A DNA stretch of 61,325 nt, the filler included. It is 4 parts of 4 records of this genome, joined end to end, with 100 filler letters (N's around TTAATTAATTAA, not from the genome) between each part and the next. Parts side by side here need not be neighbours in the genome. Positions count along the whole stretch, not along the records: positions 25,315 to 51,627 come from DRR723986_4975; 3 more parts are not named here. The stretch is one strand, 5' to 3'. The notes under the pieces were generated by a model. That model ran no database searches. It was not told the origin of the DNA and was given only the letters and a program-made list of their open reading frames with translations. Positions 1 through 61,325 of this stretch are shown here, one piece after another. The position numbers and the translations under genes are program-made. Position 1 is the first letter of the stretch; each line of letters begins with the position of its first letter.

Positions 1-2247
1 GAAAAGCTCAACCTCGACCAGACAGGAGTGCGCGCTTGGACCCTGTCCCAGCTTCGAAGTGCCCTTGTCGCGTGTGAGAACATTCGGGTTGCCATGCTTG
101 CAGAGTCCGGCATCATCCGGGTCGTACCAAGAGCCGGTGCTCATCTGCACAACACCTGGGCGAATTGCGTCATCAATCACCACACCGCCCAGACAGGCTC
201 CTCGGGCGTTGTGCACCCGCACAACGTCACCATCTGTCACACCGCGCTCAGCAGCGTCTTTCGGGTGTATATGCAGCGGTTCGCGCCCCGCCACTTTCTT
301 AGCTTTGCTTACGTTGCCATGGTCAAGCTGCGAATGAAGCTTGTCCTTGGGCTGGTTGGAGATCAGGTGCAGAGGCCAACTTACATTGGCATTCCCCAGC
401 CACTCGTAAGGCTCCTGCCAGACAGGATGACCGGGGCAATCGTCATAACCGAAACCGGCAACGGTTGCGCTGAACAATTCGATGCGCCCGCTAGGAGTGG
501 AAAGAGGATTTGCAAGCGGATCCGCGCGAAAATCCGAAAGCATCACCGTCGGCTCTGCCGGGTCATCCAGCTTGAACCAGCCCTCTTTGCGGAAGCTGTC
601 ATAATCGGGAATTTCAACGCCAGTGTTCGAAGCGCGCCGAGCCGTTTCTTCGTAAATCCATCGTTGCCACTGATGCTGATCTCTCCCCTCGGTAAAAGCT
701 TCCTCGATGCCCATTGCCACTGCAATGCCCGCAAATATCTCAAAATCGTCGCGGGCTTGCCCGTAGGCTTCGGTCAGTCGGGACATTGACACCACGTAGG
801 GGTCGCGCGGTGTCATCGCGATGTCTTCTCGTTCCAGCGCGGTCGTGCAGGGCAGTACGATGTCGGCACGCTTGGCCAGCGGGTTCCAGCACCATTCGTT
901 AACGATAATAGTCTCGGGTTTCTGCCATGCCTTCATCATCAGATTGAGATCCTGATGGTGGTGAAACGGGTTCCCCCCGGCCCACCAGACCAGCCTGGTG
1001 TCGGGGTACACATATCGCACCCCGTCGAATTCAAAGGATGCCCCGGGATTCAGGAGCATATCAGTGATCCGGGCAACCGGAATGAAGCTGTCAACCGGGT
1101 TCTGACCCTGCGGAAAAGAGGCACCGGGGATGCTCGTGAAAGCCCCGCCGATGTAGTTCATGGCGCTGTAACCAAAGCCAAAGCCACCGCCGGGCAGCCC
1201 GATCTGACCAAGCATTGCGGCAAGAGTGATCGCTGCCCAAAATGGCTGTTCACCGTGGTCCTGCCGTGTCAAAGACCAACTGACCGAGATCATTGTGCGT
1301 TCCGCTGCCATGCGACGCGCCAGCGCACGGATGGTTTCGGCTGGTATCTGGCAAATCTTGGCGGCCCATTCGGCCGATTTGGGTATGCCGTCACTTTCCC
1401 CCATCAAATAGGGTAGGAAGGCCTCAAAGCCCTCTGTGTAACGGTCCAGAAATGATCTGTCGCTCAAGCCTTCCAGCTGCAAGGTGTGCGCCAGCCCGAG
1501 CATCATTGCCACGTCGGTATTCGGACGAAGAGCCAGCCAGTCTCCACCCACATCATTCAACAGATCGGACTTCAAAGGGCTGATATTGACGAAATGAATG
1601 CCTGACGCGCTTGCGGCTTCAAGGCCCTCACGTTGGATATGCCTCCCGGTGCCACCTTGGCTAATCTGTCCGTTTTTCAAAGGCACTCCGCCGAAACACA
1701 CAAATAACTGTGTGTGATCCCGGATCACCTCCCAACTGGTGCATGAATCCAGAAAGGCACGAAAGCTTCCCAGGACGTGCGGGACCATCGCCTCGGCGGC
1801 AGCGAAACTATAGGTGAACTTGGAACCGGTGTAGCCGCCAATGCAGTTCAAGAACCGTTTGAGCTGGCTCTGCGCGTGATGGAAACGGCCGGCGCTGGCC
1901 CAACCATAGGATCCACCAAAGATAGAGGCATTGCCGTGGATACTACGCACCCTGATCAGTTCCCCCACGATCAGCGAGTTGACTGCATCCCAAGTCATCT
2001 CGATGAAGGGGTCGGTGCCGCGCAAATCAGTTCGCGTGCCGGGTCCACCCTCCAGCCAGCTCTTCCGAACCATGGGGGCATCAATTCTCGTCGGTCCGTG
2101 CTGTACGTCTAGTATGCCAGTACCGATGGGCGAGGGATCGGCATCATGTTCGAATGCCCGCAGTTCCTTCACCCGGCCGTTACTGACCAAGGCACGATAT
2201 GTTCCCCAGTGAGAACTTGTTAGAGGAAGTTTGGCGGGTACCTGCAA
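1..2247 (-). CDS. Molybdopterin (bis-PGD) oxidoreductase, BisC/DMSO/TMAO reductase family, no signal peptide; 3' end runs off the contig
   Basis: Absent from the ORF track because it has no stop. I read the reverse frame codon by codon and found no stop from 2247 to 1. Motifs: TSSHWG, GGSYGWASAGRFHHAQSQL, TYSFAA (Ser Mo ligand position), HGEQPFW..LAAMLGQIGLPGGGFGFGY, WAGGNPFHHHQDLN, ADIVLPCTT.LER, HGNPNVLTRDKGTS. Start is TTG 2247 or GTG 2262. Confidence 0.93.
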   Translation of the reverse strand, partial: MQVPAKLPLTSSHWGTYRALVSNGRVKELRAFEHDADPSPIGTGILDVQHGPTRIDAPMVRKSWLEGGPGTRTDLRGTDPFIEMTWDAVNSLIVGELIRVRSIHGNASIFGGSYGWASAGRFHHAQSQLKRFLNCIGGYTGSKFTYSFAAAEAMVPHVLGSFRAFLDSCTSWEVIRDHTQLFVCFGGVPLKNGQISQGGTGRHIQREGLEAASASGIHFVNISPLKSDLLNDVGGDWLALRPNTDVAMMLGLAHTLQLEGLSDRSFLDRYTEGFEAFLPYLMGESDGIPKSAEWAAKICQIPAETIRALARRMAAERTMISVSWSLTRQDHGEQPFWAAITLAAMLGQIGLPGGGFGFGYSAMNYIGGAFTSIPGASFPQGQNPVDSFIPVARITDMLLNPGASFEFDGVRYVYPDTRLVWWAGGNPFHHHQDLNLMMKAWQKPETIIVNEWCWNPLAKRADIVLPCTTALEREDIAMTPRDPYVVSMSRLTEAYGQARDDFEIFAGIAVAMGIEEAFTEGRDQHQWQRWIYEETARRASNTGVEIPDYDSFRKEGWFKLDDPAEPTVMLSDFRADPLANPLSTPSGRIELFSATVAGFGYDDCPGHPVWQEPYEWLGNANVSWPLHLISNQPKDKLHSQLDHGNVSKAKKVAGREPLHIHPKDAAERGVTDGDVVRVHNARGACLGGVVIDDAIRPGVVQMSTGSWYDPDDAGLCKHGNPNVLTRDKGTSKLGQGPSAHSCLVEVELF

Positions 2248-2251
2248 TGGA

Positions 2252-4372
2252 TCAGCCTTCACGATTTGAGCTTGAGGCATAGCGTTCCTGCAGCTTCACG
2301 CTCCAGGCGGCGGTCATTCTGTCCGAGATGATTGCAATGACGGCCATACCGATTCCGGCGGTCATACCAACTCCGAAGTCGCCATCCCCAAGCCCGATGT
2401 AAACCAGCTGGCCGAGGCCGCTTGTGCCCACAAGAGCGGCAATTACCAGCATGGAAATTCCGAACATGATTGTCTGGTTGAGGCCTAGCATCATCTCGGG
2501 GAGTGCTAGAGGGATCTTGACCCGCCGCAAAAGCTGCCAGCGTGTGCAACCCATGCATTGGGCTGCCTCTATCGCCTCATGTGGCACATTGCGGAGCCCA
2601 TGTTCCGCATAGCGGATCGCTGGCACGATCGCGTAGGCAATCACAGCCAGAAGCGCTGTGAAATCACCGATCCTGAAGATCATTACGAAGGGGATCAACA
2701 AAACGAACAGCGGCATGGTTTGCAGCGTGTCGTTAATCGGCCTCAGAAACCGGGAAACTGAATCGAACTCAGAAGCCAGGATTCCGAGCGCAGACCCAAA
2801 TGTAAAGGCTAGTACAACACCGATCCCGCATAGATATACGCTGAGCAATGCTTGGGGCCAGATGCCTGCTGTAAGGAGATAGGCAAGTCCAGCCAGAGCC
2901 ACCAGGGCCAGACGAATGCCAGACATCTGCCAAGCAACAAAACCCATGATCACAAGGATCGCCGGCCAAGGCATTCGGGTAAGGCCGAAGAACAGCAGGA
3001 TTGCCAATAGTCCAATCACTGCTGCACCCAACCGTCGACCGCTCAGCGCGGTTACGATCACCAGGGCCGCAGCGCCCCCAGCGTAGATGAGCTTGTAGGT
3101 CGTGGTGAATTCAAACCCCCAAGAGAACGGTGAAATCACCTGTTCCAGGCCCATCTTGAGCGGCAGCATTAGATAGAAGAATGCCCATTGTTTGATCACA
3201 GCGATCCATGCAGCATACTCAATGATCACGTAGTCAATCGCACTGTTCAAAACAGGTGCCGGATCATAGGCCCAGGTGTCGGGATACGCGGCAAGCACGG
3301 GGAACAGTTCGGCGGCCGCGAAAAGCATAGCTGAACCTATGGCCCCGATCACCAGAAAGCGCCGTCGCTGAAAGAAGGTTTGATCTGCCAGATAGTCAGC
3401 ACCCGGGCTTCTGTCGGCAAAGCCGGCGGTGATCCTGTCCATTACAATCGCCATCAGCGCAATAACGATCCCGGCGACAAGGCTTTCGCCGAACTGGGCT
3501 CTGCGCATTGCCGAAAGAACCTCCCAGCCGATGTCTGAGGAACCGCCGATGATCGAGGCAATGATTACCATTGAAAATGCAGCCATCGTGGTCTGGTTCA
3601 CTCCAAGCAAGATTTGCCGCGCCGCACTCGGTACCCGCACACGGAAGAACAACTGCACCTCCGTGGCGCCAGACATCAGACCGGATTCGATGATTTCTTC
3701 TGGCACCCGACGCAAGCCAAGAAGCGTGTTGCGAACCATCGGTGGGAAGGCAAAGAGAATTCCTGCAATCAAGCCAACGACCACGCCAAAGCCAAATAGC
3801 AAAAGGATCGGTAACAGGTATGCGAAGGCCGGAATCGTTTGCAAAGCGTCAAGTGATACCATGATCGCCCGCTCCACACGCGGGTAGAAAAAACCCGCTG
3901 TGCCTATGGCAAAGCCGATCAAGACGGCCATCGGAACCGACACAGCCACCAACGCCAGCGAATTCATTGACTCCATCCACAAACCAACAACAAGCATGTA
4001 GGCAAGGGAAAAAAATGTGATCACGGCCAGTCGCCAGCCTGCTGCGGCGTAGGCGATAAGCACCAGGATGAGAACTGACACTGACCAGGGCAGCCAGGTA
4101 AGAAGGTTGCGTACCCAGGCCATCGGTACGTCAAGTGTCGCCGACACAGCTCGGAAGAACCCGCCAGTAGCCTCGACGATCCAGGTCATGACAGCGTTCA
4201 ACACCGAAACGATCGGCAACACCCATTCGTCAGGAAATTCGATCAGCCAGGGCGCGGCTTCGCGCAGCGCCAACAAACCCAAGGTCAAACCGAGGATTCC
4301 AAACCACACAAGTATGGTCGGAAACGGCTGTTGAGCCTTGGAAGGGGTGTGGGTGTCGGAATGCTCGGTCAT
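2252..4372 (-). CDS. Betaine/choline/TMAO-family ABC transporter permease with two fused ProW-like domains
   Basis: 706 aa, hydrophobic. Duplicated LQT(I/M)P.F..L and EAA-loop motifs (ESGLMSGAT, EAAQCMGCT). Confidence 0.92.
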   Translation of the reverse strand: MTEHSDTHTPSKAQQPFPTILVWFGILGLTLGLLALREAAPWLIEFPDEWVLPIVSVLNAVMTWIVEATGGFFRAVSATLDVPMAWVRNLLTWLPWSVSVLILVLIAYAAAGWRLAVITFFSLAYMLVVGLWMESMNSLALVAVSVPMAVLIGFAIGTAGFFYPRVERAIMVSLDALQTIPAFAYLLPILLLFGFGVVVGLIAGILFAFPPMVRNTLLGLRRVPEEIIESGLMSGATEVQLFFRVRVPSAARQILLGVNQTTMAAFSMVIIASIIGGSSDIGWEVLSAMRRAQFGESLVAGIVIALMAIVMDRITAGFADRSPGADYLADQTFFQRRRFLVIGAIGSAMLFAAAELFPVLAAYPDTWAYDPAPVLNSAIDYVIIEYAAWIAVIKQWAFFYLMLPLKMGLEQVISPFSWGFEFTTTYKLIYAGGAAALVIVTALSGRRLGAAVIGLLAILLFFGLTRMPWPAILVIMGFVAWQMSGIRLALVALAGLAYLLTAGIWPQALLSVYLCGIGVVLAFTFGSALGILASEFDSVSRFLRPINDTLQTMPLFVLLIPFVMIFRIGDFTALLAVIAYAIVPAIRYAEHGLRNVPHEAIEAAQCMGCTRWQLLRRVKIPLALPEMMLGLNQTIMFGISMLVIAALVGTSGLGQLVYIGLGDGDFGVGMTAGIGMAVIAIISDRMTAAWSVKLQERYASSSNREG

Positions 4373-5463
4373 TTTGCCGCCTCCTCAGACCACTCAGCAT
4401 TTTTGTCATTGGCCTGACCGCGGGATAGCGCGCACACAACCGATGTTGGCGTCACGACACCGATGGTTTCACCGCCATCGATTATGGCAACGCCTTGGCG
4501 ATGGGTGGCAAGGGATGGCAGAATATCTTCTACACAGTCTGTGCCCTGAACGCAGTGCATGCCTGCTTTGGACTGCACCGTATCATCCATCGCTTCACGG
4601 GCCAAAAGCACGCGCGAGAGAGGCACGTCGCTGGTGAATTCTGCAACATAGTCGTCGGCGGGATTGATGATCAATTCGGCGGGCGTACCGATTTGCACAA
4701 CCATACCGTCACGCATGATCATCATCCGGTCTGCAATTCGAAGTGCCTCTAGAAAATCATGGGTAATGAAGACGATGGATTTTTTCAGCGTCGACTGAAT
4801 ACGCAGAAACTCGTCCTGCATCTGTCGGCGGATCAGAGGATCAAGGGCCGAAAACGGTTCATCCAAGAACCAAAGCTCAGGCTCCACAGCCAACGAGCGG
4901 GCAATCCCAACACGCTGCTGTTGACCTCCCGAGAGCTGTCTCGGAAAGCTTTTTTCGCGCCCCTCCAGCCCTACGAGTTCAATCACGCGCTTTGTCTTTT
5001 CGCGTTGTTCCTTTGCCGATAGGCCTTGAAGGCTCAACGGAAAAGAGATGTTTTCAGAAACGGTAAGGTGGGGCAGCAACCCGAAGCTCTGAAACACCAT
5101 TCCCATCTTGTGACGCCGGATGTCGATTAACTCGGACTTGTTTTTCTTGAGCAGGTCTTCGCCATCCAGAAGGATTTCCCCGTGGGTCGGCTCTACTAGG
5201 CGGGACAGGCAACGCACCATTGTTGACTTTCCGGAGCCTGACAGTCCCATGATGACGAAAATCTCGCCTTCATGTACGTCAAAAGAAACATTGGCTGCGG
5301 CCGGAATGCCCCCATCGGCGCGAATTTTCTTCACCAGTTCGGGCGTGTCGGATCCGATAGGACCGCTCCTGCTGGTAAAGTACGATTTCGGTCTGCCACC
5401 ATACACCTTCCACACATTTCGGCAGGAAAGCTTGACACTCTTCTTGGTCGTGTTCTCGGACAT
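4369..5463 (-). CDS. Betaine-family ABC transporter ATP-binding subunit (ProV/TmoW-like)
   Basis: Walker A GLSGSGKST, LSGGQQQRV, DEPFSALDPLIRRQMQDE. ATG 5463 has an AAGGGAG RBS. Confidence 0.93.
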   Translation of the reverse strand: MSENTTKKSVKLSCRNVWKVYGGRPKSYFTSRSGPIGSDTPELVKKIRADGGIPAAANVSFDVHEGEIFVIMGLSGSGKSTMVRCLSRLVEPTHGEILLDGEDLLKKNKSELIDIRRHKMGMVFQSFGLLPHLTVSENISFPLSLQGLSAKEQREKTKRVIELVGLEGREKSFPRQLSGGQQQRVGIARSLAVEPELWFLDEPFSALDPLIRRQMQDEFLRIQSTLKKSIVFITHDFLEALRIADRMMIMRDGMVVQIGTPAELIINPADDYVAEFTSDVPLSRVLLAREAMDDTVQSKAGMHCVQGTDCVEDILPSLATHRQGVAIIDGGETIGVVTPTSVVCALSRGQANDKNAEWSEEAAK

Positions 5464-5617
5464 ATCGGCTCCCTTTGGAGGTGACGCAGTATTCGAGGGC
5501 TGTTGGATCATTTGGCGAAGGATGCCAGCCAGCATGAGCCGACCGGCACCCTTCCTTCAGAGGTTGTGGGCGCGCACTGGCTTATCTTCCCACCAACACA
5601 TCAAGCGTTCTGCGGCA

Positions 5618-6568
5618 TCAATTTGCAGCGTCAACCCACGCTCTCCATGTGGATTCGTTCGCTTCCATCCACTCGGCGATCACTTCCTCGACTTCACGTC
5701 CATTGTTGTCGATCTCGGACAGAAGAGCGTTCTGCGTCTCATTGTCGATCGTCAACGCCTGCATGATTCTGAATGCACCAGGCCAGTTTTCTTCGAAGTC
5801 ACGGGAGACGATTTTTGAGATATTTGCCTGCAGGAAGCCGCAGTCACCCGTCCTATCGGGGTAGATGCCGACCTCGGGGTTCGTATCGCAATCTTCCGTG
5901 TGTGGAGGAAACTCCACCCATTCGAAGTCCATTTCCGTATGAACCCAGTGAGGCTCCCAGAACATCACCAAAATGGGCTGCTGAGTTGCATATGCAGCCT
6001 GCATTTCCGCAATCATTGCTCCTTCGGACCCACCCGCAATCGGTGCAAACGGGAGGCCCGCATTATTCACAAGGTCCCTGGAGCGCGTGCCCCAGTCAGC
6101 GGGATAGGTAATCAGTCGCCCAAGCGGAAAGGTCTCGGCAGTAGCGAAAAGCTGCGAACACTCGATCAATGCATACACGTCCGGCAGGCCCGGGCACTGA
6201 TCGTTCATGTAGCTCGGGTACATCCAGCTTTCGATTGGATTAAGCCCCGTCGGACCCAGGACAACGATATCTCCACTGGCAACCGAATTCGGGTAGATGT
6301 CGCCGACGTTGTTACCCCATGTCTCTGGCTGAAGATGAAGATTGCCCTGTGCGATCGCCGCAAACTGCGGAACCGCGCCAGCGGTCACGTATTCGACATC
6401 GTATCCCGCCGCCTCAAGGACGCTGCCGGAGATATATGCAGACACGTGCTGACCGGTCCATTCGTTGACCGCGATCCTGATCGGGTCGCTGCTGTCAGCA
6501 AGGGCGCTGCCAGCAAGTCCGACCATCGCAAATCCAATGACACTCGCGGCGTTTGTAATCTGTTTCAT
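5618..6568 (-). CDS. OpuAC/ProX-family substrate-binding protein, TmoX-related subfamily
   Basis: Signal peptide, then SSDPI..., CPGLPD...C...FATAET, CD..P.VG..PD...DCG, W.EANE..WR.W. These recall the TMAO-binding TmoX scaffold, but the sequence is divergent. ATG 6568 has an AAGGGAG RBS. Confidence 0.85.
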   Translation of the reverse strand: MKQITNAASVIGFAMVGLAGSALADSSDPIRIAVNEWTGQHVSAYISGSVLEAAGYDVEYVTAGAVPQFAAIAQGNLHLQPETWGNNVGDIYPNSVASGDIVVLGPTGLNPIESWMYPSYMNDQCPGLPDVYALIECSQLFATAETFPLGRLITYPADWGTRSRDLVNNAGLPFAPIAGGSEGAMIAEMQAAYATQQPILVMFWEPHWVHTEMDFEWVEFPPHTEDCDTNPEVGIYPDRTGDCGFLQANISKIVSRDFEENWPGAFRIMQALTIDNETQNALLSEIDNNGREVEEVIAEWMEANESTWRAWVDAAN

Positions 6569-6634
6569 GTGGTCTCCCTTTTTGAAGTCGGAACGGCTGG
6601 CCCCGTCCTCTAGAATCATTCTTGTTGTCTCCAA

Positions 6635-6653
6635 TACTTACCATCAGTCTGTT
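6635..6653. promoter_or_regulatory. Candidate TetR/BetI operator (degenerate TACTGACCAwTGGTCAGTA)
   Basis: TACTTACCATCAGTCTGTT matches 14/19 positions of the symmetrised form of the near-palindrome at 9572-9590. It lies in the divergent SBP/regulator intergenic region. Confidence 0.45.
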
Positions 6654-6736
6654 TTTTACGTCAATGGTTGAATGTTGTGGTCAACCCACCCATGCTTTAG
6701 TCAGAGAGAAAGTCGAAATTGAGAGGCCAGCTTCCC

Positions 6737-7420
6737 ATGCGATCCACCTCCATCCGCACCATCAGGCGTGCTGAGCTGTCACGCGCGGCATTCGAAGCCG
6801 TGATTCGTTATGGGCTGCGCAAGACGACGCTGGAAAAGGTGGGTGAGATTGCGGGGGTCTCTAAAGGAGTGGTCCTGCATCACTTCAAGGACAAGAGCGC
6901 CTTGCTTGAGGCTGTGTTCCGAAGATCAAATTCATTGCTCAGCGAATCCGTCGTTGAGCTCTATCGATATGCAGAAACCCCGTATGAACGGCTTTGGGCA
7001 ATCATCGTCTCAAACTTCTTTGAGACGATTTTCAATGAACGGGTATGCCAAGCTTGGGTGTCCTTGATTTCGGAGGTTCCGCATAACTCGGGATGCCAGC
7101 GCGTTCAGATTGCGAACAACGAACGCATTCGCAGCAACCTGATGCATGAGTTGAGGCAGTTTGTCCCAGAAAAAGAAGCTGAGCGGGTTGCGCGTCACCT
7201 AGGCGTTCACATCGATGGCATCTGGGTGCGCGCCGGTCTGTTGCCCGATCCAGTTGATTCCAGTGCCGCGGTTTCTGAAATTGAATACGCTGTTTCAAAA
7301 ATGCTTCCGTACGACGAATTCAGTGCCGCCAAACACAAAGAAGCCCGCAAGAAGATTGAGACAATCGCAACGATTGCGCTCGGCTCCAATGCGTTCAAAG
7401 AAAAAACCCTTAAAGGTTAG
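6737..7420 (+). CDS. betI: TetR-family transcriptional regulator, BetI-like
   Basis: N-terminal IRRAEL..AAFEAV..YG...TTLEKV...AGVSKGVVLHHF.DK..LLEA HTH. BetI-like C-terminal (RIRSNL, IDGIW). Confidence 0.75.
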   Translation: MRSTSIRTIRRAELSRAAFEAVIRYGLRKTTLEKVGEIAGVSKGVVLHHFKDKSALLEAVFRRSNSLLSESVVELYRYAETPYERLWAIIVSNFFETIFNERVCQAWVSLISEVPHNSGCQRVQIANNERIRSNLMHELRQFVPEKEAERVARHLGVHIDGIWVRAGLLPDPVDSSAAVSEIEYAVSKMLPYDEFSAAKHKEARKKIETIATIALGSNAFKEKTLKG

Positions 7421-7437
7421 CGCGTTTCGGGTCCTTA

Positions 7438-8334
7438 TCAGACCCGCCTTACTCGCGGGCGAAGCAAGGCCTGAAGCGGCTCAAGCAAGCTTGCACATGC
7501 GATAAGGATAACACCAGTCATTTCTCTCACGCCAAATGGCTCGTCTGCCAGAATTGCCACAGAGATCGCACCGACTACGATTTCCGTCATGAACAGGAGG
7601 CCAACCACACCCGGACTGAGGTATCTGGGGCCCCAAAGTGACGCATAGGTTCCAGGTAGTACGAGAAAGGCCATGAAGACCAGCAACAGTGGCAAGGCTG
7701 GCATTGTCTGAGCAACGTTTGGCATCTGCTGTGGCGCCAGCACAAGCGCAACAGCAGCGGAAAACAAAAATGACCAGAGAAAGAAACCAATCGTCAGGTC
7801 TGTTGCGGAATGAGAGTTATCCTTGCGAATGCGCACCATCGCCACGGCCCACAGCATGCCCGACCCCACCCCCATCCAGTCCCCGGCGTTCTGTGGAACC
7901 GGGAACCTAACCCCCAATCCAAATATCGTCAGCATCCCGGCAACAGCCATCGCCATCGCCACAAGGCGAGATAGTGTTATCGCGTCGCCCAGAAGAATCC
8001 GTGCCAGAATCGTCGCCCACACAGGGGTCAGGTAAAACAGCAGCATCGCGCGGACGACGTCGGTAAAGACGATTGAGGTGGAATAAAGCAGCAATGCTCC
8101 TCCCGACAGCATCGCCGTAAGCTGCAATTGAGCGCCGCCTTTCCTGACATAATGCCAGCGCCAAACGGTTACGGGCAACAAGCAGATCGTCGGTACCAGA
8201 AAGTAGACGGCTGTTACCCACAATCCGTGAAGCCCAGCGTCCTCCAATGCCCTCAGCGGTATCCAGAACAGCCCCCAAACGCCCCCGGCATAAAGGCAGG
8301 CTAGTTTGGCCTTTGTGTCCAGAGACATAGTCAT
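7438..8334 (-). CDS. DMT/EamA-family transporter
   Basis: About 10 TM segments; WGLFWIPLR, LLFYLTPVW, LLFMTEIVVG motifs. Confidence 0.85.
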   Translation of the reverse strand: MTMSLDTKAKLACLYAGGVWGLFWIPLRALEDAGLHGLWVTAVYFLVPTICLLPVTVWRWHYVRKGGAQLQLTAMLSGGALLLYSTSIVFTDVVRAMLLFYLTPVWATILARILLGDAITLSRLVAMAMAVAGMLTIFGLGVRFPVPQNAGDWMGVGSGMLWAVAMVRIRKDNSHSATDLTIGFFLWSFLFSAAVALVLAPQQMPNVAQTMPALPLLLVFMAFLVLPGTYASLWGPRYLSPGVVGLLFMTEIVVGAISVAILADEPFGVREMTGVILIACASLLEPLQALLRPRVRRV

Positions 8335-9542
8335 CGTTGTGCACCCATCCGTGTCAGGCAGGTCGTTTGATAGTGATCGGATATGCTGTGAAGCGCCTGC
8401 GTGTCGATTTCAACACCAAGCCCCGGTGCGTCCGATAGATGGGCATGCTCTCCGTCCAGATGAAACCCACATGCGGCGAAAGTCGCTCCATGGGCAAGGA
8501 ATTCCGGGTAGATTTCCGCCATGTCAGCATTGGGGATCGACGTGCAGAAATGCAGCATCGCAGCCGCGGCGACAGTCATCGAATTCCAGCAATGTGGTGA
8601 GATCTTCACACCATGCAGGTCTGCCAGTTCAGCAACTTCGAGCATATCCAATAACCCGCCAATACCCGCAATGTCAGGATTCAGAACATCTGCTGCACCG
8701 GCGGTCAGGACGGCCCGGAAGTGGGCCACCCCACTGTGCTTTTCACCCGTCACAATGCGTAGCCCAGTGATCTCCCGGAGATAGCCAAGCGTGTTGATGT
8801 CCTCTCCGCCGACGGGCTCTTCGAACCAGTAAGGACGCTGCGGACCGATCATATTGGCGATGGCGAGTGCAATCTCTGGCTCGCCTTGGGAGTCCAGGTC
8901 AACCATTAGCGAGACATCGTCACCGATCGCATCTCGCACACTGGCAACGCAATTCACAGCTTCAGTAACCGAATGCTTGTGCAGGGGATGAATCTTGATT
9001 GCGCGATAGCCTTGGGCGACGAGCTCCGCCGCACGCCGTTGCAACGCAGAGCTATCCGACTGCCTGTCGCTCCAGATGTTGCCGTAGACCGGAACGGGCC
9101 GCGCATGATTTCCGCCGATCAGATTACAAAGCGGCTTTTCGGCCAGCTTGCCGCAGATGTCCCACAAAGCCATCTCAAGGGCGCTGCTTGCGGCGGCGAA
9201 ATCAAGACTATTATGTCTTGCGTTAATCTTTGCGGCCAGTTCGCGGAAGCTCCAGGGAGAGACCGTTTCAAGCGCCCCGGCCGCCTGGGCAAGAGCGGTG
9301 ATCATCTCTGCAACAGCTTGTTCTCTGCACGGCAGAACAAACGCTTCACCCAAGCCAGTCACGCCGCCGGTGCTCGTCAGGCGAATTAACAGAAACCGCT
9401 TCAGGTCACCCCATCCATCGCCTCCCATGGCCGAAGATGTGATCCAGGTCTCGAGCATCGTGAGGGTGACACCGCTCATGCCCCTGACAGACGCGGCCTT
9501 TTTTGCTGCAGGAACTGGACCCAGACCAACGATCTGCGACAT
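8331..9542 (-). CDS. Mandelate racemase/muconate lactonizing enzyme (enolase superfamily), MR subgroup
   Basis: GLGEA, ALEMALWDICGK, K-x-H (AIKIHP), metal ligands MVD / WFEEP / TGE, NPD...SPH His-Asp dyad, PGLGVEID. ATG 9542 has a GGAG RBS. Confidence 0.9.
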   Translation of the reverse strand: MSQIVGLGPVPAAKKAASVRGMSGVTLTMLETWITSSAMGGDGWGDLKRFLLIRLTSTGGVTGLGEAFVLPCREQAVAEMITALAQAAGALETVSPWSFRELAAKINARHNSLDFAAASSALEMALWDICGKLAEKPLCNLIGGNHARPVPVYGNIWSDRQSDSSALQRRAAELVAQGYRAIKIHPLHKHSVTEAVNCVASVRDAIGDDVSLMVDLDSQGEPEIALAIANMIGPQRPYWFEEPVGGEDINTLGYLREITGLRIVTGEKHSGVAHFRAVLTAGAADVLNPDIAGIGGLLDMLEVAELADLHGVKISPHCWNSMTVAAAAMLHFCTSIPNADMAEIYPEFLAHGATFAACGFHLDGEHAHLSDAPGLGVEIDTQALHSISDHYQTTCLTRMGAQR

Positions 9543-9571
9543 GTGAAATCTCCGATAAGCGATGAACTTTT

Positions 9572-9609
9572 TGCTAACCATTGGTCAGTATATTGTCAAT
9601 CAGTAAGTT
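9572..9609. promoter_or_regulatory. Tandem candidate TetR/BetI operators in the divergent enolase/GMC promoter
   Basis: Near-palindrome TGCTAACCATTGGTCAGTA (9572-9590), followed directly by a weaker copy TATTGTCAATCAGTAAGTT. Confidence 0.5.
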
Positions 9610-9701
9610 TTTGAATATCAAAGGGGCAATGGGGCCGCAGATGCGAGTCCCCGATTGAAACAGCGTTCGCGGGCAGACAGCACGTGCAGGAGAAGACCTG
9701 A

Positions 9702-11357
9702 ATGAGTTTTGACTACATTATTGTCGGGGCAGGATCGGCAGGATGCGTCCTAGCTAACCGCCTGACGGCTGACCGGGAAAATCAGGTTTTGTTGCTAGAG
9801 GCTGGCCCCGATAACACGGCGCTGTCGCTGAAGATGCCAGCGGCAGTACTGACCAACCTGAAAAGCACCAAGCACAACTGGGCGTTCCTGGGTGAGCCAG
9901 AACCCGAGCTAAACGGACGCCGCATTCAGCACGACCGTGGAAAGACCATTGGTGGATCATCGTCCATCAACGGGATGGTTTTTATCCGCGGCCATGCCCT
10001 GGACTACGAAGGCTGGCGTCAGGCGGGCTGCCCGGGTTGGGGTTTCGCTGATGTGCTTCCTTATTTCAAGCGCATGGAAAGCTACGGTGGCGGAGGCGAC
10101 CCATTTCGTGGCGACAGCGGTCCGCTTCATGTTCATCGCGCGGTGCCGCAAGATCCGCTGACTTTGGCCTTTCTCAAGGCTGGCGAAGAGGCCGGCTATC
10201 CGACGACTGACGATATTAGCGGGTATCGGCAGGAAGGATTTGGCGTCTCGGACCGAACTGTCTTCAAAGGGGAAAGATGGAGTACGGCCCGCGCCTATCT
10301 CGATCCCGTCCGCGAGCGTTCCAATCTGACAATCAGAACGCATGCGCAGGTGCAGCATCTGATCTTTGATGGCACCAGAGCTACTGGGGTTGCTTACAAA
10401 AATCGCAGCGGTAGAACCGTGATTGCCCGAGCGAGGAAGGAAGTCATCCTGTCCGCAGGCGCGGTTGGGTCCCCCCATATCCTAATGCTGTCCGGCATCG
10501 GCCCGTCTGATCATCTTGTTCAAATGGGAATAGACGTGCTTCACGACCTGCCGGGAGTCGGCCAAAACCTGAACGACCATCCCGACTTCGTGTTAAAATA
10601 CGAGTGCAAGGAGCCTGTTTCCTTCTGGCCCAAGACAAAACCGTTGGCCAAGCTTGCCGCCGGAATTCAGTGGATAACCACACGCGGAGGCATTGTTGCA
10701 TCTAACTTGTTCGAAGGGCTGGGGTGCATCCGTTCCGGGCCAGGCGTCGAGTACCCCGATCTGCAGATCATCATTTCGCCTATCGCGGTTGATGATGAAA
10801 CATGGCAACCGCTTCAACAGCACGCGTTTCAGATTCATGTCGGCCTTATGCGCGCTCACAGTCGCGGAAAGATCGAACTGCGCTCGTCAGACCCGGCAGA
10901 ACCGCCGCGCATCCTGGTGAACTACTTGAAAGACGAGCGCGACCGAGCCCTGATGCGAAGGGGCATTCGGCTTGTGCGTGAACTCGTCGAGCAACCTGCC
11001 TTTTCGGACCTCAAGGGTGAGGAAATATTCCCTGGCACGGCAGCGCAGACGGATCAGGAGCTTGACCGTTTGCTCAACACCCACACTACCACTCAATGGC
11101 ACCTGTCCTGCACCGCCCGAATGGGTGCAGTGACGGATAAAGGTGCCGTCGTCGATACGGGTGGGCGGGTCCACGGGTTGTCCGGGCTTCGGGTAGTGGA
11201 TGCATCCATCATGCCGTTCGTCACGAACGGAAACACGAATGCCCCGACGATCATGCTGGCAGAAAAGCTAAGTGATGACATCATCGGCCGCGCCCCACTG
11301 CCTCGGATTGAAACGCAGGTCTGGCAAAACCCCGACTACGAAACCAACCAACGCTGA
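9702..11357 (+). CDS. GMC oxidoreductase, choline dehydrogenase-like
   Basis: GAGSAGC FAD motif, GGSSSING, GLRVVDASIMP...GNTNAPTIMLAEK. BetA-like C-terminus, but the active-site segment reads TQWHLSCT. Confidence 0.88.
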   Translation: MSFDYIIVGAGSAGCVLANRLTADRENQVLLLEAGPDNTALSLKMPAAVLTNLKSTKHNWAFLGEPEPELNGRRIQHDRGKTIGGSSSINGMVFIRGHALDYEGWRQAGCPGWGFADVLPYFKRMESYGGGGDPFRGDSGPLHVHRAVPQDPLTLAFLKAGEEAGYPTTDDISGYRQEGFGVSDRTVFKGERWSTARAYLDPVRERSNLTIRTHAQVQHLIFDGTRATGVAYKNRSGRTVIARARKEVILSAGAVGSPHILMLSGIGPSDHLVQMGIDVLHDLPGVGQNLNDHPDFVLKYECKEPVSFWPKTKPLAKLAAGIQWITTRGGIVASNLFEGLGCIRSGPGVEYPDLQIIISPIAVDDETWQPLQQHAFQIHVGLMRAHSRGKIELRSSDPAEPPRILVNYLKDERDRALMRRGIRLVRELVEQPAFSDLKGEEIFPGTAAQTDQELDRLLNTHTTTQWHLSCTARMGAVTDKGAVVDTGGRVHGLSGLRVVDASIMPFVTNGNTNAPTIMLAEKLSDDIIGRAPLPRIETQVWQNPDYETNQR

Positions 11358-11386
11358 ACGCGCATGATTTCAAGAGGAGTGAGGGA

Positions 11387-11776
11387 ATGATTGGATACGT
11401 CATGGTGGGCACCAACAATCTGGACCGGGCAGCCACGTTCTATGATTCTGTGCTCACACCACTGGACCTGATCCAAGTCGAACGTACTTCTACTTATGTT
11501 GCTTTCGCGCCCAAAGCCGCCAAGGGTGACATCGAGTTCTATGTTACCAAACCGTTCGACAAGCGACCGGCCAAGCCGGGGAACGGCATTATGGTCGCAT
11601 TGCAAGCCGCAAGCATGCAGGCGCTTGAGCGGTTTCACAGCTCCGGCTTGAAAAGCGGCGGCATCGACGAAGGTGCCCCAGGCCCGCGCGATGAGGGCAG
11701 CAAAACCTGCTATGCCTATATTCGCGATCTCGACGGCAACAAGATTTGCGCATTCTGCGATGCGATCAATGCTTGA
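11387..11776 (+). CDS. VOC/glyoxalase-family protein
   Basis: MIGYVMVGTNNL..A..FYD, GNG.MVAL, G..DEGAPGPR, YAYIRDLDGNKIC. Confidence 0.9.
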   Translation: MIGYVMVGTNNLDRAATFYDSVLTPLDLIQVERTSTYVAFAPKAAKGDIEFYVTKPFDKRPAKPGNGIMVALQAASMQALERFHSSGLKSGGIDEGAPGPRDEGSKTCYAYIRDLDGNKICAFCDAINA

Positions 11777-13013
11777 GATGGAGACCGAGGACTTGCACGC
11801 TCTGGATCCGGCTCGCATCTACCCAACCTATGTCGGCAGCAACCAATTGTCGCCGTTTCATCAGTGTTACGCCAATGAGCAAACGGTATTGCGGATCGCA
11901 GCTGGGCGATTCTTTGCACATTACAACGGCGATGATCCGACTGCAGGCTACTGGGCTCTGCGCGAGCAAGCGGCACTTTACGATGTGCCAGAACGCCCCG
12001 TTGAAATATCCGGGTCCGGCTCGGTTCGCTTTCTTGAACAGATCCTTGCAAGACGCGTCGCTGACATGGCGATCGACCGGGGGCGGTACGCCTTGGCTTG
12101 CACGCATCAGGGCGGGATATTCATGGATGGCATCCTGTTTCGGCTTGCTGAGGATCGATTTTGGTTCGTGCATCCTGACGGGGATCTGGACACATGGCTC
12201 CTCGCACACAGCCACGCGTTTGATGTCACGGTTTCAGATCCGCATTCTCGCGTTCTTCAATTACAGGGACCAAAGTCGTTGGAGATCATGCATGCCGCGT
12301 CGAACGGGCAAATCGACGAAAGCCTGAAATATTTCCAGTCTGGCTTTTTCCATCTTGGGGGGCAGCGCGTCTATGTCTCGCGTACAGGCTGGACCGGCGA
12401 ACTGGGCTTCGAGATATACACTCTGGGAGATCGAACAGATTGTCCCCGCCTATGGGATCACCTGATGGCAAAGGGAACGCCTCTAGGAATGGTCTTCAGT
12501 TCCATGCAGTCTATGAATGCCCGAAGGATTGAAGCCGGTATCTTTGACAGCGGCAGCGACTTTGACAGCACCATGACACCTTTTGAGGCAGGGTTGGGCC
12601 GATTTATAGATCTGGAAAAAGACAACTTCATTGGACGCCAGGCGTTGAAGGCTGCCACGCCGGGCACCCGGCTTTACGGCTTGCGCTGCAACTCTACCAC
12701 TCCCTGCGCTGGCGATGTCATATTCGTTGGAGCTACGCCTGTCGGGAAGGTCACCACGGGTGCGCAATCACCCTACCAGAAGTGTGGCATCGGCTACGTC
12801 CGCTTTGATTCCCCCGGCGAATGGCCGGGAAAAACGTTGGACTTGATGTCATCGCGAGCTGGCATGGTCAGTTGCGAGATTGTCGATCTTCCTTTTTTCG
12901 ACCGCGATAAGCGCCTGCCGCGTGGTCTGCCACTTAAAGACGAACTGAACAAGCGCAATTCCAATAGCAGAATGAATGCTGGGAGTTCTCAACGCACGGA
13001 ACACTTGTCATGA
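11769..13013 (+). CDS. GcvT/aminomethyltransferase-family protein (DmdA-like THF-dependent demethylase)
   Basis: YWALREQAALYDVPERPVEISG, LQLQGPKS, VSRTGWTGELGFEIY, RRIEAG, TPFEAGLG. Start taken at ATG 11769 or 11778, beside the VOC stop. Confidence 0.88.
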   Translation: MLEMETEDLHALDPARIYPTYVGSNQLSPFHQCYANEQTVLRIAAGRFFAHYNGDDPTAGYWALREQAALYDVPERPVEISGSGSVRFLEQILARRVADMAIDRGRYALACTHQGGIFMDGILFRLAEDRFWFVHPDGDLDTWLLAHSHAFDVTVSDPHSRVLQLQGPKSLEIMHAASNGQIDESLKYFQSGFFHLGGQRVYVSRTGWTGELGFEIYTLGDRTDCPRLWDHLMAKGTPLGMVFSSMQSMNARRIEAGIFDSGSDFDSTMTPFEAGLGRFIDLEKDNFIGRQALKAATPGTRLYGLRCNSTTPCAGDVIFVGATPVGKVTTGAQSPYQKCGIGYVRFDSPGEWPGKTLDLMSSRAGMVSCEIVDLPFFDRDKRLPRGLPLKDELNKRNSNSRMNAGSSQRTEHLS

Positions 13014-13933
13014 GCGACAGCAAGATCTCTTCGAAGGGACGGCTCAGTTCGGCCGCTCAACTCTTTCTGAGTGAAAAAAGAGCGGCACCATCGGGGCGTT
13101 CGGGAGGGAACCTCCCACAATTACGTGCCGCGACAAGGGCCTACATCGCTCCGGCAGTTGAGCGAATCCTGAGATCAACCAACGTGATGACCCGAGATGT
13201 GATGATCAACGGGATTCCTTGTCTGGAGGTCAAGCCATTGGTGGTCACGACGCCTTGGCCAATCCTTTATGGTTTTGGTGGAGGGTTCATTCAAGGCAGT
13301 GCGTTCGAGGACCTTACCATCGCGGCGCCCCTAAGTTCGATGACAGGAGCGACAGTGATCATTCCGAGTTACCGTCTCGCACCTGAGAACCCATGGCCTG
13401 CTGCTATCGACGATGGCTTTGCCGTCTACCAGACACTCTGCGATAGTCCATTTGCAATCGTAGGGGAGTCTGCCGGAGGCAATCTGGCCCTTGCTCTAAT
13501 GTTGCGCGCGAAAAAGGCTGGGCTTTCATTGCCCCGCGCGGCGGCACTTTTGTCACCTTGGTGCGATCTTGACACATCGAGCGACAGCCAGTCGTTCAAT
13601 GACGGGCGCGACCCGACATTGACTACACAAGATTCGATGATTGCCGCGAGGCTTTACGCGGGAGACAACGATATCACCAATCCTGACATCTCCCCCATCA
13701 ATGGGGACTTCGACAACCGTTTTCCACCATTCCTCATTACGACAGGTACACGTGATTTGTTGCTGAGCCTATCTGTTCGACTAGCAAGGATCCTTCGTGA
13801 GAGGGGGGGCGATGTTGATCTGCAAGTCTGGGAAGGCCTGTGGCATGTATTTGAGTGGGACGACAGCTTACCAGAGTCAAATCAGTCGATCGGAAACATA
13901 GCGGCCTTCCTCTTGAGGCATGTTGAGCAATGA
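13010..13933 (+). CDS. Alpha/beta hydrolase, HSL/Aes-type esterase
   Basis: FGGGF oxyanion motif, YRLAPENPWPAA.DD, GESAGG nucleophile elbow, D..L and WHVF. Confidence 0.9.
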   Translation: MSDSKISSKGRLSSAAQLFLSEKRAAPSGRSGGNLPQLRAATRAYIAPAVERILRSTNVMTRDVMINGIPCLEVKPLVVTTPWPILYGFGGGFIQGSAFEDLTIAAPLSSMTGATVIIPSYRLAPENPWPAAIDDGFAVYQTLCDSPFAIVGESAGGNLALALMLRAKKAGLSLPRAAALLSPWCDLDTSSDSQSFNDGRDPTLTTQDSMIAARLYAGDNDITNPDISPINGDFDNRFPPFLITTGTRDLLLSLSVRLARILRERGGDVDLQVWEGLWHVFEWDDSLPESNQSIGNIAAFLLRHVEQ

Positions 13934-14439
13934 CATTGGCTGAGCTTCTTTCAACGCTGTTCGAACGGCGAAACCATCGCAGGATAAGCAGGATAACCGA
14001 TGGTCGGCCTCTGGCAGAGCTGACGGATGCATTGGTCGGCTCGGCGGGGGAGACCTCGGGCCTTGCGCTGGCGGGCGAGATCCTGTCGCGGATCAAGGGC
14101 CTCGACGATGCGGGCAAGCTGGACTTCTTCCGGCACATCGCCTCGGCCATGGACATCGACCCCGAGGCGGTGCGCACGACGCTCGATGCCTATGAGCGCA
14201 GCCCTTCGAAGGACAGCTATCGCGCCTATGCCGCTGCGGCCGAGCCGCGTCGGCAGGAACTGATCCGTCGTCTCAACCGGGTGCCTGGTGCGACCGGGCA
14301 GCTGGTGCGGCTTAGGGCGGAACTTCTGCGCCTTGGTGTGAAGGAACCCGAACTTGCGGCGATGGACCTCGACTTCCGTCACCTGTTCGCGTCGTGGTTC
14401 AACCGGGGTTTCCTGGTGCTGCGCCCGATCAGCTGGGAA
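13930..14439 (+). CDS. Malonyl-CoA decarboxylase, N-terminal part (truncated by contig end)
   Basis: GE.SG..LA..IL, EPRRQELIRRLN..PGAT..LV..R, DFRHLFASWFNRGFLVLRPISW. Confidence 0.85.
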
Positions 14440-14539
14440 NNNNNNNNNNNNNNNNNNNNNNNNNNNNNNNNNNNNNNNNNNNNTTAATTAATTAANNNNN
14501 NNNNNNNNNNNNNNNNNNNNNNNNNNNNNNNNNNNNNNN
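14440..14539. other. Artificial contig spacer
   Basis: N44-TTAATTAATTAA-N44, which puts stop codons in all six frames. Confidence 0.99.
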
Positions 14540-14566
14540 AAAGGCTGCCAATTGGCAGCCTTTTTT
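14540..14566. terminator. Bidirectional intrinsic terminator
   Basis: Perfect palindrome AAAGGCTGCC-AATT-GGCAGCCTTT with A/T tails, just downstream of the small minus-strand ORF. Confidence 0.75.
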
Positions 14567-14586
14567 GTTGCTGACGGGTGATGGCT

Positions 14587-14706
14587 TTAAGAAGGCATAC
14601 CTGACAACCAGTATACGACGGTTGCAATAACAATCGTCAGGATCGCTACAGACGCACAGGCGTCAGCAAAATTATCTTCACGGGCTTCTTGGTTTTGGTC
14701 AGACAT
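14587..14706 (-). CDS. Small 39-aa single-TM membrane protein
   Basis: MSDQNQEAREDNFADACASVAILTIVIATVVYWLSGMPS*. It has a GAGG RBS and a downstream terminator, and is below the ORF-track length cut-off. Confidence 0.7.
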   Translation of the reverse strand: MSDQNQEAREDNFADACASVAILTIVIATVVYWLSGMPS

Positions 14707-14963
14707 GACAACCTCAATGGAATGATGACGTTAACACCCGGCGAACCGGCTTGGAAAAGCCGCCAGTATAGCAAGATTATGAAAAAGACTGCTATTTGCT
14801 GAGATAGAGAGTGAAGTAATCGGTCAAACGCATAAGGCTTATCCGCAAAAAGCGTTAGTGGCAGAACCGATTAAAATTTATCATTCGCTCCGATTTATAA
14901 TTAAGCGCCCCGCCGTCACACGCCGGGACCGCATGACACTTAACGCGAGAGATTACACGTTAT

Positions 14964-16607
14964 ATGTACGCATACGACCAGTACGATCGGCAGATCATCA
15001 GCCAACGCGTCGCTCAGTATCGGGATCAAACCGAGCGCTATCTGGCTGGCAAAATCACTGAGGAACAGTTTTTGCCGCTGCGCCTTCAAAATGGCCTGTA
15101 TGTTCAGCGCCTTGCTCCCATGCTGCGCATTGCGGTGCCCTATGGCACGCTGAACAGCCAGCAGCTGCGCAAGCTAGCCTTTATTACCCGCGAGTACGAC
15201 AAGGGCTATGCACACATTAGTACCCGCCAAAATGTTCAGTTGAATTGGCCGAAACTGGAAGAAGTTCCCGATATTCTGGAGCATCTAGCTGAGGTGGAAA
15301 TGCACTCCATCCAGACCAGTGGTAACTGCATTCGCAATGTCACCGCAGACCAGTTCTCTGGCGTTGCCGCCGATGAAGTTGAAGATGCCCGGCCGTGGTG
15401 TGAAATCATTCGTCAGTGGTCCACTTTTCACCCGGAATTTGCCTTCCTTCCCCGTAAATTCAAAATCGCTGTGTGCGGCTCTGAGCAAGACCGGGCGGCG
15501 GTATTGGTTCACGACATCGGCTTGCAGATCGTCAAAGACGACAACGGCAATACCGCGTTCAAAGTAATTGTAGGCGGCGGTTTGGGTCGTACGCCGGTTA
15601 TCGGCAGTGTTATCCACGAGGCCTTGCCACCGCGCCACTTGCTCAGCTATCTGGAGGCCATCGTTCGGGTTTACAACCAGTTGGGCCGCCGTGACAACAA
15701 ATTCAAAGCGCGTATTAAAATTTTGGTTCGCGCGATGGGAGCAGACGCCTTTAAAGCTAAAGTGGAAGAAGAATGGGCCTTCATTAAAGATGGCAATCTA
15801 GACCTTCCCGACGAGGAAATTGCCCGCGCTCAGTCATTTTTCACTCGCCCGGATTACGAGGCGCTGGAAAATGAAGATCTCCAGGCTCTCGCACTCGAGA
15901 ATGTCGATTTCGCCCGCTGGCTCAACCACAATGTGCACGCCCATAAGCAACGTGGCTATGCTATCGCGACCCTATCGCTGAAAACCACCGGCGTCGCACC
16001 GGGCGATATCACTGCAGAACAGTTTGAAGCGGTCGCGGACCTCGCCGAGGAGTTTGGCTTTGGTGAAATTCGCTCAACCCATCAACAGAACCTGGTACTA
16101 CCTGATATTCAGCAGCGCCAGCTTTTTGCTCTATGGCAAAAACTTGTCAGCCTGGAGCTTGCCAGCCCGACGGTAGGCACGATGAACGATATCATCTGCT
16201 GCCCCGGCGGTGATTTCTGCTCGCTGGCCAACGCCAAGTCGATCCCCATTGCAGAAGCCATTCAGCGCCGCTTCGACGATCTGGACTACCTTTACGACCT
16301 GGGCGACATAGAGCTGAATATCTCCGGCTGTATGAATGCTTGTGGCCACCACCACATTGGTAATATCGGTATCCTCGGCGTCGATAAAAAAGGTCAGGAG
16401 TTCTATCAAGTGTCGCTCGGCGGTCAGCAGGGGCTGAATGCATCGCTGGGTAAGATCCTTGGCCCTTCTTTTGCGCAAGACGAAATTCCCGACGTCGTTG
16501 AGAAAATACTCAACTGCTACCTTGAAAAGCGCCACCCCGAAGAGCGCTTTATCGATACCTACGAACGCATAGGCCTGGCGCCGTTTAAGGAGCGTGTATA
16601 TGCCTAA
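14964..16607 (+). CDS. cysI: Nitrite/sulfite reductase hemoprotein (Pseudomonas-type CysI)
   Basis: RLQNGLYVQR, STRQNVQLNW, TSGNCIRN. Siroheme/4Fe-4S ligands CPGGDFC and SGCMNACG. Followed by DUF934. Confidence 0.88.
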   Translation: MYAYDQYDRQIISQRVAQYRDQTERYLAGKITEEQFLPLRLQNGLYVQRLAPMLRIAVPYGTLNSQQLRKLAFITREYDKGYAHISTRQNVQLNWPKLEEVPDILEHLAEVEMHSIQTSGNCIRNVTADQFSGVAADEVEDARPWCEIIRQWSTFHPEFAFLPRKFKIAVCGSEQDRAAVLVHDIGLQIVKDDNGNTAFKVIVGGGLGRTPVIGSVIHEALPPRHLLSYLEAIVRVYNQLGRRDNKFKARIKILVRAMGADAFKAKVEEEWAFIKDGNLDLPDEEIARAQSFFTRPDYEALENEDLQALALENVDFARWLNHNVHAHKQRGYAIATLSLKTTGVAPGDITAEQFEAVADLAEEFGFGEIRSTHQQNLVLPDIQQRQLFALWQKLVSLELASPTVGTMNDIICCPGGDFCSLANAKSIPIAEAIQRRFDDLDYLYDLGDIELNISGCMNACGHHHIGNIGILGVDKKGQEFYQVSLGGQQGLNASLGKILGPSFAQDEIPDVVEKILNCYLEKRHPEERFIDTYERIGLAPFKERVYA

Positions 16608-17088
16608 GATTATTAAGAATGGTCAGGTTGTTGACGACAACTGGCAAGTTTGGCGCGACGCCGAGACCTTACCGAGCACCGACCACGTTATCGTTCCGCT
16701 GGCGCTCTGGCAGCAGCAGCGCGACGCCCTGCTCGCCTTGGGCGAAATAGCCGTTTATCTGGCCAGTGACGAGTCACCTAAATCACTGAGCGACGATGAC
16801 TTGTCAGCGCTCAGCTTTGTGGCGGTAGACTTTCCGAAGTTTATGGACGGCCGCGGCTTCAGTTATGCCCGCGAGCTACGCGAGCAACGCCGATATCAGG
16901 GCGAAATTCGTGCCGTCGGTGATTTTATTCGCGACCAGCTGTTCTATATGAAGCGCTGCGGATTTTCCAGCTATGCCCTGCCCAGCGACGAGCTGGCAAC
17001 CGCGCTGGCCAGCCTGAACGACTTCAGCGAAAGCTATCAGTCCAGTGTGGACCAGCCACTCCCCCTGTTCCGGCGTCGCCAAGCGTAA
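16600..17088 (+). CDS. DUF934-family protein (sulfite reductase partner)
   Basis: FPKFMDGRGFSYARELR, RAVGDFIRDQLFYMKRCGF. Overlaps the cysI stop. Confidence 0.88.
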   Translation: MPKIIKNGQVVDDNWQVWRDAETLPSTDHVIVPLALWQQQRDALLALGEIAVYLASDESPKSLSDDDLSALSFVAVDFPKFMDGRGFSYARELREQRRYQGEIRAVGDFIRDQLFYMKRCGFSSYALPSDELATALASLNDFSESYQSSVDQPLPLFRRRQA

Positions 17089-17097
17089 TTGCACACT

Positions 17098-17120
17098 AAA
17101 CCCGCTATGCGGTTTTTTTT
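17098..17120 (+). terminator. Probable intrinsic terminator
   Basis: Short CCGC-TAT-GCGG hairpin followed by a T-run. Confidence 0.5.
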
Positions 17121-17198
17121 ACGCCTCTCATTCGCTCCGCTATGCTGAGTAGTGCCGGATCATTGTGATACGGCGCAAGTAGAGCAGCCGGAGCGCGT

Positions 17199-18365
17199 GT
17201 GGAAACCAGCCTGACCTTCTCATTTTTTCTTATTTTTAGCGGCGCCGCCTTGCTGGCCTCGCTCGCCTTAATCAGCCGTCAGCCGCTACTCATTGCCTAT
17301 ATTGCATTGGGCGCAATCATTGGCCCCTACGGTGGCGGCTGGGTTACCGATTTAGGCTTGTTGGCAGAGATCGCCGAGTTTGGCATCGTGTTTTTGCTTT
17401 TTCTGCTCGGTCTGGATATGCAGCCCCAAGCGCTGCTGCACAGCCTTAGAAAAACCACGGGCATGGCGCTAATTAGCTCCACAATATTCCTGGCCATCGG
17501 TTACAGTGTTGGCGTGGCGTTTGGCTTTACTCAGGCCGAGGCGTGGATAATCGGGGCCGCGATGATGTTTTCCAGCACGATTATCGGCATTAAATTACTG
17601 CCAACCACCGTTTTGCACCACCGCGAGAACGGCGAGCTAATGGTCGGGATTTTATTGCTGCAAGACATGATCGCCATACTCGTACTACTGTTAATTTCCA
17701 GCGTTAGCCAAGGCGAATTATCGCCCATCAGCCTCGGTAAAACCCTCGTCGCGCTCCCCCTGCTCTGCGCCCTGGCGTTTGTCGCTGTACGCTACTTATT
17801 ACTGCCACTTATTCAGCGCTTTGACCGCTTTCAGGAATACATTTTTTTGCTGGCGATAGGTTGGTGCTTAGGGCTTGCCGAGGCGGCCCATGCGATGGGA
17901 CTGTCTGCGGAAATGGGCGCCTTTCTCGCCGGCATAAGCCTCGCTACCAGCCCGATATCCCAGTACATCGCAATTAGCCTTAAGCCGTTAAGAGATTTCT
18001 TTCTGATATTGTTTTTTTTCTCGTTGGGGGCACGCTTCAATCTGGCGCTGATCACAGAAATAGCCACCCCAGCCCTCCTTCTCGCCGCGATACTACTCAC
18101 GATAAAACCACTGAGTTTTCGCTTTCTTCTGCGGCGAACATTAGCGTCTAAGCGGCTATGCTGGGATCTGGGGCTTCGCTTGGGGCAGATCAGCGAATTC
18201 TCGCTGTTGATCGCCTATCTGGCTTTTGACCAAGGCGTCATTGGCAGTAGCGCGTCTCATCTCATTCAAGCTACAGCCATTCTGAGCTTTGTTGTGTCAT
18301 CGTATATTGTTGTGCTCAACTGCCCGACGCCCATCGCTATTCGCGATGAGCTACGCCGGGATTAA
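17199..18365 (+). CDS. CPA2 cation:proton antiporter (KefB-like membrane domain only)
   Basis: GIVFLLFLLGL, FSSTIIGIK, GILLLQD, QISEFSL. About 12 TM segments. Confidence 0.88.
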   Translation: METSLTFSFFLIFSGAALLASLALISRQPLLIAYIALGAIIGPYGGGWVTDLGLLAEIAEFGIVFLLFLLGLDMQPQALLHSLRKTTGMALISSTIFLAIGYSVGVAFGFTQAEAWIIGAAMMFSSTIIGIKLLPTTVLHHRENGELMVGILLLQDMIAILVLLLISSVSQGELSPISLGKTLVALPLLCALAFVAVRYLLLPLIQRFDRFQEYIFLLAIGWCLGLAEAAHAMGLSAEMGAFLAGISLATSPISQYIAISLKPLRDFFLILFFFSLGARFNLALITEIATPALLLAAILLTIKPLSFRFLLRRTLASKRLCWDLGLRLGQISEFSLLIAYLAFDQGVIGSSASHLIQATAILSFVVSSYIVVLNCPTPIAIRDELRRD

Positions 18366-18370
18366 GCGCT

Positions 18371-18940
18371 TTATTGAAACAGCACTGAAAAGGTGACGGG
18401 CACCGCCAGCGTAATGGAATTCAGCCCAGCAAGTTGTCGCAGTTTGTCTATGCCCTGCTCCAAGCCCAAAGCGGCGATATCGATAAACGCCGGCGACGTG
18501 GTTACCACACGAATATCACCATTTTCCAGCCGGCTTACCAGCGTATTAAAACGCAATGCCTGGCGCTTGCCGCCCAGCATCAGTTCGCCCTCAACGGTCA
18601 TCGCTTGCGGCGAAGATACCTCAATAGCAGCAAGGGCATCCGTATCAATTGTGGCGTTGAACGTGGCCAATGGCTGGTTATCGACATCAAAAAGGTATTT
18701 TTTGATTCGCTTGTCGCGAATATCAATCCCTGAGTCAATGCTTGCCAGGTCGATATTGATAAGCGCTTTGCCGGTGGTGGTATTAAGCTGCCCGGTAACA
18801 GCATCAAAGCTAAACAACTCGGCAACGCGATTGTTTTTTACGCTCACCACATTGAGCATCGACGATTTGCTAGCCAGTTCTAAGGCCTGAGTCGCCATCG
18901 CTGCGGCATACAAGCAAAGCCCAAATACGATTTTTTTCAT
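18371..18940 (-). CDS. YceI-family periplasmic protein
   Basis: Signal peptide; IDLASIDSGIDIRD.R, LAGLNSI...VPVTF. Confidence 0.85.
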   Translation of the reverse strand: MKKIVFGLCLYAAAMATQALELASKSSMLNVVSVKNNRVAELFSFDAVTGQLNTTTGKALINIDLASIDSGIDIRDKRIKKYLFDVDNQPLATFNATIDTDALAAIEVSSPQAMTVEGELMLGGKRQALRFNTLVSRLENGDIRVVTTSPAFIDIAALGLEQGIDKLRQLAGLNSITLAVPVTFSVLFQ

Positions 18941-19032
18941 TACCTGTCTCCCACCGTGAACAGACGCCGGAGTACCCGACCTCCAATTGTCTTTATCTGA
19001 CTCTATTTACTACGCTAAATTCCCGATATTGC

Positions 19033-19072
19033 GAGCACAAAAAACCCGGCCTAAGCCGGGTTTTTTGTGCTC
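19033..19072. terminator. Bidirectional intrinsic terminator downstream of etfA
   Basis: GAGCACAAAAAACCCGGC-CTAA-GCCGGGTTTTTTGTGCTC. Confidence 0.88.
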
Positions 19073-19088
19073 ACTAGCTGAAGGGCTA

Positions 19089-20018
19089 TCAGATAGCACT
19101 TTCCAGCTCAGGCAAGGCGTCAAACAAGTCTGCAACCAGACCGTAATCAGCAACCTGGAAGATAGGAGCATCTTCGTCTTTGTTGATAGCAACAATGACT
19201 TTTGAGTCCTTCATACCAGCCAAATGCTGGATAGCACCAGAAATGCCGACAGCGATGTACAGCCCCGGTGCGACGATTTTACCCGTCTGACCTACTTGCA
19301 TATCGTTAGGTACGAAGCCCGCGTCAACAGCCGCGCGCGATGCACCAACTGCGGCACCAAGCTTGTCTGCCAGGGAGTACAGCATGCTGAAGTTGTCGCC
19401 ATTTTGCATACCGCGGCCACCAGAGACTACGATGTCTGCGGCAGTCAGGTCTGGACGATCGCTCTTAGCCAGCTCTTCTTTCTCGAAGCTGGACTTACCC
19501 GCATCGTGTGCGCTAGCAACCGCTTCTACGGCAGCAGAACCACCTTCTGCGGCAGCAGCATCGAACGCCGTTGCACGAACAGTGATGACTTTGATCGCGT
19601 CAGAAGACTGAACAGTGGCGATAACGTTACCGGCATAGATGGGGCGCTTGAAGGTATCCGCGCTCTCTACCGAAATGATCTCTGAAATTTGCGCAACATC
19701 CAGCAACGCGGCAGCACGCGGAAGCGTGTTCTTACCGTTAGTGGTCGCAGGAGCCAGGATGTAACCGTAGTCTTTGCCCAGTTCTGCGACCAACAGCGCC
19801 ACATTCTCAGCCAGCTGGTGGCCGTAGGCAGCGTTGTCTGCAACCAGCACCTTGCTAACGCCGTCGATTTTAGCCGCCGCTTCAGCCGCTGCACCACAGC
19901 CTTCACCCGCAACGAGTACGGCGATATCACCACCGATAGCTTTCGCTGCGCTGACTGTGTTCAGGGTTGCCCCATTGATAGAGGCGTTATCGTGTTCTGC
20001 AATAACTAGAATACTCAT
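19089..20018 (-). CDS. etfA: Electron transfer flavoprotein alpha subunit
   Basis: [42 protein letters not shown]. Confidence 0.97.
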
Positions 20019-20767
20019 TAGATTACCTTCGCCTCGTTCTTCAGTTTCTCAACCAGTTCGGCAACGTCCGCAACCTTGATACCCGCTTGACGCTCTGCAG
20101 GCGGCTCAACCTTCAAGGTTTTCACACGTGGTGTAACATCGATACCCAGCTCGTCTGGCGTCAGTGTATCGAGAGGCTTCTTCTTCGCCTTCATGATGTT
20201 AGGCAGTGACGCGTAACGAGGCTCGTTCAAGCGCAGGTCAGTCGTTACGACTGCGGGCAATGCCAGCTTAACGGTTTGCAGACCGCCGTCAATTTCGCGA
20301 GTCACTGCAACACTGTCGCCGTCAACGGCAACTTCTGATGCGAAAGTACCCTGAGCCATTCCGGTCAATGCCGCCAGCATTTGGCCGGTTTGGTTGTTGT
20401 CGCCGTCGATCGCCTGCTTACCCATGATCACGAGTTGCGGCTGCTCTTTGTCAACAACGGCTTTGAGTACTTTAGCGATACCCAGTGGCTGAACGTCTTC
20501 TTCCGTTTCTACCAGGATGCCGCGATCAGCGCCCAGGGCCAACGCAGTACGTATCTGCTCTTGAGCCACTTTAGGACCGATTGAGACAGCGATGATTTCA
20601 GTAGCAACACCTTTCTCTTTCAGGCGTACCGCTTCTTCAACAGCGATTTCACAGAATGGATTGATCGCCATTTTGACATTATTCAGATCAACGTCTGTAC
20701 CGTCCGACTTCGGACGCACTTTGACGTTGTAGTCAACAACTCGTTTGACAGCAACAAGAACCTTCAT
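20018..20767 (-). CDS. etfB: Electron transfer flavoprotein beta subunit
   Basis: [64 protein letters not shown]. Confidence 0.97.
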
Positions 20768-21168
20768 GGATTCCCCAGTAAACGCGTAAATGAAATGAAA
20801 CAGCTAGTCGTCTTTACGCTGCGGATCAATAATTCGATCCGTCCAGACGTTTAGCCCCGTTAAAAAAAGCGCCGTTATATTGACGGCATTGGCCGTCAAG
20901 GTCAACATGAGTGCGCTATTCAGCCGCTGAATAACAGGCATAGCGCAGTTCTATTTCGCTGAATATCGCCGAAAATACGATCTGCGCGGTCATTCCTGCC
21001 ATATAAAAAAGGACAACCCCGGGTAATACTGACGTTAAGTTTGACAGCCGAGCGGTGCTTATGTGGCGTTTTTACGTGCTGACACTTATACTTGCGCCTT
21101 CAAAAATGGTGTCAAAACGCCCAGCCAATAAGGGCTACACCTGTGCTTAATCTTAGAGGAGAGAGTCT

Positions 21169-22824
21169 GTGGAACGCGAATCAATGGAATTTGACGTCCT
21201 GATCGTCGGTGCTGGGCCTGCAGGTTTGGCAGCAGCTTGCAAAATTCGCCAGTTAAGTGAAACCAGCGGAAAAGACATCAGCGTTTGTGTTGTAGAAAAA
21301 GGTTCTGAGGTCGGCGCCCACATTCTATCTGGCGCAGTATTTGAACCCACCGCGCTGGACGAGCTATTCCCGGACTGGAAAGAAAAAGGCGCGCCGCTGC
21401 ACACGCCAGTGACTGGTGATGATATCTACTTCATGACCAGCGGTGAAAAAGCCATCAAAGTTCCCGACTTCGCTGTGCCCAAAACGATGCACAACGAAGG
21501 TAACTACATTATTAGCCTGGGCAACCTGTGCCGCTGGCTGGCCGAGCAGGCCGAAGGCATGGGTGCAGAGATCTACCCCGGCTTTGCCGCTGCTGATGTT
21601 CTGTACAATGACGACGGTAGTGTAAAAGGTATCGTCACTGGCGATATGGGCATTGCCGAAGATGGCAGCCAAAAAGACAGCTACATGCCCGGCATGGAGC
21701 TGCATGCAAAATACACCCTGTTTGCAGAAGGCTGCCGCGGTCACCTCGGCAAGCGATTGATGGAAAAATTCGACCTGAATGCGGGCAAAGAGCCCCAGCA
21801 TTACGGCATCGGCATTAAAGAACTTTGGAAAATCGATCCCGCCAAGCACGAACAAGGTAAGGTCGTTCATACTGCCGGCTGGCCACTCTCTGAAAATGGC
21901 GCCCTCGGTGGCTCTTTCCTCTACCACCTGGAAGACAACCAAGTCGCAATCGGCCTGATTACCGACCTCTGCTACGATAACCCGTGGCTGTCTCCCTTCG
22001 AGGAATTCCAACGCTATAAGCAACACCCCGTCGTCAAGCAGTACCTCGATGGCGGTGAGCGCGTGTCCTACGGCGCTCGGGCTATCGCAAAAGGCGGCCT
22101 CCAGTCTCTACCAAAAATGACCTTCCCAGGTGGTCTGCTGATTGGCTGTGACGCGGGCACGCTGAACTTTGCCAAGATCAAAGGTAGCCACACCGCGATG
22201 AAGTCCGGTTTGCTGGCCGCAGAAGTTGTCCACAAGGCGCTGACTGAAGACAATAAATCCGGTGAAGAACTCACCGAATACACCACTGCTTTTGAAGGCT
22301 CCTGGCTGTATAAAGAGCTGTACGCTCAGCGCAACTTTGGCCCAGCTCAGCACAAGTTCGGCAACTTCTTCGGCTCAGCCTATGCCTTTATCGATCAGAA
22401 TATCTTTGGCGGCAACCTGCCTTGGACGCTGAGCGATACCAAGCCTGATTACGCGCAAATGAAGCCTGCAGACAGCTGCAAAAAGATTGAGTACCCCAAG
22501 CCTGATAACAAGCTGAGCTTTGACCGCTTGTCGTCAGTATTCCTCTCTAACACTAACCACGAAGAAGATCAGCCCTGCCACCTGACGCTGAAGGACGCCG
22601 AGCTGCCTATTCGTGACAACCTGCCCAAGTACGCCGAGCCCGCTCAGCGTTACTGCCCAGCAGGGGTGTATGAGGTGGTCGAAGACGAAGGTGGCCAAGC
22701 GCGCTTCCAAATCAACGGGCAAAACTGCGTGCACTGCAAGACCTGTGACATTAAGGACCCCGCCCAGAATATTGTGTGGGTGACTCCTGAAGGTTTGGGC
22801 GGACCGAACTATCCCAACATGTAG
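21169..22824 (+). CDS. ETF-ubiquinone oxidoreductase
   Basis: GAGPAG FAD motif, EKGSEVGAHILSGA, C-terminal YCPAGVYE...NCVHCKTCDIKDP 4Fe-4S. Divergent from etfBA. Confidence 0.96.
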   Translation: MERESMEFDVLIVGAGPAGLAAACKIRQLSETSGKDISVCVVEKGSEVGAHILSGAVFEPTALDELFPDWKEKGAPLHTPVTGDDIYFMTSGEKAIKVPDFAVPKTMHNEGNYIISLGNLCRWLAEQAEGMGAEIYPGFAAADVLYNDDGSVKGIVTGDMGIAEDGSQKDSYMPGMELHAKYTLFAEGCRGHLGKRLMEKFDLNAGKEPQHYGIGIKELWKIDPAKHEQGKVVHTAGWPLSENGALGGSFLYHLEDNQVAIGLITDLCYDNPWLSPFEEFQRYKQHPVVKQYLDGGERVSYGARAIAKGGLQSLPKMTFPGGLLIGCDAGTLNFAKIKGSHTAMKSGLLAAEVVHKALTEDNKSGEELTEYTTAFEGSWLYKELYAQRNFGPAQHKFGNFFGSAYAFIDQNIFGGNLPWTLSDTKPDYAQMKPADSCKKIEYPKPDNKLSFDRLSSVFLSNTNHEEDQPCHLTLKDAELPIRDNLPKYAEPAQRYCPAGVYEVVEDEGGQARFQINGQNCVHCKTCDIKDPAQNIVWVTPEGLGGPNYPNM

Positions 22825-22839
22825 TTAAGACGCTCCAAC

Positions 22840-22869
22840 AAAAAAGGCAGCCAGATGGCTGCCTTTTTT
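22840..22869. terminator. Bidirectional intrinsic terminator
   Basis: AAAAAAGGCAGCCA-GA-TGGCTGCCTTTTTT between convergent genes. Confidence 0.85.
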
Positions 22870-22900
22870 GGTTTTCATCTCCCCAAATGTCTGGGGTTAC

Positions 22901-23443
22901 TTACACACGCCCTAGCTCAAATTGCTCACCAGCGCTGCGAACAATGAGTCGATCGCCATGCTGCTCAGCCAGATCTACCAGGCGGTAAAAACAGGCGCGA
23001 TTCACTCTTGCTGACAAGCCGTGCTCGAGAGAAACGGCCGGCCTCGGCTCCCCCGAATCAGGTGACTCGGTCACACTGAGCCGATGCTGAGGACCGAGCT
23101 CGTGCCATGTATCGACGTTAGTTTTAACGGCAATTCTACGCCCTTCCGACGTTGATTCGCCTACTTCCATGTCAACGATCAGCAGCGGGAGGTCTTCAAC
23201 CTGTAAGCGCCATTTCTCGACCGGAGTGACTAAATAATAGTGACCATCCGCTTCGCACCGCAAAATAGAGGCAAATAGCTTAACCAACTCATGGCGCTTG
23301 ATTTCGCCACCTTCGTGAATCCAACGCCCGTCAGCCAAAATCTGAATATCGATTTCGCCGCTCAGCGCCGGCTGCCACTTTTCAATCGGCGGTCTGCCGG
23401 CCTGGTCTTTCAATAAGCGTTCAATGGTTTCAAGGCTACTCAT
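22901..23443 (-). CDS. DUF1285-family protein
   Basis: PPIEKWQP..SGEIDIQI..DGRW.HEG..I.R..LVKLFASIL, YYLVTPVEKW...VED.P. Confidence 0.85.
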   Translation of the reverse strand: MSSLETIERLLKDQAGRPPIEKWQPALSGEIDIQILADGRWIHEGGEIKRHELVKLFASILRCEADGHYYLVTPVEKWRLQVEDLPLLIVDMEVGESTSEGRRIAVKTNVDTWHELGPQHRLSVTESPDSGEPRPAVSLEHGLSARVNRACFYRLVDLAEQHGDRLIVRSAGEQFELGRV

Positions 23444-23477
23444 GGGGCTCTCCCTAGGGTCGCCAAGTGAGCTGCAC

Positions 23478-24653
23478 TCAGCGAATGACTCGCACGTTAA
23501 CCACACCGTCTAGGTCAGCAATTTTTGCAAGCAATGCGTCGTCGACATTGCCGTTTAAGTCGATAAGGTTATAGGCAATTTCATCGCGGCTTTTGTTAAG
23601 CATATCAACGATATTCACGTTTGCATCGGATAACAGCGCCAAGATGCTGCCAAGAATTTTCGGCACATTGCGATTGGCCACGGCCAGGCGCACATCACCA
23701 CTGCGCTCAAGCTGCAGATTCGGAAAGTTTACCGAATTCTTGATGTTCCCGTTACGCAGGAAATCATCTAACTGATCAGCCGCCATGATCGCGCAATTTT
23801 CTTCGGCCTCATCGGTGCTGGCACCGATATGCGGCATCAGCACCACATCCTCATCACGCGCAATCAATTCCGGCGTTGGAAAGTCCGTGATGAAGCGACG
23901 TAGCTGCCCGGCATCCAGCGCATCGATTACCGCAGCAACATCGACAATCTCTTCACGTGCGAAATTCAGCAAGCACGTGCCTGGGCGACAATTACTCAGA
24001 AGCTCGGCGTTCACCAGCCCTCGCGTTGCATCGAGTACCGGGAGATGGAGGGTGATGTAATCGGCACGCGCAAACAAGCTGCCCAGGTTCTCCATTTTTT
24101 TCACCGCGCTTGGCAAACGCCATGCCGCATCGACTGACAGCGCGGGGTCGTAACCAATGACCTTCATGCCCAGGTCAAGCGCGGCTCTGGCGATCATCGA
24201 GCCAATAGCCCCCAGGCCAACAATACCCAGGGTGCGACCCGCCAGCTCATTTCCCTTAAAGCGTTTCTTTTCCTTTTCTAATAATTTGGCAAGGGCGGCG
24301 CCGTCTTTCATGTCGCCTAGCGTATTCACGTAGGCAATTCCCTCGAGAATACCGCGCGAACCCAACGTCAAGCCCGCTATGACCAGCTCCTTTACCGCGT
24401 TGGCATTAGCACCCGGGCTATTAAATACCGGGATACCCCGGTCTGTGCACTCTGCGACGGGCACGTTGTTAGTGCCAGCCCCTGCGCGAGCGATGGCTTT
24501 GACCGATTGCGGAATATCCGCGCCCTGCAATTTGTGGCTGCGCAGCAAAATGGCGTCGGGTGAGCTAAATTCGCTGGCGATCTCATATTGTTCGCGAGGC
24601 AGGCGCTCGAGGCCTTTCACAGAGATTTGGTTCAGGGTAAGAATTTTGTACAC
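23478..24653 (-). CDS. serA: D-3-phosphoglycerate dehydrogenase with C-terminal ACT domain
   Basis: RAGAGTNN, PGANANAVKE, GLGAIG, PHIGAST.EAEENCA. GTG 24653 has a GGAGG RBS. Confidence 0.88.
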   Translation of the reverse strand: MYKILTLNQISVKGLERLPREQYEIASEFSSPDAILLRSHKLQGADIPQSVKAIARAGAGTNNVPVAECTDRGIPVFNSPGANANAVKELVIAGLTLGSRGILEGIAYVNTLGDMKDGAALAKLLEKEKKRFKGNELAGRTLGIVGLGAIGSMIARAALDLGMKVIGYDPALSVDAAWRLPSAVKKMENLGSLFARADYITLHLPVLDATRGLVNAELLSNCRPGTCLLNFAREEIVDVAAVIDALDAGQLRRFITDFPTPELIARDEDVVLMPHIGASTDEAEENCAIMAADQLDDFLRNGNIKNSVNFPNLQLERSGDVRLAVANRNVPKILGSILALLSDANVNIVDMLNKSRDEIAYNLIDLNGNVDDALLAKIADLDGVVNVRVIR

Positions 24654-24690
24654 ACATCCTCCTTGGCAGGGACTGCAGCAGAAACCAAGC

Positions 24691-25214
24691 CTATGATTTA
24701 GCCGCAGGTAGTAATTCAGCGAGTTGACCGAGCTCGGACATTTCAACGAGAGGCAAGCAATGGAACGCTTTGATATCAGCTATTTTTCCGGCCACAGCGA
24801 TAGCAGCCGTAAAATCTTCATCTTGAGCAAGTAAGCGCAATTCCCAACGCTCGGCGTCATCGGCGTCAAAGCGGCTTACGTCCAAACCATCGAGTAGTAC
24901 CGAAAAATCGTGCAGCGGAATCGACAAGCCTTTACCGCGCGCTTTCAAATACGCCTCTTTCAATGTCCAGGAGCGAAAGAAAACACTTAGCCGCCCTTCT
25001 TCCTCAACTTCGCGCAATGCAAGCATTTCCGCGGGAGAAAGATAATCATCAGCAGCGTCCAGCATTCCCTGGCTATCGGTTTGGAATTCGACGTCCACGC
25101 CAATATCACAGCCACTGGTCACTGCACAAAGCGTTAAGCCGTGGGTGTGGGCGGCATTAAAGCTAACGCTATCGCTGTACGCTGGTAGAAAAGGTTTACC
25201 GAAGTCGTTGCTGT
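24691..25214 (-). CDS. Sfp-type 4'-phosphopantetheinyl transferase (5' truncated)
   Basis: GKPFL...SFNAAHT, IGVDVE, WTLKEAYLKARGKGLS. The frame is open to the contig edge. Confidence 0.88.
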
Positions 25215-25314
25215 NNNNNNNNNNNNNNNNNNNNNNNNNNNNNNNNNNNNNNNNNNNNTTAATTAATTAANNNNNNNNNNNNNNNNNNNNNNNNNNNNNN
25301 NNNNNNNNNNNNNN
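25215..25314. other. Artificial contig spacer
   Basis: N44-TTAATTAATTAA-N44. Confidence 0.99.
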
Positions 25315-25316
25315 AA

Positions 25317-26054
25317 TCGGCGATCAAAATCCTGAACAAAGCCATCACCATCCAATATTTGGTCTTTGTCAGCGAATTCATAGGCACAGAAAGCGGCATT
25401 ACTGTTGCGAGCAATATAAAAGACGCCGTTGGTGAAGCAGAAATAGACTTGGTCCTTATGGCTTATAACCCCCAAGCTTGCGACGTGTCGGTATTGCAAA
25501 ACTTGGAAGTGGCCAGCCTGTTGCCCCGGCCTGTTGCTTTAGGAACTCTGCGCCAATTGGCTAAAGACTTATATGACGCCACAACTTCATCCCATGACCT
25601 GCTTTCCGGGCAAGAGCAAAATGCAGAAACAAAGAAAAACTATAAACTGCTTGAAGATATGTCTATTTTGATTGTCGAAGACAATCCAGTTAGTCTCAAT
25701 TTACTGAACAAAATTATATCCAGATGGCGCTGCCGAGTTACCAGTGCAACAGACGGCGACGAGGCAGTGAGCGCAGCAGAAAATGACACTTTTGACTGTA
25801 TATTGATGGATTATCACATGCCGCGCATGAACGGCGCCCTTGCAACGGAAAAAGTCCGGGAACTAGGCCTTCATATGCCTATCATTGTATTAAGCGCAGC
25901 TTCGGACCAAAAAGACATAGACGAGTGCATGAATGCAGGTGCAACGGCTTTTATACCCAAACCCATCGCAACACCAATTTTGAAGAAAAAGATTTTACAA
26001 GCCGTTGCAAACCATTATGACAGCCAAACTGACTCGCAGAGCACAAAAAACTAA
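25317..26054 (+). CDS. Receiver-domain protein, probably the C-terminus of a hybrid sensor kinase (5' truncated)
   Basis: ILIVEDN, ILMDYHMPRMNG, SA, FIPKP receiver motifs. The frame is open to the contig start. Confidence 0.8.
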   Translation, partial: SAIKILNKAITIQYLVFVSEFIGTESGITVASNIKDAVGEAEIDLVLMAYNPQACDVSVLQNLEVASLLPRPVALGTLRQLAKDLYDATTSSHDLLSGQEQNAETKKNYKLLEDMSILIVEDNPVSLNLLNKIISRWRCRVTSATDGDEAVSAAENDTFDCILMDYHMPRMNGALATEKVRELGLHMPIIVLSAASDQKDIDECMNAGATAFIPKPIATPILKKKILQAVANHYDSQTDSQSTKN

Positions 26055-26130
26055 GTATAGCTTACCGTGCATAAACTTCAGTAGGCTTCGCCCCTACCGA
26101 GAAAGTTATATATAATCATATTGAAAAAGA

Positions 26131-26155
26131 TGGCTGGGGCGGCAGGATTCGAACC
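26131..26155 (-). mobile_element. Attachment-site remnant: 3' 25 nt of a tRNA (probably tRNA-Gln)
   Basis: Reverse complement GGTTCGAATCCTGCCGCCCCAGCCA gives a T-loop, acceptor 3' strand and CCA. The rest of the tRNA is replaced by AT-rich DNA. Confidence 0.8.
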
Positions 26156-26228
26156 AAAAATTAAATTTCTTTTAACTACTTGTATTATATCACTTAATTT
26201 AGTTCACCTTTTCCCCTGATTATCATTT

Positions 26229-26273
26229 TGTAATAAACTATGTAATAAAAACTGTACCACAAATTGTAATAAA
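26229..26273 (+). repeat. Four 12-bp-phased direct repeats (TGTAATAAA x3 plus degenerate TGTACCACA)
   Basis: Starts at 26229, 26241, 26253 and 26265, about 75 bp inside the tRNA fragment. Confidence 0.8.
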
Positions 26274-26555
26274 TTCAAATAGTACTGACCATGCAAACTC
26301 GTATTGCAATGGCCATTCAGTAAACCGGTTGGGGTTTGATAATTCAGATATAATCAGAACCAGCTTGCGAGACCTTCCCTAAAGCGGCCGTTCATTGGTA
26401 GCGGCACCATTTCCGCTTCCGGTCCAAACGCGGTCCTCTAACGATAACTTGATTACTACCTGCTCTTCGCCATAAACGGACGAACTTCGAAGCTATTTAG
26501 GCCAACACTTGATTGATGCCTTCAATCTGGCGCTTCAAACCACTTTCAATTATTT

Positions 26556-27530
26556 TTAAGGTGATTGTGGCCCAAAAAACTGTACCAGAATATTCCCGAT
26601 CAGTTCAGGCTGCTCTTGAATGATCCAATGTGTTCCCTCACTTAGTTCTTTCACTTGACCGTTCTCGAGAAATTTTGCACTGTGTCTTGCCAAACTTATG
26701 GGGCTGAAAGCATCATCAGGCGCTATTATTGACAGTGTCGGCACCCTTACGCGCGCTTCCCCCACATTCATATCAAAGTCAGAGTTGGCACGGTACCAGG
26801 CCCCCATGCTGTGGATGGCACCATCATTGTCCCATGCCGCCCTATACTGGTCCATGTCAGCATCAGAGAACGTGTTAGGCATGGAGGTTCCACGCAGATT
26901 TTTTACCAGCAAGCCCCAATTTCCCAAACGACCAACATAACCTGGCAAGCCCGGAATTTTGAGGAATGTACGGTACCAGCTGATGGACTCCTCTTCAGCA
27001 ATATACCCCTTACTGGCATAGGGGTGCGGCTTGTTGATGATGGCAAATTTCGCGATCCTGTCGGGATGTAAAAGGACAGTCCACCAGGAAACTTGCCCGC
27101 CAAAATCATGGCCTGCAAGGCTGACCTTTTGGTAGCCAAGCGCATCAGCAAGGCCCACCACGTCGCCTGCCAGTTTATCAAGATTATAGGCGTCAACGTC
27201 TGAAGGTTTGTCTGACTTATTGTAGCCCCGTTGGTCGGGCACAATGACCCGAAAACCAGCCCTAGCCAGTACCGTCATTGGCCCGCGCCACGCGTACCAG
27301 AATTCAGGATAGCCGTGTAGCAGGATCACCGGATTTCCGTCTGCAGGGCCCGCCATGACAACATGAAGAGAAACATCGCCAACCGAGACCATGCGGCTTT
27401 CAAGTGTGACACCATATTGCTTTTCGGCTGCAGCCACGGCGTCCCGCTGGGGCTGATTGCCTGAAATTTGCCCACCAATAGCAGCTAAAACGATCAATGT
27501 AACAACGATAAAGCCTGTTTTTTTCTTCAT
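26556..27530 (-). CDS. Alpha/beta-fold epoxide hydrolase-like protein with N-terminal signal/anchor
   Basis: HGYPE, PDQRGYNKSDKP, GHDFGG (Asp nucleophile), lid tyrosines SWY and WYRA, GTHW catalytic His. Confidence 0.85.
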   Translation of the reverse strand: MKKKTGFIVVTLIVLAAIGGQISGNQPQRDAVAAAEKQYGVTLESRMVSVGDVSLHVVMAGPADGNPVILLHGYPEFWYAWRGPMTVLARAGFRVIVPDQRGYNKSDKPSDVDAYNLDKLAGDVVGLADALGYQKVSLAGHDFGGQVSWWTVLLHPDRIAKFAIINKPHPYASKGYIAEEESISWYRTFLKIPGLPGYVGRLGNWGLLVKNLRGTSMPNTFSDADMDQYRAAWDNDGAIHSMGAWYRANSDFDMNVGEARVRVPTLSIIAPDDAFSPISLARHSAKFLENGQVKELSEGTHWIIQEQPELIGNILVQFFGPQSP

Positions 27531-27608
27531 GCTACTGTCCTGTTAAACTACCATTTTTCTATGGCAATCGCGCGCTCGGTAATTGCGCGCCGGGTAATTA
27601 CAACGGGC

Positions 27609-28490
27609 CTATTCGGCTGGCTTGCGGGCGGCGTATTCAACTTTTTCTTGTGGTTTGAAAGGCTGAACAAGCTGGCGCAAGTAACTGGTTGGATAGTTTG
27701 GCTGCGCCGCAATACCCAGATCCCCGGAGCTGATAACACGGTTTTCATCATAATAGGCCGTACCGAGAAGATAATCGGTAAAAGTAGTGAATAAACCAAA
27801 ATTGACGTCGCCTTCCTCCCCGGTTTTAAGATGATGAAAACGGTGCAGTACATTGACGACAAGGACCCGTTTTAACGGACCGACAAAATAGGCAACGTTG
27901 GAATGCTGCAAGAGAAGCTGTAGCAAAACCGCAACCACAAACAGCAATAACACTTCCTGAGGGATACCCATTAACAGTAGCGGTGCAGTGCCGCCAAGTG
28001 TTTCAAGAAGCTGGTGTAACGGATGTTTCATCAGGCCGTTAAAGCCATACATGCGCTTGATACTGTGGTGGACCGCGTGCAGGCGCCACAGCGCATCAAT
28101 GCGGTGACTGGCATAATGAACGAGTGTGATGCCAATGTCTGCAATGAAGATCGCCATCAACAGCTGTAGCACCAACGGGAGCTCGGTTGGCCAGATCGAT
28201 GGAATAGTTACCAGCCCGGCCAAAACTGGAACCAGAGCAACCCCGATCACGCTTGATGCTTCATTGAAAAGCGCGTGATAGAAATCTCTGGCCCGGTCTC
28301 CGTGCGGCTTGTTGAAGGCTGTGTCGAAGGGAACAGCGCGCTCCAACAGGAACGCCAGAGCGATGAAGGTCAAAACAAGGGCGGCAAGCCACAATTTTGA
28401 GTAACCAGCTTCAACGATAAAAAGGGCTAGTCCGTTTCCACCAATCAGAAACAATGGTAAATAGAAAAGCCGTACAAGGAATCTAAACAT
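27609..28490 (-). CDS. Sterol desaturase/fatty acid hydroxylase-family membrane di-iron enzyme
   Basis: His boxes HYASH, HAVHH, QHSN, HRFHH. ATG 28490 has a GGAG RBS. Confidence 0.88.
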   Translation of the reverse strand: MFRFLVRLFYLPLFLIGGNGLALFIVEAGYSKLWLAALVLTFIALAFLLERAVPFDTAFNKPHGDRARDFYHALFNEASSVIGVALVPVLAGLVTIPSIWPTELPLVLQLLMAIFIADIGITLVHYASHRIDALWRLHAVHHSIKRMYGFNGLMKHPLHQLLETLGGTAPLLLMGIPQEVLLLFVVAVLLQLLLQHSNVAYFVGPLKRVLVVNVLHRFHHLKTGEEGDVNFGLFTTFTDYLLGTAYYDENRVISSGDLGIAAQPNYPTSYLRQLVQPFKPQEKVEYAARKPAE

Positions 28491-28587
28491 ATCAAAATCT
28501 CCATATAGCGCTATTGGACAGTCCAAAAGCAGCAATGTCCTGCAGTATAGATACGGTGGACTGGAAACTGATGCTTGAACGTAGCGG

Positions 28588-29361
28588 CTACAGCCCGTTT
28601 TTTCTCGTTGTAAAGTGCGCATTTCTATTAAGATCAGCTGGAGAAAGACCAAAGGTGCGCCTGAAGGTACGTGAAAGATGGGCAGAATCGGCAAACCCGG
28701 CAGCATGAGCTGCGCTGGTGAGAGAACTATTCGTCGCAAGGCTTTGGATAGCCCGTTGCAGTTTAGACCAGAGCAAATAACTTTTAAGCGACATGCCAAC
28801 CTGGGCGCTGAACAGGTGGCGGAACCGACTTGCAGACAGCCCAGTGCTCTTAGTTACTTGACCAAGGCGTATGTTGAGGTCTTCGGCGGCCTCAATTTCC
28901 GCTAGAGTTTGACTGATACGCGGATCAATCGGGGAAAACGCTTCGCCGCCTGTTCCTTTTGGCCAAATAAGATTGGCCAATTGTAGCCCAAAGTTGCTGT
29001 CTCTCTTTTTTATATCAATATTAAGGGCCGATTGAATGCTTTCCATTTGAGCTTTCGGCAATTTCACTATTACCATCTGGTCGACACTTAGTCGGGCAGT
29101 GTTTTTTCGGATCAGGTTGGGCTCTATATAGAGCAATTGAGCAGTTGGACTTGGGCTTGACAGACGGTGACTGACATTGGAGCCGACAATTAATATATCA
29201 TCGACGACTTGGTTTTCCGCGTGGGTTTCAATATGAAGCGGACCGCTGAACGGAAAGCAAATTTGCACAGCATAATGTTGATGAAATTCGGTATCGCCGA
29301 CGGGGCCATTATAATAGACCCATCCTAACCCGACGGTTAAATCCCCTCCCCACTTCTTCAT
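28588..29361 (-). CDS. AraC-family transcriptional regulator
   Basis: HQHYAVQI cupin; LSASRFRHLF, AAHAAGFADSAHLSRTFRRTFGLSP. Confidence 0.92.
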   Translation of the reverse strand: MKKWGGDLTVGLGWVYYNGPVGDTEFHQHYAVQICFPFSGPLHIETHAENQVVDDILIVGSNVSHRLSSPSPTAQLLYIEPNLIRKNTARLSVDQMVIVKLPKAQMESIQSALNIDIKKRDSNFGLQLANLIWPKGTGGEAFSPIDPRISQTLAEIEAAEDLNIRLGQVTKSTGLSASRFRHLFSAQVGMSLKSYLLWSKLQRAIQSLATNSSLTSAAHAAGFADSAHLSRTFRRTFGLSPADLNRNAHFTTRKNGL

Positions 29362-29614
29362 AATTCGGCCCCTATAACTGCTCAATATAATTTTAGTGTA
29401 CTCGTTTTACTGACGAACCAGGATGCGCCGCGAACTTTCTGTTGAATGACAAGCGGCACATCAGCGTTTGCAGTACCAAAGAAAAATGCCCAAGGCAAAA
29501 ATCACGAAAAAGTAGCCCCTTATTCAAACCCCGACCAAATCAAAGGATTGACCAGCTTTCAATCTCCTAATTGGAATGTGACTGCCATTTTTATTGCATT
29601 TGGTCATTTTTCAT

Positions 29615-29646
29615 TTGACTCTGTAGCAAGGTCCAAGGTGTAGGCT
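29615..29646 (+). promoter_or_regulatory. MerR-family promoter/operator (ZntR/CadR-like, 20-bp spacer)
   Basis: TTGACT-CTGTAGCAAGGTCCAAGGTG-TAGGCT. The ATG lies 6 nt after the -10. Confidence 0.72.
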
Positions 29647-29652
29647 CGCCAA

Positions 29653-30381
29653 ATGAAACAAACAGCTAATACAAATGAGGGCCCGAAACAGGACTATGTT
29701 CCGGCCCTTGGATTCGCCTGGGCAACCAGGTTATACGACAGCGCAATTCGTATATCCATGCGTGAGGGTCTGCTGCGCAAAAGGACGGTTGCGTGCGTCA
29801 AGCAAGCAAATCCATCTGAGGTTCTTGAGGCAGGATGTGGTACAGGGAGCTTGACCCTTGCTTTGGCAAGAGGACTTCCCGGCGCAAATATCACGGGTAT
29901 TGACATCGATCCTCAAGCCCTCAAAGTAGCACAGGAAAAACTTGCCGGTGCTGACACCGTCAAGCTGGTTGCAGCGAACCTTGTTAATTTGACGGATGTG
30001 GCAGGATTGTCAGAAAATCGATTTGATCATGTTGTTTCGAGCTTGGTTTTGCATCATTTAACAACCAGCCAAAAACATATTGTGCTGAAGAACCTGCGGG
30101 CTCTTTTGAATAAAGATGGCAAATTGACCATTGTGGATTGGGGACCGCCTGTCGGTATTGTTCAATATCTCGGCTTTTGGCTGGTAAGACTGCTAGACGG
30201 CTTGGAGGTGACAAGGGCCAACCGTGAAGGCAGGTTGCCATCACTATTGTCGGGGACTGGTTTTGCGATTGATGACGTCAAGCCGCTTCACCAAACGGTG
30301 CTAGGCACCGTCTGGTTATATCAAGCTCGTCGCAGCCCAGAAGGCTCGACCAATCAAAATATAACACTGGGGGACATTTAA
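29653..30381 (+). CDS. Class I SAM-dependent methyltransferase
   Basis: VLEAGCGTG, GIDID, FDHVVSSLVLHHL, L...GKLTIVDW. Confidence 0.9.
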   Translation: MKQTANTNEGPKQDYVPALGFAWATRLYDSAIRISMREGLLRKRTVACVKQANPSEVLEAGCGTGSLTLALARGLPGANITGIDIDPQALKVAQEKLAGADTVKLVAANLVNLTDVAGLSENRFDHVVSSLVLHHLTTSQKHIVLKNLRALLNKDGKLTIVDWGPPVGIVQYLGFWLVRLLDGLEVTRANREGRLPSLLSGTGFAIDDVKPLHQTVLGTVWLYQARRSPEGSTNQNITLGDI

Positions 30382-31391
30382 TGATCGAAATTATTCCAAA
30401 CTGGCATCCAATCTTGGTTCATTTCACAGTTGCGTTGTTGTTGACGGCGACGGCGCTTCTGACGTGGTCATTGGTTCGGGGGCGCATATCTGCTGATCAA
30501 ACCACGGTAGCCTCTGGCCGGCTTGTCTTGTGGATTGGTCTTGTTGCCGCGGTTCTGACTGTTGTAGCGGGTCTTCAGGCCTATTACAGCGTGGGGCATG
30601 ACGGCCCGTCGCACGCGGCGATGACCGATCACAGAAACTGGGGTTTTGGTGCCCTCGCAGCTTTCCTTGTTGCCGGTGTATTGAGCTGGACCCGGCGAAA
30701 TTCTATCCTGTCGGTGCGTGATGTTGTTCTTTTGCTTGCCTCAAGCAGCATTTTGCTTGTCACCTCCTACAAGGGTGGTGAACTTGTCTATCGTTACGGG
30801 CTCGGCGTTCAATCATTGCCAGCGGTTACGGGCGACGGTCACGATCATGATCACGGTGATGGAGCACCACAAGAGCACGATAATGACGCTGCAACAGAGG
30901 ATGATTGCGGTGACGGTGTAGCTCAAGATCATGACGATGCTGGTGCCAAAGAACATGACCACGGCGACGTTAAAGAGGGCAAAGATGCTGACGAAAAAAA
31001 GGGCCATGACCATCCGGACGCTGTTCGGAGTGACCCCGGGCTAGTTGCTGACGCACTCTATACGGCGCTGCGTGAAGGCGATGAGGCCGCGGTTGAGAAA
31101 ATCCTCGCCGAGGATGTATTGATTCTGGAGGGTGGTCACGCGCAAACCAGCAGAGCTGACTATATGGGCGGCCATATGAAATCGGACATGGCATTTCTAC
31201 CTAATGTGAATAGCGAGACTCTAGACCGCAAGGTTAACCAGGCGGGCGATTTGGCCTGGGTGATCACCCACTCTCGTACCCAGGGAAGCTACCGGGACAA
31301 GGAAATTGATGAGTTGTCCCGCGAGATGCTGGTGATGAAGCATGATGGCCATAACTGGCGAGTAACGCTTATCCATTGGGGTGAGAAGTGA
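30381..31391 (+). CDS. DUF2231 membrane domain + His/Asp-rich linker + NTF2/SnoaL-like domain fusion
   Basis: IIPNWHPILVHF, H..M..H, GGELVYRYGLGV; repeated HDH/HDD linker; C-terminal ILEGG...Y...H...D, WRVTLIHW. Confidence 0.78.
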   Translation: MIEIIPNWHPILVHFTVALLLTATALLTWSLVRGRISADQTTVASGRLVLWIGLVAAVLTVVAGLQAYYSVGHDGPSHAAMTDHRNWGFGALAAFLVAGVLSWTRRNSILSVRDVVLLLASSSILLVTSYKGGELVYRYGLGVQSLPAVTGDGHDHDHGDGAPQEHDNDAATEDDCGDGVAQDHDDAGAKEHDHGDVKEGKDADEKKGHDHPDAVRSDPGLVADALYTALREGDEAAVEKILAEDVLILEGGHAQTSRADYMGGHMKSDMAFLPNVNSETLDRKVNQAGDLAWVITHSRTQGSYRDKEIDELSREMLVMKHDGHNWRVTLIHWGEK

Positions 31392-31425
31392 ACGAACAAC
31401 CGAGGGCTGCTCAAGGGGTTTCCAA

Positions 31426-31467
31426 TATACCCTTGACCTTAAAGTGTACTATAAGGTCAAGGGTATA
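31426..31467. promoter_or_regulatory. Large MerR-type operator palindrome upstream of the first MerR gene
   Basis: TATACCCTTGACCTTA-N10-TAAGGTCAAGGGTATA, with perfect 16-bp arms and TTGACC on both strands. Confidence 0.75.
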
Positions 31468-31499
31468 GAAAATCAGAAAAATCAAAAAAGGTGAGACAC

Positions 31500-31919
31500 A
31501 TGAAACCGATGACGATTGGAAAACTTGCCAAAGCGACAGGCGTTAGCGCAGAGACCATCAGATACTATGAGCGCTTCGGTTTCCTGCCCTCACCTGACCG
31601 CTTGGAATCCGGATACCGCGTATATGGAAGTGATAGTATTCAACGGGTCCGCTTCATTAAGGAAGCGCAGGCGCTGGGGTTCACATTGGCCGAAGTGAGT
31701 GACCTGATTGGCCTTACGGCCGACGAGCACGCCGACTGCGCCCAGGTCAATGAGAAGGCGACCCAAAAACTTCAAGAGATCAATAAGAAGATCAAGGCAC
31801 TAAAAAAAATGCGAGGCGCGCTTAAAATACTGTCACAGCGGTGCCCCGCCGACGAGCAACCACTAAGTGAATGCAGTATTGTTAATCATTTATATGATGT
31901 TGGAGAGGTTGCTATTTAA
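31500..31919 (+). CDS. MerR-family metal-responsive regulator (paralog 1)
   Basis: TIGKLAK.TGVS.ETIRYYER.G, GYRVY, LGFTL.E; Cys in ADCAQV and CPADEQPLSEC. Confidence 0.93.
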   Translation: MKPMTIGKLAKATGVSAETIRYYERFGFLPSPDRLESGYRVYGSDSIQRVRFIKEAQALGFTLAEVSDLIGLTADEHADCAQVNEKATQKLQEINKKIKALKKMRGALKILSQRCPADEQPLSECSIVNHLYDVGEVAI

Positions 31920-31954
31920 ACTTTTCGAAGACTCTATCGCATTGACGCGTGCTG

Positions 31955-32761
31955 TTAATGCACGGAGTGCTTGTTGTTTTTCAACGCAACCGGATCAAAC
32001 ATTTTCTCCAGTTTGGAGGTCTGATGTAAATTTTTTATCTTGGCATTCAGAGTTTTGATAAAACCTGTTGTGTCGACGCTGGCCCAGCAGGCGACGACCT
32101 CATTTGTGGTTTCAATAATAAAATTTTGATCGAAATTATGCTTGCTGAAATTGCGGGCTGTTTCAGACCTGGCACGGTCAAATTCATAGGCTATGACCAC
32201 GTCAACTCTACCTCTTTTGAGTAGATCAAAAGCCTTTACATGATCCGCTGTGTCAACAACTACTTTATCGGGAGATGCCTTGGCCACAGATGTCAGTTTC
32301 TTCAGGTGGCTGCGCGCACCAGCAATTACTTTCCCCTTTAAGTCAGACATCGATTTGATCGCGGACTCATCAAGTCGCGTGTAGGCATGCAAGTTAATAC
32401 TGTTAATTGGGTCGGAAAATACGATCTCATTTTTTGCAATCGCTTCTTGAGGGTAGTCTTCTTTTGTATCGGTCGCCACATACAGGCAGTCAGCACGACG
32501 CACTGAAAAATCCCGCATCGCGCGGCGGTAGGGTAGAAATTTAATTTCATGTGAGACCATGCTTTGCTGTATCACGTGCTGGTAAAACTCATTATGCGGC
32601 CCGGTTTGTTTTTGATGGAAAACATAGGGGATTTCCCCGCCAATGAAGGAGATATGCTCAGCCTTCGTTGGCCAAGAAACCACTATTGCAGTCGCCAGCG
32701 AGACGGATACCAACCGCCGCTTCGTTAAAGAATAATTTCGACCTGTAAGGTAAGTAACCAT
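31955..32761 (-). CDS. Periplasmic solute-binding protein, family 3-like
   Basis: N-terminal hydrophobic segment, PY, LPYRRA, DLKGK.I, LL.RGRVD. Co-directional downstream of copA-merR. Confidence 0.6.
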   Translation of the reverse strand: MVTYLTGRNYSLTKRRLVSVSLATAIVVSWPTKAEHISFIGGEIPYVFHQKQTGPHNEFYQHVIQQSMVSHEIKFLPYRRAMRDFSVRRADCLYVATDTKEDYPQEAIAKNEIVFSDPINSINLHAYTRLDESAIKSMSDLKGKVIAGARSHLKKLTSVAKASPDKVVVDTADHVKAFDLLKRGRVDVVIAYEFDRARSETARNFSKHNFDQNFIIETTNEVVACWASVDTTGFIKTLNAKIKNLHQTSKLEKMFDPVALKNNKHSVH

Positions 32762-32773
32762 TGTCTGAGTTAA

Positions 32774-33190
32774 CTACATTTCCCGCTCGCCGTATAGGTG
32801 GTTGATAATGCTGCATTCACTTAGTGGTTGGTCATCGGCCGGACAGTACTGCGCCAACACCGTGAGGTTTCGTTTGATTTTGCGCAACAATTTCAGTTTT
32901 TCATTGATCTGTTTGAGTTTGGCTTGCGCCGTCTCGTTCATACGGGCACAATCTGCGACGGGGTCTTCTGTTATCGACAGCAGCTCCTTGGTTTCTCGCA
33001 GAGTAAAACCAAGAGTTTGGGCATTTTTGATGAACGTGAGTTGCAACAGGCTTTCTTGACCATACACCCGGTATCCGGACGAAAGTCGACCCGGCTTGGG
33101 AAGGATGCCCCGGCGCTCATAATAGCGGATAGTTTCAACGCTGACACCGGTGGCGTCGGCGAGCTTTCCTATGGTCAATTGAACTGTCAT
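32774..33190 (-). CDS. MerR-family metal-responsive regulator (paralog 2)
   Basis: TIGKLA..TGVSVETIRYYERRG; ADCARM and CPADDQPLSEC. Confidence 0.93.
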   Translation of the reverse strand: MTVQLTIGKLADATGVSVETIRYYERRGILPKPGRLSSGYRVYGQESLLQLTFIKNAQTLGFTLRETKELLSITEDPVADCARMNETAQAKLKQINEKLKLLRKIKRNLTVLAQYCPADDQPLSECSIINHLYGEREM

Positions 33191-33222
33191 TTCTCCCCCC
33201 GTTTCAAAATTGCCTCAATCTG

Positions 33223-35706
33223 CTAGAGCTTCACATTCCTCAGCCTCAACGAGTTACTGATTACCGAGATTGAGCTGAGGCTCATGGCGGCAGCTGCGAA
33301 AATTGGTGAGATCAGCACACCCAAAAACGGATAGAGAATGCCTGCAGCCACCGGGACGCCGGCTGCATTATAAAATAGTGCGAAGAAAAGGTTTTGTTTG
33401 ATGTTTCGCATTGTCGCTTTTGACAGCTTGCGAGCGCGGACAATTCCGTTCAGGTCGCCTTTCACAAGGGTGAAGCCAGCACTTTCAATGGCAACATCAG
33501 CGCCTGTTCCCATCGCAATTCCCACATCGGCCTGCGCTAGAGCGGGCGCATCATTGACGCCGTCGCCGGCCATCGCAACCTTGTGTCCGGCCTCTTGCAG
33601 GTCACGAATAATTCTAGCTTTGTCCTCTGGCATCACATCAGCCCTAATCTCATCAATGCCAAGCCGTGCTGCGACCGAGCGCGCTGTGCGCTCATTATCG
33701 CCGGTCGCCATCACAATACGGAGGCCCTGAGCATGCAGGGCCTCCAGAGCCTCGGGGGTTGTTTCTTTGACCGGGTCTGCAACAGAGACGAGACCAGCGA
33801 TTTCGCTGCCAATAATTACGAACATCACTGTTTCGCCCTCGTCTCTCCGCGTATTGGCTACTTCCAGTAGATGGTCACTGTTCAGACCAAGTTCGGCAAG
33901 GAGTTTGGCATTGCCGAGCGCCACTGGTTTTCCGTCGACTACGCCTTTGACACCCATACCTGTAAGTGCTTCGAACTCGTCGGTTCGGACTATGTCAATT
34001 GTGCGATCTTTCGCCCCGGCGACAATGGCCTCGGCAAGCGGGTGTTCAGATCCCTTCTCCAGACTTGCCGCAAGGTGAAGAATTTCAGCCTCGCTATGGC
34101 CCGGTTCCGGTATTACCGCGACCAGTTTTGGCTTACCTAGTGTCAAGGTTCCGGTTTTGTCGACAATGAGCGTGTCAACTTTGGCGAACCTCTCGAGTGC
34201 CTCCGCGTTTTTTATCAATACGCCTGCCTGCGCTCCGCGGCCAGTGGCTGTCATAATGGACATTGGGGTCGCCAAGCCGAGGGCGCACGGGCACGCAATG
34301 ATCAGGACGGCAACGGCGGACACAAGACCGTAGGAAAGCGCGGGCACTGGTCCCCATGTTGCCCAAGCGGCGAAAGCCAAGATTGCGATCACAATCACGG
34401 CCGGCACAAATCTACCAGCAACGGTATCAGCGAGTTTTTGTATTGGTGCCCGGCTTCGCTGGGCGCTGGCAACCATTTCAACGATCTGGCTCAGCATGGT
34501 GTCGGCACCGACTCGCTGCGCCTCAACTATCAGACTACCCGTGCCGTTGATTGTCGCACCTGTGACATCGTCGCCTTGCACTTTTTCAACTGGTACCGGT
34601 TCGCCCGAGATCATGGATTCGTCGATAGAGGACCGTCCGTCAACGACCACGCCGTCCACAGGAACTTTGTCCCCCGGTCGCACGCGCAGGCGGTCGCCGA
34701 CAACAACATCCTCAAGTGGAATTTCCTCTTCAACGCCACCTTCGCGGATCACCCGCGCGGTTTTCGCAGCCAGATCCAGCAGCGCCCTGATCGCAGAACC
34801 CGTACGCTCGCGCGCACCAAGCTCCATCACCTGTCCAAGCAGAACCAGAACCACAATCACCGCCCCCGCTTCAAAATAGACGCCGACATGCCCGTCTGCA
34901 TCACGAAACCCGTCAGGGAATATGTCGGGTACAAGAACTGCTACGACGCTGAATATATAGGCAGCACCCACACCCATTCCGATGAGGGTGAACATATTCA
35001 GGCTTTTATTGATTACGGACTGAACACCGCGAACAAAGAAAGGCCATCCCGCCCAGAGAATAACCGGCGTCCCTAGGATAAGTTCTATCCACAAAGTCAG
35101 CTTTTCGCCGATCATGTCGCGGATAAAGCCCAGTCCGACAAAAGGGCCCATCGACAAAACAAGTAGCGGGACAGTTAAGAGCGCGCCGACCCAGAAACGA
35201 CGCCTGAAATCGACTAGTTCAGGGTTGGGACCTGCGTCTTCGGCAGGTATTCCCATCGGCTCAAGGGCCATGCCGCATTTGGGACAACTGCCGGGACCTT
35301 CCTGTATGACCTCGGGGTGCATGGGACAGGTGAACAGAGTGCCTTGTGGCATCGGTTCTGCAATTTCTGAGGGGTTAAGGTATTTTTCCGGCGCGACAGA
35401 AAACTTCTTTTCACACCTGTCAGAACAAAAATAGTAGACGGCCCCGTTGTAGGAATGAATATGGGCCGCACTCGCGCGCTCAACGTTCATGCTGCAAACT
35501 GGATCATTCGATTGTACGAACTGCGAAGGCGCTGTGGTGAATTTTGCTTCACACCCGATACTGCAGAAGAAAAAATCTTTTCCATCGTGGTGCAGATGGT
35601 TGGCCGCCACCTCAGGATCGACAAGCATGCCACAAACCGGATCGCGTACAATCGACTGGCCGTTATCATGATCCGTTTCATGGTTATGCGAATGATCTGA
35701 CGCCAT
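33223..35706 (-). CDS. copA: Cu(I)/Ag(I)-exporting P1B-1 ATPase with two YHS domains and a CPMHP heavy-metal-binding domain
   Basis: DPVCGM..FCS.C twice, [47 protein letters not shown] and MSLSS. ATG 35706 has a GGAGG RBS. Confidence 0.94.
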
Positions 35707-35742
35707 TGCTAGGCCTCCCAATGATTGATTAAATTTGGTCCC

Positions 35743-35773
35743 AGCCTAAAGGTTATAGCTAGTGGAAGGTCAA
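35743..35773 (-). promoter_or_regulatory. CueR-type promoter of copA (19-bp spacer)
   Basis: Reverse strand TTGACC-TTCCACTAGCTATAACCTT-TAGGCT. Confidence 0.78.
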
Positions 35774-35827
35774 GGCCCTTTTTTTGAAAACTCTATAAGT
35801 GCCTGCAGAGTTTTATAAAAAATCTTG

Positions 35828-35858
35828 TTGACCTTCCCGCCACTGGAAGCCCTATGGG
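35828..35858 (+). promoter_or_regulatory. CueR-type operator upstream of the DUF2933 operon
   Basis: TTG-ACCTTCC-N7-GGAAGCC. The -10 is weak. Confidence 0.72.
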
Positions 35859-35883
35859 TTTAAATCCGTAAAGGGAGATTATT

Positions 35884-36099
35884 ATGAAAAATAGACTTGG
35901 GTTTTTCCAGTCTAGGATTGGATTTGTTTTCAGTGTATTTCTGGCGGTGGCTGCGCTCATGCTGCTGTTCGAACATAAGGCACACATCAATCTAGGAGGA
36001 ATCTTGCCATTGCTCCTGCTGGTTGGCTTATGTGTCGGGATGCATTTCTTCATGCATCACGGCCATTCCGATCATGACCATTCAGACCGGGATCATTGA
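35884..36099 (+). CDS. DUF2933-family small membrane protein
   Basis: Two TM segments, EHKAH, LCVGMHFFMHHGH His-rich tail. Confidence 0.8.
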   Translation: MKNRLGFFQSRIGFVFSVFLAVAALMLLFEHKAHINLGGILPLLLLVGLCVGMHFFMHHGHSDHDHSDRDH

Positions 36100-36100
36100 T

Positions 36101-36769
36101 ATGGAACATTCATCATATGGTCTCTGGGCGTTGGTTGTTCTCAACTCCGCAATCTTTATATTTTTTGCTTTTAGTTTTACAAAGCCAAAAACCAAGACGG
36201 ATTGGCGATCTTTTGGTGTTTTCAGCGCTTTCATCGTCGCACTCTTTACAGAAATGTATGGGATTCCGTTGACTATCTATTTCCTATCGGGATGGCTCCA
36301 GAGCAATTATCCCGAAATTGACTGGTTAGCCCACGATTCTGGCCACTTGTTGGAAATGATGTTTGGTTGGAAATCGAACCCTCATTTTGGGCCATTCCAC
36401 ATTCTAAGCATGTTCTTCATTGGTGGTGGCTTTTGGTTGCTGGCTTCAGCATGGCGCATACTTTATGCCGCTCAGCAGTCGGGAACACTAGCCATGTCCG
36501 GACCTTATGCTCGTGTGCGACATCCTCAATATGTAGCCTTCATTTTGATCATGTTTGGGTTTTTGCTCCAGTGGCCGACCATACTTACACTTGCTATGTT
36601 TCCGGTTCTCGTGATCGTATACTGGCGGCTTGCTTTAAGCGAGGAACTACAGGCTATAAGAGATTTCGGCCAAGTGTTCACGGACTATAGGGCAAATGTC
36701 CCGCGTTTCATTCCGACACTGAAATCAACTGGTCAACCGAACCTTGGAAACACGAATGAACGCCTATAG
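36101..36769 (+). CDS. Isoprenylcysteine carboxyl methyltransferase/PEMT-family membrane protein
   Basis: YGLW.LVV.NS..F..FAFSF.KP, ALFTEMYG.PLTIY, GPYARVRHPQY, EE, VPRFIP. Confidence 0.88.
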   Translation: MEHSSYGLWALVVLNSAIFIFFAFSFTKPKTKTDWRSFGVFSAFIVALFTEMYGIPLTIYFLSGWLQSNYPEIDWLAHDSGHLLEMMFGWKSNPHFGPFHILSMFFIGGGFWLLASAWRILYAAQQSGTLAMSGPYARVRHPQYVAFILIMFGFLLQWPTILTLAMFPVLVIVYWRLALSEELQAIRDFGQVFTDYRANVPRFIPTLKSTGQPNLGNTNERL

Positions 36770-36803
36770 AATCTGAATTGCTGTATTGAAAGTGTTTTGA
36801 GCG

Positions 36804-37550
36804 ATGACGTACAAAAAAGAGCTACGTACACTCCAGACTTATCTGGTACAGTTTCAACGGCATTTGATTGCTCACGACCACCAGGTCGTTGTGATATTTG
36901 AAGGTCGGGATGCGAGCGGTAAAGACGGTGTTATCAAACGCATTACTGAACATTTAAGTCCTCGAGAAACTCGGGTTGTTGCGCTGCCTGTCCCCAGCGA
37001 TAGAGATCGCCGATCGTGGTATTTTCAACGATACGTCGATCAATTGCCTGCCGCGCAGGAAATGGTTCTGTTTAACCGCAGTTGGTACAATCGGGCCGGT
37101 GTCGAGCGCGTTATGGGCTTTTGCTCTGACGCAGAATATGCCGCTTTCATTGAAGCTGTACCTGGCTTTGAGAAAATGCTGACAAGTTCGGGCATGCAAA
37201 TTCTCAAATACTATCTGGACATCTCACGCAGAGAACAGGAACGTCGACTGAAAGACCGAGCGAATAACCCATTAAAACAATGGAAAACCAGCCCAATCGA
37301 TGCGCAAGCACTGGAAAAATGGGTCGATTATAGCAAGGCCAGAGACGATATGCTGGCAAGCACACATTCTGACCATGCCCCTTGGATCATTGTGGACGCT
37401 GATGATAAAAAATCGGCGAGACTTAACATCATTCGGGATTTACTTGGGCGGGTGGACTGCCCGGAGCGGGACATTCATTGGCAACAGCTAGATCGCTCAA
37501 TAATACGGATCTATGACGCTGAACAATCCGGAAGCTTCCTCCATTACTAA
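36804..37550 (+). CDS. ppk2: Polyphosphate kinase 2
   Basis: FEGRDASGKDG.IKR, WYFQRY, FNRSWYNRAGVERVMGFC, PLKQWK.SP.D. Confidence 0.93.
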   Translation: MTYKKELRTLQTYLVQFQRHLIAHDHQVVVIFEGRDASGKDGVIKRITEHLSPRETRVVALPVPSDRDRRSWYFQRYVDQLPAAQEMVLFNRSWYNRAGVERVMGFCSDAEYAAFIEAVPGFEKMLTSSGMQILKYYLDISRREQERRLKDRANNPLKQWKTSPIDAQALEKWVDYSKARDDMLASTHSDHAPWIIVDADDKKSARLNIIRDLLGRVDCPERDIHWQQLDRSIIRIYDAEQSGSFLHY

Positions 37551-37621
37551 TGTAATCAAGGCGTCTCGTTTTGATGGGAGCATCTCAGGTCTGGCATATG
37601 GCTTAAATATAGAGAGTTAGC

Positions 37622-37780
37622 ATGACGCACTGGAAAAACACCCTTGGCGCCCTCGCTAACCCGTTACTCGTCACGGCCGCCATCTTGTTGGCTATAGATC
37701 ACTGGGAGCATTTCGGGATTGATGATCTGTTGTTATTGGCTATTTTGACGGGTATTGGGTTTAGAACAGGCCGCAAATAA
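37622..37780 (+). CDS. Small 52-aa two-TM protein with a DHWEH loop
   Basis: MTHWKNTLGALANPLLVTAAILLAIDHWEHFGIDDLLLLAILTGIGFRTGRK*. Not in the ORF track; preceded by GAGAG. Confidence 0.5.
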   Translation: MTHWKNTLGALANPLLVTAAILLAIDHWEHFGIDDLLLLAILTGIGFRTGRK

Positions 37781-37885
37781 AGTTGATGCTGGCTATGTGT
37801 TTATCGTTATGAAGCTGACGGCATCCTGTGAAACATTTACATATCAAGGTACTAATCAATTTCGAGAGTGTATCTTTTTTACCTA

Positions 37886-37916
37886 TTGACCCTGTACCGT
37901 GGTCAAGGGTTATTAT
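37886..37916 (+). promoter_or_regulatory. MerR-family promoter/operator (19-bp spacer) for the leader-cusCBA operon
   Basis: TTGACC-CTGTACCGTGGTCAAGGGT-TATTAT. The ATG lies 7 nt after the -10. Confidence 0.78.
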
Positions 37917-37923
37917 TCACCTT

Positions 37924-38334
37924 ATGCGATTCGCTACGAACATTGTTACACGGTTAATAGCCCTTCTCGCTTTAGGCGTGATTTTGGTGGCGCCTATGGC
38001 GTCCGCTCTGGACACACATGATTGCTGTCCAGAGACCTATCAAGGCGGCATGAGGGCACAGTCTCATGACCTGATGGCACACTATAGCCAAGGGAAGATG
38101 ATCAGCCACCAGACAGCGTCTGATCATGCGAGTATTGACCCGTCTTCCCCCGAAAAACTGTGTGATATTTCCTGCTGTGCAAATGTCGCCACTTGCGCCG
38201 TTATCTCATTAAACGCGCCTGATATGGCCGGATGGACTATACGCCCACAAGCGTTTAGGCCAATCGACGAAACGGCTTCCTCCCGGCATGCGAACCTAAA
38301 CACTCCCCCTCCCCGTATCTCTCTGATCGTTTAA
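37924..38334 (+). CDS. Cys/His/Met-rich exported leader protein with C-terminal PPP (CutF/CruR/CopL-like)
   Basis: Signal peptide, HDCC, CDISCCANVATC, ends NTPPPRISLIV. First gene of the cus operon. Confidence 0.72.
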   Translation: MRFATNIVTRLIALLALGVILVAPMASALDTHDCCPETYQGGMRAQSHDLMAHYSQGKMISHQTASDHASIDPSSPEKLCDISCCANVATCAVISLNAPDMAGWTIRPQAFRPIDETASSRHANLNTPPPRISLIV

Positions 38335-38417
38335 GGCTCGGTTTAACCCGAAGCTGAAGGCGTAATTGGCTGGAAATGCCAATTGCGCGCAGACTTTATG
38401 ATCTTTGAGGTAACAAT

Positions 38418-39713
38418 ATGTACAATCTGACTACGGTCTCAACAGCCGTTATTATAGCATTTACTTTTACGGTAAACGTTGGTGCTCTACAATCCAGTCC
38501 CCTCGGTATAGCGCAGGAAAAGCCAGCCGTCTCAGGTGAGCTATCTCTTCAGGAAGCCATTAAACTGGCGCTTTCGTCTGAGGATCCTTACCTGATGGAG
38601 CCGGGCGAACAGGCTGCGGCCTTTGATGATCGTGCGGTTTCAGATTCGCAACTGCCAGACCCCAAACTGAGAATGACATTTGCAAACTGGCCGACCAATA
38701 GCTTCAGTTATACGCAAGAAGCAATGACCCAGCTTCAGGTGGGGGTCAGTCAGGCTTTCCCGAAAGGGGATACGCTCCAGCATCGGCGGTCAAAGCGAAA
38801 AGCGCAGGCGACCAGCGAACGGTTCCGTCAGGAACTGCGTCAGCGGGAAATCATCCTGGATACGCGCCTTAACTGGCTCGACCTTTACTATTGGACCAAG
38901 GCGGAAGCCAAGGTGGGCGAAAGCCGAAAGGCAGTCGCAGAGCTTATAGAAGTTATTCAGGCTATTTTCGCAACAGGACGCGAGACAAGCCAGGACATCC
39001 TGAGAGCCGAGCTTGAACTCAGCCTTCTGGACGATCGCTTGGTGGAAATCGGCAGGAAGGCATCGATTTCCCGCGCGAAACTGGCACGCCGTATCGGTGA
39101 GGCAGCGGCACGTCGCCCCATTGCGATAACACCGCCTGGTCTGGTTCATCCCTCGGATGTGACGGCTCTTATTGATATTTTACCCCAACATCCTGCGGCC
39201 AAAATGTTCTCGGCGCGCGTTGAAGTGGCAGGCAAAGATGTCGATATCGCCGGTGAGCAATATAAACCCGGATGGACCGTTAATGTGGGGTACGGAGCGC
39301 GCGGTGCCGAGCGCGCTGATTTTGCCTCAGTCGGCGTAGTTATGGATGTGCCCCTTTTCACAGCAAAACGGCAAGACAGAGAGGTTTCTGCCGCAAAGCG
39401 GTCTCGTCAGGCATCCCGCCTGTCGCTGGACGGTGTTTTGCTGGATTTGAGAAGGAAGCTGCAGACAACCTATGCCGACTGGACGCGGCTTCAGGAGCGG
39501 ATTTCCCTCTATCAGTCGGTTGTCCTCAAGCGGGCAAAGGAAACCACAGAAGCATCGCTCACATCCTACCAGAGCGGTGTTACCGATTTTGCAGAACTGG
39601 TTAGAGCGCGGCTGGCAGAGCTTGATGCAGAGCTTAGTTTGATAAGGCTCCAGTCGGACCGATTGAAGGCTCAGGCCCAACTTCTATTCCTTGAAGGTGA
39701 AGACGATGCGTAA
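38418..39713 (+). CDS. TolC-family outer membrane efflux protein (CusC-like)
   Basis: Signal peptide, QLPDPKL, MTQ..VGVSQ.FP, Y.SG..DFAELVRA. Upstream of MFP and RND genes. Confidence 0.88.
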   Translation: MYNLTTVSTAVIIAFTFTVNVGALQSSPLGIAQEKPAVSGELSLQEAIKLALSSEDPYLMEPGEQAAAFDDRAVSDSQLPDPKLRMTFANWPTNSFSYTQEAMTQLQVGVSQAFPKGDTLQHRRSKRKAQATSERFRQELRQREIILDTRLNWLDLYYWTKAEAKVGESRKAVAELIEVIQAIFATGRETSQDILRAELELSLLDDRLVEIGRKASISRAKLARRIGEAAARRPIAITPPGLVHPSDVTALIDILPQHPAAKMFSARVEVAGKDVDIAGEQYKPGWTVNVGYGARGAERADFASVGVVMDVPLFTAKRQDREVSAAKRSRQASRLSLDGVLLDLRRKLQTTYADWTRLQERISLYQSVVLKRAKETTEASLTSYQSGVTDFAELVRARLAELDAELSLIRLQSDRLKAQAQLLFLEGEDDA

Positions 39714-41193
39714 AACAATTTTAACAGTAGCAGCGACGCTGACAATCGGAGCTGGTCTTGGTTACGGCGCAAGCATGCTGGGCCAGGCACCTGAAACTGG
39801 TGCCCCGGCGCAAAACGACGAAAAAGAGGTGCTTTACTGGATAGCGCCGATGGACCCTAATTATAGGCGCGACGAGCCTGGGAAATCACCCATGGGGATG
39901 GAGTTAATCCCTATTTACGCCGGAGACGAAGCTGGCGGCGATGATCCCAATGCACTGAAAATAAGTGGCGCAGTGGTCAATAACATCGGGGTGAGAACTG
40001 ATGTTGCGCTGGCTTCAGATCTGTCCCGTGAGATCGATACCATTGGGTTCATCACGTTCGACGAAGACAAGACGTCACATGTGCATGTACGCACAGCTGG
40101 CTGGGTTGAAAAACTATACAGGAAAGCGGTTGGCGAGGTTGTTCAAAAGGGCGAAGTGATATTCGAACTCTATTCACAGGAATTGGTAAATGCCCAGATA
40201 GAGTTTCTCCAGTCTGTCAGGCTCGACCAGAAAGGTTTTGCAAGCGCAGCACAAGAACGGCTTAAGGCTCTCGGAATGACCGAACGCCAAATCGCTACAG
40301 TTCAAAAAAGCGGTGAAGTGAAACAGCGTATCGAGGTTCTTGCTCCTCAAGATGGTGTTATTATAGCCTTGGAGATTGGTGAGGGCATGCATGTTACACC
40401 GGGCAAAACGGTGTTCTCTCTAGCAGATTTGTCATCCGTCTGGATCAAGGTTGACGTCTTCGAAGGCCAGTCCGACTGGGTAAGCGAAGGCCAGCAAGCA
40501 ACTATGACACTGCCTTTTCTCCCCGGTGAAACCTGGAACGGCACAGTAGATTATGTGTATCCCATCGTTGACCCAATGAGCCGAACAGTACAGGCGCGCT
40601 TGGCGTTTTCCAACCCCGACGGCCGGTTGAAGCCAAATATGTACGGTGAGATCAGTATTGCGGCATCTCCGGTGAAGGATGTCGTTTCCATTCCGCGCGA
40701 GGCGCTTATTCGCACCGGCAAAACTGATCGGGTTGTACTGGCACTAGGCGACGGCAAGTACCGACCTGCCGAAGTTGTTGCTGGCATGGAAAGTGGTGAC
40801 CGGGTGGAAATCAAAGCTGGCCTGTCAGCCGGCGAGGTGATCGTAACATCCGGTCAGTTTCTCATCGACTCCGAAGCCAGCATCAATAGTGCTTTTCTGC
40901 GTATGCTGGAAGCGGGTGCCAAGCAAGATCATGCCGGGCACGACATGGCTGAAATGGCTGACGAAATAGAGGTTCATCACGGCATGGGCACAGTTAACTC
41001 GGTGTCGGATGATGGCACCGTCAACCTTACCCATGACCCCATCTCTTCGCTTGGCTGGCCCGAAATGACGATGGGTTTTTCCGCCGACCCTGAGGTTGAT
41101 TTGTCATCTTTCGCACCCGGTGATCGCATGCATTTTGAGCTGACGAAAAGTGCTGATGGCCCCTTTGTTATCACCAAAGCGACAAAAATGTAG
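39706..41193 (+). CDS. cusB: CusB-type periplasmic adaptor with C-terminal CusF-like domain
   Basis: YWIAPMDP...PGKSPMGMEL (three-Met site), LKPNMYG, SGQFLIDSEAS; C-terminal HDPI..LGWPEMTMGF. Confidence 0.9.
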   Translation: MRKTILTVAATLTIGAGLGYGASMLGQAPETGAPAQNDEKEVLYWIAPMDPNYRRDEPGKSPMGMELIPIYAGDEAGGDDPNALKISGAVVNNIGVRTDVALASDLSREIDTIGFITFDEDKTSHVHVRTAGWVEKLYRKAVGEVVQKGEVIFELYSQELVNAQIEFLQSVRLDQKGFASAAQERLKALGMTERQIATVQKSGEVKQRIEVLAPQDGVIIALEIGEGMHVTPGKTVFSLADLSSVWIKVDVFEGQSDWVSEGQQATMTLPFLPGETWNGTVDYVYPIVDPMSRTVQARLAFSNPDGRLKPNMYGEISIAASPVKDVVSIPREALIRTGKTDRVVLALGDGKYRPAEVVAGMESGDRVEIKAGLSAGEVIVTSGQFLIDSEASINSAFLRMLEAGAKQDHAGHDMAEMADEIEVHHGMGTVNSVSDDGTVNLTHDPISSLGWPEMTMGFSADPEVDLSSFAPGDRMHFELTKSADGPFVITKATKM

Positions 41194-41209
41194 GAAGCGG
41201 AGACATCAA

Positions 41210-44200
41210 ATGATTGCAAATATTATACGATGGTCGATAGAGAACCGCTTTTTGGTGGTGATCCTGACCTTGCTATTTACCGGCTGGGGCGCTTATTCGC
41301 TCTCGAAAACACCTCTGGATGCCATCCCTGACCTCTCGGATGTGCAGGTGATTATCAAGACAACATACCCGGGCCAAGCGCCGCAGGTGGTTGAGGACCA
41401 GGTAACATATCCGCTAACAACGGCGATGCTGTCAGTCCCGGGCGCCACAACGGTCAGGGGCTACTCCTTCTTTAACGATTCATATGTCTACATCATTTTT
41501 GAAGACGGCACGGACCTCTATTGGGCACGTTCACGGGTTCTGGAATATCTGAGCCAGGTTGCCCCCACCCTGCCACAGGAAGCCCGATCAGCCCTAGGGC
41601 CGGACGCTACCGGGGTTGGATGGGTGTATCAATATGCCCTAGTAGACCGTACTGGTGGGCATGACCTTTCGCAGCTCCGCAGCATTCAGGACTGGTTTCT
41701 GAAATTTGAACTGCAAACGGTAGAGGGCGTATCCGAGGTGGCCACCATCGGCGGTATGGTCAAACAGTATCAGGTTGTCGTTAATCCCAACCGGCTGCGG
41801 GCATACGACATAACCCTGCCGATGGTGAAGATGGCCATTCAGCGCGGCAACCAGGAAACCGGTGGCCGGGTCATTGAAATGGCAGAGGCAGAATATATGG
41901 TTCGCGCGTCCGGCTATATCGATGAGCTGTCGGACCTTGAATCCATTCCTGTCGGCCTGACCAAAACCGGCACGCCCATTCTTCTGAAAGATATTGCCGA
42001 ACTGCGCACAGGTCCGGAACTCAGACGTGGTATCGGCGAACTGAACGGCGAAGGAGAAGCTGTCGGCGGTGTGATTATCATGCGCTGGGGCGAAAACGCC
42101 CTGAGCACGATCGAGAAGGTGAAAGAAAAACTTGAAATCCTCAAACGCAGCCTGCCTGAAGGTGTGGAAGTCGTAGAAACCTACGACCGCTCATCGCTGA
42201 TTAAGCGGGCGGTCACCACATTGGCTGAAAAGTTGATCGAGGAATTTTTGGTCGTCGCCCTCGTCTGTGCGGTCTTTCTGTTTCATCTAAGATCATCACT
42301 TGTGGTTGTCCTCAGTTTACCGGTCGGCATTCTGGCGGCGTTCATTGTTATGAATAGCCAGGGTGTTAACGCCAACATCATGTCATTGGGCGGGATCGCC
42401 ATTGCCATTGGTGCCATGGTCGATGCCACCATTGTCATGATAGAAAATTATCACAAGCATATGGAGGAAGATGATGTCACCGATGAAAACAGGTGGCAGA
42501 TTGTGACCAAAACCGCGGTTGAGGTCGGGCCGCCGCTTTTCTTCTCTTTGCTGATTATTACCCTTAGTTTCGTTCCCATTTTTGCGCTTGAAGCACAAGA
42601 GGGGCGACTGTTTCACCCGCTTGCCTTCACCAAAACATTCGCTATGGCAGCAGCGGCAGGTCTATCGATCACCATCGTGCCGGTTTTGATGGGGTATTTT
42701 ATTCGCGGCAAAATTTTGCCCGAACACAAGAACCCGATTAACCGGGGCCTAATGGCCGCTTACAAACCCTTCGTTGGAATAGTTCTGAAGTTCCCGAAGA
42801 GCATGCTCCTGGTCGCATTACTGATTATGGCCAGCGCCGCCTATCCCTTGTCACAAATCGGTGGTGAATTCATGCCGGACCTGGACGAAGGGGACCTCCT
42901 GTATATGCCCAGTGCCTATCCGGCGATCTCTGCTGGCAAAATGGCGCAGGTTGTCCAGCAGACTAACAAATTGATCAAGACCATACCGGAAGTCGAGGCC
43001 GTATACGGCAAGGCTGGACGCGCTGACACCGCAACCGACCCGGCACCGCTCACGATGATCGAGACAACGATCAAGCTTAAGCCGCAAAGCGAATGGCGCG
43101 AAGGTATGACGACAGAGCAATTGAAAATGGAACTCAATCGCCTGGTGCAAGTCCCAAGCCTGACCAACGTCTGGATTATGCCAATTAAGAATCGCATCGA
43201 TATGCTGGCGACCGGCATTAAAACCCCGGTGGGAATTAAGGTCGCCGGGCCTGACCTGCAGGTGATCAGTGAAGTCGGTCAGGAGATTGAACGCGTGATA
43301 CGGGAAGTGCCGGGCACAGCGTCGGTGTATGCCGAGCGGGTAACGGGCGGGCGGTATATTAATGCCGATATCGACCGGGTGAAAGCAGCGCGGTACGGCC
43401 TTAATATTGCGGACGTACAGGACGTGATACGAACCGCAATTGGCGGCATGACCGTGACAGAAAGCATCGAAGGCCTGGAGCGCTATCCGGTTAACCTCAG
43501 GTATCCGAGAGAGTTTCGGGATTCGCTCGACCGGTTGCGGGCGCTTCCTGTCGTCACACCAAATGGAGAGCATATCCCACTTGGCCAGATCGCCGATATC
43601 AGTGTCAGTGGTGGACCGGGTGTGATCCGCAGTGAAAATGCCCGCCTCAACGGCTGGATCTATGTCGATATTGCCGGAGTTGATATTGGCAGTTATGTTG
43701 CGCGCGCCAAGCAGACAGTGACTGATAATATCGACCTGCCCCCGGGCTACTCAATCGCCTGGTCGGGCCAGTATGAATATATGGAACGCGCCAAGGCGAA
43801 ACTGAGTGTGGTGGTGCCGGTGACACTCGTCATCATCTTGCTGTTACTCTATATCAACTTCAAAAACCTGACCGCCGTTTTCATTATCATGGGCACGCTG
43901 CCACTATCACTTGTTGGCGGCATCTGGCTTCTGTACGCCCTGGATTATAATCTGTCTGTTGCGGTCGGAGTTGGGTTCATTGCGCTTGCGGGCGTTGCGG
44001 TCGAGATAGGCGTTCTTATGATCGTCTATCTCAATCAGGCATGGGACAAAATCACAGCGACGGCTGCCAAGGAAAATCGGAACCTTGCAAAAGCAGACCT
44101 GGTGCAGGCGGTGATCAACGGCGCGCTGATGCGCGTGCGCCCGATCATGATGACCGTAGCTGTGATCATCGCAGGTTTGCTGCCGATTATGCTTGGTACC

Positions 44201-44365
44201 GGCACAGGCTCCGAAGTTATGCGCCGCATCGCCGCCCCGATGGTTGGCGGCATGATCAGCGCAACCATTCTGACGCTTCTGGTAATCCCGGCAGCTTATC
44301 TTCTCTGGAAAAGTCGCGAAACAACAGAGGATTCCCCGGCGCTTGCCCACGAAACAGACACTTAA
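41210..44365 (+). CDS. cusA: CusA/SilA heavy-metal efflux RND transporter
   Basis: DAIPDLSDVQVI, LGPDATGVGWVYQY, GAMVDA, EFMPDLDEGDLLYMP, DPAPLTMIET, NRIDML, GSEVMRRIAAPMVGG. Confidence 0.95.
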   Translation: MIANIIRWSIENRFLVVILTLLFTGWGAYSLSKTPLDAIPDLSDVQVIIKTTYPGQAPQVVEDQVTYPLTTAMLSVPGATTVRGYSFFNDSYVYIIFEDGTDLYWARSRVLEYLSQVAPTLPQEARSALGPDATGVGWVYQYALVDRTGGHDLSQLRSIQDWFLKFELQTVEGVSEVATIGGMVKQYQVVVNPNRLRAYDITLPMVKMAIQRGNQETGGRVIEMAEAEYMVRASGYIDELSDLESIPVGLTKTGTPILLKDIAELRTGPELRRGIGELNGEGEAVGGVIIMRWGENALSTIEKVKEKLEILKRSLPEGVEVVETYDRSSLIKRAVTTLAEKLIEEFLVVALVCAVFLFHLRSSLVVVLSLPVGILAAFIVMNSQGVNANIMSLGGIAIAIGAMVDATIVMIENYHKHMEEDDVTDENRWQIVTKTAVEVGPPLFFSLLIITLSFVPIFALEAQEGRLFHPLAFTKTFAMAAAAGLSITIVPVLMGYFIRGKILPEHKNPINRGLMAAYKPFVGIVLKFPKSMLLVALLIMASAAYPLSQIGGEFMPDLDEGDLLYMPSAYPAISAGKMAQVVQQTNKLIKTIPEVEAVYGKAGRADTATDPAPLTMIETTIKLKPQSEWREGMTTEQLKMELNRLVQVPSLTNVWIMPIKNRIDMLATGIKTPVGIKVAGPDLQVISEVGQEIERVIREVPGTASVYAERVTGGRYINADIDRVKAARYGLNIADVQDVIRTAIGGMTVTESIEGLERYPVNLRYPREFRDSLDRLRALPVVTPNGEHIPLGQIADISVSGGPGVIRSENARLNGWIYVDIAGVDIGSYVARAKQTVTDNIDLPPGYSIAWSGQYEYMERAKAKLSVVVPVTLVIILLLLYINFKNLTAVFIIMGTLPLSLVGGIWLLYALDYNLSVAVGVGFIALAGVAVEIGVLMIVYLNQAWDKITATAAKENRNLAKADLVQAVINGALMRVRPIMMTVAVIIAGLLPIMLGTGTGSEVMRRIAAPMVGGMISATILTLLVIPAAYLLWKSRETTEDSPALAHETDT

Positions 44366-44377
44366 CAGGAGAAAGTC

Positions 44378-45394
44378 ATGAACAGCTTCATCATTCCAAA
44401 TTGGCACCCGTTTTTGGTGCACTTCACTATCGCTCTTGTCGTTACATCGAGTGTTTTCTTTGTCCTGACGAAACTGTTGCCCAAGCGAGCTGATACTTTT
44501 GCGATTGTTGCGAAATGGACCCTGTGGTCGGCGGCATTTGTTACGGTGTTAACCCTGCTTGCAGGGTTTGCAGCCTTTAACTCAGTAGCCCACGATGACA
44601 CGGCGCATATCGTGATGAAAACGCACCGTCTATGGGCGCTATTTGCAGCAGCCGCGCTTTTCATCGTGGCAATATGGAGTTATCGGACGAAGGGCGCTCC
44701 ATTAGTGTTGGTGGTAGGTAGTGTCGTAGTAGCGGGTCTTGTCGGGACCACCGGCTATCTGGGTGCGGAGCTTGTTTACCGCCATGGTCTGGGGGTTATG
44801 CGCCTGCCGGACAATACCGGCGAGGGCCACAGTCATGCTGGCGGGAGCGGACATAGCCATAATGACGGCGCCGTTTCAACCGGTGACCATCATACTGCCG
44901 TACCCCCTACAAAACATGAACAGAGGGGGGCAGATGGTCACGGGCACAGCAACGCGACCAGTCAACATGACCACGGCGAAGACTGCGGCGATATCAAACA
45001 TGCTAACGGTGAAGGGTCGGCTTTAGCGTTTGCGAAGAGCTTTCAAGTTGCATTGAATGGTGGTGATTTCGATACGGTCGCGGGGAGCTTTGCCGCTGAC
45101 GCCGTTATTTTTGAGAACGGCGTGAGAGAAGTATCGCTGGAAGACTACCTCGAGCATCACCTCAAGCCGGAAATGCCGATGCTAAAAGCGGCTAACAGGC
45201 AAGTCCTCAAACAAGATGTTGTCGAAACGAATAGTATAGCAATCGTTTCGACCGCCTCGATGCTCTCTATCAAAAGTAAGGGAAAGCAACATGACTTTTA
45301 CAGCGCCGAAACACTTACCCTCCAAACTCAGAAGGGTGAATGGAAGGTGATCCACGTGCACTGGTCCTCTCGTCCAGTCGTAAAAAGGAACTAA
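44378..45394 (+). CDS. DUF2231 + His-rich linker + NTF2/SnoaL-like fusion (paralog of 30381-31391)
   Basis: IIPNWHPFLVHF, HD..AH..M..H, GAELVYRHGLGV, GHSH repeats, IFENG...Y..HH, WKVIHVHWSS. Confidence 0.78.
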   Translation: MNSFIIPNWHPFLVHFTIALVVTSSVFFVLTKLLPKRADTFAIVAKWTLWSAAFVTVLTLLAGFAAFNSVAHDDTAHIVMKTHRLWALFAAAALFIVAIWSYRTKGAPLVLVVGSVVVAGLVGTTGYLGAELVYRHGLGVMRLPDNTGEGHSHAGGSGHSHNDGAVSTGDHHTAVPPTKHEQRGADGHGHSNATSQHDHGEDCGDIKHANGEGSALAFAKSFQVALNGGDFDTVAGSFAADAVIFENGVREVSLEDYLEHHLKPEMPMLKAANRQVLKQDVVETNSIAIVSTASMLSIKSKGKQHDFYSAETLTLQTQKGEWKVIHVHWSSRPVVKRN

Positions 45395-45429
45395 CCCCAC
45401 GCTTTAACACCAAACAGAAGGGAAATATC

Positions 45430-45771
45430 ATGAAGAAGCTTCCACAAATTGCCACGGTGTTGGCGATAGTTGTTGGTTTAAATGCGCCAGTTGTCTCGGC
45501 TGCAGACGAAAACCAACATTCGCATCAGGCTGAAAAAAAAGAAGTGATGATTCACGCAGTGGTCAATAGCATCAATTCAACTGACCGCATGGTAAATATA
45601 AGCCATGGGCCTATCAAGGATCTGAGTTGGCCCGCGATGACAATGGATATGAAAGTTGCACAAAACGTAGACATGGACGTGTTTCACAAGGGTGAAGAGA
45701 TTATGGTTTCGTTATCCCGGGATGGAAAAGGTATATTTGAAATTGTCAAAGTGATGGTTCATGGTCACTAG
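45430..45771 (+). CDS. cusF: CusF-family periplasmic Cu/Ag chaperone
   Basis: Signal peptide; ISHGPI..LSWPAMTMD (His-Trp-Met-Met site). Confidence 0.88.
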   Translation: MKKLPQIATVLAIVVGLNAPVVSAADENQHSHQAEKKEVMIHAVVNSINSTDRMVNISHGPIKDLSWPAMTMDMKVAQNVDMDVFHKGEEIMVSLSRDGKGIFEIVKVMVHGH

Positions 45772-45841
45772 GCTTTATCATTTCTTTTTAATTTATCGTT
45801 GTAATGTATTATAGTTGAACCAAGCGTAATGTAGGTTGAGA

Positions 45842-46276
45842 ATGAATAGACTTGGAAAATGGGGGCGTTTGGTAGCTCTGGTCAACATCATTGTATGGAC
45901 CAGTTCGCCTGTAATGTCGCTTTCCAACCCAGAGCGGTTTCACCCGCAGAGTAGTCTCGAGGTTTTAGCTGACGGGTTGTTGGTGCTTCAATCGATTGAA
46001 TCCGTTGACTTAGAGAAGCTACCGGATTTGCGCTCTGAGACGTTCAATACATTTCTTAGCTTACATGTCCAGATACCATCGCCGGATGACAACACGCACC
46101 TTCACGGCATATTGGATGGATGTTGCGGGTCCGGCGGATTGGTTTGTGATGTAGGCCTGATCCTGAGGTCGACAATTGTGCCGCAATCCTCAGTGACACA
46201 AATACATGGTCTGAGAGCAGTGCACAATCTTGCGAGCCTCGCCCTTTCTCCTTTATATCACCCTCCGAAACCTTAG
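45842..46276 (+). CDS. Cys-containing exported leader protein ending in HPPKP, upstream of a TonB-dependent receptor (DUF2946/CruR-like architecture)
   Basis: N-terminal hydrophobic segment, HLHG...GCCG.....C, C-terminal SPLYHPPKP*. Confidence 0.62.
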   Translation: MNRLGKWGRLVALVNIIVWTSSPVMSLSNPERFHPQSSLEVLADGLLVLQSIESVDLEKLPDLRSETFNTFLSLHVQIPSPDDNTHLHGILDGCCGSGGLVCDVGLILRSTIVPQSSVTQIHGLRAVHNLASLALSPLYHPPKP

Positions 46277-46426
46277 AACTTCCAGCCATTTGATCAGTTG
46301 TCGCTTGTTATAGAGAAGCTGCTCTTTTGGCATAACACACTCAAGGAAATATTGGTTTAAAGCTCACTGAGTCCCTTAAGATTCAGGCAGAGCACATTGG
46401 GGCTAAACGGTCCCGTGGAGGAAGTT

Positions 46427-48532
46427 ATGACTAGAATATTCAAACCAACACTGTCTCTTTTTGGAGCAACTTGCGCGTCGGCGCTGCTGGCGGGCAATGC
46501 ATGGTCCCAAGAGGCTGATACAGATGGCAGTCTACTCGAAGAAGTAATTATTACAGCCCAAAAGCGCGAGTCCAGTCTTCAGGATACGCCTATTAGCGTA
46601 TCTGCTTTGACGGGGGAGATGCTGGAGAACATCGGCATCCGCACGATAGAAGACTTCACTTTCTTTGTACCCGGAATAACCGTCACCAACGATTCAATGG
46701 CGATCGTAAATATTCGTGGCATCGGGACATCCGCCTTCGGCGTGGCTACTGACCCGAGTTCGACTGTTCACATAGACGGTATTTATCAGCCTCGTCCCAC
46801 CACAGGCTACCAGGATATGTTTGACGTTGAGCGCTTGGAATTGTTGCGAGGCCCGCAAGGCGTTTTGTTTGGTCGAAATTCAACCGGGGGAACGCTTAAT
46901 ATCATATCCAAAGCGCCAACCGACGAATTTGAGGGTGCCGTCGGTGTAACGTTCGGGAACTTTAACAAGCGCACGTTCAGCGGCACCGTTTCGGGTCCGT
47001 TGGCTGACAGTGTGCGCGGACGTGTTACTCTGCTCAAGAATGATCGAGATGGTATTTATACCGACATCGTTTCCGGAGACGAATATCAGGATCAGGACAA
47101 CATTGCCGGGCGCGCAACCATTGCTATAGACTTGGCAGAAGGCTTTGAGTTGATACTGCGCGGCGATTTTAGCAGAGAGCGCGAAACTGGTTTTCCTGCA
47201 ATACGAACTTTTTATCCACAAGAGTTTGTTGATGCGGGTGCCACGATTCCCAGCCGCGACCGCGACCTCGCTTTTGATACTACGCCGGTCAGTGATCTGG
47301 ACGTCTGGGGAGTTTCTTCAACTGCCATATGGCACGGAGAGGATGTTACGTTCAAATCTATTACGTCATACCGTGAGAGCGATATTGAACAGGTAATCGA
47401 CGCGGACGCCACCGACTTGTTTCTCTTCGATATTGGATTTCGGGAAAATTCTCGATCATTCACTCAGGAACTACAGCTTACTAACAATGATTCGTCCCGA
47501 CTTGAGTGGATCGTCGGTGCTTTCTTTCTGAATGAAGATGGGGACGGCGGCATCGACTTGTTGTTTCAGGACCCGAAAATCAACATTTCCGAGGCCAATA
47601 TCACCAATGCCTATGCGTTGTTTGGTCAAGGCACCTATAATGTGACTGACAGGCTTCGTGCGACTTTCGGCGTTCGTTACAGCTACGAGAAAAAGAGCTA
47701 TAATTTCTCGACAGATGTAAACGGAGCGAACGTCGACGGCGGTTCGCCGTCAGCCGATTGGAAGGCTTGGACACCCCGGTTCGCGGTAGATTATGACATC
47801 AACGATGATGTTTTGGCCTATGTATCGGCAACGCGCGGTTTCAAATCGGGTGGTTTCCAGCTCGGCGATGCCGGCGCTTTTGATCCAGAATTTCTGTGGA
47901 GTTATGAGGCTGGCTTGAAGTCGACACTTTTGGATAAGAGATTACGCGCAAATATTGGCCTGTTCCAATATGATTACACCAATTTGCAGGTGGTAGAGTT
48001 CGTCGGTGGTGTTGCAACGACGAGCAACGCCGGTGAGGCGACGGTGCGTGGTATCGAAGGTGAGTTTGTTGCCAGGGTTGCCGACGATTTCGACATAAAC
48101 GCAACGGTAGCTTATCTGGACGCTACATATGACGTATTCTTCGAGGGGGGCGAGGATTTTTCCGGAAACCGGCTCGCCAACTCTCCCAATTGGGCTTATT
48201 CCTTCGGCGCTCAGTATACTACGGAGGTTGGTTCCTCGGGTCACCTGACCATCAGGGGCGATTATGCGTGGCGTGATAACGTGGATTTCAAGCGAGACAA
48301 TCTACCGCAATTTCGTGCGGATACATACTCGCTGCTGAACGCGCGTATCTCCTTTACGTCCATTGACGAACTTTGGGAAGTGTCGCTTTACGGTCAAAAC
48401 CTGACTGACAATCGTTATGCCACTTATATTACCCTTGGCAGAAACGTTGGCGGTGCGGCTGACCCGAACTTGCCAGTGACCGTTTTTGGTGAACCGCGTC
48501 AATATGGGATTCAACTGAAAAGGAACTTCTAG
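46427..48532 (+). CDS. TonB-dependent outer membrane receptor
   Basis: Signal peptide, LEEVIITAQKR TonB box, plug DVERLELLRGPQGVLFGRNSTGG, C-terminal PRQYGIQLKRNF. ATG 46427 has a GGAGGA RBS. Confidence 0.93.
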   Translation: MTRIFKPTLSLFGATCASALLAGNAWSQEADTDGSLLEEVIITAQKRESSLQDTPISVSALTGEMLENIGIRTIEDFTFFVPGITVTNDSMAIVNIRGIGTSAFGVATDPSSTVHIDGIYQPRPTTGYQDMFDVERLELLRGPQGVLFGRNSTGGTLNIISKAPTDEFEGAVGVTFGNFNKRTFSGTVSGPLADSVRGRVTLLKNDRDGIYTDIVSGDEYQDQDNIAGRATIAIDLAEGFELILRGDFSRERETGFPAIRTFYPQEFVDAGATIPSRDRDLAFDTTPVSDLDVWGVSSTAIWHGEDVTFKSITSYRESDIEQVIDADATDLFLFDIGFRENSRSFTQELQLTNNDSSRLEWIVGAFFLNEDGDGGIDLLFQDPKINISEANITNAYALFGQGTYNVTDRLRATFGVRYSYEKKSYNFSTDVNGANVDGGSPSADWKAWTPRFAVDYDINDDVLAYVSATRGFKSGGFQLGDAGAFDPEFLWSYEAGLKSTLLDKRLRANIGLFQYDYTNLQVVEFVGGVATTSNAGEATVRGIEGEFVARVADDFDINATVAYLDATYDVFFEGGEDFSGNRLANSPNWAYSFGAQYTTEVGSSGHLTIRGDYAWRDNVDFKRDNLPQFRADTYSLLNARISFTSIDELWEVSLYGQNLTDNRYATYITLGRNVGGAADPNLPVTVFGEPRQYGIQLKRNF

Positions 48533-48542
48533 TCTCCTTGCA

Positions 48543-48573
48543 GCTCACGCGGCGAGCTCTTCGCCGCGTGAGC
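48543..48573. terminator. Strong GC hairpin after the receptor gene (no U-tract)
   Basis: GCTCACGCGGCGA-GCTCT-TCGCCGCGTGAGC, a 13-bp perfect stem. Could be a terminator or an mRNA-stabilising element. Confidence 0.55.
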
Positions 48574-48648
48574 CCCGCAAACTAATTGTATTTGTTTAAA
48601 TGTCGAGAATGTGCCGAGCACATCGACGCTGTTTTGGAGCTTCCATAC

Positions 48649-49584
48649 ATGACTACGACAACGATAGTGCAGACGGTTTTGGTCATGTTACTGTGGGCAA
48701 GCTGTTTTCCTTTGATCACTGTGGGAATTGACTATGCGCCTCATCTGACCTTCGCCGCCATGCGCGCATTCATTGCTGGATTGACACTGATAAGCTTAGC
48801 CTTCCTGTTGAAGCGTCCTTTGCCCCAAAAGCGGAATGACTGGTTTTTGCTGGTTCTTATTGGACTTGGCGCAACCAGTCTCGGCTTTCTAGGCATGTTT
48901 CATGCCGCAGAATTGGTTTCACCTGGTATCGCAACCGTCATTGCCAATACTCAACCACTTCTGGCGGCAATCTTGGCAAGCTTTGTATTAGGCGAATATT
49001 TGACGGGCCGCAGTAAAGTGGCGTTAATGGTCAGCTTTCTGGGTGTTATTGTCATCGCGTCTCCTCATCTGTTGGGAGACGGGAGTACAAGTTTTGCTAT
49101 TGGCTTGGCCTATATAATTCTGGCCGCTCTTGGTATCACCTTGAGCAATGTACTAATAAAAAAGATTTCGGGCCGGGTAGACATCTTCATGGCTATGGGT
49201 TTGCAAATGTTGTTCGGCAGTCTGCCGCTTATGGGTGTCGCCGCTATGACTGAGCCGACCGCAATCCAATGGTCATATACATTCATCTCGGTCTTGCTCA
49301 TCCTTAGTTTGCCTGGAACGGCGCTTGTCTATTGGCTCTGGTGTTCTGTCCTGGAGAAAGTGCCGTTAAACCGGGCCAACGCCTTCAGTTTTTTAATACC
49401 GGTATTTGGCCTGACAATCGGCGTGTTATTTTACGGCGAGAGTTTGACAGTATTTCAGTTTGTAGGTGTTTTTATCACCATCGTCGGCGTTGCATTTGTG
49501 GTTCGCGGTGGCACTGACCGCGCTTCACTAAAAAAGCCGGTTGAAGAATTGGATTTTGCGACCGAGTCGAAACGACACAAATAG
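48649..49584 (+). CDS. DMT/EamA-family transporter
   Basis: LWASCFP, FAAMR, IANTQPL, FLIPVFG..GE. About 10 TM segments. Confidence 0.88.
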   Translation: MTTTTIVQTVLVMLLWASCFPLITVGIDYAPHLTFAAMRAFIAGLTLISLAFLLKRPLPQKRNDWFLLVLIGLGATSLGFLGMFHAAELVSPGIATVIANTQPLLAAILASFVLGEYLTGRSKVALMVSFLGVIVIASPHLLGDGSTSFAIGLAYIILAALGITLSNVLIKKISGRVDIFMAMGLQMLFGSLPLMGVAAMTEPTAIQWSYTFISVLLILSLPGTALVYWLWCSVLEKVPLNRANAFSFLIPVFGLTIGVLFYGESLTVFQFVGVFITIVGVAFVVRGGTDRASLKKPVEELDFATESKRHK

Positions 49585-49641
49585 ATAAATCGTGAAACGG
49601 TATTTAGCTCACTAGTGAGAGCTTCCCAAAGGAGTAAGAAT

Positions 49642-50970
49642 ATGGAAAGCACGTATCAAAAAGCCAGCCTAAGCCTAACAGGCACGGTGGCAATGGGTAC
49701 TGGTGTGATGATCGGGGCGGGAATTTTCGCCCTCACCGGACAGGTGGCTGAATTTGCTGGGCCTCTTTTCCCTATAGCGTTCTTGCTTGCGGCCGTCATA
49801 AGTAGTTTCAGTGCCTACACATACATCAAGGTCTCGAACAAATATCCCTCCGCCGGGGGTATTGCCATGATCCTCCACAAAGCATACGGAACGACAACCA
49901 TCACGGGTGCAGCCGCGCTGATGATGGCATTTTCGATGATTATTAATGAAAGCCTGGTTGCGCGTACCTTTGGCACTTATACGCTGCGGCTCTTTGATAT
50001 TCAGGGCGATAACCTTCTGGTGGCTTTGCTGGCTGTGGGGCTGATTGTTTTCGCGTTTCTCGTCAATATCGCCAAAAACAGCGTCATCAGCAGTATCTCC
50101 ACGGTGACTGCGGTGATTAAAATTGGCGGTATTATGATTTTTGCGCTTGTGGCCCTTTGGGGGGCGGGCTTTTCTTTTCAGTCGACTGTTACAACACCTA
50201 GTACCGAAACTGGTGTTACTGGTTTTCTGGCCGGTGTTGCATTGGCGATATTGGCGTACAAGGGATTCACAACGATCACGAACAGCGGCGGCGAGGTCAA
50301 AAACCCTGAGAAAAATGTCGGCCGCGCCATCATGATCTCATTGTTCATCTGCCTGATAGTTTACATGCTCGTTAGCTACGCTGTCGGAGCCGCTTTATCT
50401 ATTGAAGAGATTGTCGCGGCAAAAGACTATTCTCTAGCGGAGGCCGCTCGTCCGGCCGTTGGCCAATACGGCGTATGGTTTACAGTTGCGATCGCCATGA
50501 TTGCAACTGCTTCAGGATTGCTTGCCAGCGTTTTTGCCGTTTCGCGCATGCTGGCGATGCTAACCGACATGAACCTTATTCCGCACAGTCATTTTGGCAT
50601 GCCCGGGACAGTTCAAAAGCACACCATTGTTTACACCGTTGTCCTGGCTAGTTTCTTGGCGGCGTTTTTCGATCTCAGCCGGATTGCTTCGTTGGGGGCG
50701 ATTTTTTATTTGGTGATGGACATCATTATCCATTGGGGTGTTTTCAGGCATATTCGAAGTGATATCGGTGCCAACGGCGTGATCCTGATTTGCGCCATTA
50801 TACTCGATGCGAGTGTCTTGACTGCCTTCCTGATCATAAAAGGTTCCAGTGACCTCCCAATCGTCGCAATTGCGATCATAAGTGTGGTGACGGTTTTTGC
50901 GTTTGAAAAGTTATATCTCAGCCGCATTCGCGCAAAAACAGCGAATGCAACTAATCATTCTCACGGGTAA
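49642..50970 (+). CDS. APC-family amino acid permease
   Basis: GTGVMIGAGIFAL, PSAGG, LAYKGFTTITN..GE..NP. ATG 49642 has an AAGGAG RBS. Confidence 0.88.
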   Translation: MESTYQKASLSLTGTVAMGTGVMIGAGIFALTGQVAEFAGPLFPIAFLLAAVISSFSAYTYIKVSNKYPSAGGIAMILHKAYGTTTITGAAALMMAFSMIINESLVARTFGTYTLRLFDIQGDNLLVALLAVGLIVFAFLVNIAKNSVISSISTVTAVIKIGGIMIFALVALWGAGFSFQSTVTTPSTETGVTGFLAGVALAILAYKGFTTITNSGGEVKNPEKNVGRAIMISLFICLIVYMLVSYAVGAALSIEEIVAAKDYSLAEAARPAVGQYGVWFTVAIAMIATASGLLASVFAVSRMLAMLTDMNLIPHSHFGMPGTVQKHTIVYTVVLASFLAAFFDLSRIASLGAIFYLVMDIIIHWGVFRHIRSDIGANGVILICAIILDASVLTAFLIIKGSSDLPIVAIAIISVVTVFAFEKLYLSRIRAKTANATNHSHG

Positions 50971-50983
50971 CAGGCACATTATC

Positions 50984-51627
50984 ATGCCAATACTAGACAT
51001 CACATTGATACTGGTCGCCTCTGCAATTTTTTTATTGCTGCAGTTGCGGCGCGTCAGAAAAAACTTGTTTTGGACTGCGACAGTAACGCCGCTTGCGTCG
51101 ATCATTGGAAGCGGTTTTTTGATTGTCGCGCCGCTATTGGCAGAAGTTGTTGGTAAGTTGGCGCCGTTGGCGATGGCCGCAATTGCGGGCGTTGCCATCT
51201 GGATCGGTTCGGTCATCCGGTTTAATATCAGACATGCGGAGCCCCTTCTGAACCAAGCCGACGGTGACCCACATCTTCAGCTTATGGAGCAGATGTCTCG
51301 CGTTGTGTTGTTTGCGGCCTATGTGATCTCAATCGCCTTCTATCTCCGCTTGATGTCGTCGTTTGTTCTGGAGGGCTTCGGTTACAATGTGGCGCTCTGG
51401 GCTCAAATCATGACAACGGTTATTTTGCTCGCCATAAGCGCCATAGGTGCGTGGTCGGGTCTTGCTGGGCTTGAGCGCATGGAGACGGTGTCGGTTTCCA
51501 TCAAACTGGCGATTGTGGTGTCGCTCATGATCGGCTTGTTCCATCACAACGTCGTTGAAGGGTTTCAGATAGACGGTGTTGTCGCTGATCATTTAACAAT
51601 AGGCGAGAAATTAGGGATGCTGGCGGG
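50984..51627 (+). CDS. APC-like membrane protein (3' truncated)
   Basis: WTATVTPLASIIGSGFL..AP, AYVISIAFYL. Hydrophobic. Confidence 0.65.
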
Positions 51628-51727
51628 NNNNNNNNNNNNNNNNNNNNNNNNNNNNNNNNNNNNNNNNNNNNTTAATTAATTAANNNNNNNNNNNNNNNNN
51701 NNNNNNNNNNNNNNNNNNNNNNNNNNN
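51628..51727. other. Artificial contig spacer
   Basis: N44-TTAATTAATTAA-N44. Confidence 0.99.
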
Positions 51728-51728
51728 C

Positions 51729-51932
51729 CCGATGGGGCCGCTGGAACTGGCCGATTTTATCGGGCTCGATACCTGCCTTGCGATCATGAACGTGCTGCAT
51801 GATGGGCTGGCCGATACAAAATACCGCCCCTGCCCGCTGCTGACAAAATATGTCGAGGCGGGCTGGCTGGGCCGTAAAACCCAGCGCGGGTTTTACGACT
51901 ATCGCGGCGAGGTGCCTGTGCCCACGCGCTAG
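51729..51932 (+). CDS. hbd: 3-hydroxybutyryl-CoA dehydrogenase, C-terminal fragment
   Basis: [42 protein letters not shown]. Confidence 0.88.
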
Positions 51933-51947
51933 GGGCGCGCGCCGGGC

Positions 51948-52934
51948 CTATACCAGCCCTTCGGCCTGAAACAGGGCGCGCACATCGCGTTCGGGGCGCG
52001 CGCCATAATGGCCTATCACCTCGGCCGCGGCGATGCAGCCCATGCGCCCTGCGGCCTGCAAAGGCGCGCCAGTGGCCAAACCATATAAAAACCCGGCGGC
52101 AAATTGATCGCCCGCGCCAGTGGCATCGACTGGGGTGACCGGGTTTACAGGCACGGTTACGGTTTCCTCGCCCCGCACCAAGACCACATCATGGCTTGAG
52201 CGGGTGCACACAACCATGCCCGCCTCGGCCGCGGCCTGTTCCAGCGCGCGCCCCAGATCTTCGGTTTGGTAGAGCGATTTCCATTCGTGCTCGTTGCCAA
52301 TGACATAATCCAGCGCGCCAACAAGGCGGCGGAAATCATCGCGGTGGCGATCCACGCAAAACGGATCAGACAGGGCAATGCCCGCCTTGCCACCCGCCGC
52401 CCGGCACAGGGCCGCGGCCCGTTCAAACGCGGCTTTGCCCTTGTCTTTGTCGTATAGATAGCCTTCCAGAAACAAGATATCGGCCTGCCCTGCCACACTA
52501 TCGGCCACATCTTCGGGGCCCAATTCTGATGAAATACCCAAGTAAGTGTTCATCGACCGCTCGCCATCGGGCGAGACAAAGATCATCGAGCGCGAGGTGG
52601 GCAATTCGCCGCCCGCCACCGGCGGGTTTACAAAATCGGTGCCCATTTGGCGCATCTCTTCGGCATAAAACTGGCCCAGCTCGTCATCGCGCACGCGCCC
52701 GATAAAGCCGGTTTTCAGCCCCAAGGCGCCAAGCCCTGCAATCGTGTTGGCCACCGAGCCGCCCGCAGCCTGCCGCCGCGTTTGCATGCTGTCATAAAGC
52801 AGCTCGCCGCGCGATTGCTCGACCAGTTGCATCACCCCTTTCTGAATGCCCATTTGGGCCAGATAGCCATCATCGGCCTGGGTGATCACATCAACGATGG
52901 CATTGCCGATGCCGACAATCTGATAGGTTTTCAT
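51948..52934 (-). CDS. PfkB-family adenosine kinase
   Basis: GIGNAIVD, GGSVANT, DGERSMNTYLG, DATGAGDQFAAGFLYG. Confidence 0.9.
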   Translation of the reverse strand: MKTYQIVGIGNAIVDVITQADDGYLAQMGIQKGVMQLVEQSRGELLYDSMQTRRQAAGGSVANTIAGLGALGLKTGFIGRVRDDELGQFYAEEMRQMGTDFVNPPVAGGELPTSRSMIFVSPDGERSMNTYLGISSELGPEDVADSVAGQADILFLEGYLYDKDKGKAAFERAAALCRAAGGKAGIALSDPFCVDRHRDDFRRLVGALDYVIGNEHEWKSLYQTEDLGRALEQAAAEAGMVVCTRSSHDVVLVRGEETVTVPVNPVTPVDATGAGDQFAAGFLYGLATGAPLQAAGRMGCIAAAEVIGHYGARPERDVRALFQAEGLV

Positions 52935-53575
52935 TGGGTCTTATCCTCGAATTGGCACAAATCACGGATCAGGCAGGCACCGCATTTGGGCTTGCGCGCC
53001 ACACAGGTGTAGCGGCCGTGCAAGATCAGCCAGTGGTGTGCATACTGTTGAAAATCAACGGGAATATTATCTTCGATGGCGCGCTCTACCGCCACCACGT
53101 CTTTGCCGGGGCAAATGCCACTGCGATTGCCCACGCGGAAAATATGGGTATCCACCGCCTGCGCGGGATAGTGCCACCACATATTCAGCACCACATTGGC
53201 GGTTTTGCGCCCCACCCCCGGCAAGGCCTGCAGCGCCGCACGGGAATTGGGCACCTGGCCGCCATAGTCATCGACCAAGATCTGCGACAGCTTGATCACA
53301 TTCTTGGCCTTTTGGCGAAACAGGCCAATGGTTTTGATATGTTCGGTCACGCCCTCTAGCCCCAAGGCCAGCATCTTTTCGGGCGTGTCTGCCGCCTGAA
53401 ACAGGCCGCGTGTGGCCTTGTTCACGCCGGCATCCGTGGCCTGCGCCGAAAGCGCCACTGCCACCACCAGCGTATAGGCATTCACATGCTCTAGCTCGCC
53501 TTTGGGCGCGGCATCGGCGGCCTGAAACCGGGTGAAAATCTCGCGGATCGTATGATAATCAAGCTGTTTTGCCAT
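52931..53575 (-). CDS. nth: Endonuclease III
   Basis: LSAQATD, HhH LPGVGRKTANV, AVDTH, C.ARKPKC..C.....C 4Fe-4S. Confidence 0.96.
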   Translation of the reverse strand: MAKQLDYHTIREIFTRFQAADAAPKGELEHVNAYTLVVAVALSAQATDAGVNKATRGLFQAADTPEKMLALGLEGVTEHIKTIGLFRQKAKNVIKLSQILVDDYGGQVPNSRAALQALPGVGRKTANVVLNMWWHYPAQAVDTHIFRVGNRSGICPGKDVVAVERAIEDNIPVDFQQYAHHWLILHGRYTCVARKPKCGACLIRDLCQFEDKTQ

Positions 53576-53734
53576 GGGCCTGCTATGCCCCGTTTTCACC
53601 CCACCGGCAAGGGCTGTGGCTGGGTGGGGGGGCGCGATGGCGGGCAAATCAGCGATGTTGTTGCAAATGCGCAAGTTTCGGGTCGCGCAGGCACCGGGGT
53701 TTTTCTACTGTGGTCCAAAGCAGCAGGACCACCG

Positions 53735-54619
53735 ATGCACTGCACACCGCCCCACACCACACCCGCGCCCATGCCCACCCCAATGCCCGCGCCCGACACA
53801 CCCGGCTACCACTATCACGTGATCCGCCGGGCCATTGCGCTGATCGATGCCGCCCCCGCGCCCCTGGCCTTGGCAGATTTGGCCGCACAGATGGGCATGA
53901 GCGCGGCACATTTTCAGCGCATATTCTCGCAATGGGTGGGGGTGTCGCCCAAACGCTACCAGCAATATCTGGCCATGTCGCATGCCCGCACCCTGCTGGC
54001 CCAGCGCCACAGCCTGCTGCAGGTGGCCGGCGATATCGGCCTGTCGGGCAGCGGGCGGTTGCATGATCTGTTCCTGACATGGGAGGCAATGACACCAGGG
54101 GACTACGCCCAAGGGGGCGCGGGCCTTGATATTGCCTATGGCTGGTTTTCCGGCCCCTTTGGCGAAACATTGGCCATGGGCACGGCGCGGGGCCTGTGCG
54201 GGCTGGCCTTGGCCGATGAAATGGGGCGCGAGGTTGCATTTGATGATCTGTGCCGCCGCTGGCCAAGGGCCAGCTTTCGGCCAGATCGCGACGCGCTGGC
54301 GCCATGGGTGCAGGCCGCCTTTGCCGCCAAGGGCCAAGCGCCGCTGCACCTGATCGGCGCGCCCTTTCAGATAAAGGTCTGGGAGGCGCTTTTGCGCGTG
54401 CCCACGGGCCATGTAACCACCTATGGCGATATCGCGCAGGCCATTGGCAACCCGCGCGCCGTGCGCGCGGTGGGCACGGCGGTGGGGCGCAACCCGATCA
54501 GCCTGCTGATCCCCTGCCACAGGGCCTTGCGGAAATCGGGCGCCTTGGGGGGCTATCACTGGGGCCTGCCGGTCAAGCGCGCCATCCTGGCATGGGAAAG
54601 CGCATTAACCGGGGCCTAA
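53735..54619 (+). CDS. ada: AraC-HTH + methylated-DNA--protein-cysteine methyltransferase (Ada-like, no N-terminal Zn domain)
   Basis: HFQRIFSQWVGVSPKRY, RLHDLF, RAVGTAVGRNP...IPCHR, GGYHWG. Start codon uncertain. Confidence 0.85.
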   Translation: MHCTPPHTTPAPMPTPMPAPDTPGYHYHVIRRAIALIDAAPAPLALADLAAQMGMSAAHFQRIFSQWVGVSPKRYQQYLAMSHARTLLAQRHSLLQVAGDIGLSGSGRLHDLFLTWEAMTPGDYAQGGAGLDIAYGWFSGPFGETLAMGTARGLCGLALADEMGREVAFDDLCRRWPRASFRPDRDALAPWVQAAFAAKGQAPLHLIGAPFQIKVWEALLRVPTGHVTTYGDIAQAIGNPRAVRAVGTAVGRNPISLLIPCHRALRKSGALGGYHWGLPVKRAILAWESALTGA

Positions 54620-54762
54620 GGCACCAGCCGTCCAGAAATTGCGCGAAAAGCCGCCCAAGCCCGGCTGTCTGCGGCATCTGCCCTTTGGCACGCTGCATTC
54701 GCCCGCTATAGTTTGGCATGCCCCACCAGAGGGCGGCAGTATCGCAGATCGAGGCACGAAAG

Positions 54763-55401
54763 ATGAGCAAACGAAACAAACTGGTGCTGGCCCTGGCTGG
54801 CATGTCGCTGATGGCCACCACCGCCTGCACCGTAGAGCCGGGCGAAAACACCCAGCGCGGGGCGCTGACGGGTGCTGTGATCGGTGGCATCACGGGCATT
54901 TTGACCAATGACAACAAAATGCGCGGCGCCATCACAGGCGCGGCTATTGGCGCCACGGCCGGTGGCGCGATTGGCTATAGCCTAGACAAACAAGCCGCTG
55001 AATTACAAAACAGCCTGGGCAATGCGGCCACAGTCACCAACACCGGCGACCGGCTGATCGTGTCGATGTCGCAAGATATCTTATTCGCCACCGATAGCGC
55101 CAGCTTGCAGCCCTCGATCCGCGATGAATTGCGCAGCGTGGCGGCCAGCCTATACGACTACCCCGCCTCGACCGTGCAGGTGATTGGGCATACCGATAAC
55201 GTGGGCGATGCCAGCTATAACTACGATCTGTCGCAGCGCCGCGCCAATGCGGTGACAGATGCGCTGATCAGCAATGGTGTGGCAGCCACCCGCCTGCAAA
55301 GCCTTGGCCGCGGCGAAGACCAGCCCGTTGCCTCGAACCTGACAGCCGAGGGGCGCGCCCAAAACCGGCGGGTGGAAATTGTGATTTTGCCCGACGCCTG
55401 A
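54763..55401 (+). CDS. OmpA-family lipoprotein (YiaD-like)
   Basis: Lipobox TTAC, glycine zipper, GHTD..G...YN..LSQRRA, GRAQNRRVEI. Confidence 0.92.
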   Translation: MSKRNKLVLALAGMSLMATTACTVEPGENTQRGALTGAVIGGITGILTNDNKMRGAITGAAIGATAGGAIGYSLDKQAAELQNSLGNAATVTNTGDRLIVSMSQDILFATDSASLQPSIRDELRSVAASLYDYPASTVQVIGHTDNVGDASYNYDLSQRRANAVTDALISNGVAATRLQSLGRGEDQPVASNLTAEGRAQNRRVEIVILPDA

Positions 55402-55514
55402 TGGGCCAAACCCGGCCCCTGTTCGAGCACGAACAGGGGCTGTGCGGCCTTGGCACTGGTCGGGCGCTGAAATGGGCATAGGTTTGGCGGGTAACTGCAA
55501 CAATAGGACCACCC

Positions 55515-56075
55515 ATGACACAAATTCACCTGCTGGGCCTGTGCGGGGCGCTGCGCAGCGGTTCCACCAACCGGCTGCTTTTGCAAGAGGCCGCGCGCCT
55601 GTTTGGGCCCGCCACCTATGCCGAGGCCAGCCTGCGCCTGCCGCTTTATGATGGCGATATCGAGGCCCAGCACGGCATTCCCCAAGAGGTGCAGCAGCTG
55701 GCCCGGCAAATCATCGCAGCCGATGCGGTGCTGATTGCGGGGCCGGAATATAACAAGGGCATTTCCGGCGTCTTGAAAAACGCGCTCGACTGGCTCAGCC
55801 GCGGGCCGCAGCGGCCCTGGGCGGGCAAACCCGTGGCCATCATGTCGGCCGCAGCCGGGCGCGCGGGGGGCGAGCGTATGCAAGTTATGCTGCGCAGCTG
55901 CCTGAACCCGTTTCAGCCCCGCGTTATCCCAGGGCCCGAGGTGATGATTGCCGCATCAGATCAGGCGTTTGACGAACAGGGCCAGCTGACAGACCCCCGC
56001 AGCACCGAGACGCTTTCGGCGCTGATGGCCCGGCTGAAAGACGAAATCGCCCTGGTTAAAGCGGCCCAGTCTTAA
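55515..56075 (+). CDS. NADPH-dependent FMN reductase
   Basis: GALRSGSTN, PEYNKGISGVLKNALDWLSR, GGER. Confidence 0.9.
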   Translation: MTQIHLLGLCGALRSGSTNRLLLQEAARLFGPATYAEASLRLPLYDGDIEAQHGIPQEVQQLARQIIAADAVLIAGPEYNKGISGVLKNALDWLSRGPQRPWAGKPVAIMSAAAGRAGGERMQVMLRSCLNPFQPRVIPGPEVMIAASDQAFDEQGQLTDPRSTETLSALMARLKDEIALVKAAQS

Positions 56076-56093
56076 AGCGGTCTAACAGCAGCC

Positions 56094-56489
56094 TTAAAGC
56101 GGCTGGGAAATCTCGATCAGGTTTTGATCGGGATCGCGCAGGTAAATCGACAAGATCGGCCCGGTGGCGCCAGTGCGCTGCACCGGGCCCTCTATCACCT
56201 CTTGGCCCAAGCGCTGCAGATGCTGCTGCCAATCGGCAATCGGTGTGGCGCTGAGAAAGCACAGATCGGCGCTGCCAGGCTGTGGCACATGGGCCTTTGG
56301 CAAAAATTCCTGCCCGGCCTGATGCAGGTTGATTTTTTGCGGCCCAAACTTCAGCGCCCACCGGGTGCTGCCATCTTTGGGGTGAAATTCTTCGGCCTGC
56401 ATCCCCAAGATATCGCAATAAAACGCCAATGTTTTCGGTATGTTGCCGACAGTCAGCACCAAGTGATCCAAACTATCCACCTTTGCCAT
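56094..56489 (-). CDS. VOC-family protein (GLOD5-like)
   Basis: LDHLVLTV, QKINLH, PGSADLCF, EGPVQRTGATGPI.SIYLRDPDQNLIE. The real start lies inside the longer listed ORF. Confidence 0.88.
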   Translation of the reverse strand: MAKVDSLDHLVLTVGNIPKTLAFYCDILGMQAEEFHPKDGSTRWALKFGPQKINLHQAGQEFLPKAHVPQPGSADLCFLSATPIADWQQHLQRLGQEVIEGPVQRTGATGPILSIYLRDPDQNLIEISQPL

Positions 56490-56540
56490 ATTGCCCCCCC
56501 GGCCTGTGCTGGTAACTTGGGCACAAATCATGAGGCGAAG

Positions 56541-57341
56541 ATGAGCAACAGTCAAACCGATCCGCTGTGTGATATGATGGACCCGGCACGCGCCTGCGCC
56601 ATGCAGGCGATGCTGGGCCAGCCCCCCAACATCGGCGCCGGCCAGCCCCTGCCGCCATTTTTTCACCAGCTCTATTTTTGGGCCCCCGAACCGCCCGCCA
56701 ATCTGGGCCGCGATGGCCACCCCAAAACCGGCATCGGGCTGATCCCTGATATGGGTCTGCCGCGCCGCATGTGGGCCGGCGGGCGGCTGCGCTTTCACGC
56801 GCCCTTGCTGGCAGGGGTGGCGGCGCAAAAGCGCTCGGTCATCGAAAGCACAGCCCAAAAAGACGGGCGCAGCGGGCCTTTGGCCTTTGTCACCCTGCGC
56901 CATGAAATTACGCAAAATGGCCAAATCTGCGTCAGCGAATGGCAAGATCTGGTCTATCGCCAAGATCCAAACCCCGGCACGCCACAGCCCACGTCGCCCA
57001 TGGCCCCCACCGGCGAAGAGGCCTGCGAAGACATGGGGTTTGATAGCACGCTGCTGTTTCGCTATTCGGCCCTTACGTTCAACGGCCATCGCATTCACTA
57101 CGATATCGACTATGCCCGCCAAATCGAGGGCTATGCCGGTTTGGTCACCCATGGGCCGCTGCTGGCGCAGATGCTGATGCTGATGGCCGAACGCAAACTG
57201 GGGCGCTTGCAGGGCTTTTCCTTTCGCGCCACCTCGCCCTTGATGCATACAGAACGGGCACAGTTTTGCTGGGCCAAGGATGGGCGCATGTGGGTGCGTG
57301 GCCCCGATGGGCGCCAATGCATGACGGCACAGGCCGAATGA
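56541..57341 (+). CDS. Double-hotdog MaoC/HTD2-like acyl-CoA (de)hydratase
   Basis: LGRDGHP, LPRRMWAGG, LFRYSALTFNGHRIHYD..YA..EGY.GLVTHGPL. Confidence 0.87.
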   Translation: MSNSQTDPLCDMMDPARACAMQAMLGQPPNIGAGQPLPPFFHQLYFWAPEPPANLGRDGHPKTGIGLIPDMGLPRRMWAGGRLRFHAPLLAGVAAQKRSVIESTAQKDGRSGPLAFVTLRHEITQNGQICVSEWQDLVYRQDPNPGTPQPTSPMAPTGEEACEDMGFDSTLLFRYSALTFNGHRIHYDIDYARQIEGYAGLVTHGPLLAQMLMLMAERKLGRLQGFSFRATSPLMHTERAQFCWAKDGRMWVRGPDGRQCMTAQAE

Positions 57342-57381
57342 GCCCGCCAAAGACGATGCAACAAAACAAGGCCAAACCCCG

Positions 57382-58275
57382 ATGACCACCCCCACCCAAC
57401 CCACCGACGCGCAGCTGATGGCCGCTTTCGTCAATGTTTTGACGGTTGAAAAAATCGAGCAAGATTTCTTTCGCGGCATCGCCACGCCCCAGGGGCGCGG
57501 GCGCAGTTTTGGCGGGCAGGTGATTGCCCAAGCGGTCAGCGCCGCCACCATGACCGTGCCCGAAGACCGGCCTGTGCATTCGCTGCATGCCTATTTCATG
57601 CGCCCCGGCGATGCCACCCAGCCGGTTCTCTATCAGGTCGAACGCGACCGCGACGGCGGCAGCTTTACCACACGCCGGGTAGTGGCCATTCAGCATGGGC
57701 AACCCATCTTGAACCTGGCGGCCAGTTTCCATGTGCACGAACCGGGCCTGTTTCACGCCGATTCCATGCCCGATGTTGCCATGCCCGAAGATCTGCTGTC
57801 CGAAGAACAGCTGGTGGCGGCCTCGGATGTGCCAATGTCGGATATGTATCGCAAATGGATCGCCACCCCCCGCCCGATCGAGATGCGCCCCGTCACCCTG
57901 CGCCCGCCCCTTGATCGCACGCCGCGCCCGCCGGTGCAAAACATGTGGTTTCGCACCAAAGGCCCCTTGGGCGATAACCGCGCGCTGCAACGCGCAGCGC
58001 TGGCTTTCGTATCGGATTTCGGGCTGCTTGGCACCTCGATGATGCCCCATGGCCGCGCCTTTGCCGACCCTGATATGCAATTTGCCAGCCTCGATCATGC
58101 GCTGTGGATACACGATGATTTCCGGCTGGATGACTGGCTGCTTTACGCCATGGACAGCCCATGGGCAGGCGGCGCGCGCGGCTTTAACCGCGGCCGCATT
58201 TTCACCCGTGACGGGCGGCTGGTGGCAAATACCACGCAAGAGGGGCTGGTGCGCCAAGTCACCCCGCGCAGCTAA
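57382..58275 (+). CDS. tesB: Acyl-CoA thioesterase II
   Basis: FGGQVIAQA, HSLHAYFMRPG, RDGGSFTTRRV, SD, ASLDHALW, QEGL. Confidence 0.9.
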   Translation: MTTPTQPTDAQLMAAFVNVLTVEKIEQDFFRGIATPQGRGRSFGGQVIAQAVSAATMTVPEDRPVHSLHAYFMRPGDATQPVLYQVERDRDGGSFTTRRVVAIQHGQPILNLAASFHVHEPGLFHADSMPDVAMPEDLLSEEQLVAASDVPMSDMYRKWIATPRPIEMRPVTLRPPLDRTPRPPVQNMWFRTKGPLGDNRALQRAALAFVSDFGLLGTSMMPHGRAFADPDMQFASLDHALWIHDDFRLDDWLLYAMDSPWAGGARGFNRGRIFTRDGRLVANTTQEGLVRQVTPRS

Positions 58276-58301
58276 CTGCGGGGCACGCGCCCCCCGATGC
58301 G

Positions 58302-58763
58302 CTAGCGCAAAATCGGCTCTAGCGGGTCATAGCCAATGCCGCGCCCCCAGGCCACATGGGGCAGGCTGTCGGGCTTGAAACAGATCGTGCCGCGCTCTAG
58401 CTCGGCGCGTTCAAACCAGCGCCGATGCGTCACCACACCGGCCGGATCGCGCCATGTGTCATCCAGCTGGCCTGCCAGCAATTGGCAGCGAAAATATATA
58501 TCCACCTGGTGAAAGGTGCCGTCGGGGTCGTGAAATTCGTTGACCAAACAGGGCGTGCCCACCTTGATGGTTAATCCGGTTTCCTCGTGCACCTCGCGGC
58601 GCAGGTTATCGGGCAGGCTGGCGCCCCGCTCGACCCCGCCGCCGGGGGCGCACCACAGATCCCGCGCGACGGGCCCGGTGGCCTCGGGGCCATAGGCATT
58701 GACCATCAGCAGCCGGTTTTCGTGCAAGATAATCGCGCGGGCAGCAAGACGTGGGCTGTTCAT
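58302..58763 (-). CDS. NUDIX hydrolase
   Basis: GGGVERGASLPDNLRREVHEETGL Nudix box. Confidence 0.9.
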   Translation of the reverse strand: MNSPRLAARAIILHENRLLMVNAYGPEATGPVARDLWCAPGGGVERGASLPDNLRREVHEETGLTIKVGTPCLVNEFHDPDGTFHQVDIYFRCQLLAGQLDDTWRDPAGVVTHRRWFERAELERGTICFKPDSLPHVAWGRGIGYDPLEPILR

Positions 58764-58916
58764 AAAAACCCCCAAATGTGATGGCTTTTGTTTATGCCTG
58801 CCACAGCCCGGCGCCAAGCCCTGAAAACCCAAGGCGCAAAAAATGGCCGATCTGGCATTTGCAGGTAAAATCCGCTAGGCGCGGCCCAACACAGATTGCG
58901 GCCAAGGGGGCCAAAC

Positions 58917-60059
58917 ATGCGCTACAGCCTGATTGATGCCACCGTGCTGGCCCCCGCCGGGCCGGGGCCGGGTGCTGTGCATGTCTGCAACGGCACGATC
59001 TGCGCCAGCCCCCCCGCCCAAGCCGCGCGCATATCGCTGCCGGGCTGCACGGTTTTGCCCGGCATCATCGATGCCCATGGCGATGGTTTCGAGCGGCACA
59101 TGGCCCCCCGCCGTGGCGCGATGCGCGATTTGGGCCAGGGCCTATCGGCCACCGAGGCAGAGCTGGCCGCCAATGGCATCACCACCGCCATGCTGGCCCA
59201 GTTCTGGAGCTGGGAGGGCGGCATGCGCGCCCCCGAATTTGCCCAGCGCCTGCTTGCCGCCCACCAGGCCTATGCCAGCCGCGGCACAGATATGCGTATT
59301 CAACTGCGCTTTGAAACCCATTTGCTGGATGATTACCAAAGCTTTGCCGATGCCGTGCAGGCCTATGGCGTGGGCCAGGTTGTGTTCAACGATCACCTGC
59401 CCCATGCCGCGCTGGCCGCCGGAAAGCGCCCCCCCCGCCTGACGGGACAAGCCCTGAAAAGCGGCCGCAGCCCCGAGGCGCATTTGGCCCTGCTGCAGGC
59501 GCTTTCTGCCCAATCGGCCCGCGTGCCCGCCCAATTGGCCCAGCTGGCCGCCCGCCTGTCAGCGGCTGGGGTGATTTTGGGCAGCCATGATGATGCCAGC
59601 CCCCAGCGCAGGGCAGAATGGCGCGCCATGGGCGTGCACCTGTGCGAGTTTCCCGAAACCCACGCCGCCGCCCTGGCCGCGCGGCAGGGGGGCGATGGCA
59701 TCGTTTTGGGCGCCCCCAATGTGGTGCGGGGCGGGTCGCATTCCGGCAATGTGGCGGCACAAGATCTGGCCGAGGCAGGCCTGTGCGATGCGCTGGCGTC
59801 AGATTATCATTACCCCGCGCCGCGGCAGGCCGCGCTGCACCTGGCGCCCAAATTGGGGTTGGCGGCGGCTTGGGGCCTGGTTTCGGCCGGGCCTGCACGG
59901 CTGCTTGGGCTGCGTGACCGCGGGCAAATTGCGCCGGGCTTACGCGCCGATCTGGTGGTGCTGGATGCGCGCGGCGATGTCTGCCTGACCATCGCAGCCG
60001 GCCTGCCCACCTATGCCACCGGCCAAGCTGCGGCAGCCCTTTTGGCGGCGCGGGATTAA
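58917..60059 (+). CDS. phnM: PhnM-like amidohydrolase (ribose-1-methylphosphonate 5-triphosphate diphosphatase family)
   Basis: LPGIIDAHGD.FERH..PR, NDH, SHDD, EFP, GAPNVVRGGSHSGN, LASDY, GLRADLV. Confidence 0.75.
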   Translation: MRYSLIDATVLAPAGPGPGAVHVCNGTICASPPAQAARISLPGCTVLPGIIDAHGDGFERHMAPRRGAMRDLGQGLSATEAELAANGITTAMLAQFWSWEGGMRAPEFAQRLLAAHQAYASRGTDMRIQLRFETHLLDDYQSFADAVQAYGVGQVVFNDHLPHAALAAGKRPPRLTGQALKSGRSPEAHLALLQALSAQSARVPAQLAQLAARLSAAGVILGSHDDASPQRRAEWRAMGVHLCEFPETHAAALAARQGGDGIVLGAPNVVRGGSHSGNVAAQDLAEAGLCDALASDYHYPAPRQAALHLAPKLGLAAAWGLVSAGPARLLGLRDRGQIAPGLRADLVVLDARGDVCLTIAAGLPTYATGQAAAALLAARD

Positions 60060-60781
60060 ACCCAGCACAAAACCTCGTCCAGGCCTGCGCGCGCGGTGCG
60101 AAACCCGTTGATTGGGTGGCTTTCATCGGCATAGCCAAAGGAAATGGCGCAGAGCACCAGCCGCGTGTCGGGCAGGTTGAAATGTGCCCGCACCGCTGGC
60201 GCATAGGCGGCAATGGCGGCTTGCGGCACGCAGGCAACGCCTGCGGCCTGGGCAGCCAGGGTGAAGGCTGCGACAAACCCGCCGGTATCCATGGCGCCAT
60301 AGCCGCCCAGATCTGCCTCAGAGGTAATCACCGCCACATGGGGGGCGCCGAAAAAGCGGTAATTTTCCAGCATCTGCGCGGCCCGCGCGGCCTTGTCTTC
60401 GCGCGCGATGCCCACCGCGTCGTATAATTGAAAGCCACAGTCACGGCGGCGCTGTTGGTAGGCGCCGGTATAGGCGGCAGGCCATGCGATATCGGGCTGG
60501 GGTGGGGTTGTGCCCACTTGCGCCAACAACATCTGCGAAAACGCCTGGGTTTGGGCAGGCCGTGTTACATGCACCTGCCATGGCTGGGCATTGCACCAGC
60601 TGGGCACGCGCCCCGCCACCCGCACGATTTCGGCCACCACCTGATCGGGCACTGCATCGGGCAGAAAGGCGCGCGCGCTGTAGCGGCTGTGCAAGATGCG
60701 CGACAGGGCGGCGAAATCATCGCCCAAATCTGGGGTTTGGACCGGGTTCTGGGGCGGGGTTTGGGGGCTGTTTGCGGTCAT
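60056..60781 (-). CDS. Nitroreductase-family protein
   Basis: RYSARAFL, PSWCNAQPW, NYRFFGAPH, CAISFGYAD..HPINGFRT.RA. Confidence 0.9.
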   Translation of the reverse strand: MTANSPQTPPQNPVQTPDLGDDFAALSRILHSRYSARAFLPDAVPDQVVAEIVRVAGRVPSWCNAQPWQVHVTRPAQTQAFSQMLLAQVGTTPPQPDIAWPAAYTGAYQQRRRDCGFQLYDAVGIAREDKAARAAQMLENYRFFGAPHVAVITSEADLGGYGAMDTGGFVAAFTLAAQAAGVACVPQAAIAAYAPAVRAHFNLPDTRLVLCAISFGYADESHPINGFRTARAGLDEVLCWV

Positions 60782-60856
60782 CTAAGGCGCTTTCACTCAG
60801 GGCGTGTTGGGCCCAAGGTATCAAGCCCTGCCCAAAGGTCCAGATGGCTGCGGCCC

Positions 60857-61325
60857 CTAGCCGCCCTGCGCCACGCCATAGCCAATCGCCGCCGCCGCAA
60901 CAGCCCCAAGACACAGCGCAAAGGCCAGTTTCCAGATCGACCAAGGGCGCTGCCCCTGCACCCGGCCACTGTGGCCATTCACCACGAATTGATAGGTTTT
61001 TCCGCGATATTGATAGGCCGCCACCCAAACCGGCAGCAAAATATGCTTGAATGTCACATCCGACAGGCGGGTATCGACGTGATCGATCTGTTGGCGGTCG
61101 CCGCCAATATCAAAGCGGATGTCACGGGCAATGACAGCGGCCATGTCTTGGCGCGCTTGCTGAAACGCGGCATCCAGCGGCACTGTATAGGCCTCGGCGC
61201 GAAAGCCTGCCAGATAGTGCGGCTGATAGGGCTGCAGGCCCGACAGATCCCAGGGCGCCAGCCCTTGCATATGCCCCGCAGGCAAGCCCCCCGAGGCCAG
61301 CACCAGCACATCATCAAAAAACCGC
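60857..61325 (-). CDS. Conserved membrane-anchored protein, C-terminal part (often annotated TFIIB-type Zn-ribbon or primosomal N'-like); 5' truncated
   Basis: FFDDVLVLAS, PWDL..L.PY...YLAGF.AE.Y, DIGGDRQ, FKHILLPVW..AY.Y..K.Y..VVNG.SG.V.G.RP.S, C-terminal TM. Confidence 0.7.
   Translation of the reverse strand, partial: RFFDDVLVLASGGLPAGHMQGLAPWDLSGLQPYQPHYLAGFRAEAYTVPLDAAFQQARQDMAAVIARDIRFDIGGDRQQIDHVDTRLSDVTFKHILLPVWVAAYQYRGKTYQFVVNGHSGRVQGQRPWSIWKLAFALCLGAVAAAAIGYGVAQGG

Follow-up and report, generated by a model that had tools for sequence, protein, structure and literature searches.

Does the small ORF that precedes a cusCBA-type operon in this genome encode a part of the efflux system, or does its own translation regulate the genes behind it? 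The ORF lies in the part DRR723986_4975 of the analysed window, a stretch of 61,325 nucleotides, filler included, in which four parts of four records of the genome are joined. CutF-type "transmembrane" ribosome stalling is so far described for one organism and one target, a multicopper oxidase; here an RND metal pump would be governed by the same logic, in a clean and compact test case. The reading favoured here, which we hold to be somewhat more probable than its negation, is that the ORF encodes a CutF-like regulatory leader peptide of the operon, which pauses its ribosome at a PPP motif and so frees cusC's Shine-Dalgarno (SD) sequence. The original prediction of a metal-sensing stalling leader is sustained in its motifs, their fixed spacing, the pairing between leader tail and SD, and the MerR-type promoter, but not in the novelty that it claimed for the RND context and for the motif.

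Table 1. Features of the leader locus and of the operon, in positions of the window
Feature	Position	Strand	Description or basis
MerR-type promoter	37886..37916	+	-35 TTGACC (37886-91), 19-nt spacer, imperfect dyad (37889-37910), -10 TATTAT (37911-16)
Leader ORF, CutF-like exported Cys-rich peptide	37924..38334	+	136 aa, stop codon included in the coordinates
Sec-type signal peptide, codons 1-28	37924..38007	+	predicted cleavage after A-S-A; by inspection
H-x-C-C motif, codons 32-35	38017..38028	+	directly past the signal peptide; alignment
C-x-x-x-C-C motif, codons 80-85	38161..38178	+	putative metal site; alignment
T-P-P-P-R, codons 127-131	38302..38316	+	putative arrest motif; alignment, PPP[R/K] counts
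Anti-SD strand in the last leader codons (R131-V136)	38316..38330	+	MFE and centroid pairing
Enclosed 11-bp intergenic hairpin	38360..38388	+	38360-38370 / 38378-38388; fold
3' strand of the long-range helix	38398..38412	+	includes cusC SD GAGG 38407-38410; fold, shuffle tests
TolC/CusC-like outer membrane factor (OEP), putative regulated gene	38418..39713	+	Pfam OEP, E 2.1e-36
CusB-like adaptor, N-terminal HMBD, fused C-terminal CusF domain	39691..41193	+	Pfam HlyD_D23 6.9e-78, CusF_Ec 1.7e-22, HMBD 5.2e-08; NCBIfam CusB subfamily 3.6e-68, below its cut-off
CusA-like RND pump	41210..44365	+	Pfam ACR_tran, E 1.2e-235

Promoter and translation start

The MerR promoter that had been proposed ahead of the leader ORF is present, with a dyad in its 19-nt spacer. 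The dyad pattern is found at two sites in the window against 0.13 expected, and the layout of TTGAC[C/A], 19 nt, TAnnnT, 7-9 nt and start codon is conserved in 14 of 15 homologous loci. The built-in sigma-70 promoter scan accepts spacers of 16-18 nt only and therefore cannot list a promoter of this type. The -10 element ends 7 nt before the leader ATG, so the mRNA probably has no 5' leader, or almost none, ahead of this start codon, as deduced from the promoter position. A GTG at 37828, which would give a protein of 168 aa, was considered as the start and rejected because the extension is an in-frame translation of the conserved promoter/operator. Gene callers that extend upstream run the ORF through the promoter and report proteins of 152-171 aa.

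Leader protein and its family

The first ORF behind the promoter had been described as an exported protein rich in Cys, His and Met, and its 136 aa agree with this, having a signal-peptide-like N-terminus and a mature part with 6 Cys, 6 His and 4 Met. By inspection, the putative signal peptide contains R2, R10, a hydrophobic segment at 11-24 and A-S-A at 26-28, and the hydrophobic core and the small-x-small site are common to all rows of an 11-row alignment. In the same alignment C34, C35, C80, C85 and P128-130 are invariant, and H32, C84, T127 and R131 are each found in at least 90% of the rows. The PPP, correctly placed near the C-terminus by the earlier analysis, is formed by residues 128-130 of 136 (codons 38305-38313), which are followed by R-I-S-L-I-V and the stop. 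The 36 residues given as the distance between the last Cys and PPP do separate C91 from P128, but C91 is not conserved, and the ruler is instead C85, which lies 43 residues from P128.

Homologs of the leader are found at 13 places in 11 of 61 related genomes (25-100% identity), and all of them keep the signal peptide, the HxCC motif, a Cys cluster (mostly CxxxCC) and PPP[R/K] near the stop. Searched with a profile, 1.84 billion representatives yield 51 proteins at E<=1e-3. PPP[R/K], with 2-6 residues (R/K included) between PPP and the stop, is present in 50 of 53 family proteins. The spacing from Cys to PPP among 42 relatives is 43 residues in 37, 42 in three and 44 in two, and that from the N-terminal CC to the Cys varies from 34 to 63. 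The comparison supports the view that the leader belongs to a conserved kind of exported protein, marked by its Cys motifs and by a PPP[R/K] that invariably comes shortly ahead of the stop.

The subfamily is present in 13 of 32 genomes of the genus and, in the single-protein search, in none of 29 other genomes; the related-locus search with the single leader protein gave two loci. The family alignments contain no conserved stretch of 7-10 columns. A class-level profile search, in which at most ten candidates of each genome were scored, matched one of 401 genomes, the nearest genome to that of the window. The genomes searched thus gave no member of the subfamily beyond the genus. No Pfam or NCBIfam family reaches its threshold for the leader protein. 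Leaders of this type escape Pfam-based annotation and gene callers extend them through their own promoter, so that surveys based on DUF2946 alone would undercount them. When Atlas clusters are ranked by language-model features, those nearest to the leader protein are labelled DUF2946 or CzcI, which is a lead only.

Family leaders stand ahead of OEP genes in seven cases tested with Pfam and five judged by eye. The other genes found behind them encode a Tat multicopper oxidase, a TonB receptor, two small lipoproteins and, judged by eye, a DUF2231-like protein. One leader type ahead of different copper-related genes fits a portable cis-regulator and not a pump subunit.

This composition bears on the idea, which we consider unlikely, that the product of the ORF is a stable protein of the periplasm which binds metal and serves the pump as accessory or regulator, either CzcI-like or a CusF-like chaperone, and that the pairing of its tail with the SD is ordinary translational coupling with no regulated pause. 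An exported-type product rich in Cys, His and Met would suit such a protein, as would the purifying selection on the ORF (dN/dS 0.29 against an 82%-identical homolog), the presence of a CzcI-labelled cluster among the nearest of those Atlas clusters to which a Pfam family is assigned, and the fact that CutF itself was first proposed as a chaperone (PMC8456105). Against it, selection is relaxed in comparison with the OEP gene (dN/dS 0.08), conservation outside the three motifs is poor (mean column identity 40% in the 11-row alignment), it is not obvious what a folded chaperone would need a spacing of 43±1 to a C-terminal PPP for, and the leader travels with unrelated downstream genes. The ESM Atlas model of the exact leader protein is also poorly structured (pLDDT 0.48, pTM 0.18), and the leader has no Pfam CzcI or CusF match; among 11 family members there is no CzcI (PF28244) match at E<=10, which holds if the Pfam copy searched includes PF28244.

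Pairing of the leader tail with the cusC Shine-Dalgarno sequence

The leader stop and the OEP gene are separated by 83 nt. The segment 38290-38425 folds with an MFE of -37.0 kcal/mol. Shuffled sequences average -28.3 (sd 3.7), which gives z -2.36, and 5 of 200 of them fold as well as the native sequence. Folding recovers two of the three helices that had been predicted, 38316-38321 with 38407-38412 and the GATCG-region helix of 38325-38330 with 38398-38403, together with the enclosed hairpin, while the third (38332-36 with 38394-98) is weak, with 3 bp in the MFE structure and absence from the centroid. Opening the SD costs 6.21 kcal/mol in the native sequence and on average 3.61 kcal/mol when only the 18 nt that follow the PPP codons are shuffled; 2 of 60 shuffles reach the native value.

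The anti-SD strand lies within about 15 nt 3' of the P-site on the Pro codons and would therefore be covered by a paused ribosome. A modelled ribosome on PPP lowers the opening cost in the window to 2.52 kcal/mol, and a modelled ribosome that terminates at the leader stop lowers it to 2.71. The two open the SD about equally, so plain translational coupling would explain the pairing without a pause, which counts in favour of an accessory protein.

The pairing is specific to each locus. The tail and SD partner sequences differ between loci, and the duplex energies of leader tails with the SD of the same locus sum to -100.8, a value that 1 of 20,000 permutations reaches (permuted mean -66.5, sd 7.3). 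The pairing predicted for homologs holds for the window and five other lineages of 11, in which the SD is occluded above tail-shuffled controls (native value reached in 1/60 shuffles for L003, 4/60 for L005, 4/60 for L007, 0/60 for L013 and 0/60 for L039) and the PPP-ribosome model cuts the opening cost by 3-7 kcal/mol, the window included. It fails in the other five, L004, L010, L012, L040 and L043, where, by the shuffle test, the leader tail adds nothing to SD occlusion. In L002, the closest homolog, the SD is less occluded (3.44 kcal/mol), and the intergenic regions of L008, L011 and L041 measure 187-232 nt. Given these long regions and the five lineages that lack tail pairing, the direct-cover mechanism cannot be general. 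The intergenic RNA at this locus is 94% identical (78/83) to that of the 82%-identical homolog, although synonymous sites of the flanking genes have diverged (dS 0.31-0.37).

Another reading is a CruR-like control of transcription, in which a Pro-paused ribosome would shield a site near the leader's 3' end where Rho could load, and its release would lead to Rho termination before cusC; we regard this as quite unlikely. A C>G bias runs from 38230 to 38347 (78-nt windows give C 0.35-0.37 and G 0.17-0.22) and resembles the C>G bubble of cruR (PMC9426467), the terminator scan of the locus found no intrinsic terminator, the intergenic regions of some family members are 153-232 nt long, and a TonB receptor gene follows one of the leaders, as it does cruR. 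The intergenic region of the window is, however, short and strongly structured, which disfavours Rho loading, the co-variation of tail and SD is specific to translational control, and the motif is the PPPR of CutF and not the RAPP of CruR. A Rho mechanism could coexist with unmasking of the SD.

It is very improbable that the ORF end, PPP and the pairings are chance features, produced where a coding tail rich in pyrimidines faces an SD rich in purines. In favour of this, SD sequences find a natural complement in Pro, Ser and Leu codons, the z-score of the fold is modest, and five of 11 lineages lack the pairing. The comparative data already contradict it, namely the near-universal PPP[R/K], the spacing of 42-44 in 42 of 42 relatives, the permutation result and the conserved intergenic region.

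Relation to known leader peptides

The leader seems to belong among the exported leader peptides that pause their ribosome, a class described not long ago, and is thus of an already known kind. CutF of Rhodobacter capsulatus (cutFOG) has C69xxxC73 and P114PP-R-L-stop (PMC8456105, PMC9973294), and copper-induced CutO requires the Cys and Pro motifs of CutF, its signal peptide and an SD-shielding stem-loop (PMC8456105; PMC9973294). Changing PPP to PAP abolishes the copper induction of CutO, and CutO is made without Cu when EF-P is absent (bioRxiv 10.1101/2025.02.05.636593). The Pro motif alone is reported not to be a strong staller in E. coli reporter fusions (PMC9973294).

Both proteins are small, of exported type with a Sec signal peptide (118 aa in CutF, 136 in the leader), and belong to copper-detoxification operons of Alphaproteobacteria. 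As CutF is described, they share a Cys soon past the cleavage site, a central CxxxC, about 41 residues in CutF (43 in the leader) between the last Cys and PPP, a PPPR followed by few residues and the stop, and an RNA structure that shields the SD of the next gene. The family member L008 precedes a Tat multicopper oxidase, as CutF does. The leader differs from CutF by its extra Cys (CxxxCC) and HxCC motif, by the TolC-like RND factor behind it, by an intergenic region of 83 nt instead of 40 bp, by an anti-SD inside its last codons instead of an intergenic stem-loop, and by a MerR-type promoter that abuts its start codon. From the family profile and the published CutF motifs, sequence homology between the two is not demonstrable. 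The bridges between them are weak: P0053, which ends in GPPPRLL and matches the family profile at E 3.9e-4, and the DUF2946 labels of the Atlas feature neighbours.

The survey of CutF-like proteins in PMC9973294 filters for <150 aa, a signal peptide, PP somewhere among the final 15 residues and a same-strand neighbour at <1000 nt. From ATG 37924 the leader is within this length, its Sec (SPase I) signal peptide, assigned by inspection, is kept in 11 of 11 aligned rows, its PPP at 128-130 falls in the last 15 of 136 residues, the OEP gene at 38418 is on the same strand, and its Cys motif consists of C80-x3-C84-C85 plus H32-x-C34-C35. The survey names OEP/CusC-type genes (CusC/CzcC/SilC) first among the neighbours of CutF-like proteins, with list D and the SilD and CusD nodes (Fig. 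6 legend) placed ahead of OEP/CusC genes, the neighbour class of the leader. The RND-pump context is therefore not new, and neither is the "non-RAPP motif" a departure, since CutF itself ends in GPPPRL with PPP as the functional element (PMC8456105; bioRxiv 10.1101/2025.02.05.636593). Sections 10-12 of the survey contain no tail-SD pairing analysis and no promoter layout. A literature search with most subscription journals outside its scope found neither a leaderless MerR-driven leader nor an experimental study of a CutF-like leader before cusCBA. Possibly new are the narrow subfamily below the Pfam DUF2946 threshold, the anti-SD within the last codons of the leader itself, and the MerR-type promoter that abuts the ATG of a probably leaderless mRNA.

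CruR (Bp2923, Bordetella pertussis, Pfam DUF2946) is an exported-type uORF protein that likewise heads a copper-related operon, is predicted to be poorly structured, and carries, close to the stop, a C-terminal Pro arrest motif that a conserved 45 residues separate from its Cys motif. Its motifs are CXXC and RAPP, whereas those of the leader are CxxxCC and TPPPR (PMC9426467). CruR acts via Rho-dependent termination, independently of its signal peptide and of EF-P, and copper relieves its stalling instead of inducing it (PMC9426467), so the sign of the response cannot be read from the sequence of such a leader. Conservation of the spacing within 1-2 residues, as in DUF2946, is also seen in the leader family, at a value (43±1) other than the 45 of CruR. 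The leader scores 13.3 bits (E 0.14) with DUF2946 (PF11162), below the gathering cut-off of 23.7; the model matches three of 11 family members at E<=10 (best 0.025) and gives 12.9-13.9 bits for four of 10 peripheral members. A comparison of the family with 17 DUF2946 proteins by hhalign has a probability of 2% and aligns only the signal peptide, and the true DUF2946 genes of related genomes all end in R[A/G]PP (17/17). Homology to DUF2946 is thus not demonstrable at the sequence level.

SecM, VemP, MifM and the RAPP-type ApcA, ApdA and ApdP are also exported or membrane-targeted leaders in which a C-terminal arrest frees a downstream SD, but what they monitor is the secretion machinery, their arrest sequences are different, and they stand upstream of sec or yidC genes (PMC10987492, PMC10951233); the leader has PPPR in place of RAPP/RAGP and an OEP gene downstream. 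CzcI of Cupriavidus metallidurans is the product of a small gene that immediately precedes an RND operon of the czcCBA type, and is placed among the CutF-like proteins in PMC9973294, where it differs by having no C-terminal proline motif.

Proposed mechanism

In the CutF-like reading, the MerR-type activator would switch on the promoter, and translation would start on the (nearly) leaderless transcript. The nascent leader would be exported co-translationally by its signal peptide, exposing the thiols of HxCC and CxxxCC. With the ribosome at T-P-P-P-R, the last conserved Cys would stand 43 residues behind the peptidyl-transferase centre, and Cu(I) or Ag(I) bound to the Cys motifs may prolong an intrinsic polyproline pause, as in CutF. 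The paused ribosome would cover 38316-38330, otherwise paired with the SD region 38398-38412, and cusC, and the pump with it, would be translated from the freed SD. The outcome would be two metal checks in series, a transcriptional one in the cytoplasm and a translational one in the periplasm. The 43-residue ruler, the anti-SD within the footprint of the paused ribosome and the conserved promoter abutting the start codon make the locus open to experiment.

A broader reading, which is tentative and rather doubtful, regards the subfamily as a self-contained cassette of MerR-type promoter, leaderless arrest-peptide ORF and long-range anti-SD. If true, it would compute an AND of cytoplasmic metal, sensed by the MerR-type activator, and metal at the periplasm or translocon, sensed by the nascent Cys motifs, and could be plugged ahead of any copper gene. 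The ruler would set CxxxCC at the ribosome-SecYEG junction during the PPP pause, so sensing would occur in or at the translocon and not in the free periplasm, and, by leaderless initiation, the first ribosome would be bound to where the transcript begins. Another type of cassette, with PP[K/R], would act likewise at 45836-46276 for the adjacent TonB receptor.

Two minor observations may be added. A search for RNA runs gave two low-share runs, with contigs of 196 nt and 151 nt. The ORF at 45836-46276, which adjoins a TonB receptor gene, has a conserved C-terminal PP[K/R] that reads HPPK in the window.

Leader ORF and its operon

The leader ORF lies 83 nt before the gene of an outer-membrane factor of the TolC/CusC type (OEP; hereafter cusC) and precedes an RND efflux operon (Table). 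Its product has a signal-peptide-like N-terminus (by inspection), six Cys and six His, and a PPP at residues 128-130 that is followed by Arg and five further residues, in keeping with the original prediction of an exported, Cys/His/Met-rich protein. A copy with 100% identity is present in the public record of the alphaproteobacterium Kordiimonas aquimaris JCM 16665.

Table. Features of the leader region and of the related loci in the window
Feature	Position	Strand	Remarks
Second MerR-type promoter	29616-29655	+	dyad 3 mismatches from that of the leader promoter
Methyltransferase	29653-30381		behind second MerR-type promoter
DUF2231/DUF4440 gene	30381-31391	+	paralog of the one in the cus operon; behind second MerR-type promoter
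MerR-family gene	31491-31919	+	after DUF2231/DUF4440 gene
MerR-family gene	32774-33190	-	upstream of leader
CopA-type ATPase ORF	upstream of leader	opposite to leader	assigned from translation alone
copA promoter	35743-35773	-	TTGACC, 19 nt, TAGGCT
Small ORF, 71 aa	35884-36099	+	between copA and leader; hydrophobic segments, His/Asp-rich C-terminus
PEMT/ICMT-like methyltransferase	36098-36769		directly after 71-aa ORF
PPK2 gene	36804-37550		between copA and leader
Leader promoter	37886-37916		TTGACC, 19 nt, TATTAT; imperfect dyad
Leader ORF	37924-38334	+	136 aa; stop 38332-38334
Outer-membrane factor gene (cusC)	from 38418		first after leader; Pfam OEP, 2.1e-36
CusB-like adaptor	39691-41193	+	N-terminal HMBD, fused C-terminal CusF domain
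RND pump gene			after adaptor; Pfam ACR_tran, 1.2e-235
DUF2231 membrane domain fused to DUF4440/SnoaL-like domain	44378-45394	+	within cus operon
Separate CusF gene	45427-45771	
Second leader-like ORF	45836-46276	+	146 aa; uncertain TTG start
TonB-dependent receptor	46397-48532

Leader family and the Cys-to-PPP spacing

Homologs found with the single protein occur in 11 of 61 related genomes, at 13 places, with 25-100% identity and in one genus only, and a profile finds the family in 13 of the 32 genomes of that genus. Among 401 genomes sampled from the class the same profile matches only the one nearest to that of the window, and among 1.84 billion representative proteins it has only 51 matches at E<=1e-3. 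Mean column identity in an 11-row alignment is only 40%; M1, I7, C34, C35, C80, C85, S120, and P128-130 are invariant, and at least 90% of the rows share H32, C84, T127, and R131. A PPP[R/K] ending is present in 50 of 53 family proteins, with 2-6 residues from PPP to the stop, Arg or Lys included (mostly 3 or 6); the remaining three comprise a truncated protein and two marginal matches.

The spacing between the Cys that corresponds to C85 and the first Pro of PPP (P128) was measured across the 42 proteins in which HxCC and a terminal PPP are both present, and it is 43 residues in 37, 42 in three and 44 in two, while the N-terminal CC lies at a variable 34-63 residues from the same Cys. A nascent-chain sensor requires just such a linker, of fixed length and free sequence and with a polyproline a few codons ahead of the stop, and a folded chaperone does not, which speaks against a stable accessory protein. 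For the exact leader sequence, the ESM Atlas gives a poor model (pLDDT 0.48, pTM 0.18). Compared with an 82%-identical relative, the leader has a dN/dS of 0.29 versus 0.08 for the OEP gene and is under purifying but relaxed selection.

The downstream gene is an OEP gene by Pfam in the window and in six related loci (L003, L005, L007, L039, L041, L043) and by eye only in five (L002, L004, L011, L040, L042). It encodes a Tat-signal multicopper oxidase in L008, a TonB-dependent receptor in L013, and small lipoproteins without a family in L010 and L012, and in L009 a DUF2231-like gene, recognized by eye, appears to follow the leader directly. The leader is modular, and all these downstream classes are copper-related. 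A second leader copy in one genome (L042/L045, about 1469783-1470171 of G006:C1) is split over two reading frames, with profile positions 1-46 in one and 41-132 in the other, and reflects a frameshift in this copy or else an error of sequencing. The copy retains TPPPR and the downstream OEP gene, and its tail no longer occludes the Shine-Dalgarno (SD) in the RNA model.

Pairing of the leader tail with the cusC SD

The proposed RNA structure stood in its main part. The region 38290-38425 folds at -37.0 kcal/mol against -28.3 (sd 3.7) for shuffled sequences (z -2.36), a value that 5 of 200 shuffles equal. Positions 38316-38321 pair with 38407-38412, which takes in GAGG of the cusC SD, 38325-38330 pair with 38398-38403, and an 11-bp hairpin (38360-38370/38378-38388) is enclosed; of a third proposed helix only 3 bp form, and these are missing from the centroid. 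In the MFE folds of L002, L003, L005, L007, L013, and L039, too, the codons directly after PPPR are paired with the SD that serves the next gene, and in these six and the window the paired sequences of both strands vary from locus to locus.

Covariation was assessed in 11 lineages with one representative each, the close relatives L002 and L042 and the long or incomplete intergenic regions of L008, L009, L011, and L041 being left out. Duplex energies of the 21-nt tails with their own SD regions add up to -100.8 kcal/mol, compared with -66.5 (sd 7.3) for permuted pairings; of 20,000 permutations only one gives so low a sum, a result somewhat inflated by the SD region that the window and L003 share by descent. 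Opening the SD costs more than in tail-shuffled controls in six lineages (shuffles reaching the native cost: window 2/60, L003 1/60, L005 4/60, L007 4/60, L013 0/60, L039 0/60) and not in the other five (L004 14/60, L010 50/60, L012 21/60, L040 20/60, L043 38/60). The window and the 82%-identical relative share 94% identity over the 83-nt intergenic region despite a dS of 0.31-0.37 in the flanking genes, which points to constraint on the RNA itself.

A paused ribosome, modelled by setting the P-site at the third Pro codon and forcing the covered nucleotides to be unpaired, cuts the SD opening cost in the window from 6.2 to 2.5 kcal/mol, and the drop is 3-7 kcal/mol in all six occluding loci. 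A ribosome at the leader stop codon gives about the same cost, 2.7 kcal/mol; pairing alone cannot tell a regulated pause from plain coupling.

Promoters and regulators

The MerR-type promoter predicted before the leader was recovered, and its dyad pattern occurs twice in the window, where 0.13 sites are expected. The layout TTGAC[C/A], 19 nt, TAnnnT and 7-9 nt to the leader start codon recurs in 14 of 15 loci (the start chosen for L043 is uncertain), and the promoter is part of the leader cassette. There is no space for a 5' UTR with an SD, from which we infer a leaderless or nearly leaderless transcript. Gene callers lengthen several family members in frame through the promoter, to 152-171 aa; public calls (P0003, P0004, P0006, P0008, and others) often begin 15-35 codons early, through the conserved promoter/operator, for which the lack of an SD at the true ATG is the presumed reason.

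The spacer of the copA promoter is unlike that of the leader promoter, and copA has a normal 5' UTR with a GGGAGG SD. Two operator types and the two MerR-family genes of the window suggest two regulators in the region. The second MerR-type promoter likewise abuts an ATG, so leaderless starts may be usual in this regulon.

Relation to CutF and CruR

According to PMC8456105, CutF of R. capsulatus has 118 aa, a Sec signal peptide, C69xxxC73 and the C-terminus P109EPEGPPPRL118; its spacing from C73 to P114 is 41 residues, compared with 43 in the leader family. PMC9973294 states that Cu-induced CutO requires the Cys motif, the Pro motif and the signal peptide of CutF, its translation in cis and an SD-shielding stem-loop. 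In the preprint bioRxiv 10.1101/2025.02.05.636593, changing PPP to PAP abolishes Cu induction of CutO, and when EF-P is deleted CutO is produced independently of Cu. PMC9973294 places CutF-like genes that carry Cys motifs mostly upstream of Cu-homeostasis genes, with OEP (CusC/CzcC/SilC) first and then TonB-like and PCuAC genes, and with intergenic regions mostly <100 nt; the neighbours of the leader family overlap these classes (OEP, TonB-like, cuproenzymes). Neither the non-RAPP motif nor the RND context is therefore the departure first claimed, as CutF itself ends in PPPRL and OEP is already named first.

CruR/DUF2946, described in PMC9426467 as CXXC, 45 residues, RAPP and Rho-dependent termination, with arrest relieved by copper, is a different branch. 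The window protein scores 13.3 bits against the Pfam DUF2946 threshold of 23.7, and 3 of 11 family members match DUF2946 at E<=10. Profile-profile comparison with 17 true DUF2946 proteins of related genomes, all ending in R[A/G]PP, aligns the signal peptide alone (probability 2%). Every rule-based CutF-like criterion was found in the window protein. The leader can be filed as one that would work like CutF and fits the published operational definition, with sequence relatedness unproven.

Proposed mechanism and alternatives

We consider it fairly probable that metal lengthens a pause at PPP while the leader is exported co-translationally, and that this pause opens up the cusC SD, on top of transcription of the MerR type. 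MerR-type activation would transcribe leader and cusC, the leader would be exported as it is translated, metal would prolong the pause at PPP, and the paused ribosome would expose the SD; both the metal and the direction of its effect are taken from CutF and the Cus/CopA context. Plain translational coupling, with the leader product a stable accessory protein of the periplasm, fits the stop-codon model and is unlikely given the fixed spacing. Slightly less likely still is a CruR-like protection from Rho; a C>G stretch at 38230-38347 hints at this mechanism, which may operate alongside SD unmasking. A chance origin is hardly credible.

By comparison, the leader is a well-observed and well-supported putative instance of a recently described regulatory class, to which it adds a new member and not a new kind. 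Possibly new are the narrow HxCC/CxxxCC/TPPPR subfamily missed by Pfam, the exact 43-residue spacing, the co-varying anti-SD within the last leader codons, and the start abutting the promoter, probably leaderless.

Second leader-like ORF

The ORF upstream of the TonB-dependent receptor has no Pfam family and appears to be a further arrest leader of the CutF/CruR type that carries a different motif. Its homologs, in 7 of the 32 genomes of the genus, retain a hydrophobic N-terminus and a CC..GG..C motif. By hand count in the window, L049, and L050, 38 residues separate this motif from a conserved PP[K/R], with another 1-9 residues before the stop codon. Downstream, the loci inspected show hairpin-like repeats and a GGAGGAAA SD.

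Follow-up and report, generated by a model that had tools for sequence, protein, structure and literature searches.

The window, by which we mean the whole 61,325-nt stretch of DNA that was analysed (filler included), carries on its plus strand a small gene encoding 144 aa (45842..46276), followed on the same strand by a gene for a TonB-dependent receptor of 701 aa (46427..48532). The small gene runs from an ATG at 45842 to a TAG at 46274-46276 and ends in PLYHPPKP*; its product appears to combine an export signal or anchor, a His/Cys sensor, a variable linker and HPPK as a putative stall site. A preliminary description of the locus had reported a 144-aa ORF with a hydrophobic N-terminus, an HLH..CC..C motif and a Pro-Pro pair 38 residues after the last Cys, and we recovered all of these at the positions that it gave.

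The N-terminal hydrophobic segment spans approximately residues 9-27 (45866..45922, plus strand), with W19, P23 and L27 conserved, and is followed in the alignments by small residues, S-L-S in the window leader and A-L-A in relatives. We infer that this N-terminus is a signal peptide or an N-in anchor, which is consistent with the AF2 model, where a helix at residues 6-28 is the sole confident part; the model, built from 13 sequences (mean pLDDT 55, pTM 0.27, residues 86-144 below 50), was unusable for a fold search. Further along lies a putative metal-ligand cluster (46064..46147, plus strand) made up of H75, H86-x-H88, D92, C94-C95, G98-G99 and C102, in columns that are invariant in 13 sequences, and these His and Cys residues would be expected to bind metal. 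The linker from C102 to P141 (46148..46261, plus strand) is 37-38 aa long, fixed in length and free in sequence. It leads to the codons CCT CCG of Pro141-Pro142 (46262..46267, plus strand), the proposed stall site, 38 residues past C102 and 45 past C95. Within these codons CCUCC (46262-46266) complements the GGAGG of the receptor ribosome-binding site.

The leader's own Shine-Dalgarno (SD) sequence is weak, and so is the possible sigma-70-type promoter that we read 5′ of it (45787..45815, plus strand; TTTAAT, 17 nt, TATAGT), in which the -35 hexamer TTTAAT matches three of six positions and falls below what the consensus scan lists. The 70 nt 5′ of the ORF are identical in the close relative G001. 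We found no MerR-type box directly 5′ of the window leader, and because of this, transcriptional read-through from the upstream cus operon into the leader is possible. Inspection by eye across the lineages revealed no Fur or Zur palindrome 5′ of the leader, and the sole motif common to the upstream regions is a -35-like CTTGAC, present in several lineages.

The receptor comprises a Plug and a barrel. Its nearest solved chain is FyuA, the yersiniabactin/pesticin receptor (4epa, E = 1e-28), and its best NCBIfam match is TIGR01783, a siderophore-receptor subfamily, at 182.6 bits, below the cut-off of 223.5. The OprC model TIGR01778 is not among the best 25 of its 27 NCBIfam matches, and an OprC chain is absent from its 26 PDB matches at E up to 1e-10, which agrees with the initial impression that the receptor is not OprC-like. 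A TonB-transducer/anti-sigma arrangement was considered and rejected, as Pfam shows no signalling domain at the N-terminus of the receptor. An EamA/DMT gene and then an APC permease gene follow 3′ of the receptor in the window. The receptor-DMT-APC string described at the outset is thus present here; elsewhere it was found only in G001 and G019, so it is not conserved.

Conservation of the leader and its linkage to the receptor

Relatives of the leader were found directly 5′ of an orthologous TonB receptor in 13 of 13 lineages, which comprise seven of 32 genomes of the genus, one distant genome (L048) and marine metagenome contigs. Receptor orthologues, at 74-99% identity, occur only in the seven genus genomes that have the leader, the next matches being at 40% or less, so that leader and receptor orthologue co-occur in the same seven of 32. 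Across the 13 lineages an open frame of 141-164 aa is kept at pairwise identities of 14-67%, with P23, L27, H75, H86, H88, D92, C94, C95, G98, C102, L138, P141 and P142 invariant and F71, upstream of the sensor cluster, conserved. The distance from the last Cys to Pro-Pro is 37 or 38 residues in every lineage, while the linker columns between them have no consensus in the alignments. The C-terminal signature L-x-x-P-P-[KR] is likewise invariant; the motif reads [YRFV]-[HL]-P-P-[KR] among the 12 genus-type lineages, and the distant L048 alone has T-P-P-P-R. The stop codon is found 2 to 27 codons beyond Pro-Pro; the leaders P0010, L054 and L059 have 20-33 residues after it (L054, 157 aa, 20; L059, 164 aa, 27). 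The alignment of ORFs 5′ of homologous receptors, which the preliminary description had proposed as a check, therefore shows both the Cys motif and Pro-Pro to be conserved.

Next we examined selection on the frame. In the six of eight pairs for which it was computable, dN/dS is 0.14-0.38 (0.14-0.23 for close pairs), with synonymous sites between lineages near saturation (pS 0.5-0.8). Compared with G001, five of 435 nt are changed in the leader and 21 of 150 in the spacer that adjoins it, the leader being 13 times less diverged. The open frame in all relatives and the dN/dS values indicate that 45842-46276 is a real, translated gene, as judged from sequence. A chance or untranslated frame, with the receptor controlled by island transcription factors (MerR, AraC) only, would fit the weak SD of the leader and its lack of a family match in Pfam or NCBIfam; we regard it as highly improbable, given that 13 lineages, with identities as low as 14-24%, keep a frame of comparable length and its invariant residues, that dN/dS is well below 1 and that the ORF is much less diverged than the adjoining spacer.

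The family is recognised by none of the current models that were tested. Pfam and NCBIfam scans of the leader gave no meaningful match, and a word-indexed protein search returned only its own cluster (one match among 40 candidates). A profile search of 1.84 billion representatives gave 11 matches, the eleventh being P0012, a protein of 2663 aa with 46 bits spread over 21 stretches. The genome contigs were scanned with a profile from a four-sequence alignment, the seven-sequence alignment having no conserved stretch, and this returned the already known G008 contig and L050. L050 was rejected as a family member, being an off-frame false match within a membrane-protein gene. The earlier proposal of a divergent family ahead of an importer holds in this respect: the family goes undetected by models, keeps a fixed Cys to Pro-Pro distance and always heads the same receptor.

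In 11 of 13 lineages the leader has Cus, CopA-type ATPase or MerR genes as neighbours within a few kb, and in seven of 13 a MerR-type promoter box precedes the leader-receptor unit and points in the same direction. The box ahead of the leader in G022 is identical to the one ahead of the cus operon of the window. In the three loci L052, L054 and L059, TPPP[RK]-type and HPPK-type leaders stand in series within one gene string. As a separate observation, the same copper islands bear three leader types, RAPP/DUF2946, TPPP[RK] and HPPK.

Conservation of this kind could also be that of a small exported or anchored protein that binds metal, for instance a chaperone in the periplasm or an accessory of the receptor, with no role in cis and with Pro-Pro and the RNA complementarity being incidental. 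The dN/dS of close pairs together with the conserved F71 and H75 suggests selection on more than the stall motif, and a mature protein would account for the conservation of these two residues upstream of the sensor, for purifying selection along the whole ORF, for the export-type N-terminus with conserved His, Cys and Asp ligands, and for co-inheritance with the receptor, as its protein partner. It fits less well with the pace of leader divergence (24-43% identity where receptors of the same genomes share 74-90%), and a linker that keeps its length but not its sequence and closes on an invariant L-x-x-P-P-[KR] is hard to square with a folded domain. The poor AF2 model points the same way, though it derives from an alignment of 13 sequences only. 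Furthermore, such a protein leaves the codon choice at Pro-Pro, the C-rich patch around it and the conserved module at the receptor SD, which are described below, unexplained, and we consider this alternative unlikely.

Predicted pairing between the Pro-Pro codons and the receptor ribosome-binding site

The receptor ribosome-binding site consists of GGAGGA (46417-46422), a 4-nt spacer and the ATG (46417..46429 in all, plus strand), and is kept in 12 of 13 lineages; in the distant L048 the spacing to the start codon is 8 nt instead of 4 nt. Immediately 5′ of it, at 2-3 nt from the SD, is a conserved GC hairpin with a GGGC-loop-GCCC core (46399..46414, plus strand), found in each of the 12 genus-type lineages for which there is DNA (14 sequences). 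The distance between leader and receptor is 143-162 nt in eight lineages, 252 in one, 61-72 in two and 28-29 in two. The middle of the spacer (46284..46398, plus strand) is variable and structured, with the differences seen in run X6 lying at 46284-46397, and its predicted hairpins are preserved via G-U/G-C changes. No Rfam match was obtained for 45700-46520 at E up to 1, and a consensus scan found neither promoter nor terminator within the spacer. A 391-nt metatranscriptome contig spans exactly 45956-46345, but it may be DNA and is unable to mark a transcript end; two raw RNA runs, matched by species label only, gave 0 reads and are uninformative on expression.

The first codon of the Pro-Pro pair is CCT, giving CCU-CCN, in 11 of 13 lineages, the other two having CCC-CCN. 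At other Pro codons CCT accounts for 22 of 71 (31%; binomial p = 1e-4), and CCU-CCN occurs in two of 23 RAPP controls (Fisher p = 8.7e-6 against 11 of 13). The invariant P23 is encoded by all four Pro codons across the lineages. In an RNAalifold analysis of 10 sequences the sole consensus helix is CCUCCN:NGGAGG; its CCUCC:GGAGG pairs do not vary, so there is no covariation. When the 3′ end of the ORF is included in the window fold, the predicted probability of pairing between the SD and the Pro-Pro codons is 0.77-0.80, and in a short context (at least 60 nt of ORF) these codons are the top predicted partner of the SD in nine of 12 lineages. In larger folding contexts the predicted partner shifts elsewhere in G019, G002 and L051, and in the two CCC-CCN lineages the predicted partners of the SD are pyrimidine runs close by. 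Pairing over such distances has precedent: according to the available part of PMC12697547, anti-SD-like sequences hundreds of nucleotides away pair with ribosome-binding sites in vivo in B. subtilis, and such sequences are depleted from genes.

Directly after the leader stop, AACTTCC (46277..46283, plus strand) offers a lineage-specific second partner. As first described, it complements GGAAGTT (46420-46426), which overlaps GGAGGA 4 nt before the ATG at 46427. The preliminary description cautioned that a 7-bp match alone could arise by chance. When the 120-nt spacer body was shuffled 5000 times with its dinucleotides preserved, a perfect complement of at least 7 nt to the 16 nt that end at the ATG arose anywhere in 171 shuffles; in the 15 nt that follow the stop, a position picked after seeing the match, it arose in 14. 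The latter gives modest support to a match at the stop.

We asked whether this AACUUCC:GGAAGUU helix, melted by a ribosome reaching the leader end, might itself be the operative switch and a design shared by the whole family. Its perfect match at the stop, its closure in spacer-only folds of the window and G001 (P 0.99), its persistence in G001 and in a metagenome variant from run X6 though the spacer middle varies, and the way it holds the SD closed when the Pro-Pro codons are masked in silico all speak for it, as does an analogous helix of different sequence in G019, from the stop codon to the SD flank. However, seven unchanged bases at approximately 20% local divergence are expected about one time in five, and in the other four loci folded as spacer only, the pairing is weaker in G006 (P 0.3-0.64, 10-14 nt after the stop) and none is found in G002, G008 and G022. 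With the ORF 3′ end included, the SD favours the Pro-Pro codons instead. The stop, moreover, wanders 2 to 27 codons past Pro-Pro, yet the distance from Pro-Pro to the SD keeps to classes; it is 86-87 nt in three lineages whose stops lie 5, 9 and 20 codons past Pro-Pro. A helix at the stop as the family-wide switch is thus quite unlikely, and the claim that an anti-SD at the stop belongs to a shared geometry is not supported, since of the loci folded just the window and its 99% relative are predicted to form the AACTTCC:GGAAGTT helix.

We return to the pairing with the Pro-Pro codons as the better-conserved predicted mask. Synonymous recoding in silico opened the SD in six of 10 CCU lineages, while the window SD stays closed. 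A ribosome footprint placed in silico on Pro-Pro also fails to open the window SD (P unpaired 0.01), since AACUUCC then pairs with it instead, and the thermodynamic switch models (ribosome mask and recoding) give no clean on/off for the window. Around the proposed stall site lies a C-rich, G-poor patch (46180..46339, plus strand; GC skew -0.20 to -0.42, about 0 or positive outside it), and in all 13 lineages the most C-over-G-skewed 80-nt stretch spans the Pro-Pro codons, although Pro codons are C-rich by nature, so that both the patch and the CCNCC match come partly free with any Pro-Pro motif. By analogy with cruR, for which a rut region is described in the accessible text (PMC9426467), the patch is a possible Rho-loading region.

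A putative metal-sensing leader peptide and its known counterparts

Judging from these features of sequence and arrangement, we think it rather probable that the 144-aa ORF acts in cis as a metal-sensing leader peptide of the CruR/CutF kind. The peptide would be synthesised with its export signal, and with the ribosome at Pro141-Pro142 the cluster (H86, H88, D92, C94, C95, C102), 38-55 residues back, would stand just past the exit tunnel. Occupancy of the cluster by metal, most likely copper, would then set the dwell time of the ribosome on the Pro-Pro codons. A ribosome parked there would hide the CCUCC of these codons, otherwise paired with the receptor GGAGGA, and would also hide the C-rich, G-poor patch where Rho could load. 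Under this hypothesis, a stall would allow the receptor to be expressed, and release would leave its ribosome-binding site masked, possibly with transcription termination in the 150-nt spacer as well; in the window, AACUUCC after the stop would be a second, redundant mask.

As to the sign of regulation, we lean slightly towards metal prolonging the stall, as in CutF, with the receptor induced under copper stress, because in seven of 13 lineages the unit lies behind a co-directional MerR-type box. A joint reading goes further: the stall codons would be the receptor's anti-SD inside a Rho-loading patch, one ribosome would both prevent termination and unmask a ribosome-binding site at a distance of 155 nt, and, as the place behind MerR-type promoters would imply, periplasmic copper, sensed by a His2-Asp-Cys3 set in a family unrelated in sequence to DUF2946, would prolong the stall and switch a FyuA-like importer on. 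We offer this combination tentatively and regard it as doubtful. If true, copper stress would turn an import receptor on, not off, a logic undescribed for a TonB receptor. A FyuA-like receptor in a copper-stress island may import something useful under copper excess rather than copper.

The metal-sensing arrest leaders studied so far are two cases, both DUF2946 proteins. Here the same design of export signal, ligand cluster, ruler-like linker and Pro-Pro appears beyond DUF2946, with a different stall motif and ligand set, and surveys based on DUF2946 would miss it. A single synonymous base change, CCU to CCA, should part the peptide role from the RNA role, and the three leader types in the same copper islands make the contribution of each motif comparable within one organism.

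In SecM-secA, ribosome arrest close to the end of an exported leader alters the mRNA fold in which the ribosome-binding site of the following gene is hidden. The unmasking by arrest proposed here is similar, whereas the signal for SecM is secretion activity and not metal, and the two are unrelated in sequence.

The first leader of the window (~37924-38334), of a CC...CC...TPPP[RK] family, heads cusC-cusB/F-cusA. It shares with the 144-aa leader the island and the design, which in its case is an export-type N-terminus, a Cys-Cys and, after 42 residues, Pro-Pro-Pro-[RK] close to the C-terminus. Unlike the 144-aa leader, it has a MerR-type promoter box directly ahead of its start and precedes efflux or SnoaL genes, not the receptor. 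It gives a weak DUF2946 echo (E = 0.26), and hhalign assigns the pair a probability of 0.9-1.4%, in line with the earlier remark that the two have no obvious similarity.

A DUF2946-type profile had been suggested as the way to place the 144-aa leader, and it does not do so: none of seven family members matches PF11162 (cut-off 23.7 bits), even with E relaxed to 10. When 41 relatives were searched in six frames with PF11162, 26 places in 20 genomes matched, all of them away from the target loci, and hhalign against 23 DUF2946 proteins gave a probability of 0.3% (seven-sequence profile) or 1.2% (13-sequence profile).

CruR (Bp2923) of Bordetella pertussis is a DUF2946/PF11162 upstream ORF of cruR-bfrG-bp2921 (Roy et al. 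2022, PMC9426467), and its arrest has been shown in vitro (Fujiwara et al. 2025, PMC12992588). As far as the accessible text of the former goes, its design is CxxC, 45 residues and RAPP, with a spacing shown to matter. The 144-aa leader resembles it as a small ORF with a probable N-terminal export signal, as the first gene ahead of a TonB-dependent transporter, in a Cys motif 45 residues before a C-proximal Pro-Pro (here from C95; 38 from C102), in a long spacer (162 bp in CruR against 143-173 nt here in eight lineages) and in a C-over-G region at the ORF end (PMC9426467). A PepSY_TM gene downstream, another likeness, is found here in one relative only, G022. Apart from the lack of detectable sequence relationship (PF11162; hhalign 0.3-1.2%), the leader differs in its motif, HPPK or LPPR against RAPP; R-[AG]-P-P is present in 23 of 23 DUF2946 controls and Arg-Ala/Gly before Pro-Pro in no member of the leader family. 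HPPK is not an RAPP-type arrest motif, and the family has none of the RAPP, RAPG or RAGP of RAPP-like arrest peptides (Fujiwara et al. 2025); the string 'HPP' was not found in the available part of that source (PMC12992588). The putative stall codons here complement the downstream SD, whereas the CruR model, in the accessible portion of PMC9426467, involves Rho only. Finally, the leader sits in efflux islands behind MerR-type promoters, and for this reason the sign of regulation may differ from that of CruR.

The ligand set HxH-x3-D-x-CC-x2-GG-x2-C, with its CC-x6-C, departs both from the CxxC of CruR and from the CxxxC of CutF. Under the rules for CutF-like proteins, the window leader agrees in length, Pro-Pro position and neighbour, with a putative signal peptide judged by inspection and by the AF2 helix alone; P0010, L054 and L059 fall outside the length or Pro-Pro (15-residue) filters. 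In CutF of Rhodobacter capsulatus, as described in the available part of PMC9973294, the mask is a stem-loop downstream of cutF and the stall motif is PPP, whereas here the best-conserved predicted mask is the putative stall codons themselves and the motif is PP-K. TonB-type genes are the second most frequent class of neighbour of CutF-like proteins, as far as the accessible text of both sources goes (Ozturk et al. 2023, PMC9973294; 10.1101/2025.02.05.636593), and the logic that we propose is that of CutF (PMC9973294): an exported sensor peptide whose polyproline stall would free the masked ribosome-binding site of the next gene.

A narrow gene family within a copper island

The 144-aa leader ORF (45842-46276), its residues and the 7-nt complement behind it are all present exactly as the preliminary description had reported. 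The leader has no match among Pfam or NCBIfam models, and searching 5.8 billion proteins by word index gave nothing beyond its own cluster. Using a six-frame search, we found the leader in 7 of the 32 genomes of its genus and, among 401 genomes sampled from the order, in one more from another family (G095, E = 2.1e-5). Furthermore, profile searching across 1.84 billion representatives gave 10 clusters (E up to 1e-10) plus one long repetitive protein, and a metagenome scan gave 9 further leader loci. With near-identical copies (L001, L007, L055, L057, L058) merged, there are 13 lineages with DNA, sharing 14-67% pairwise identity; P0009, available as protein only, was used in alignments and excluded from codon counts. 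The record label of one relative is a Kordiimonadales MAG. The leader dN/dS is 0.14-0.38 (computable for 6 of 8 pairs), with synonymous sites between lineages near saturation, and relative to the 99%-identical copy in G001, 5 of 435 bases are changed in the leader ORF, 19 of 1200 in the receptor and 21 of 150 in the spacer from leader stop to receptor ATG. These sequence comparisons show the leader to be a genuine gene whose family is narrow.

In genome G002, the homologue (locus L003, 1468-1914) has no ATG, GTG or TTG ahead of the hydrophobic segment; its start is likely a CTG located 6 nt after GGGGAG.

According to domain annotation, the leader lies in a copper island (29.6-51.7 kb) that starts with a methyltransferase, followed by a membrane protein in which DUF2231 is fused to SnoaL/DUF4440 (copy 1, 30381-31391), two MerR regulators (31491-31919; 32774-33190, minus strand), a CopA-type P-type ATPase with YHS and HMBD domains (33223-35721, minus strand), a PEMT-like protein and PPK2. 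Next come another small ORF, the first leader (37828/37924-38334), then CusC, a CusB membrane-fusion protein that carries an HMBD at its N-terminus and a CusF domain at its C-terminus (39691-41193), CusA, the second DUF2231-SnoaL copy (44378-45394) and, additional to the CusF domain on CusB, a separate cusF gene (45340-45771). The leader under study follows cusF and is directly followed by the TonB-dependent receptor (46427-48532), whose nearest solved relative is FyuA, then by an EamA/DMT transporter, an APC permease and a 260-aa ORF (50897-51679) without family match in Pfam or NCBIfam.

In each of the 13 lineages the leader immediately precedes the receptor, and receptor orthologues (74-99% identity) are restricted to the same 7 genus genomes, the next receptor matches being at most 40% identical. 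The upstream genes are cusCBA-DUF2231/SnoaL-cusF in the window, G001, G019 and G002, and copA-merR in G022/G030 (with DUF2231/SnoaL and PepSY_TM downstream) and in loci L054 and L059; L051, L052, L053 and L056 have a divergent cusC/cusB or copA, G006 has a MerR gene 2 kb upstream, and no copper gene was seen in the flanking DNA examined at the G008 and G095 loci. A SnoaL/DUF4440 protein, often a DUF2231 fusion, accompanies the receptor in most loci. Besides the two in the window, such fusions are found at L039 5573-6652, L054 6723-7742 and L059 6745-7854. The DMT-APC string follows the receptor in the window, G001 and G019 and in no other lineage. In the window, the receptor with an EamA exporter-type gene behind it (within 46427-51679) may resemble the cntO...cntI pairing of metallophore systems.

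Predicted pairing of the receptor Shine-Dalgarno sequence

The receptor Shine-Dalgarno sequence (SD, GGAGGA, 46417-46422) had been proposed to be sequestered by an anti-SD at the leader stop, with AACTTCC (46277-46283) pairing to GGAAGTT (46420-46426). When the spacer is folded alone, this helix is predicted with P = 0.99 in the window and G001, and in G019 a comparable helix with another sequence joins the stop codon to the SD flank. G006 has a weaker SD pairing 10-14 nt after the stop, and no such helix is predicted in G002, G008 or G022. Among these genome loci, the helix is thus predicted for the window and its 99%-identical relative, and is not a geometry shared by the family.

With 60 nt of the ORF added to the fold, the top partner of the SD becomes the codons of Pro141-Pro142 (PP), with predicted pairing probabilities of 0.77-0.80 in the window, 0.77 in G019, 0.63-0.65 in G002, at least 0.99 in G008 and G022, 0.90 in L051, 1.0 in L053 and L059, and 0.98 in L054; in G006 this pairing is found in a larger fold context only. 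The pairing arises because P141-P142 is encoded by CCU-CCN, so that the mRNA CCUCC complements GGAGG. CCU encodes the first Pro of PP in 11 of the 13 lineages, compared with 22 of 71 for the other Pro codons of the leader ORFs (binomial p = 1.0e-4) and 2 of 23 at the same position in RAPP controls (Fisher p = 8.7e-6), while the third base of the second Pro codon varies (G, C, A) and the invariant P23 is encoded by all four Pro codons across lineages. Furthermore, the PP-codon:SD helix is the sole consensus structure of RNAalifold on 10 sequences, without covariation, both sides being invariant. GGAGGA with its 4-nt spacer and a GGGC-loop-GCCC hairpin just ahead are constant in 12 genus-type lineages. 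Three lineages keep PP and SD 86-87 nt apart although their stop codons follow PP by 5, 9 and 20 codons, and therefore the stop codon is not the reference point. A preprint (PMC12697547) shows that, in vivo, anti-SD-like sequences act on ribosome binding sites hundreds of nucleotides away; elsewhere, genes are depleted of them.

Several observations argue against this RNA reading. CCNCC comes free with any Pro-Pro motif, and two lineages (L052/L055; L056-L058) use CCC-CCN; in these, the predicted SD partners are pyrimidine runs lying 14-19 nt after or 6-10 nt before the PP codons. Larger fold contexts shift the SD partner in G019, G002 and L051. In silico synonymous recoding increases SD accessibility in 6 of 10 CCU lineages, with no gain in the window, G019, G006 (except CCC) and L051. 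Finally, when a ribosome footprint is forced on PP in silico, the window SD stays closed (0.01), as AACUUCC then pairs with it instead.

The most C>G-skewed 80-nt stretch of ORF and spacer covers the PP codons in all 13 lineages, with a skew of -0.30 to -0.53 compared with -0.11 to +0.27 in the remainder of the leader ORF. For cruR, the published account (PMC9426467) maps the rut site to a C>G region and proposes that it is hidden by the stalled ribosome. A ribosome stalled at PP would accordingly lead to receptor expression, the predicted outputs of the RNA mask and of the C>G patch agreeing in direction.

The middle of the spacer (46284-46397) differs by ~20% from G001, while the flanking genes differ by 1-2% and their synonymous sites by 2-6%; the same differences are seen in a metagenome contig (run X6). 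This region has been either exchanged by recombination or subject to unusually fast mutation. A 391-nt metatranscriptome contig, for which DNA carry-over is possible, matches 45956-46345 exactly; it spans two thirds of the leader and extends 69 nt into the spacer without reaching the receptor. It would be compatible with an attenuated transcript, although contigs cannot show ends.

MerR-type promoters and the sign of regulation

The first leader is preceded by a promoter (37886-37924; TTGACC, 19-nt spacer with dyad, TATTAT) containing a 21-bp MerR-type box, TTGACC-N9-GGTCAA, with 0 mismatches. The promoter ends ~7 nt before the ATG (37924), so the mRNA of the first leader may be leaderless or nearly so; the 'LPIDPVPWS' stretch of the longer ORF call is simply a translation of the box. 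With 0-3 mismatches, this box also precedes homologous cus leaders in G001, G019, G002 and G022, and an identical box heads the leader of the type studied here (HPPK-type) in G022.

In the metagenome islands, relatives of the first leader (the CC...CC...TPPP[RK] family) recur behind such boxes, preceding cusC and also a SnoaL gene ahead of an HPPK-type leader and receptor (L052 2579-3001, L054 2546-2965, L059 ~2516-2950, L053 7336-7854, and on the minus strand L056 260-676 and L052 1755-2144). In L052, L054 and L059, a co-directional box lies 1.45 kb upstream and would drive a TPPP-type leader, SnoaL, an HPPK-type leader and the receptor, placing two leader types in series within one gene string.

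Overall, the leader-receptor unit is downstream of a MerR-type promoter in 7 of 13 lineages. If the box is copper-activated, as the neighbouring genes suggest, a leader that turned the receptor off in response to copper would leave the receptor never expressed, and the balance hence tilts slightly towards a CutF-like sign of regulation. Nearly as likely is a CruR-like role, in which the leader would serve as an insulator halting read-through from the efflux operons into the importer.

Peptide anatomy and comparison with known leaders

Across 13 aligned sequences, P23, L27, H75, H86, H88, D92, C94, C95, G98, C102, L138, P141 and P142 are invariant, and W19, F71, G99, D103, H140 and K143 nearly so. 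Basic residues at the N-terminus are followed by a hydrophobic run containing W19, S/A-P23 and L27 and then by small residues (A-L-A in most); read by eye and with the AF2 helix 6-28, the sole confident part of the model, this segment resembles a Sec signal or an N-in anchor. C102 and P141 are separated by 37 or 38 residues in all 13 lineages with no consensus in the linker sequence, and the tail after P-P-[KR] has 2-27 residues in DNA lineages and 33 in the relative P0010. Leaders are 24-43% identical where the receptors of the same genomes are 74-90% identical.

Membership in DUF2946 is rejected, as the leader fails every sequence test run (PF11162, hhalign, motifs). None of 7 members matched PF11162 at E up to 10; in 41 relatives PF11162 hit 26 other places, none of them a target locus, and when the family profile was aligned by hhalign with 23 proteins from these places, the probabilities were 0.3% and 1.2%. 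While all 23 DUF2946 controls end in R-[AG]-P-P, the leader family has [YRFV]-[HL]-P-P-[KR] instead, with neither RAPP nor CxxC. The first-leader family (H-x-CCPE ... C-D-I-S-CC ... T-P-P-P-[RK]) has no detectable relation to DUF2946 proteins or to the HPPK-type family. The distant G095 protein combines CC-x6-C with T-P-P-P-R, a mix of motifs that hints at a common origin without proving it.

In the published design of CruR and CutF (PMC9426467; PMC9973294; 10.1101/2025.02.05.636593), an export signal and a ligand cluster are joined by a linker acting as a ruler to Pro-Pro, and the remaining sequence diverges quickly. The leader shows this design, and by analogy we propose that it functions in the CruR/CutF manner. 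The window leader probably fits the rule-based description of CutF-like proteins: length, PP position and neighbouring gene agree, and a putative signal peptide is assigned by eye and from the AF2 helix.
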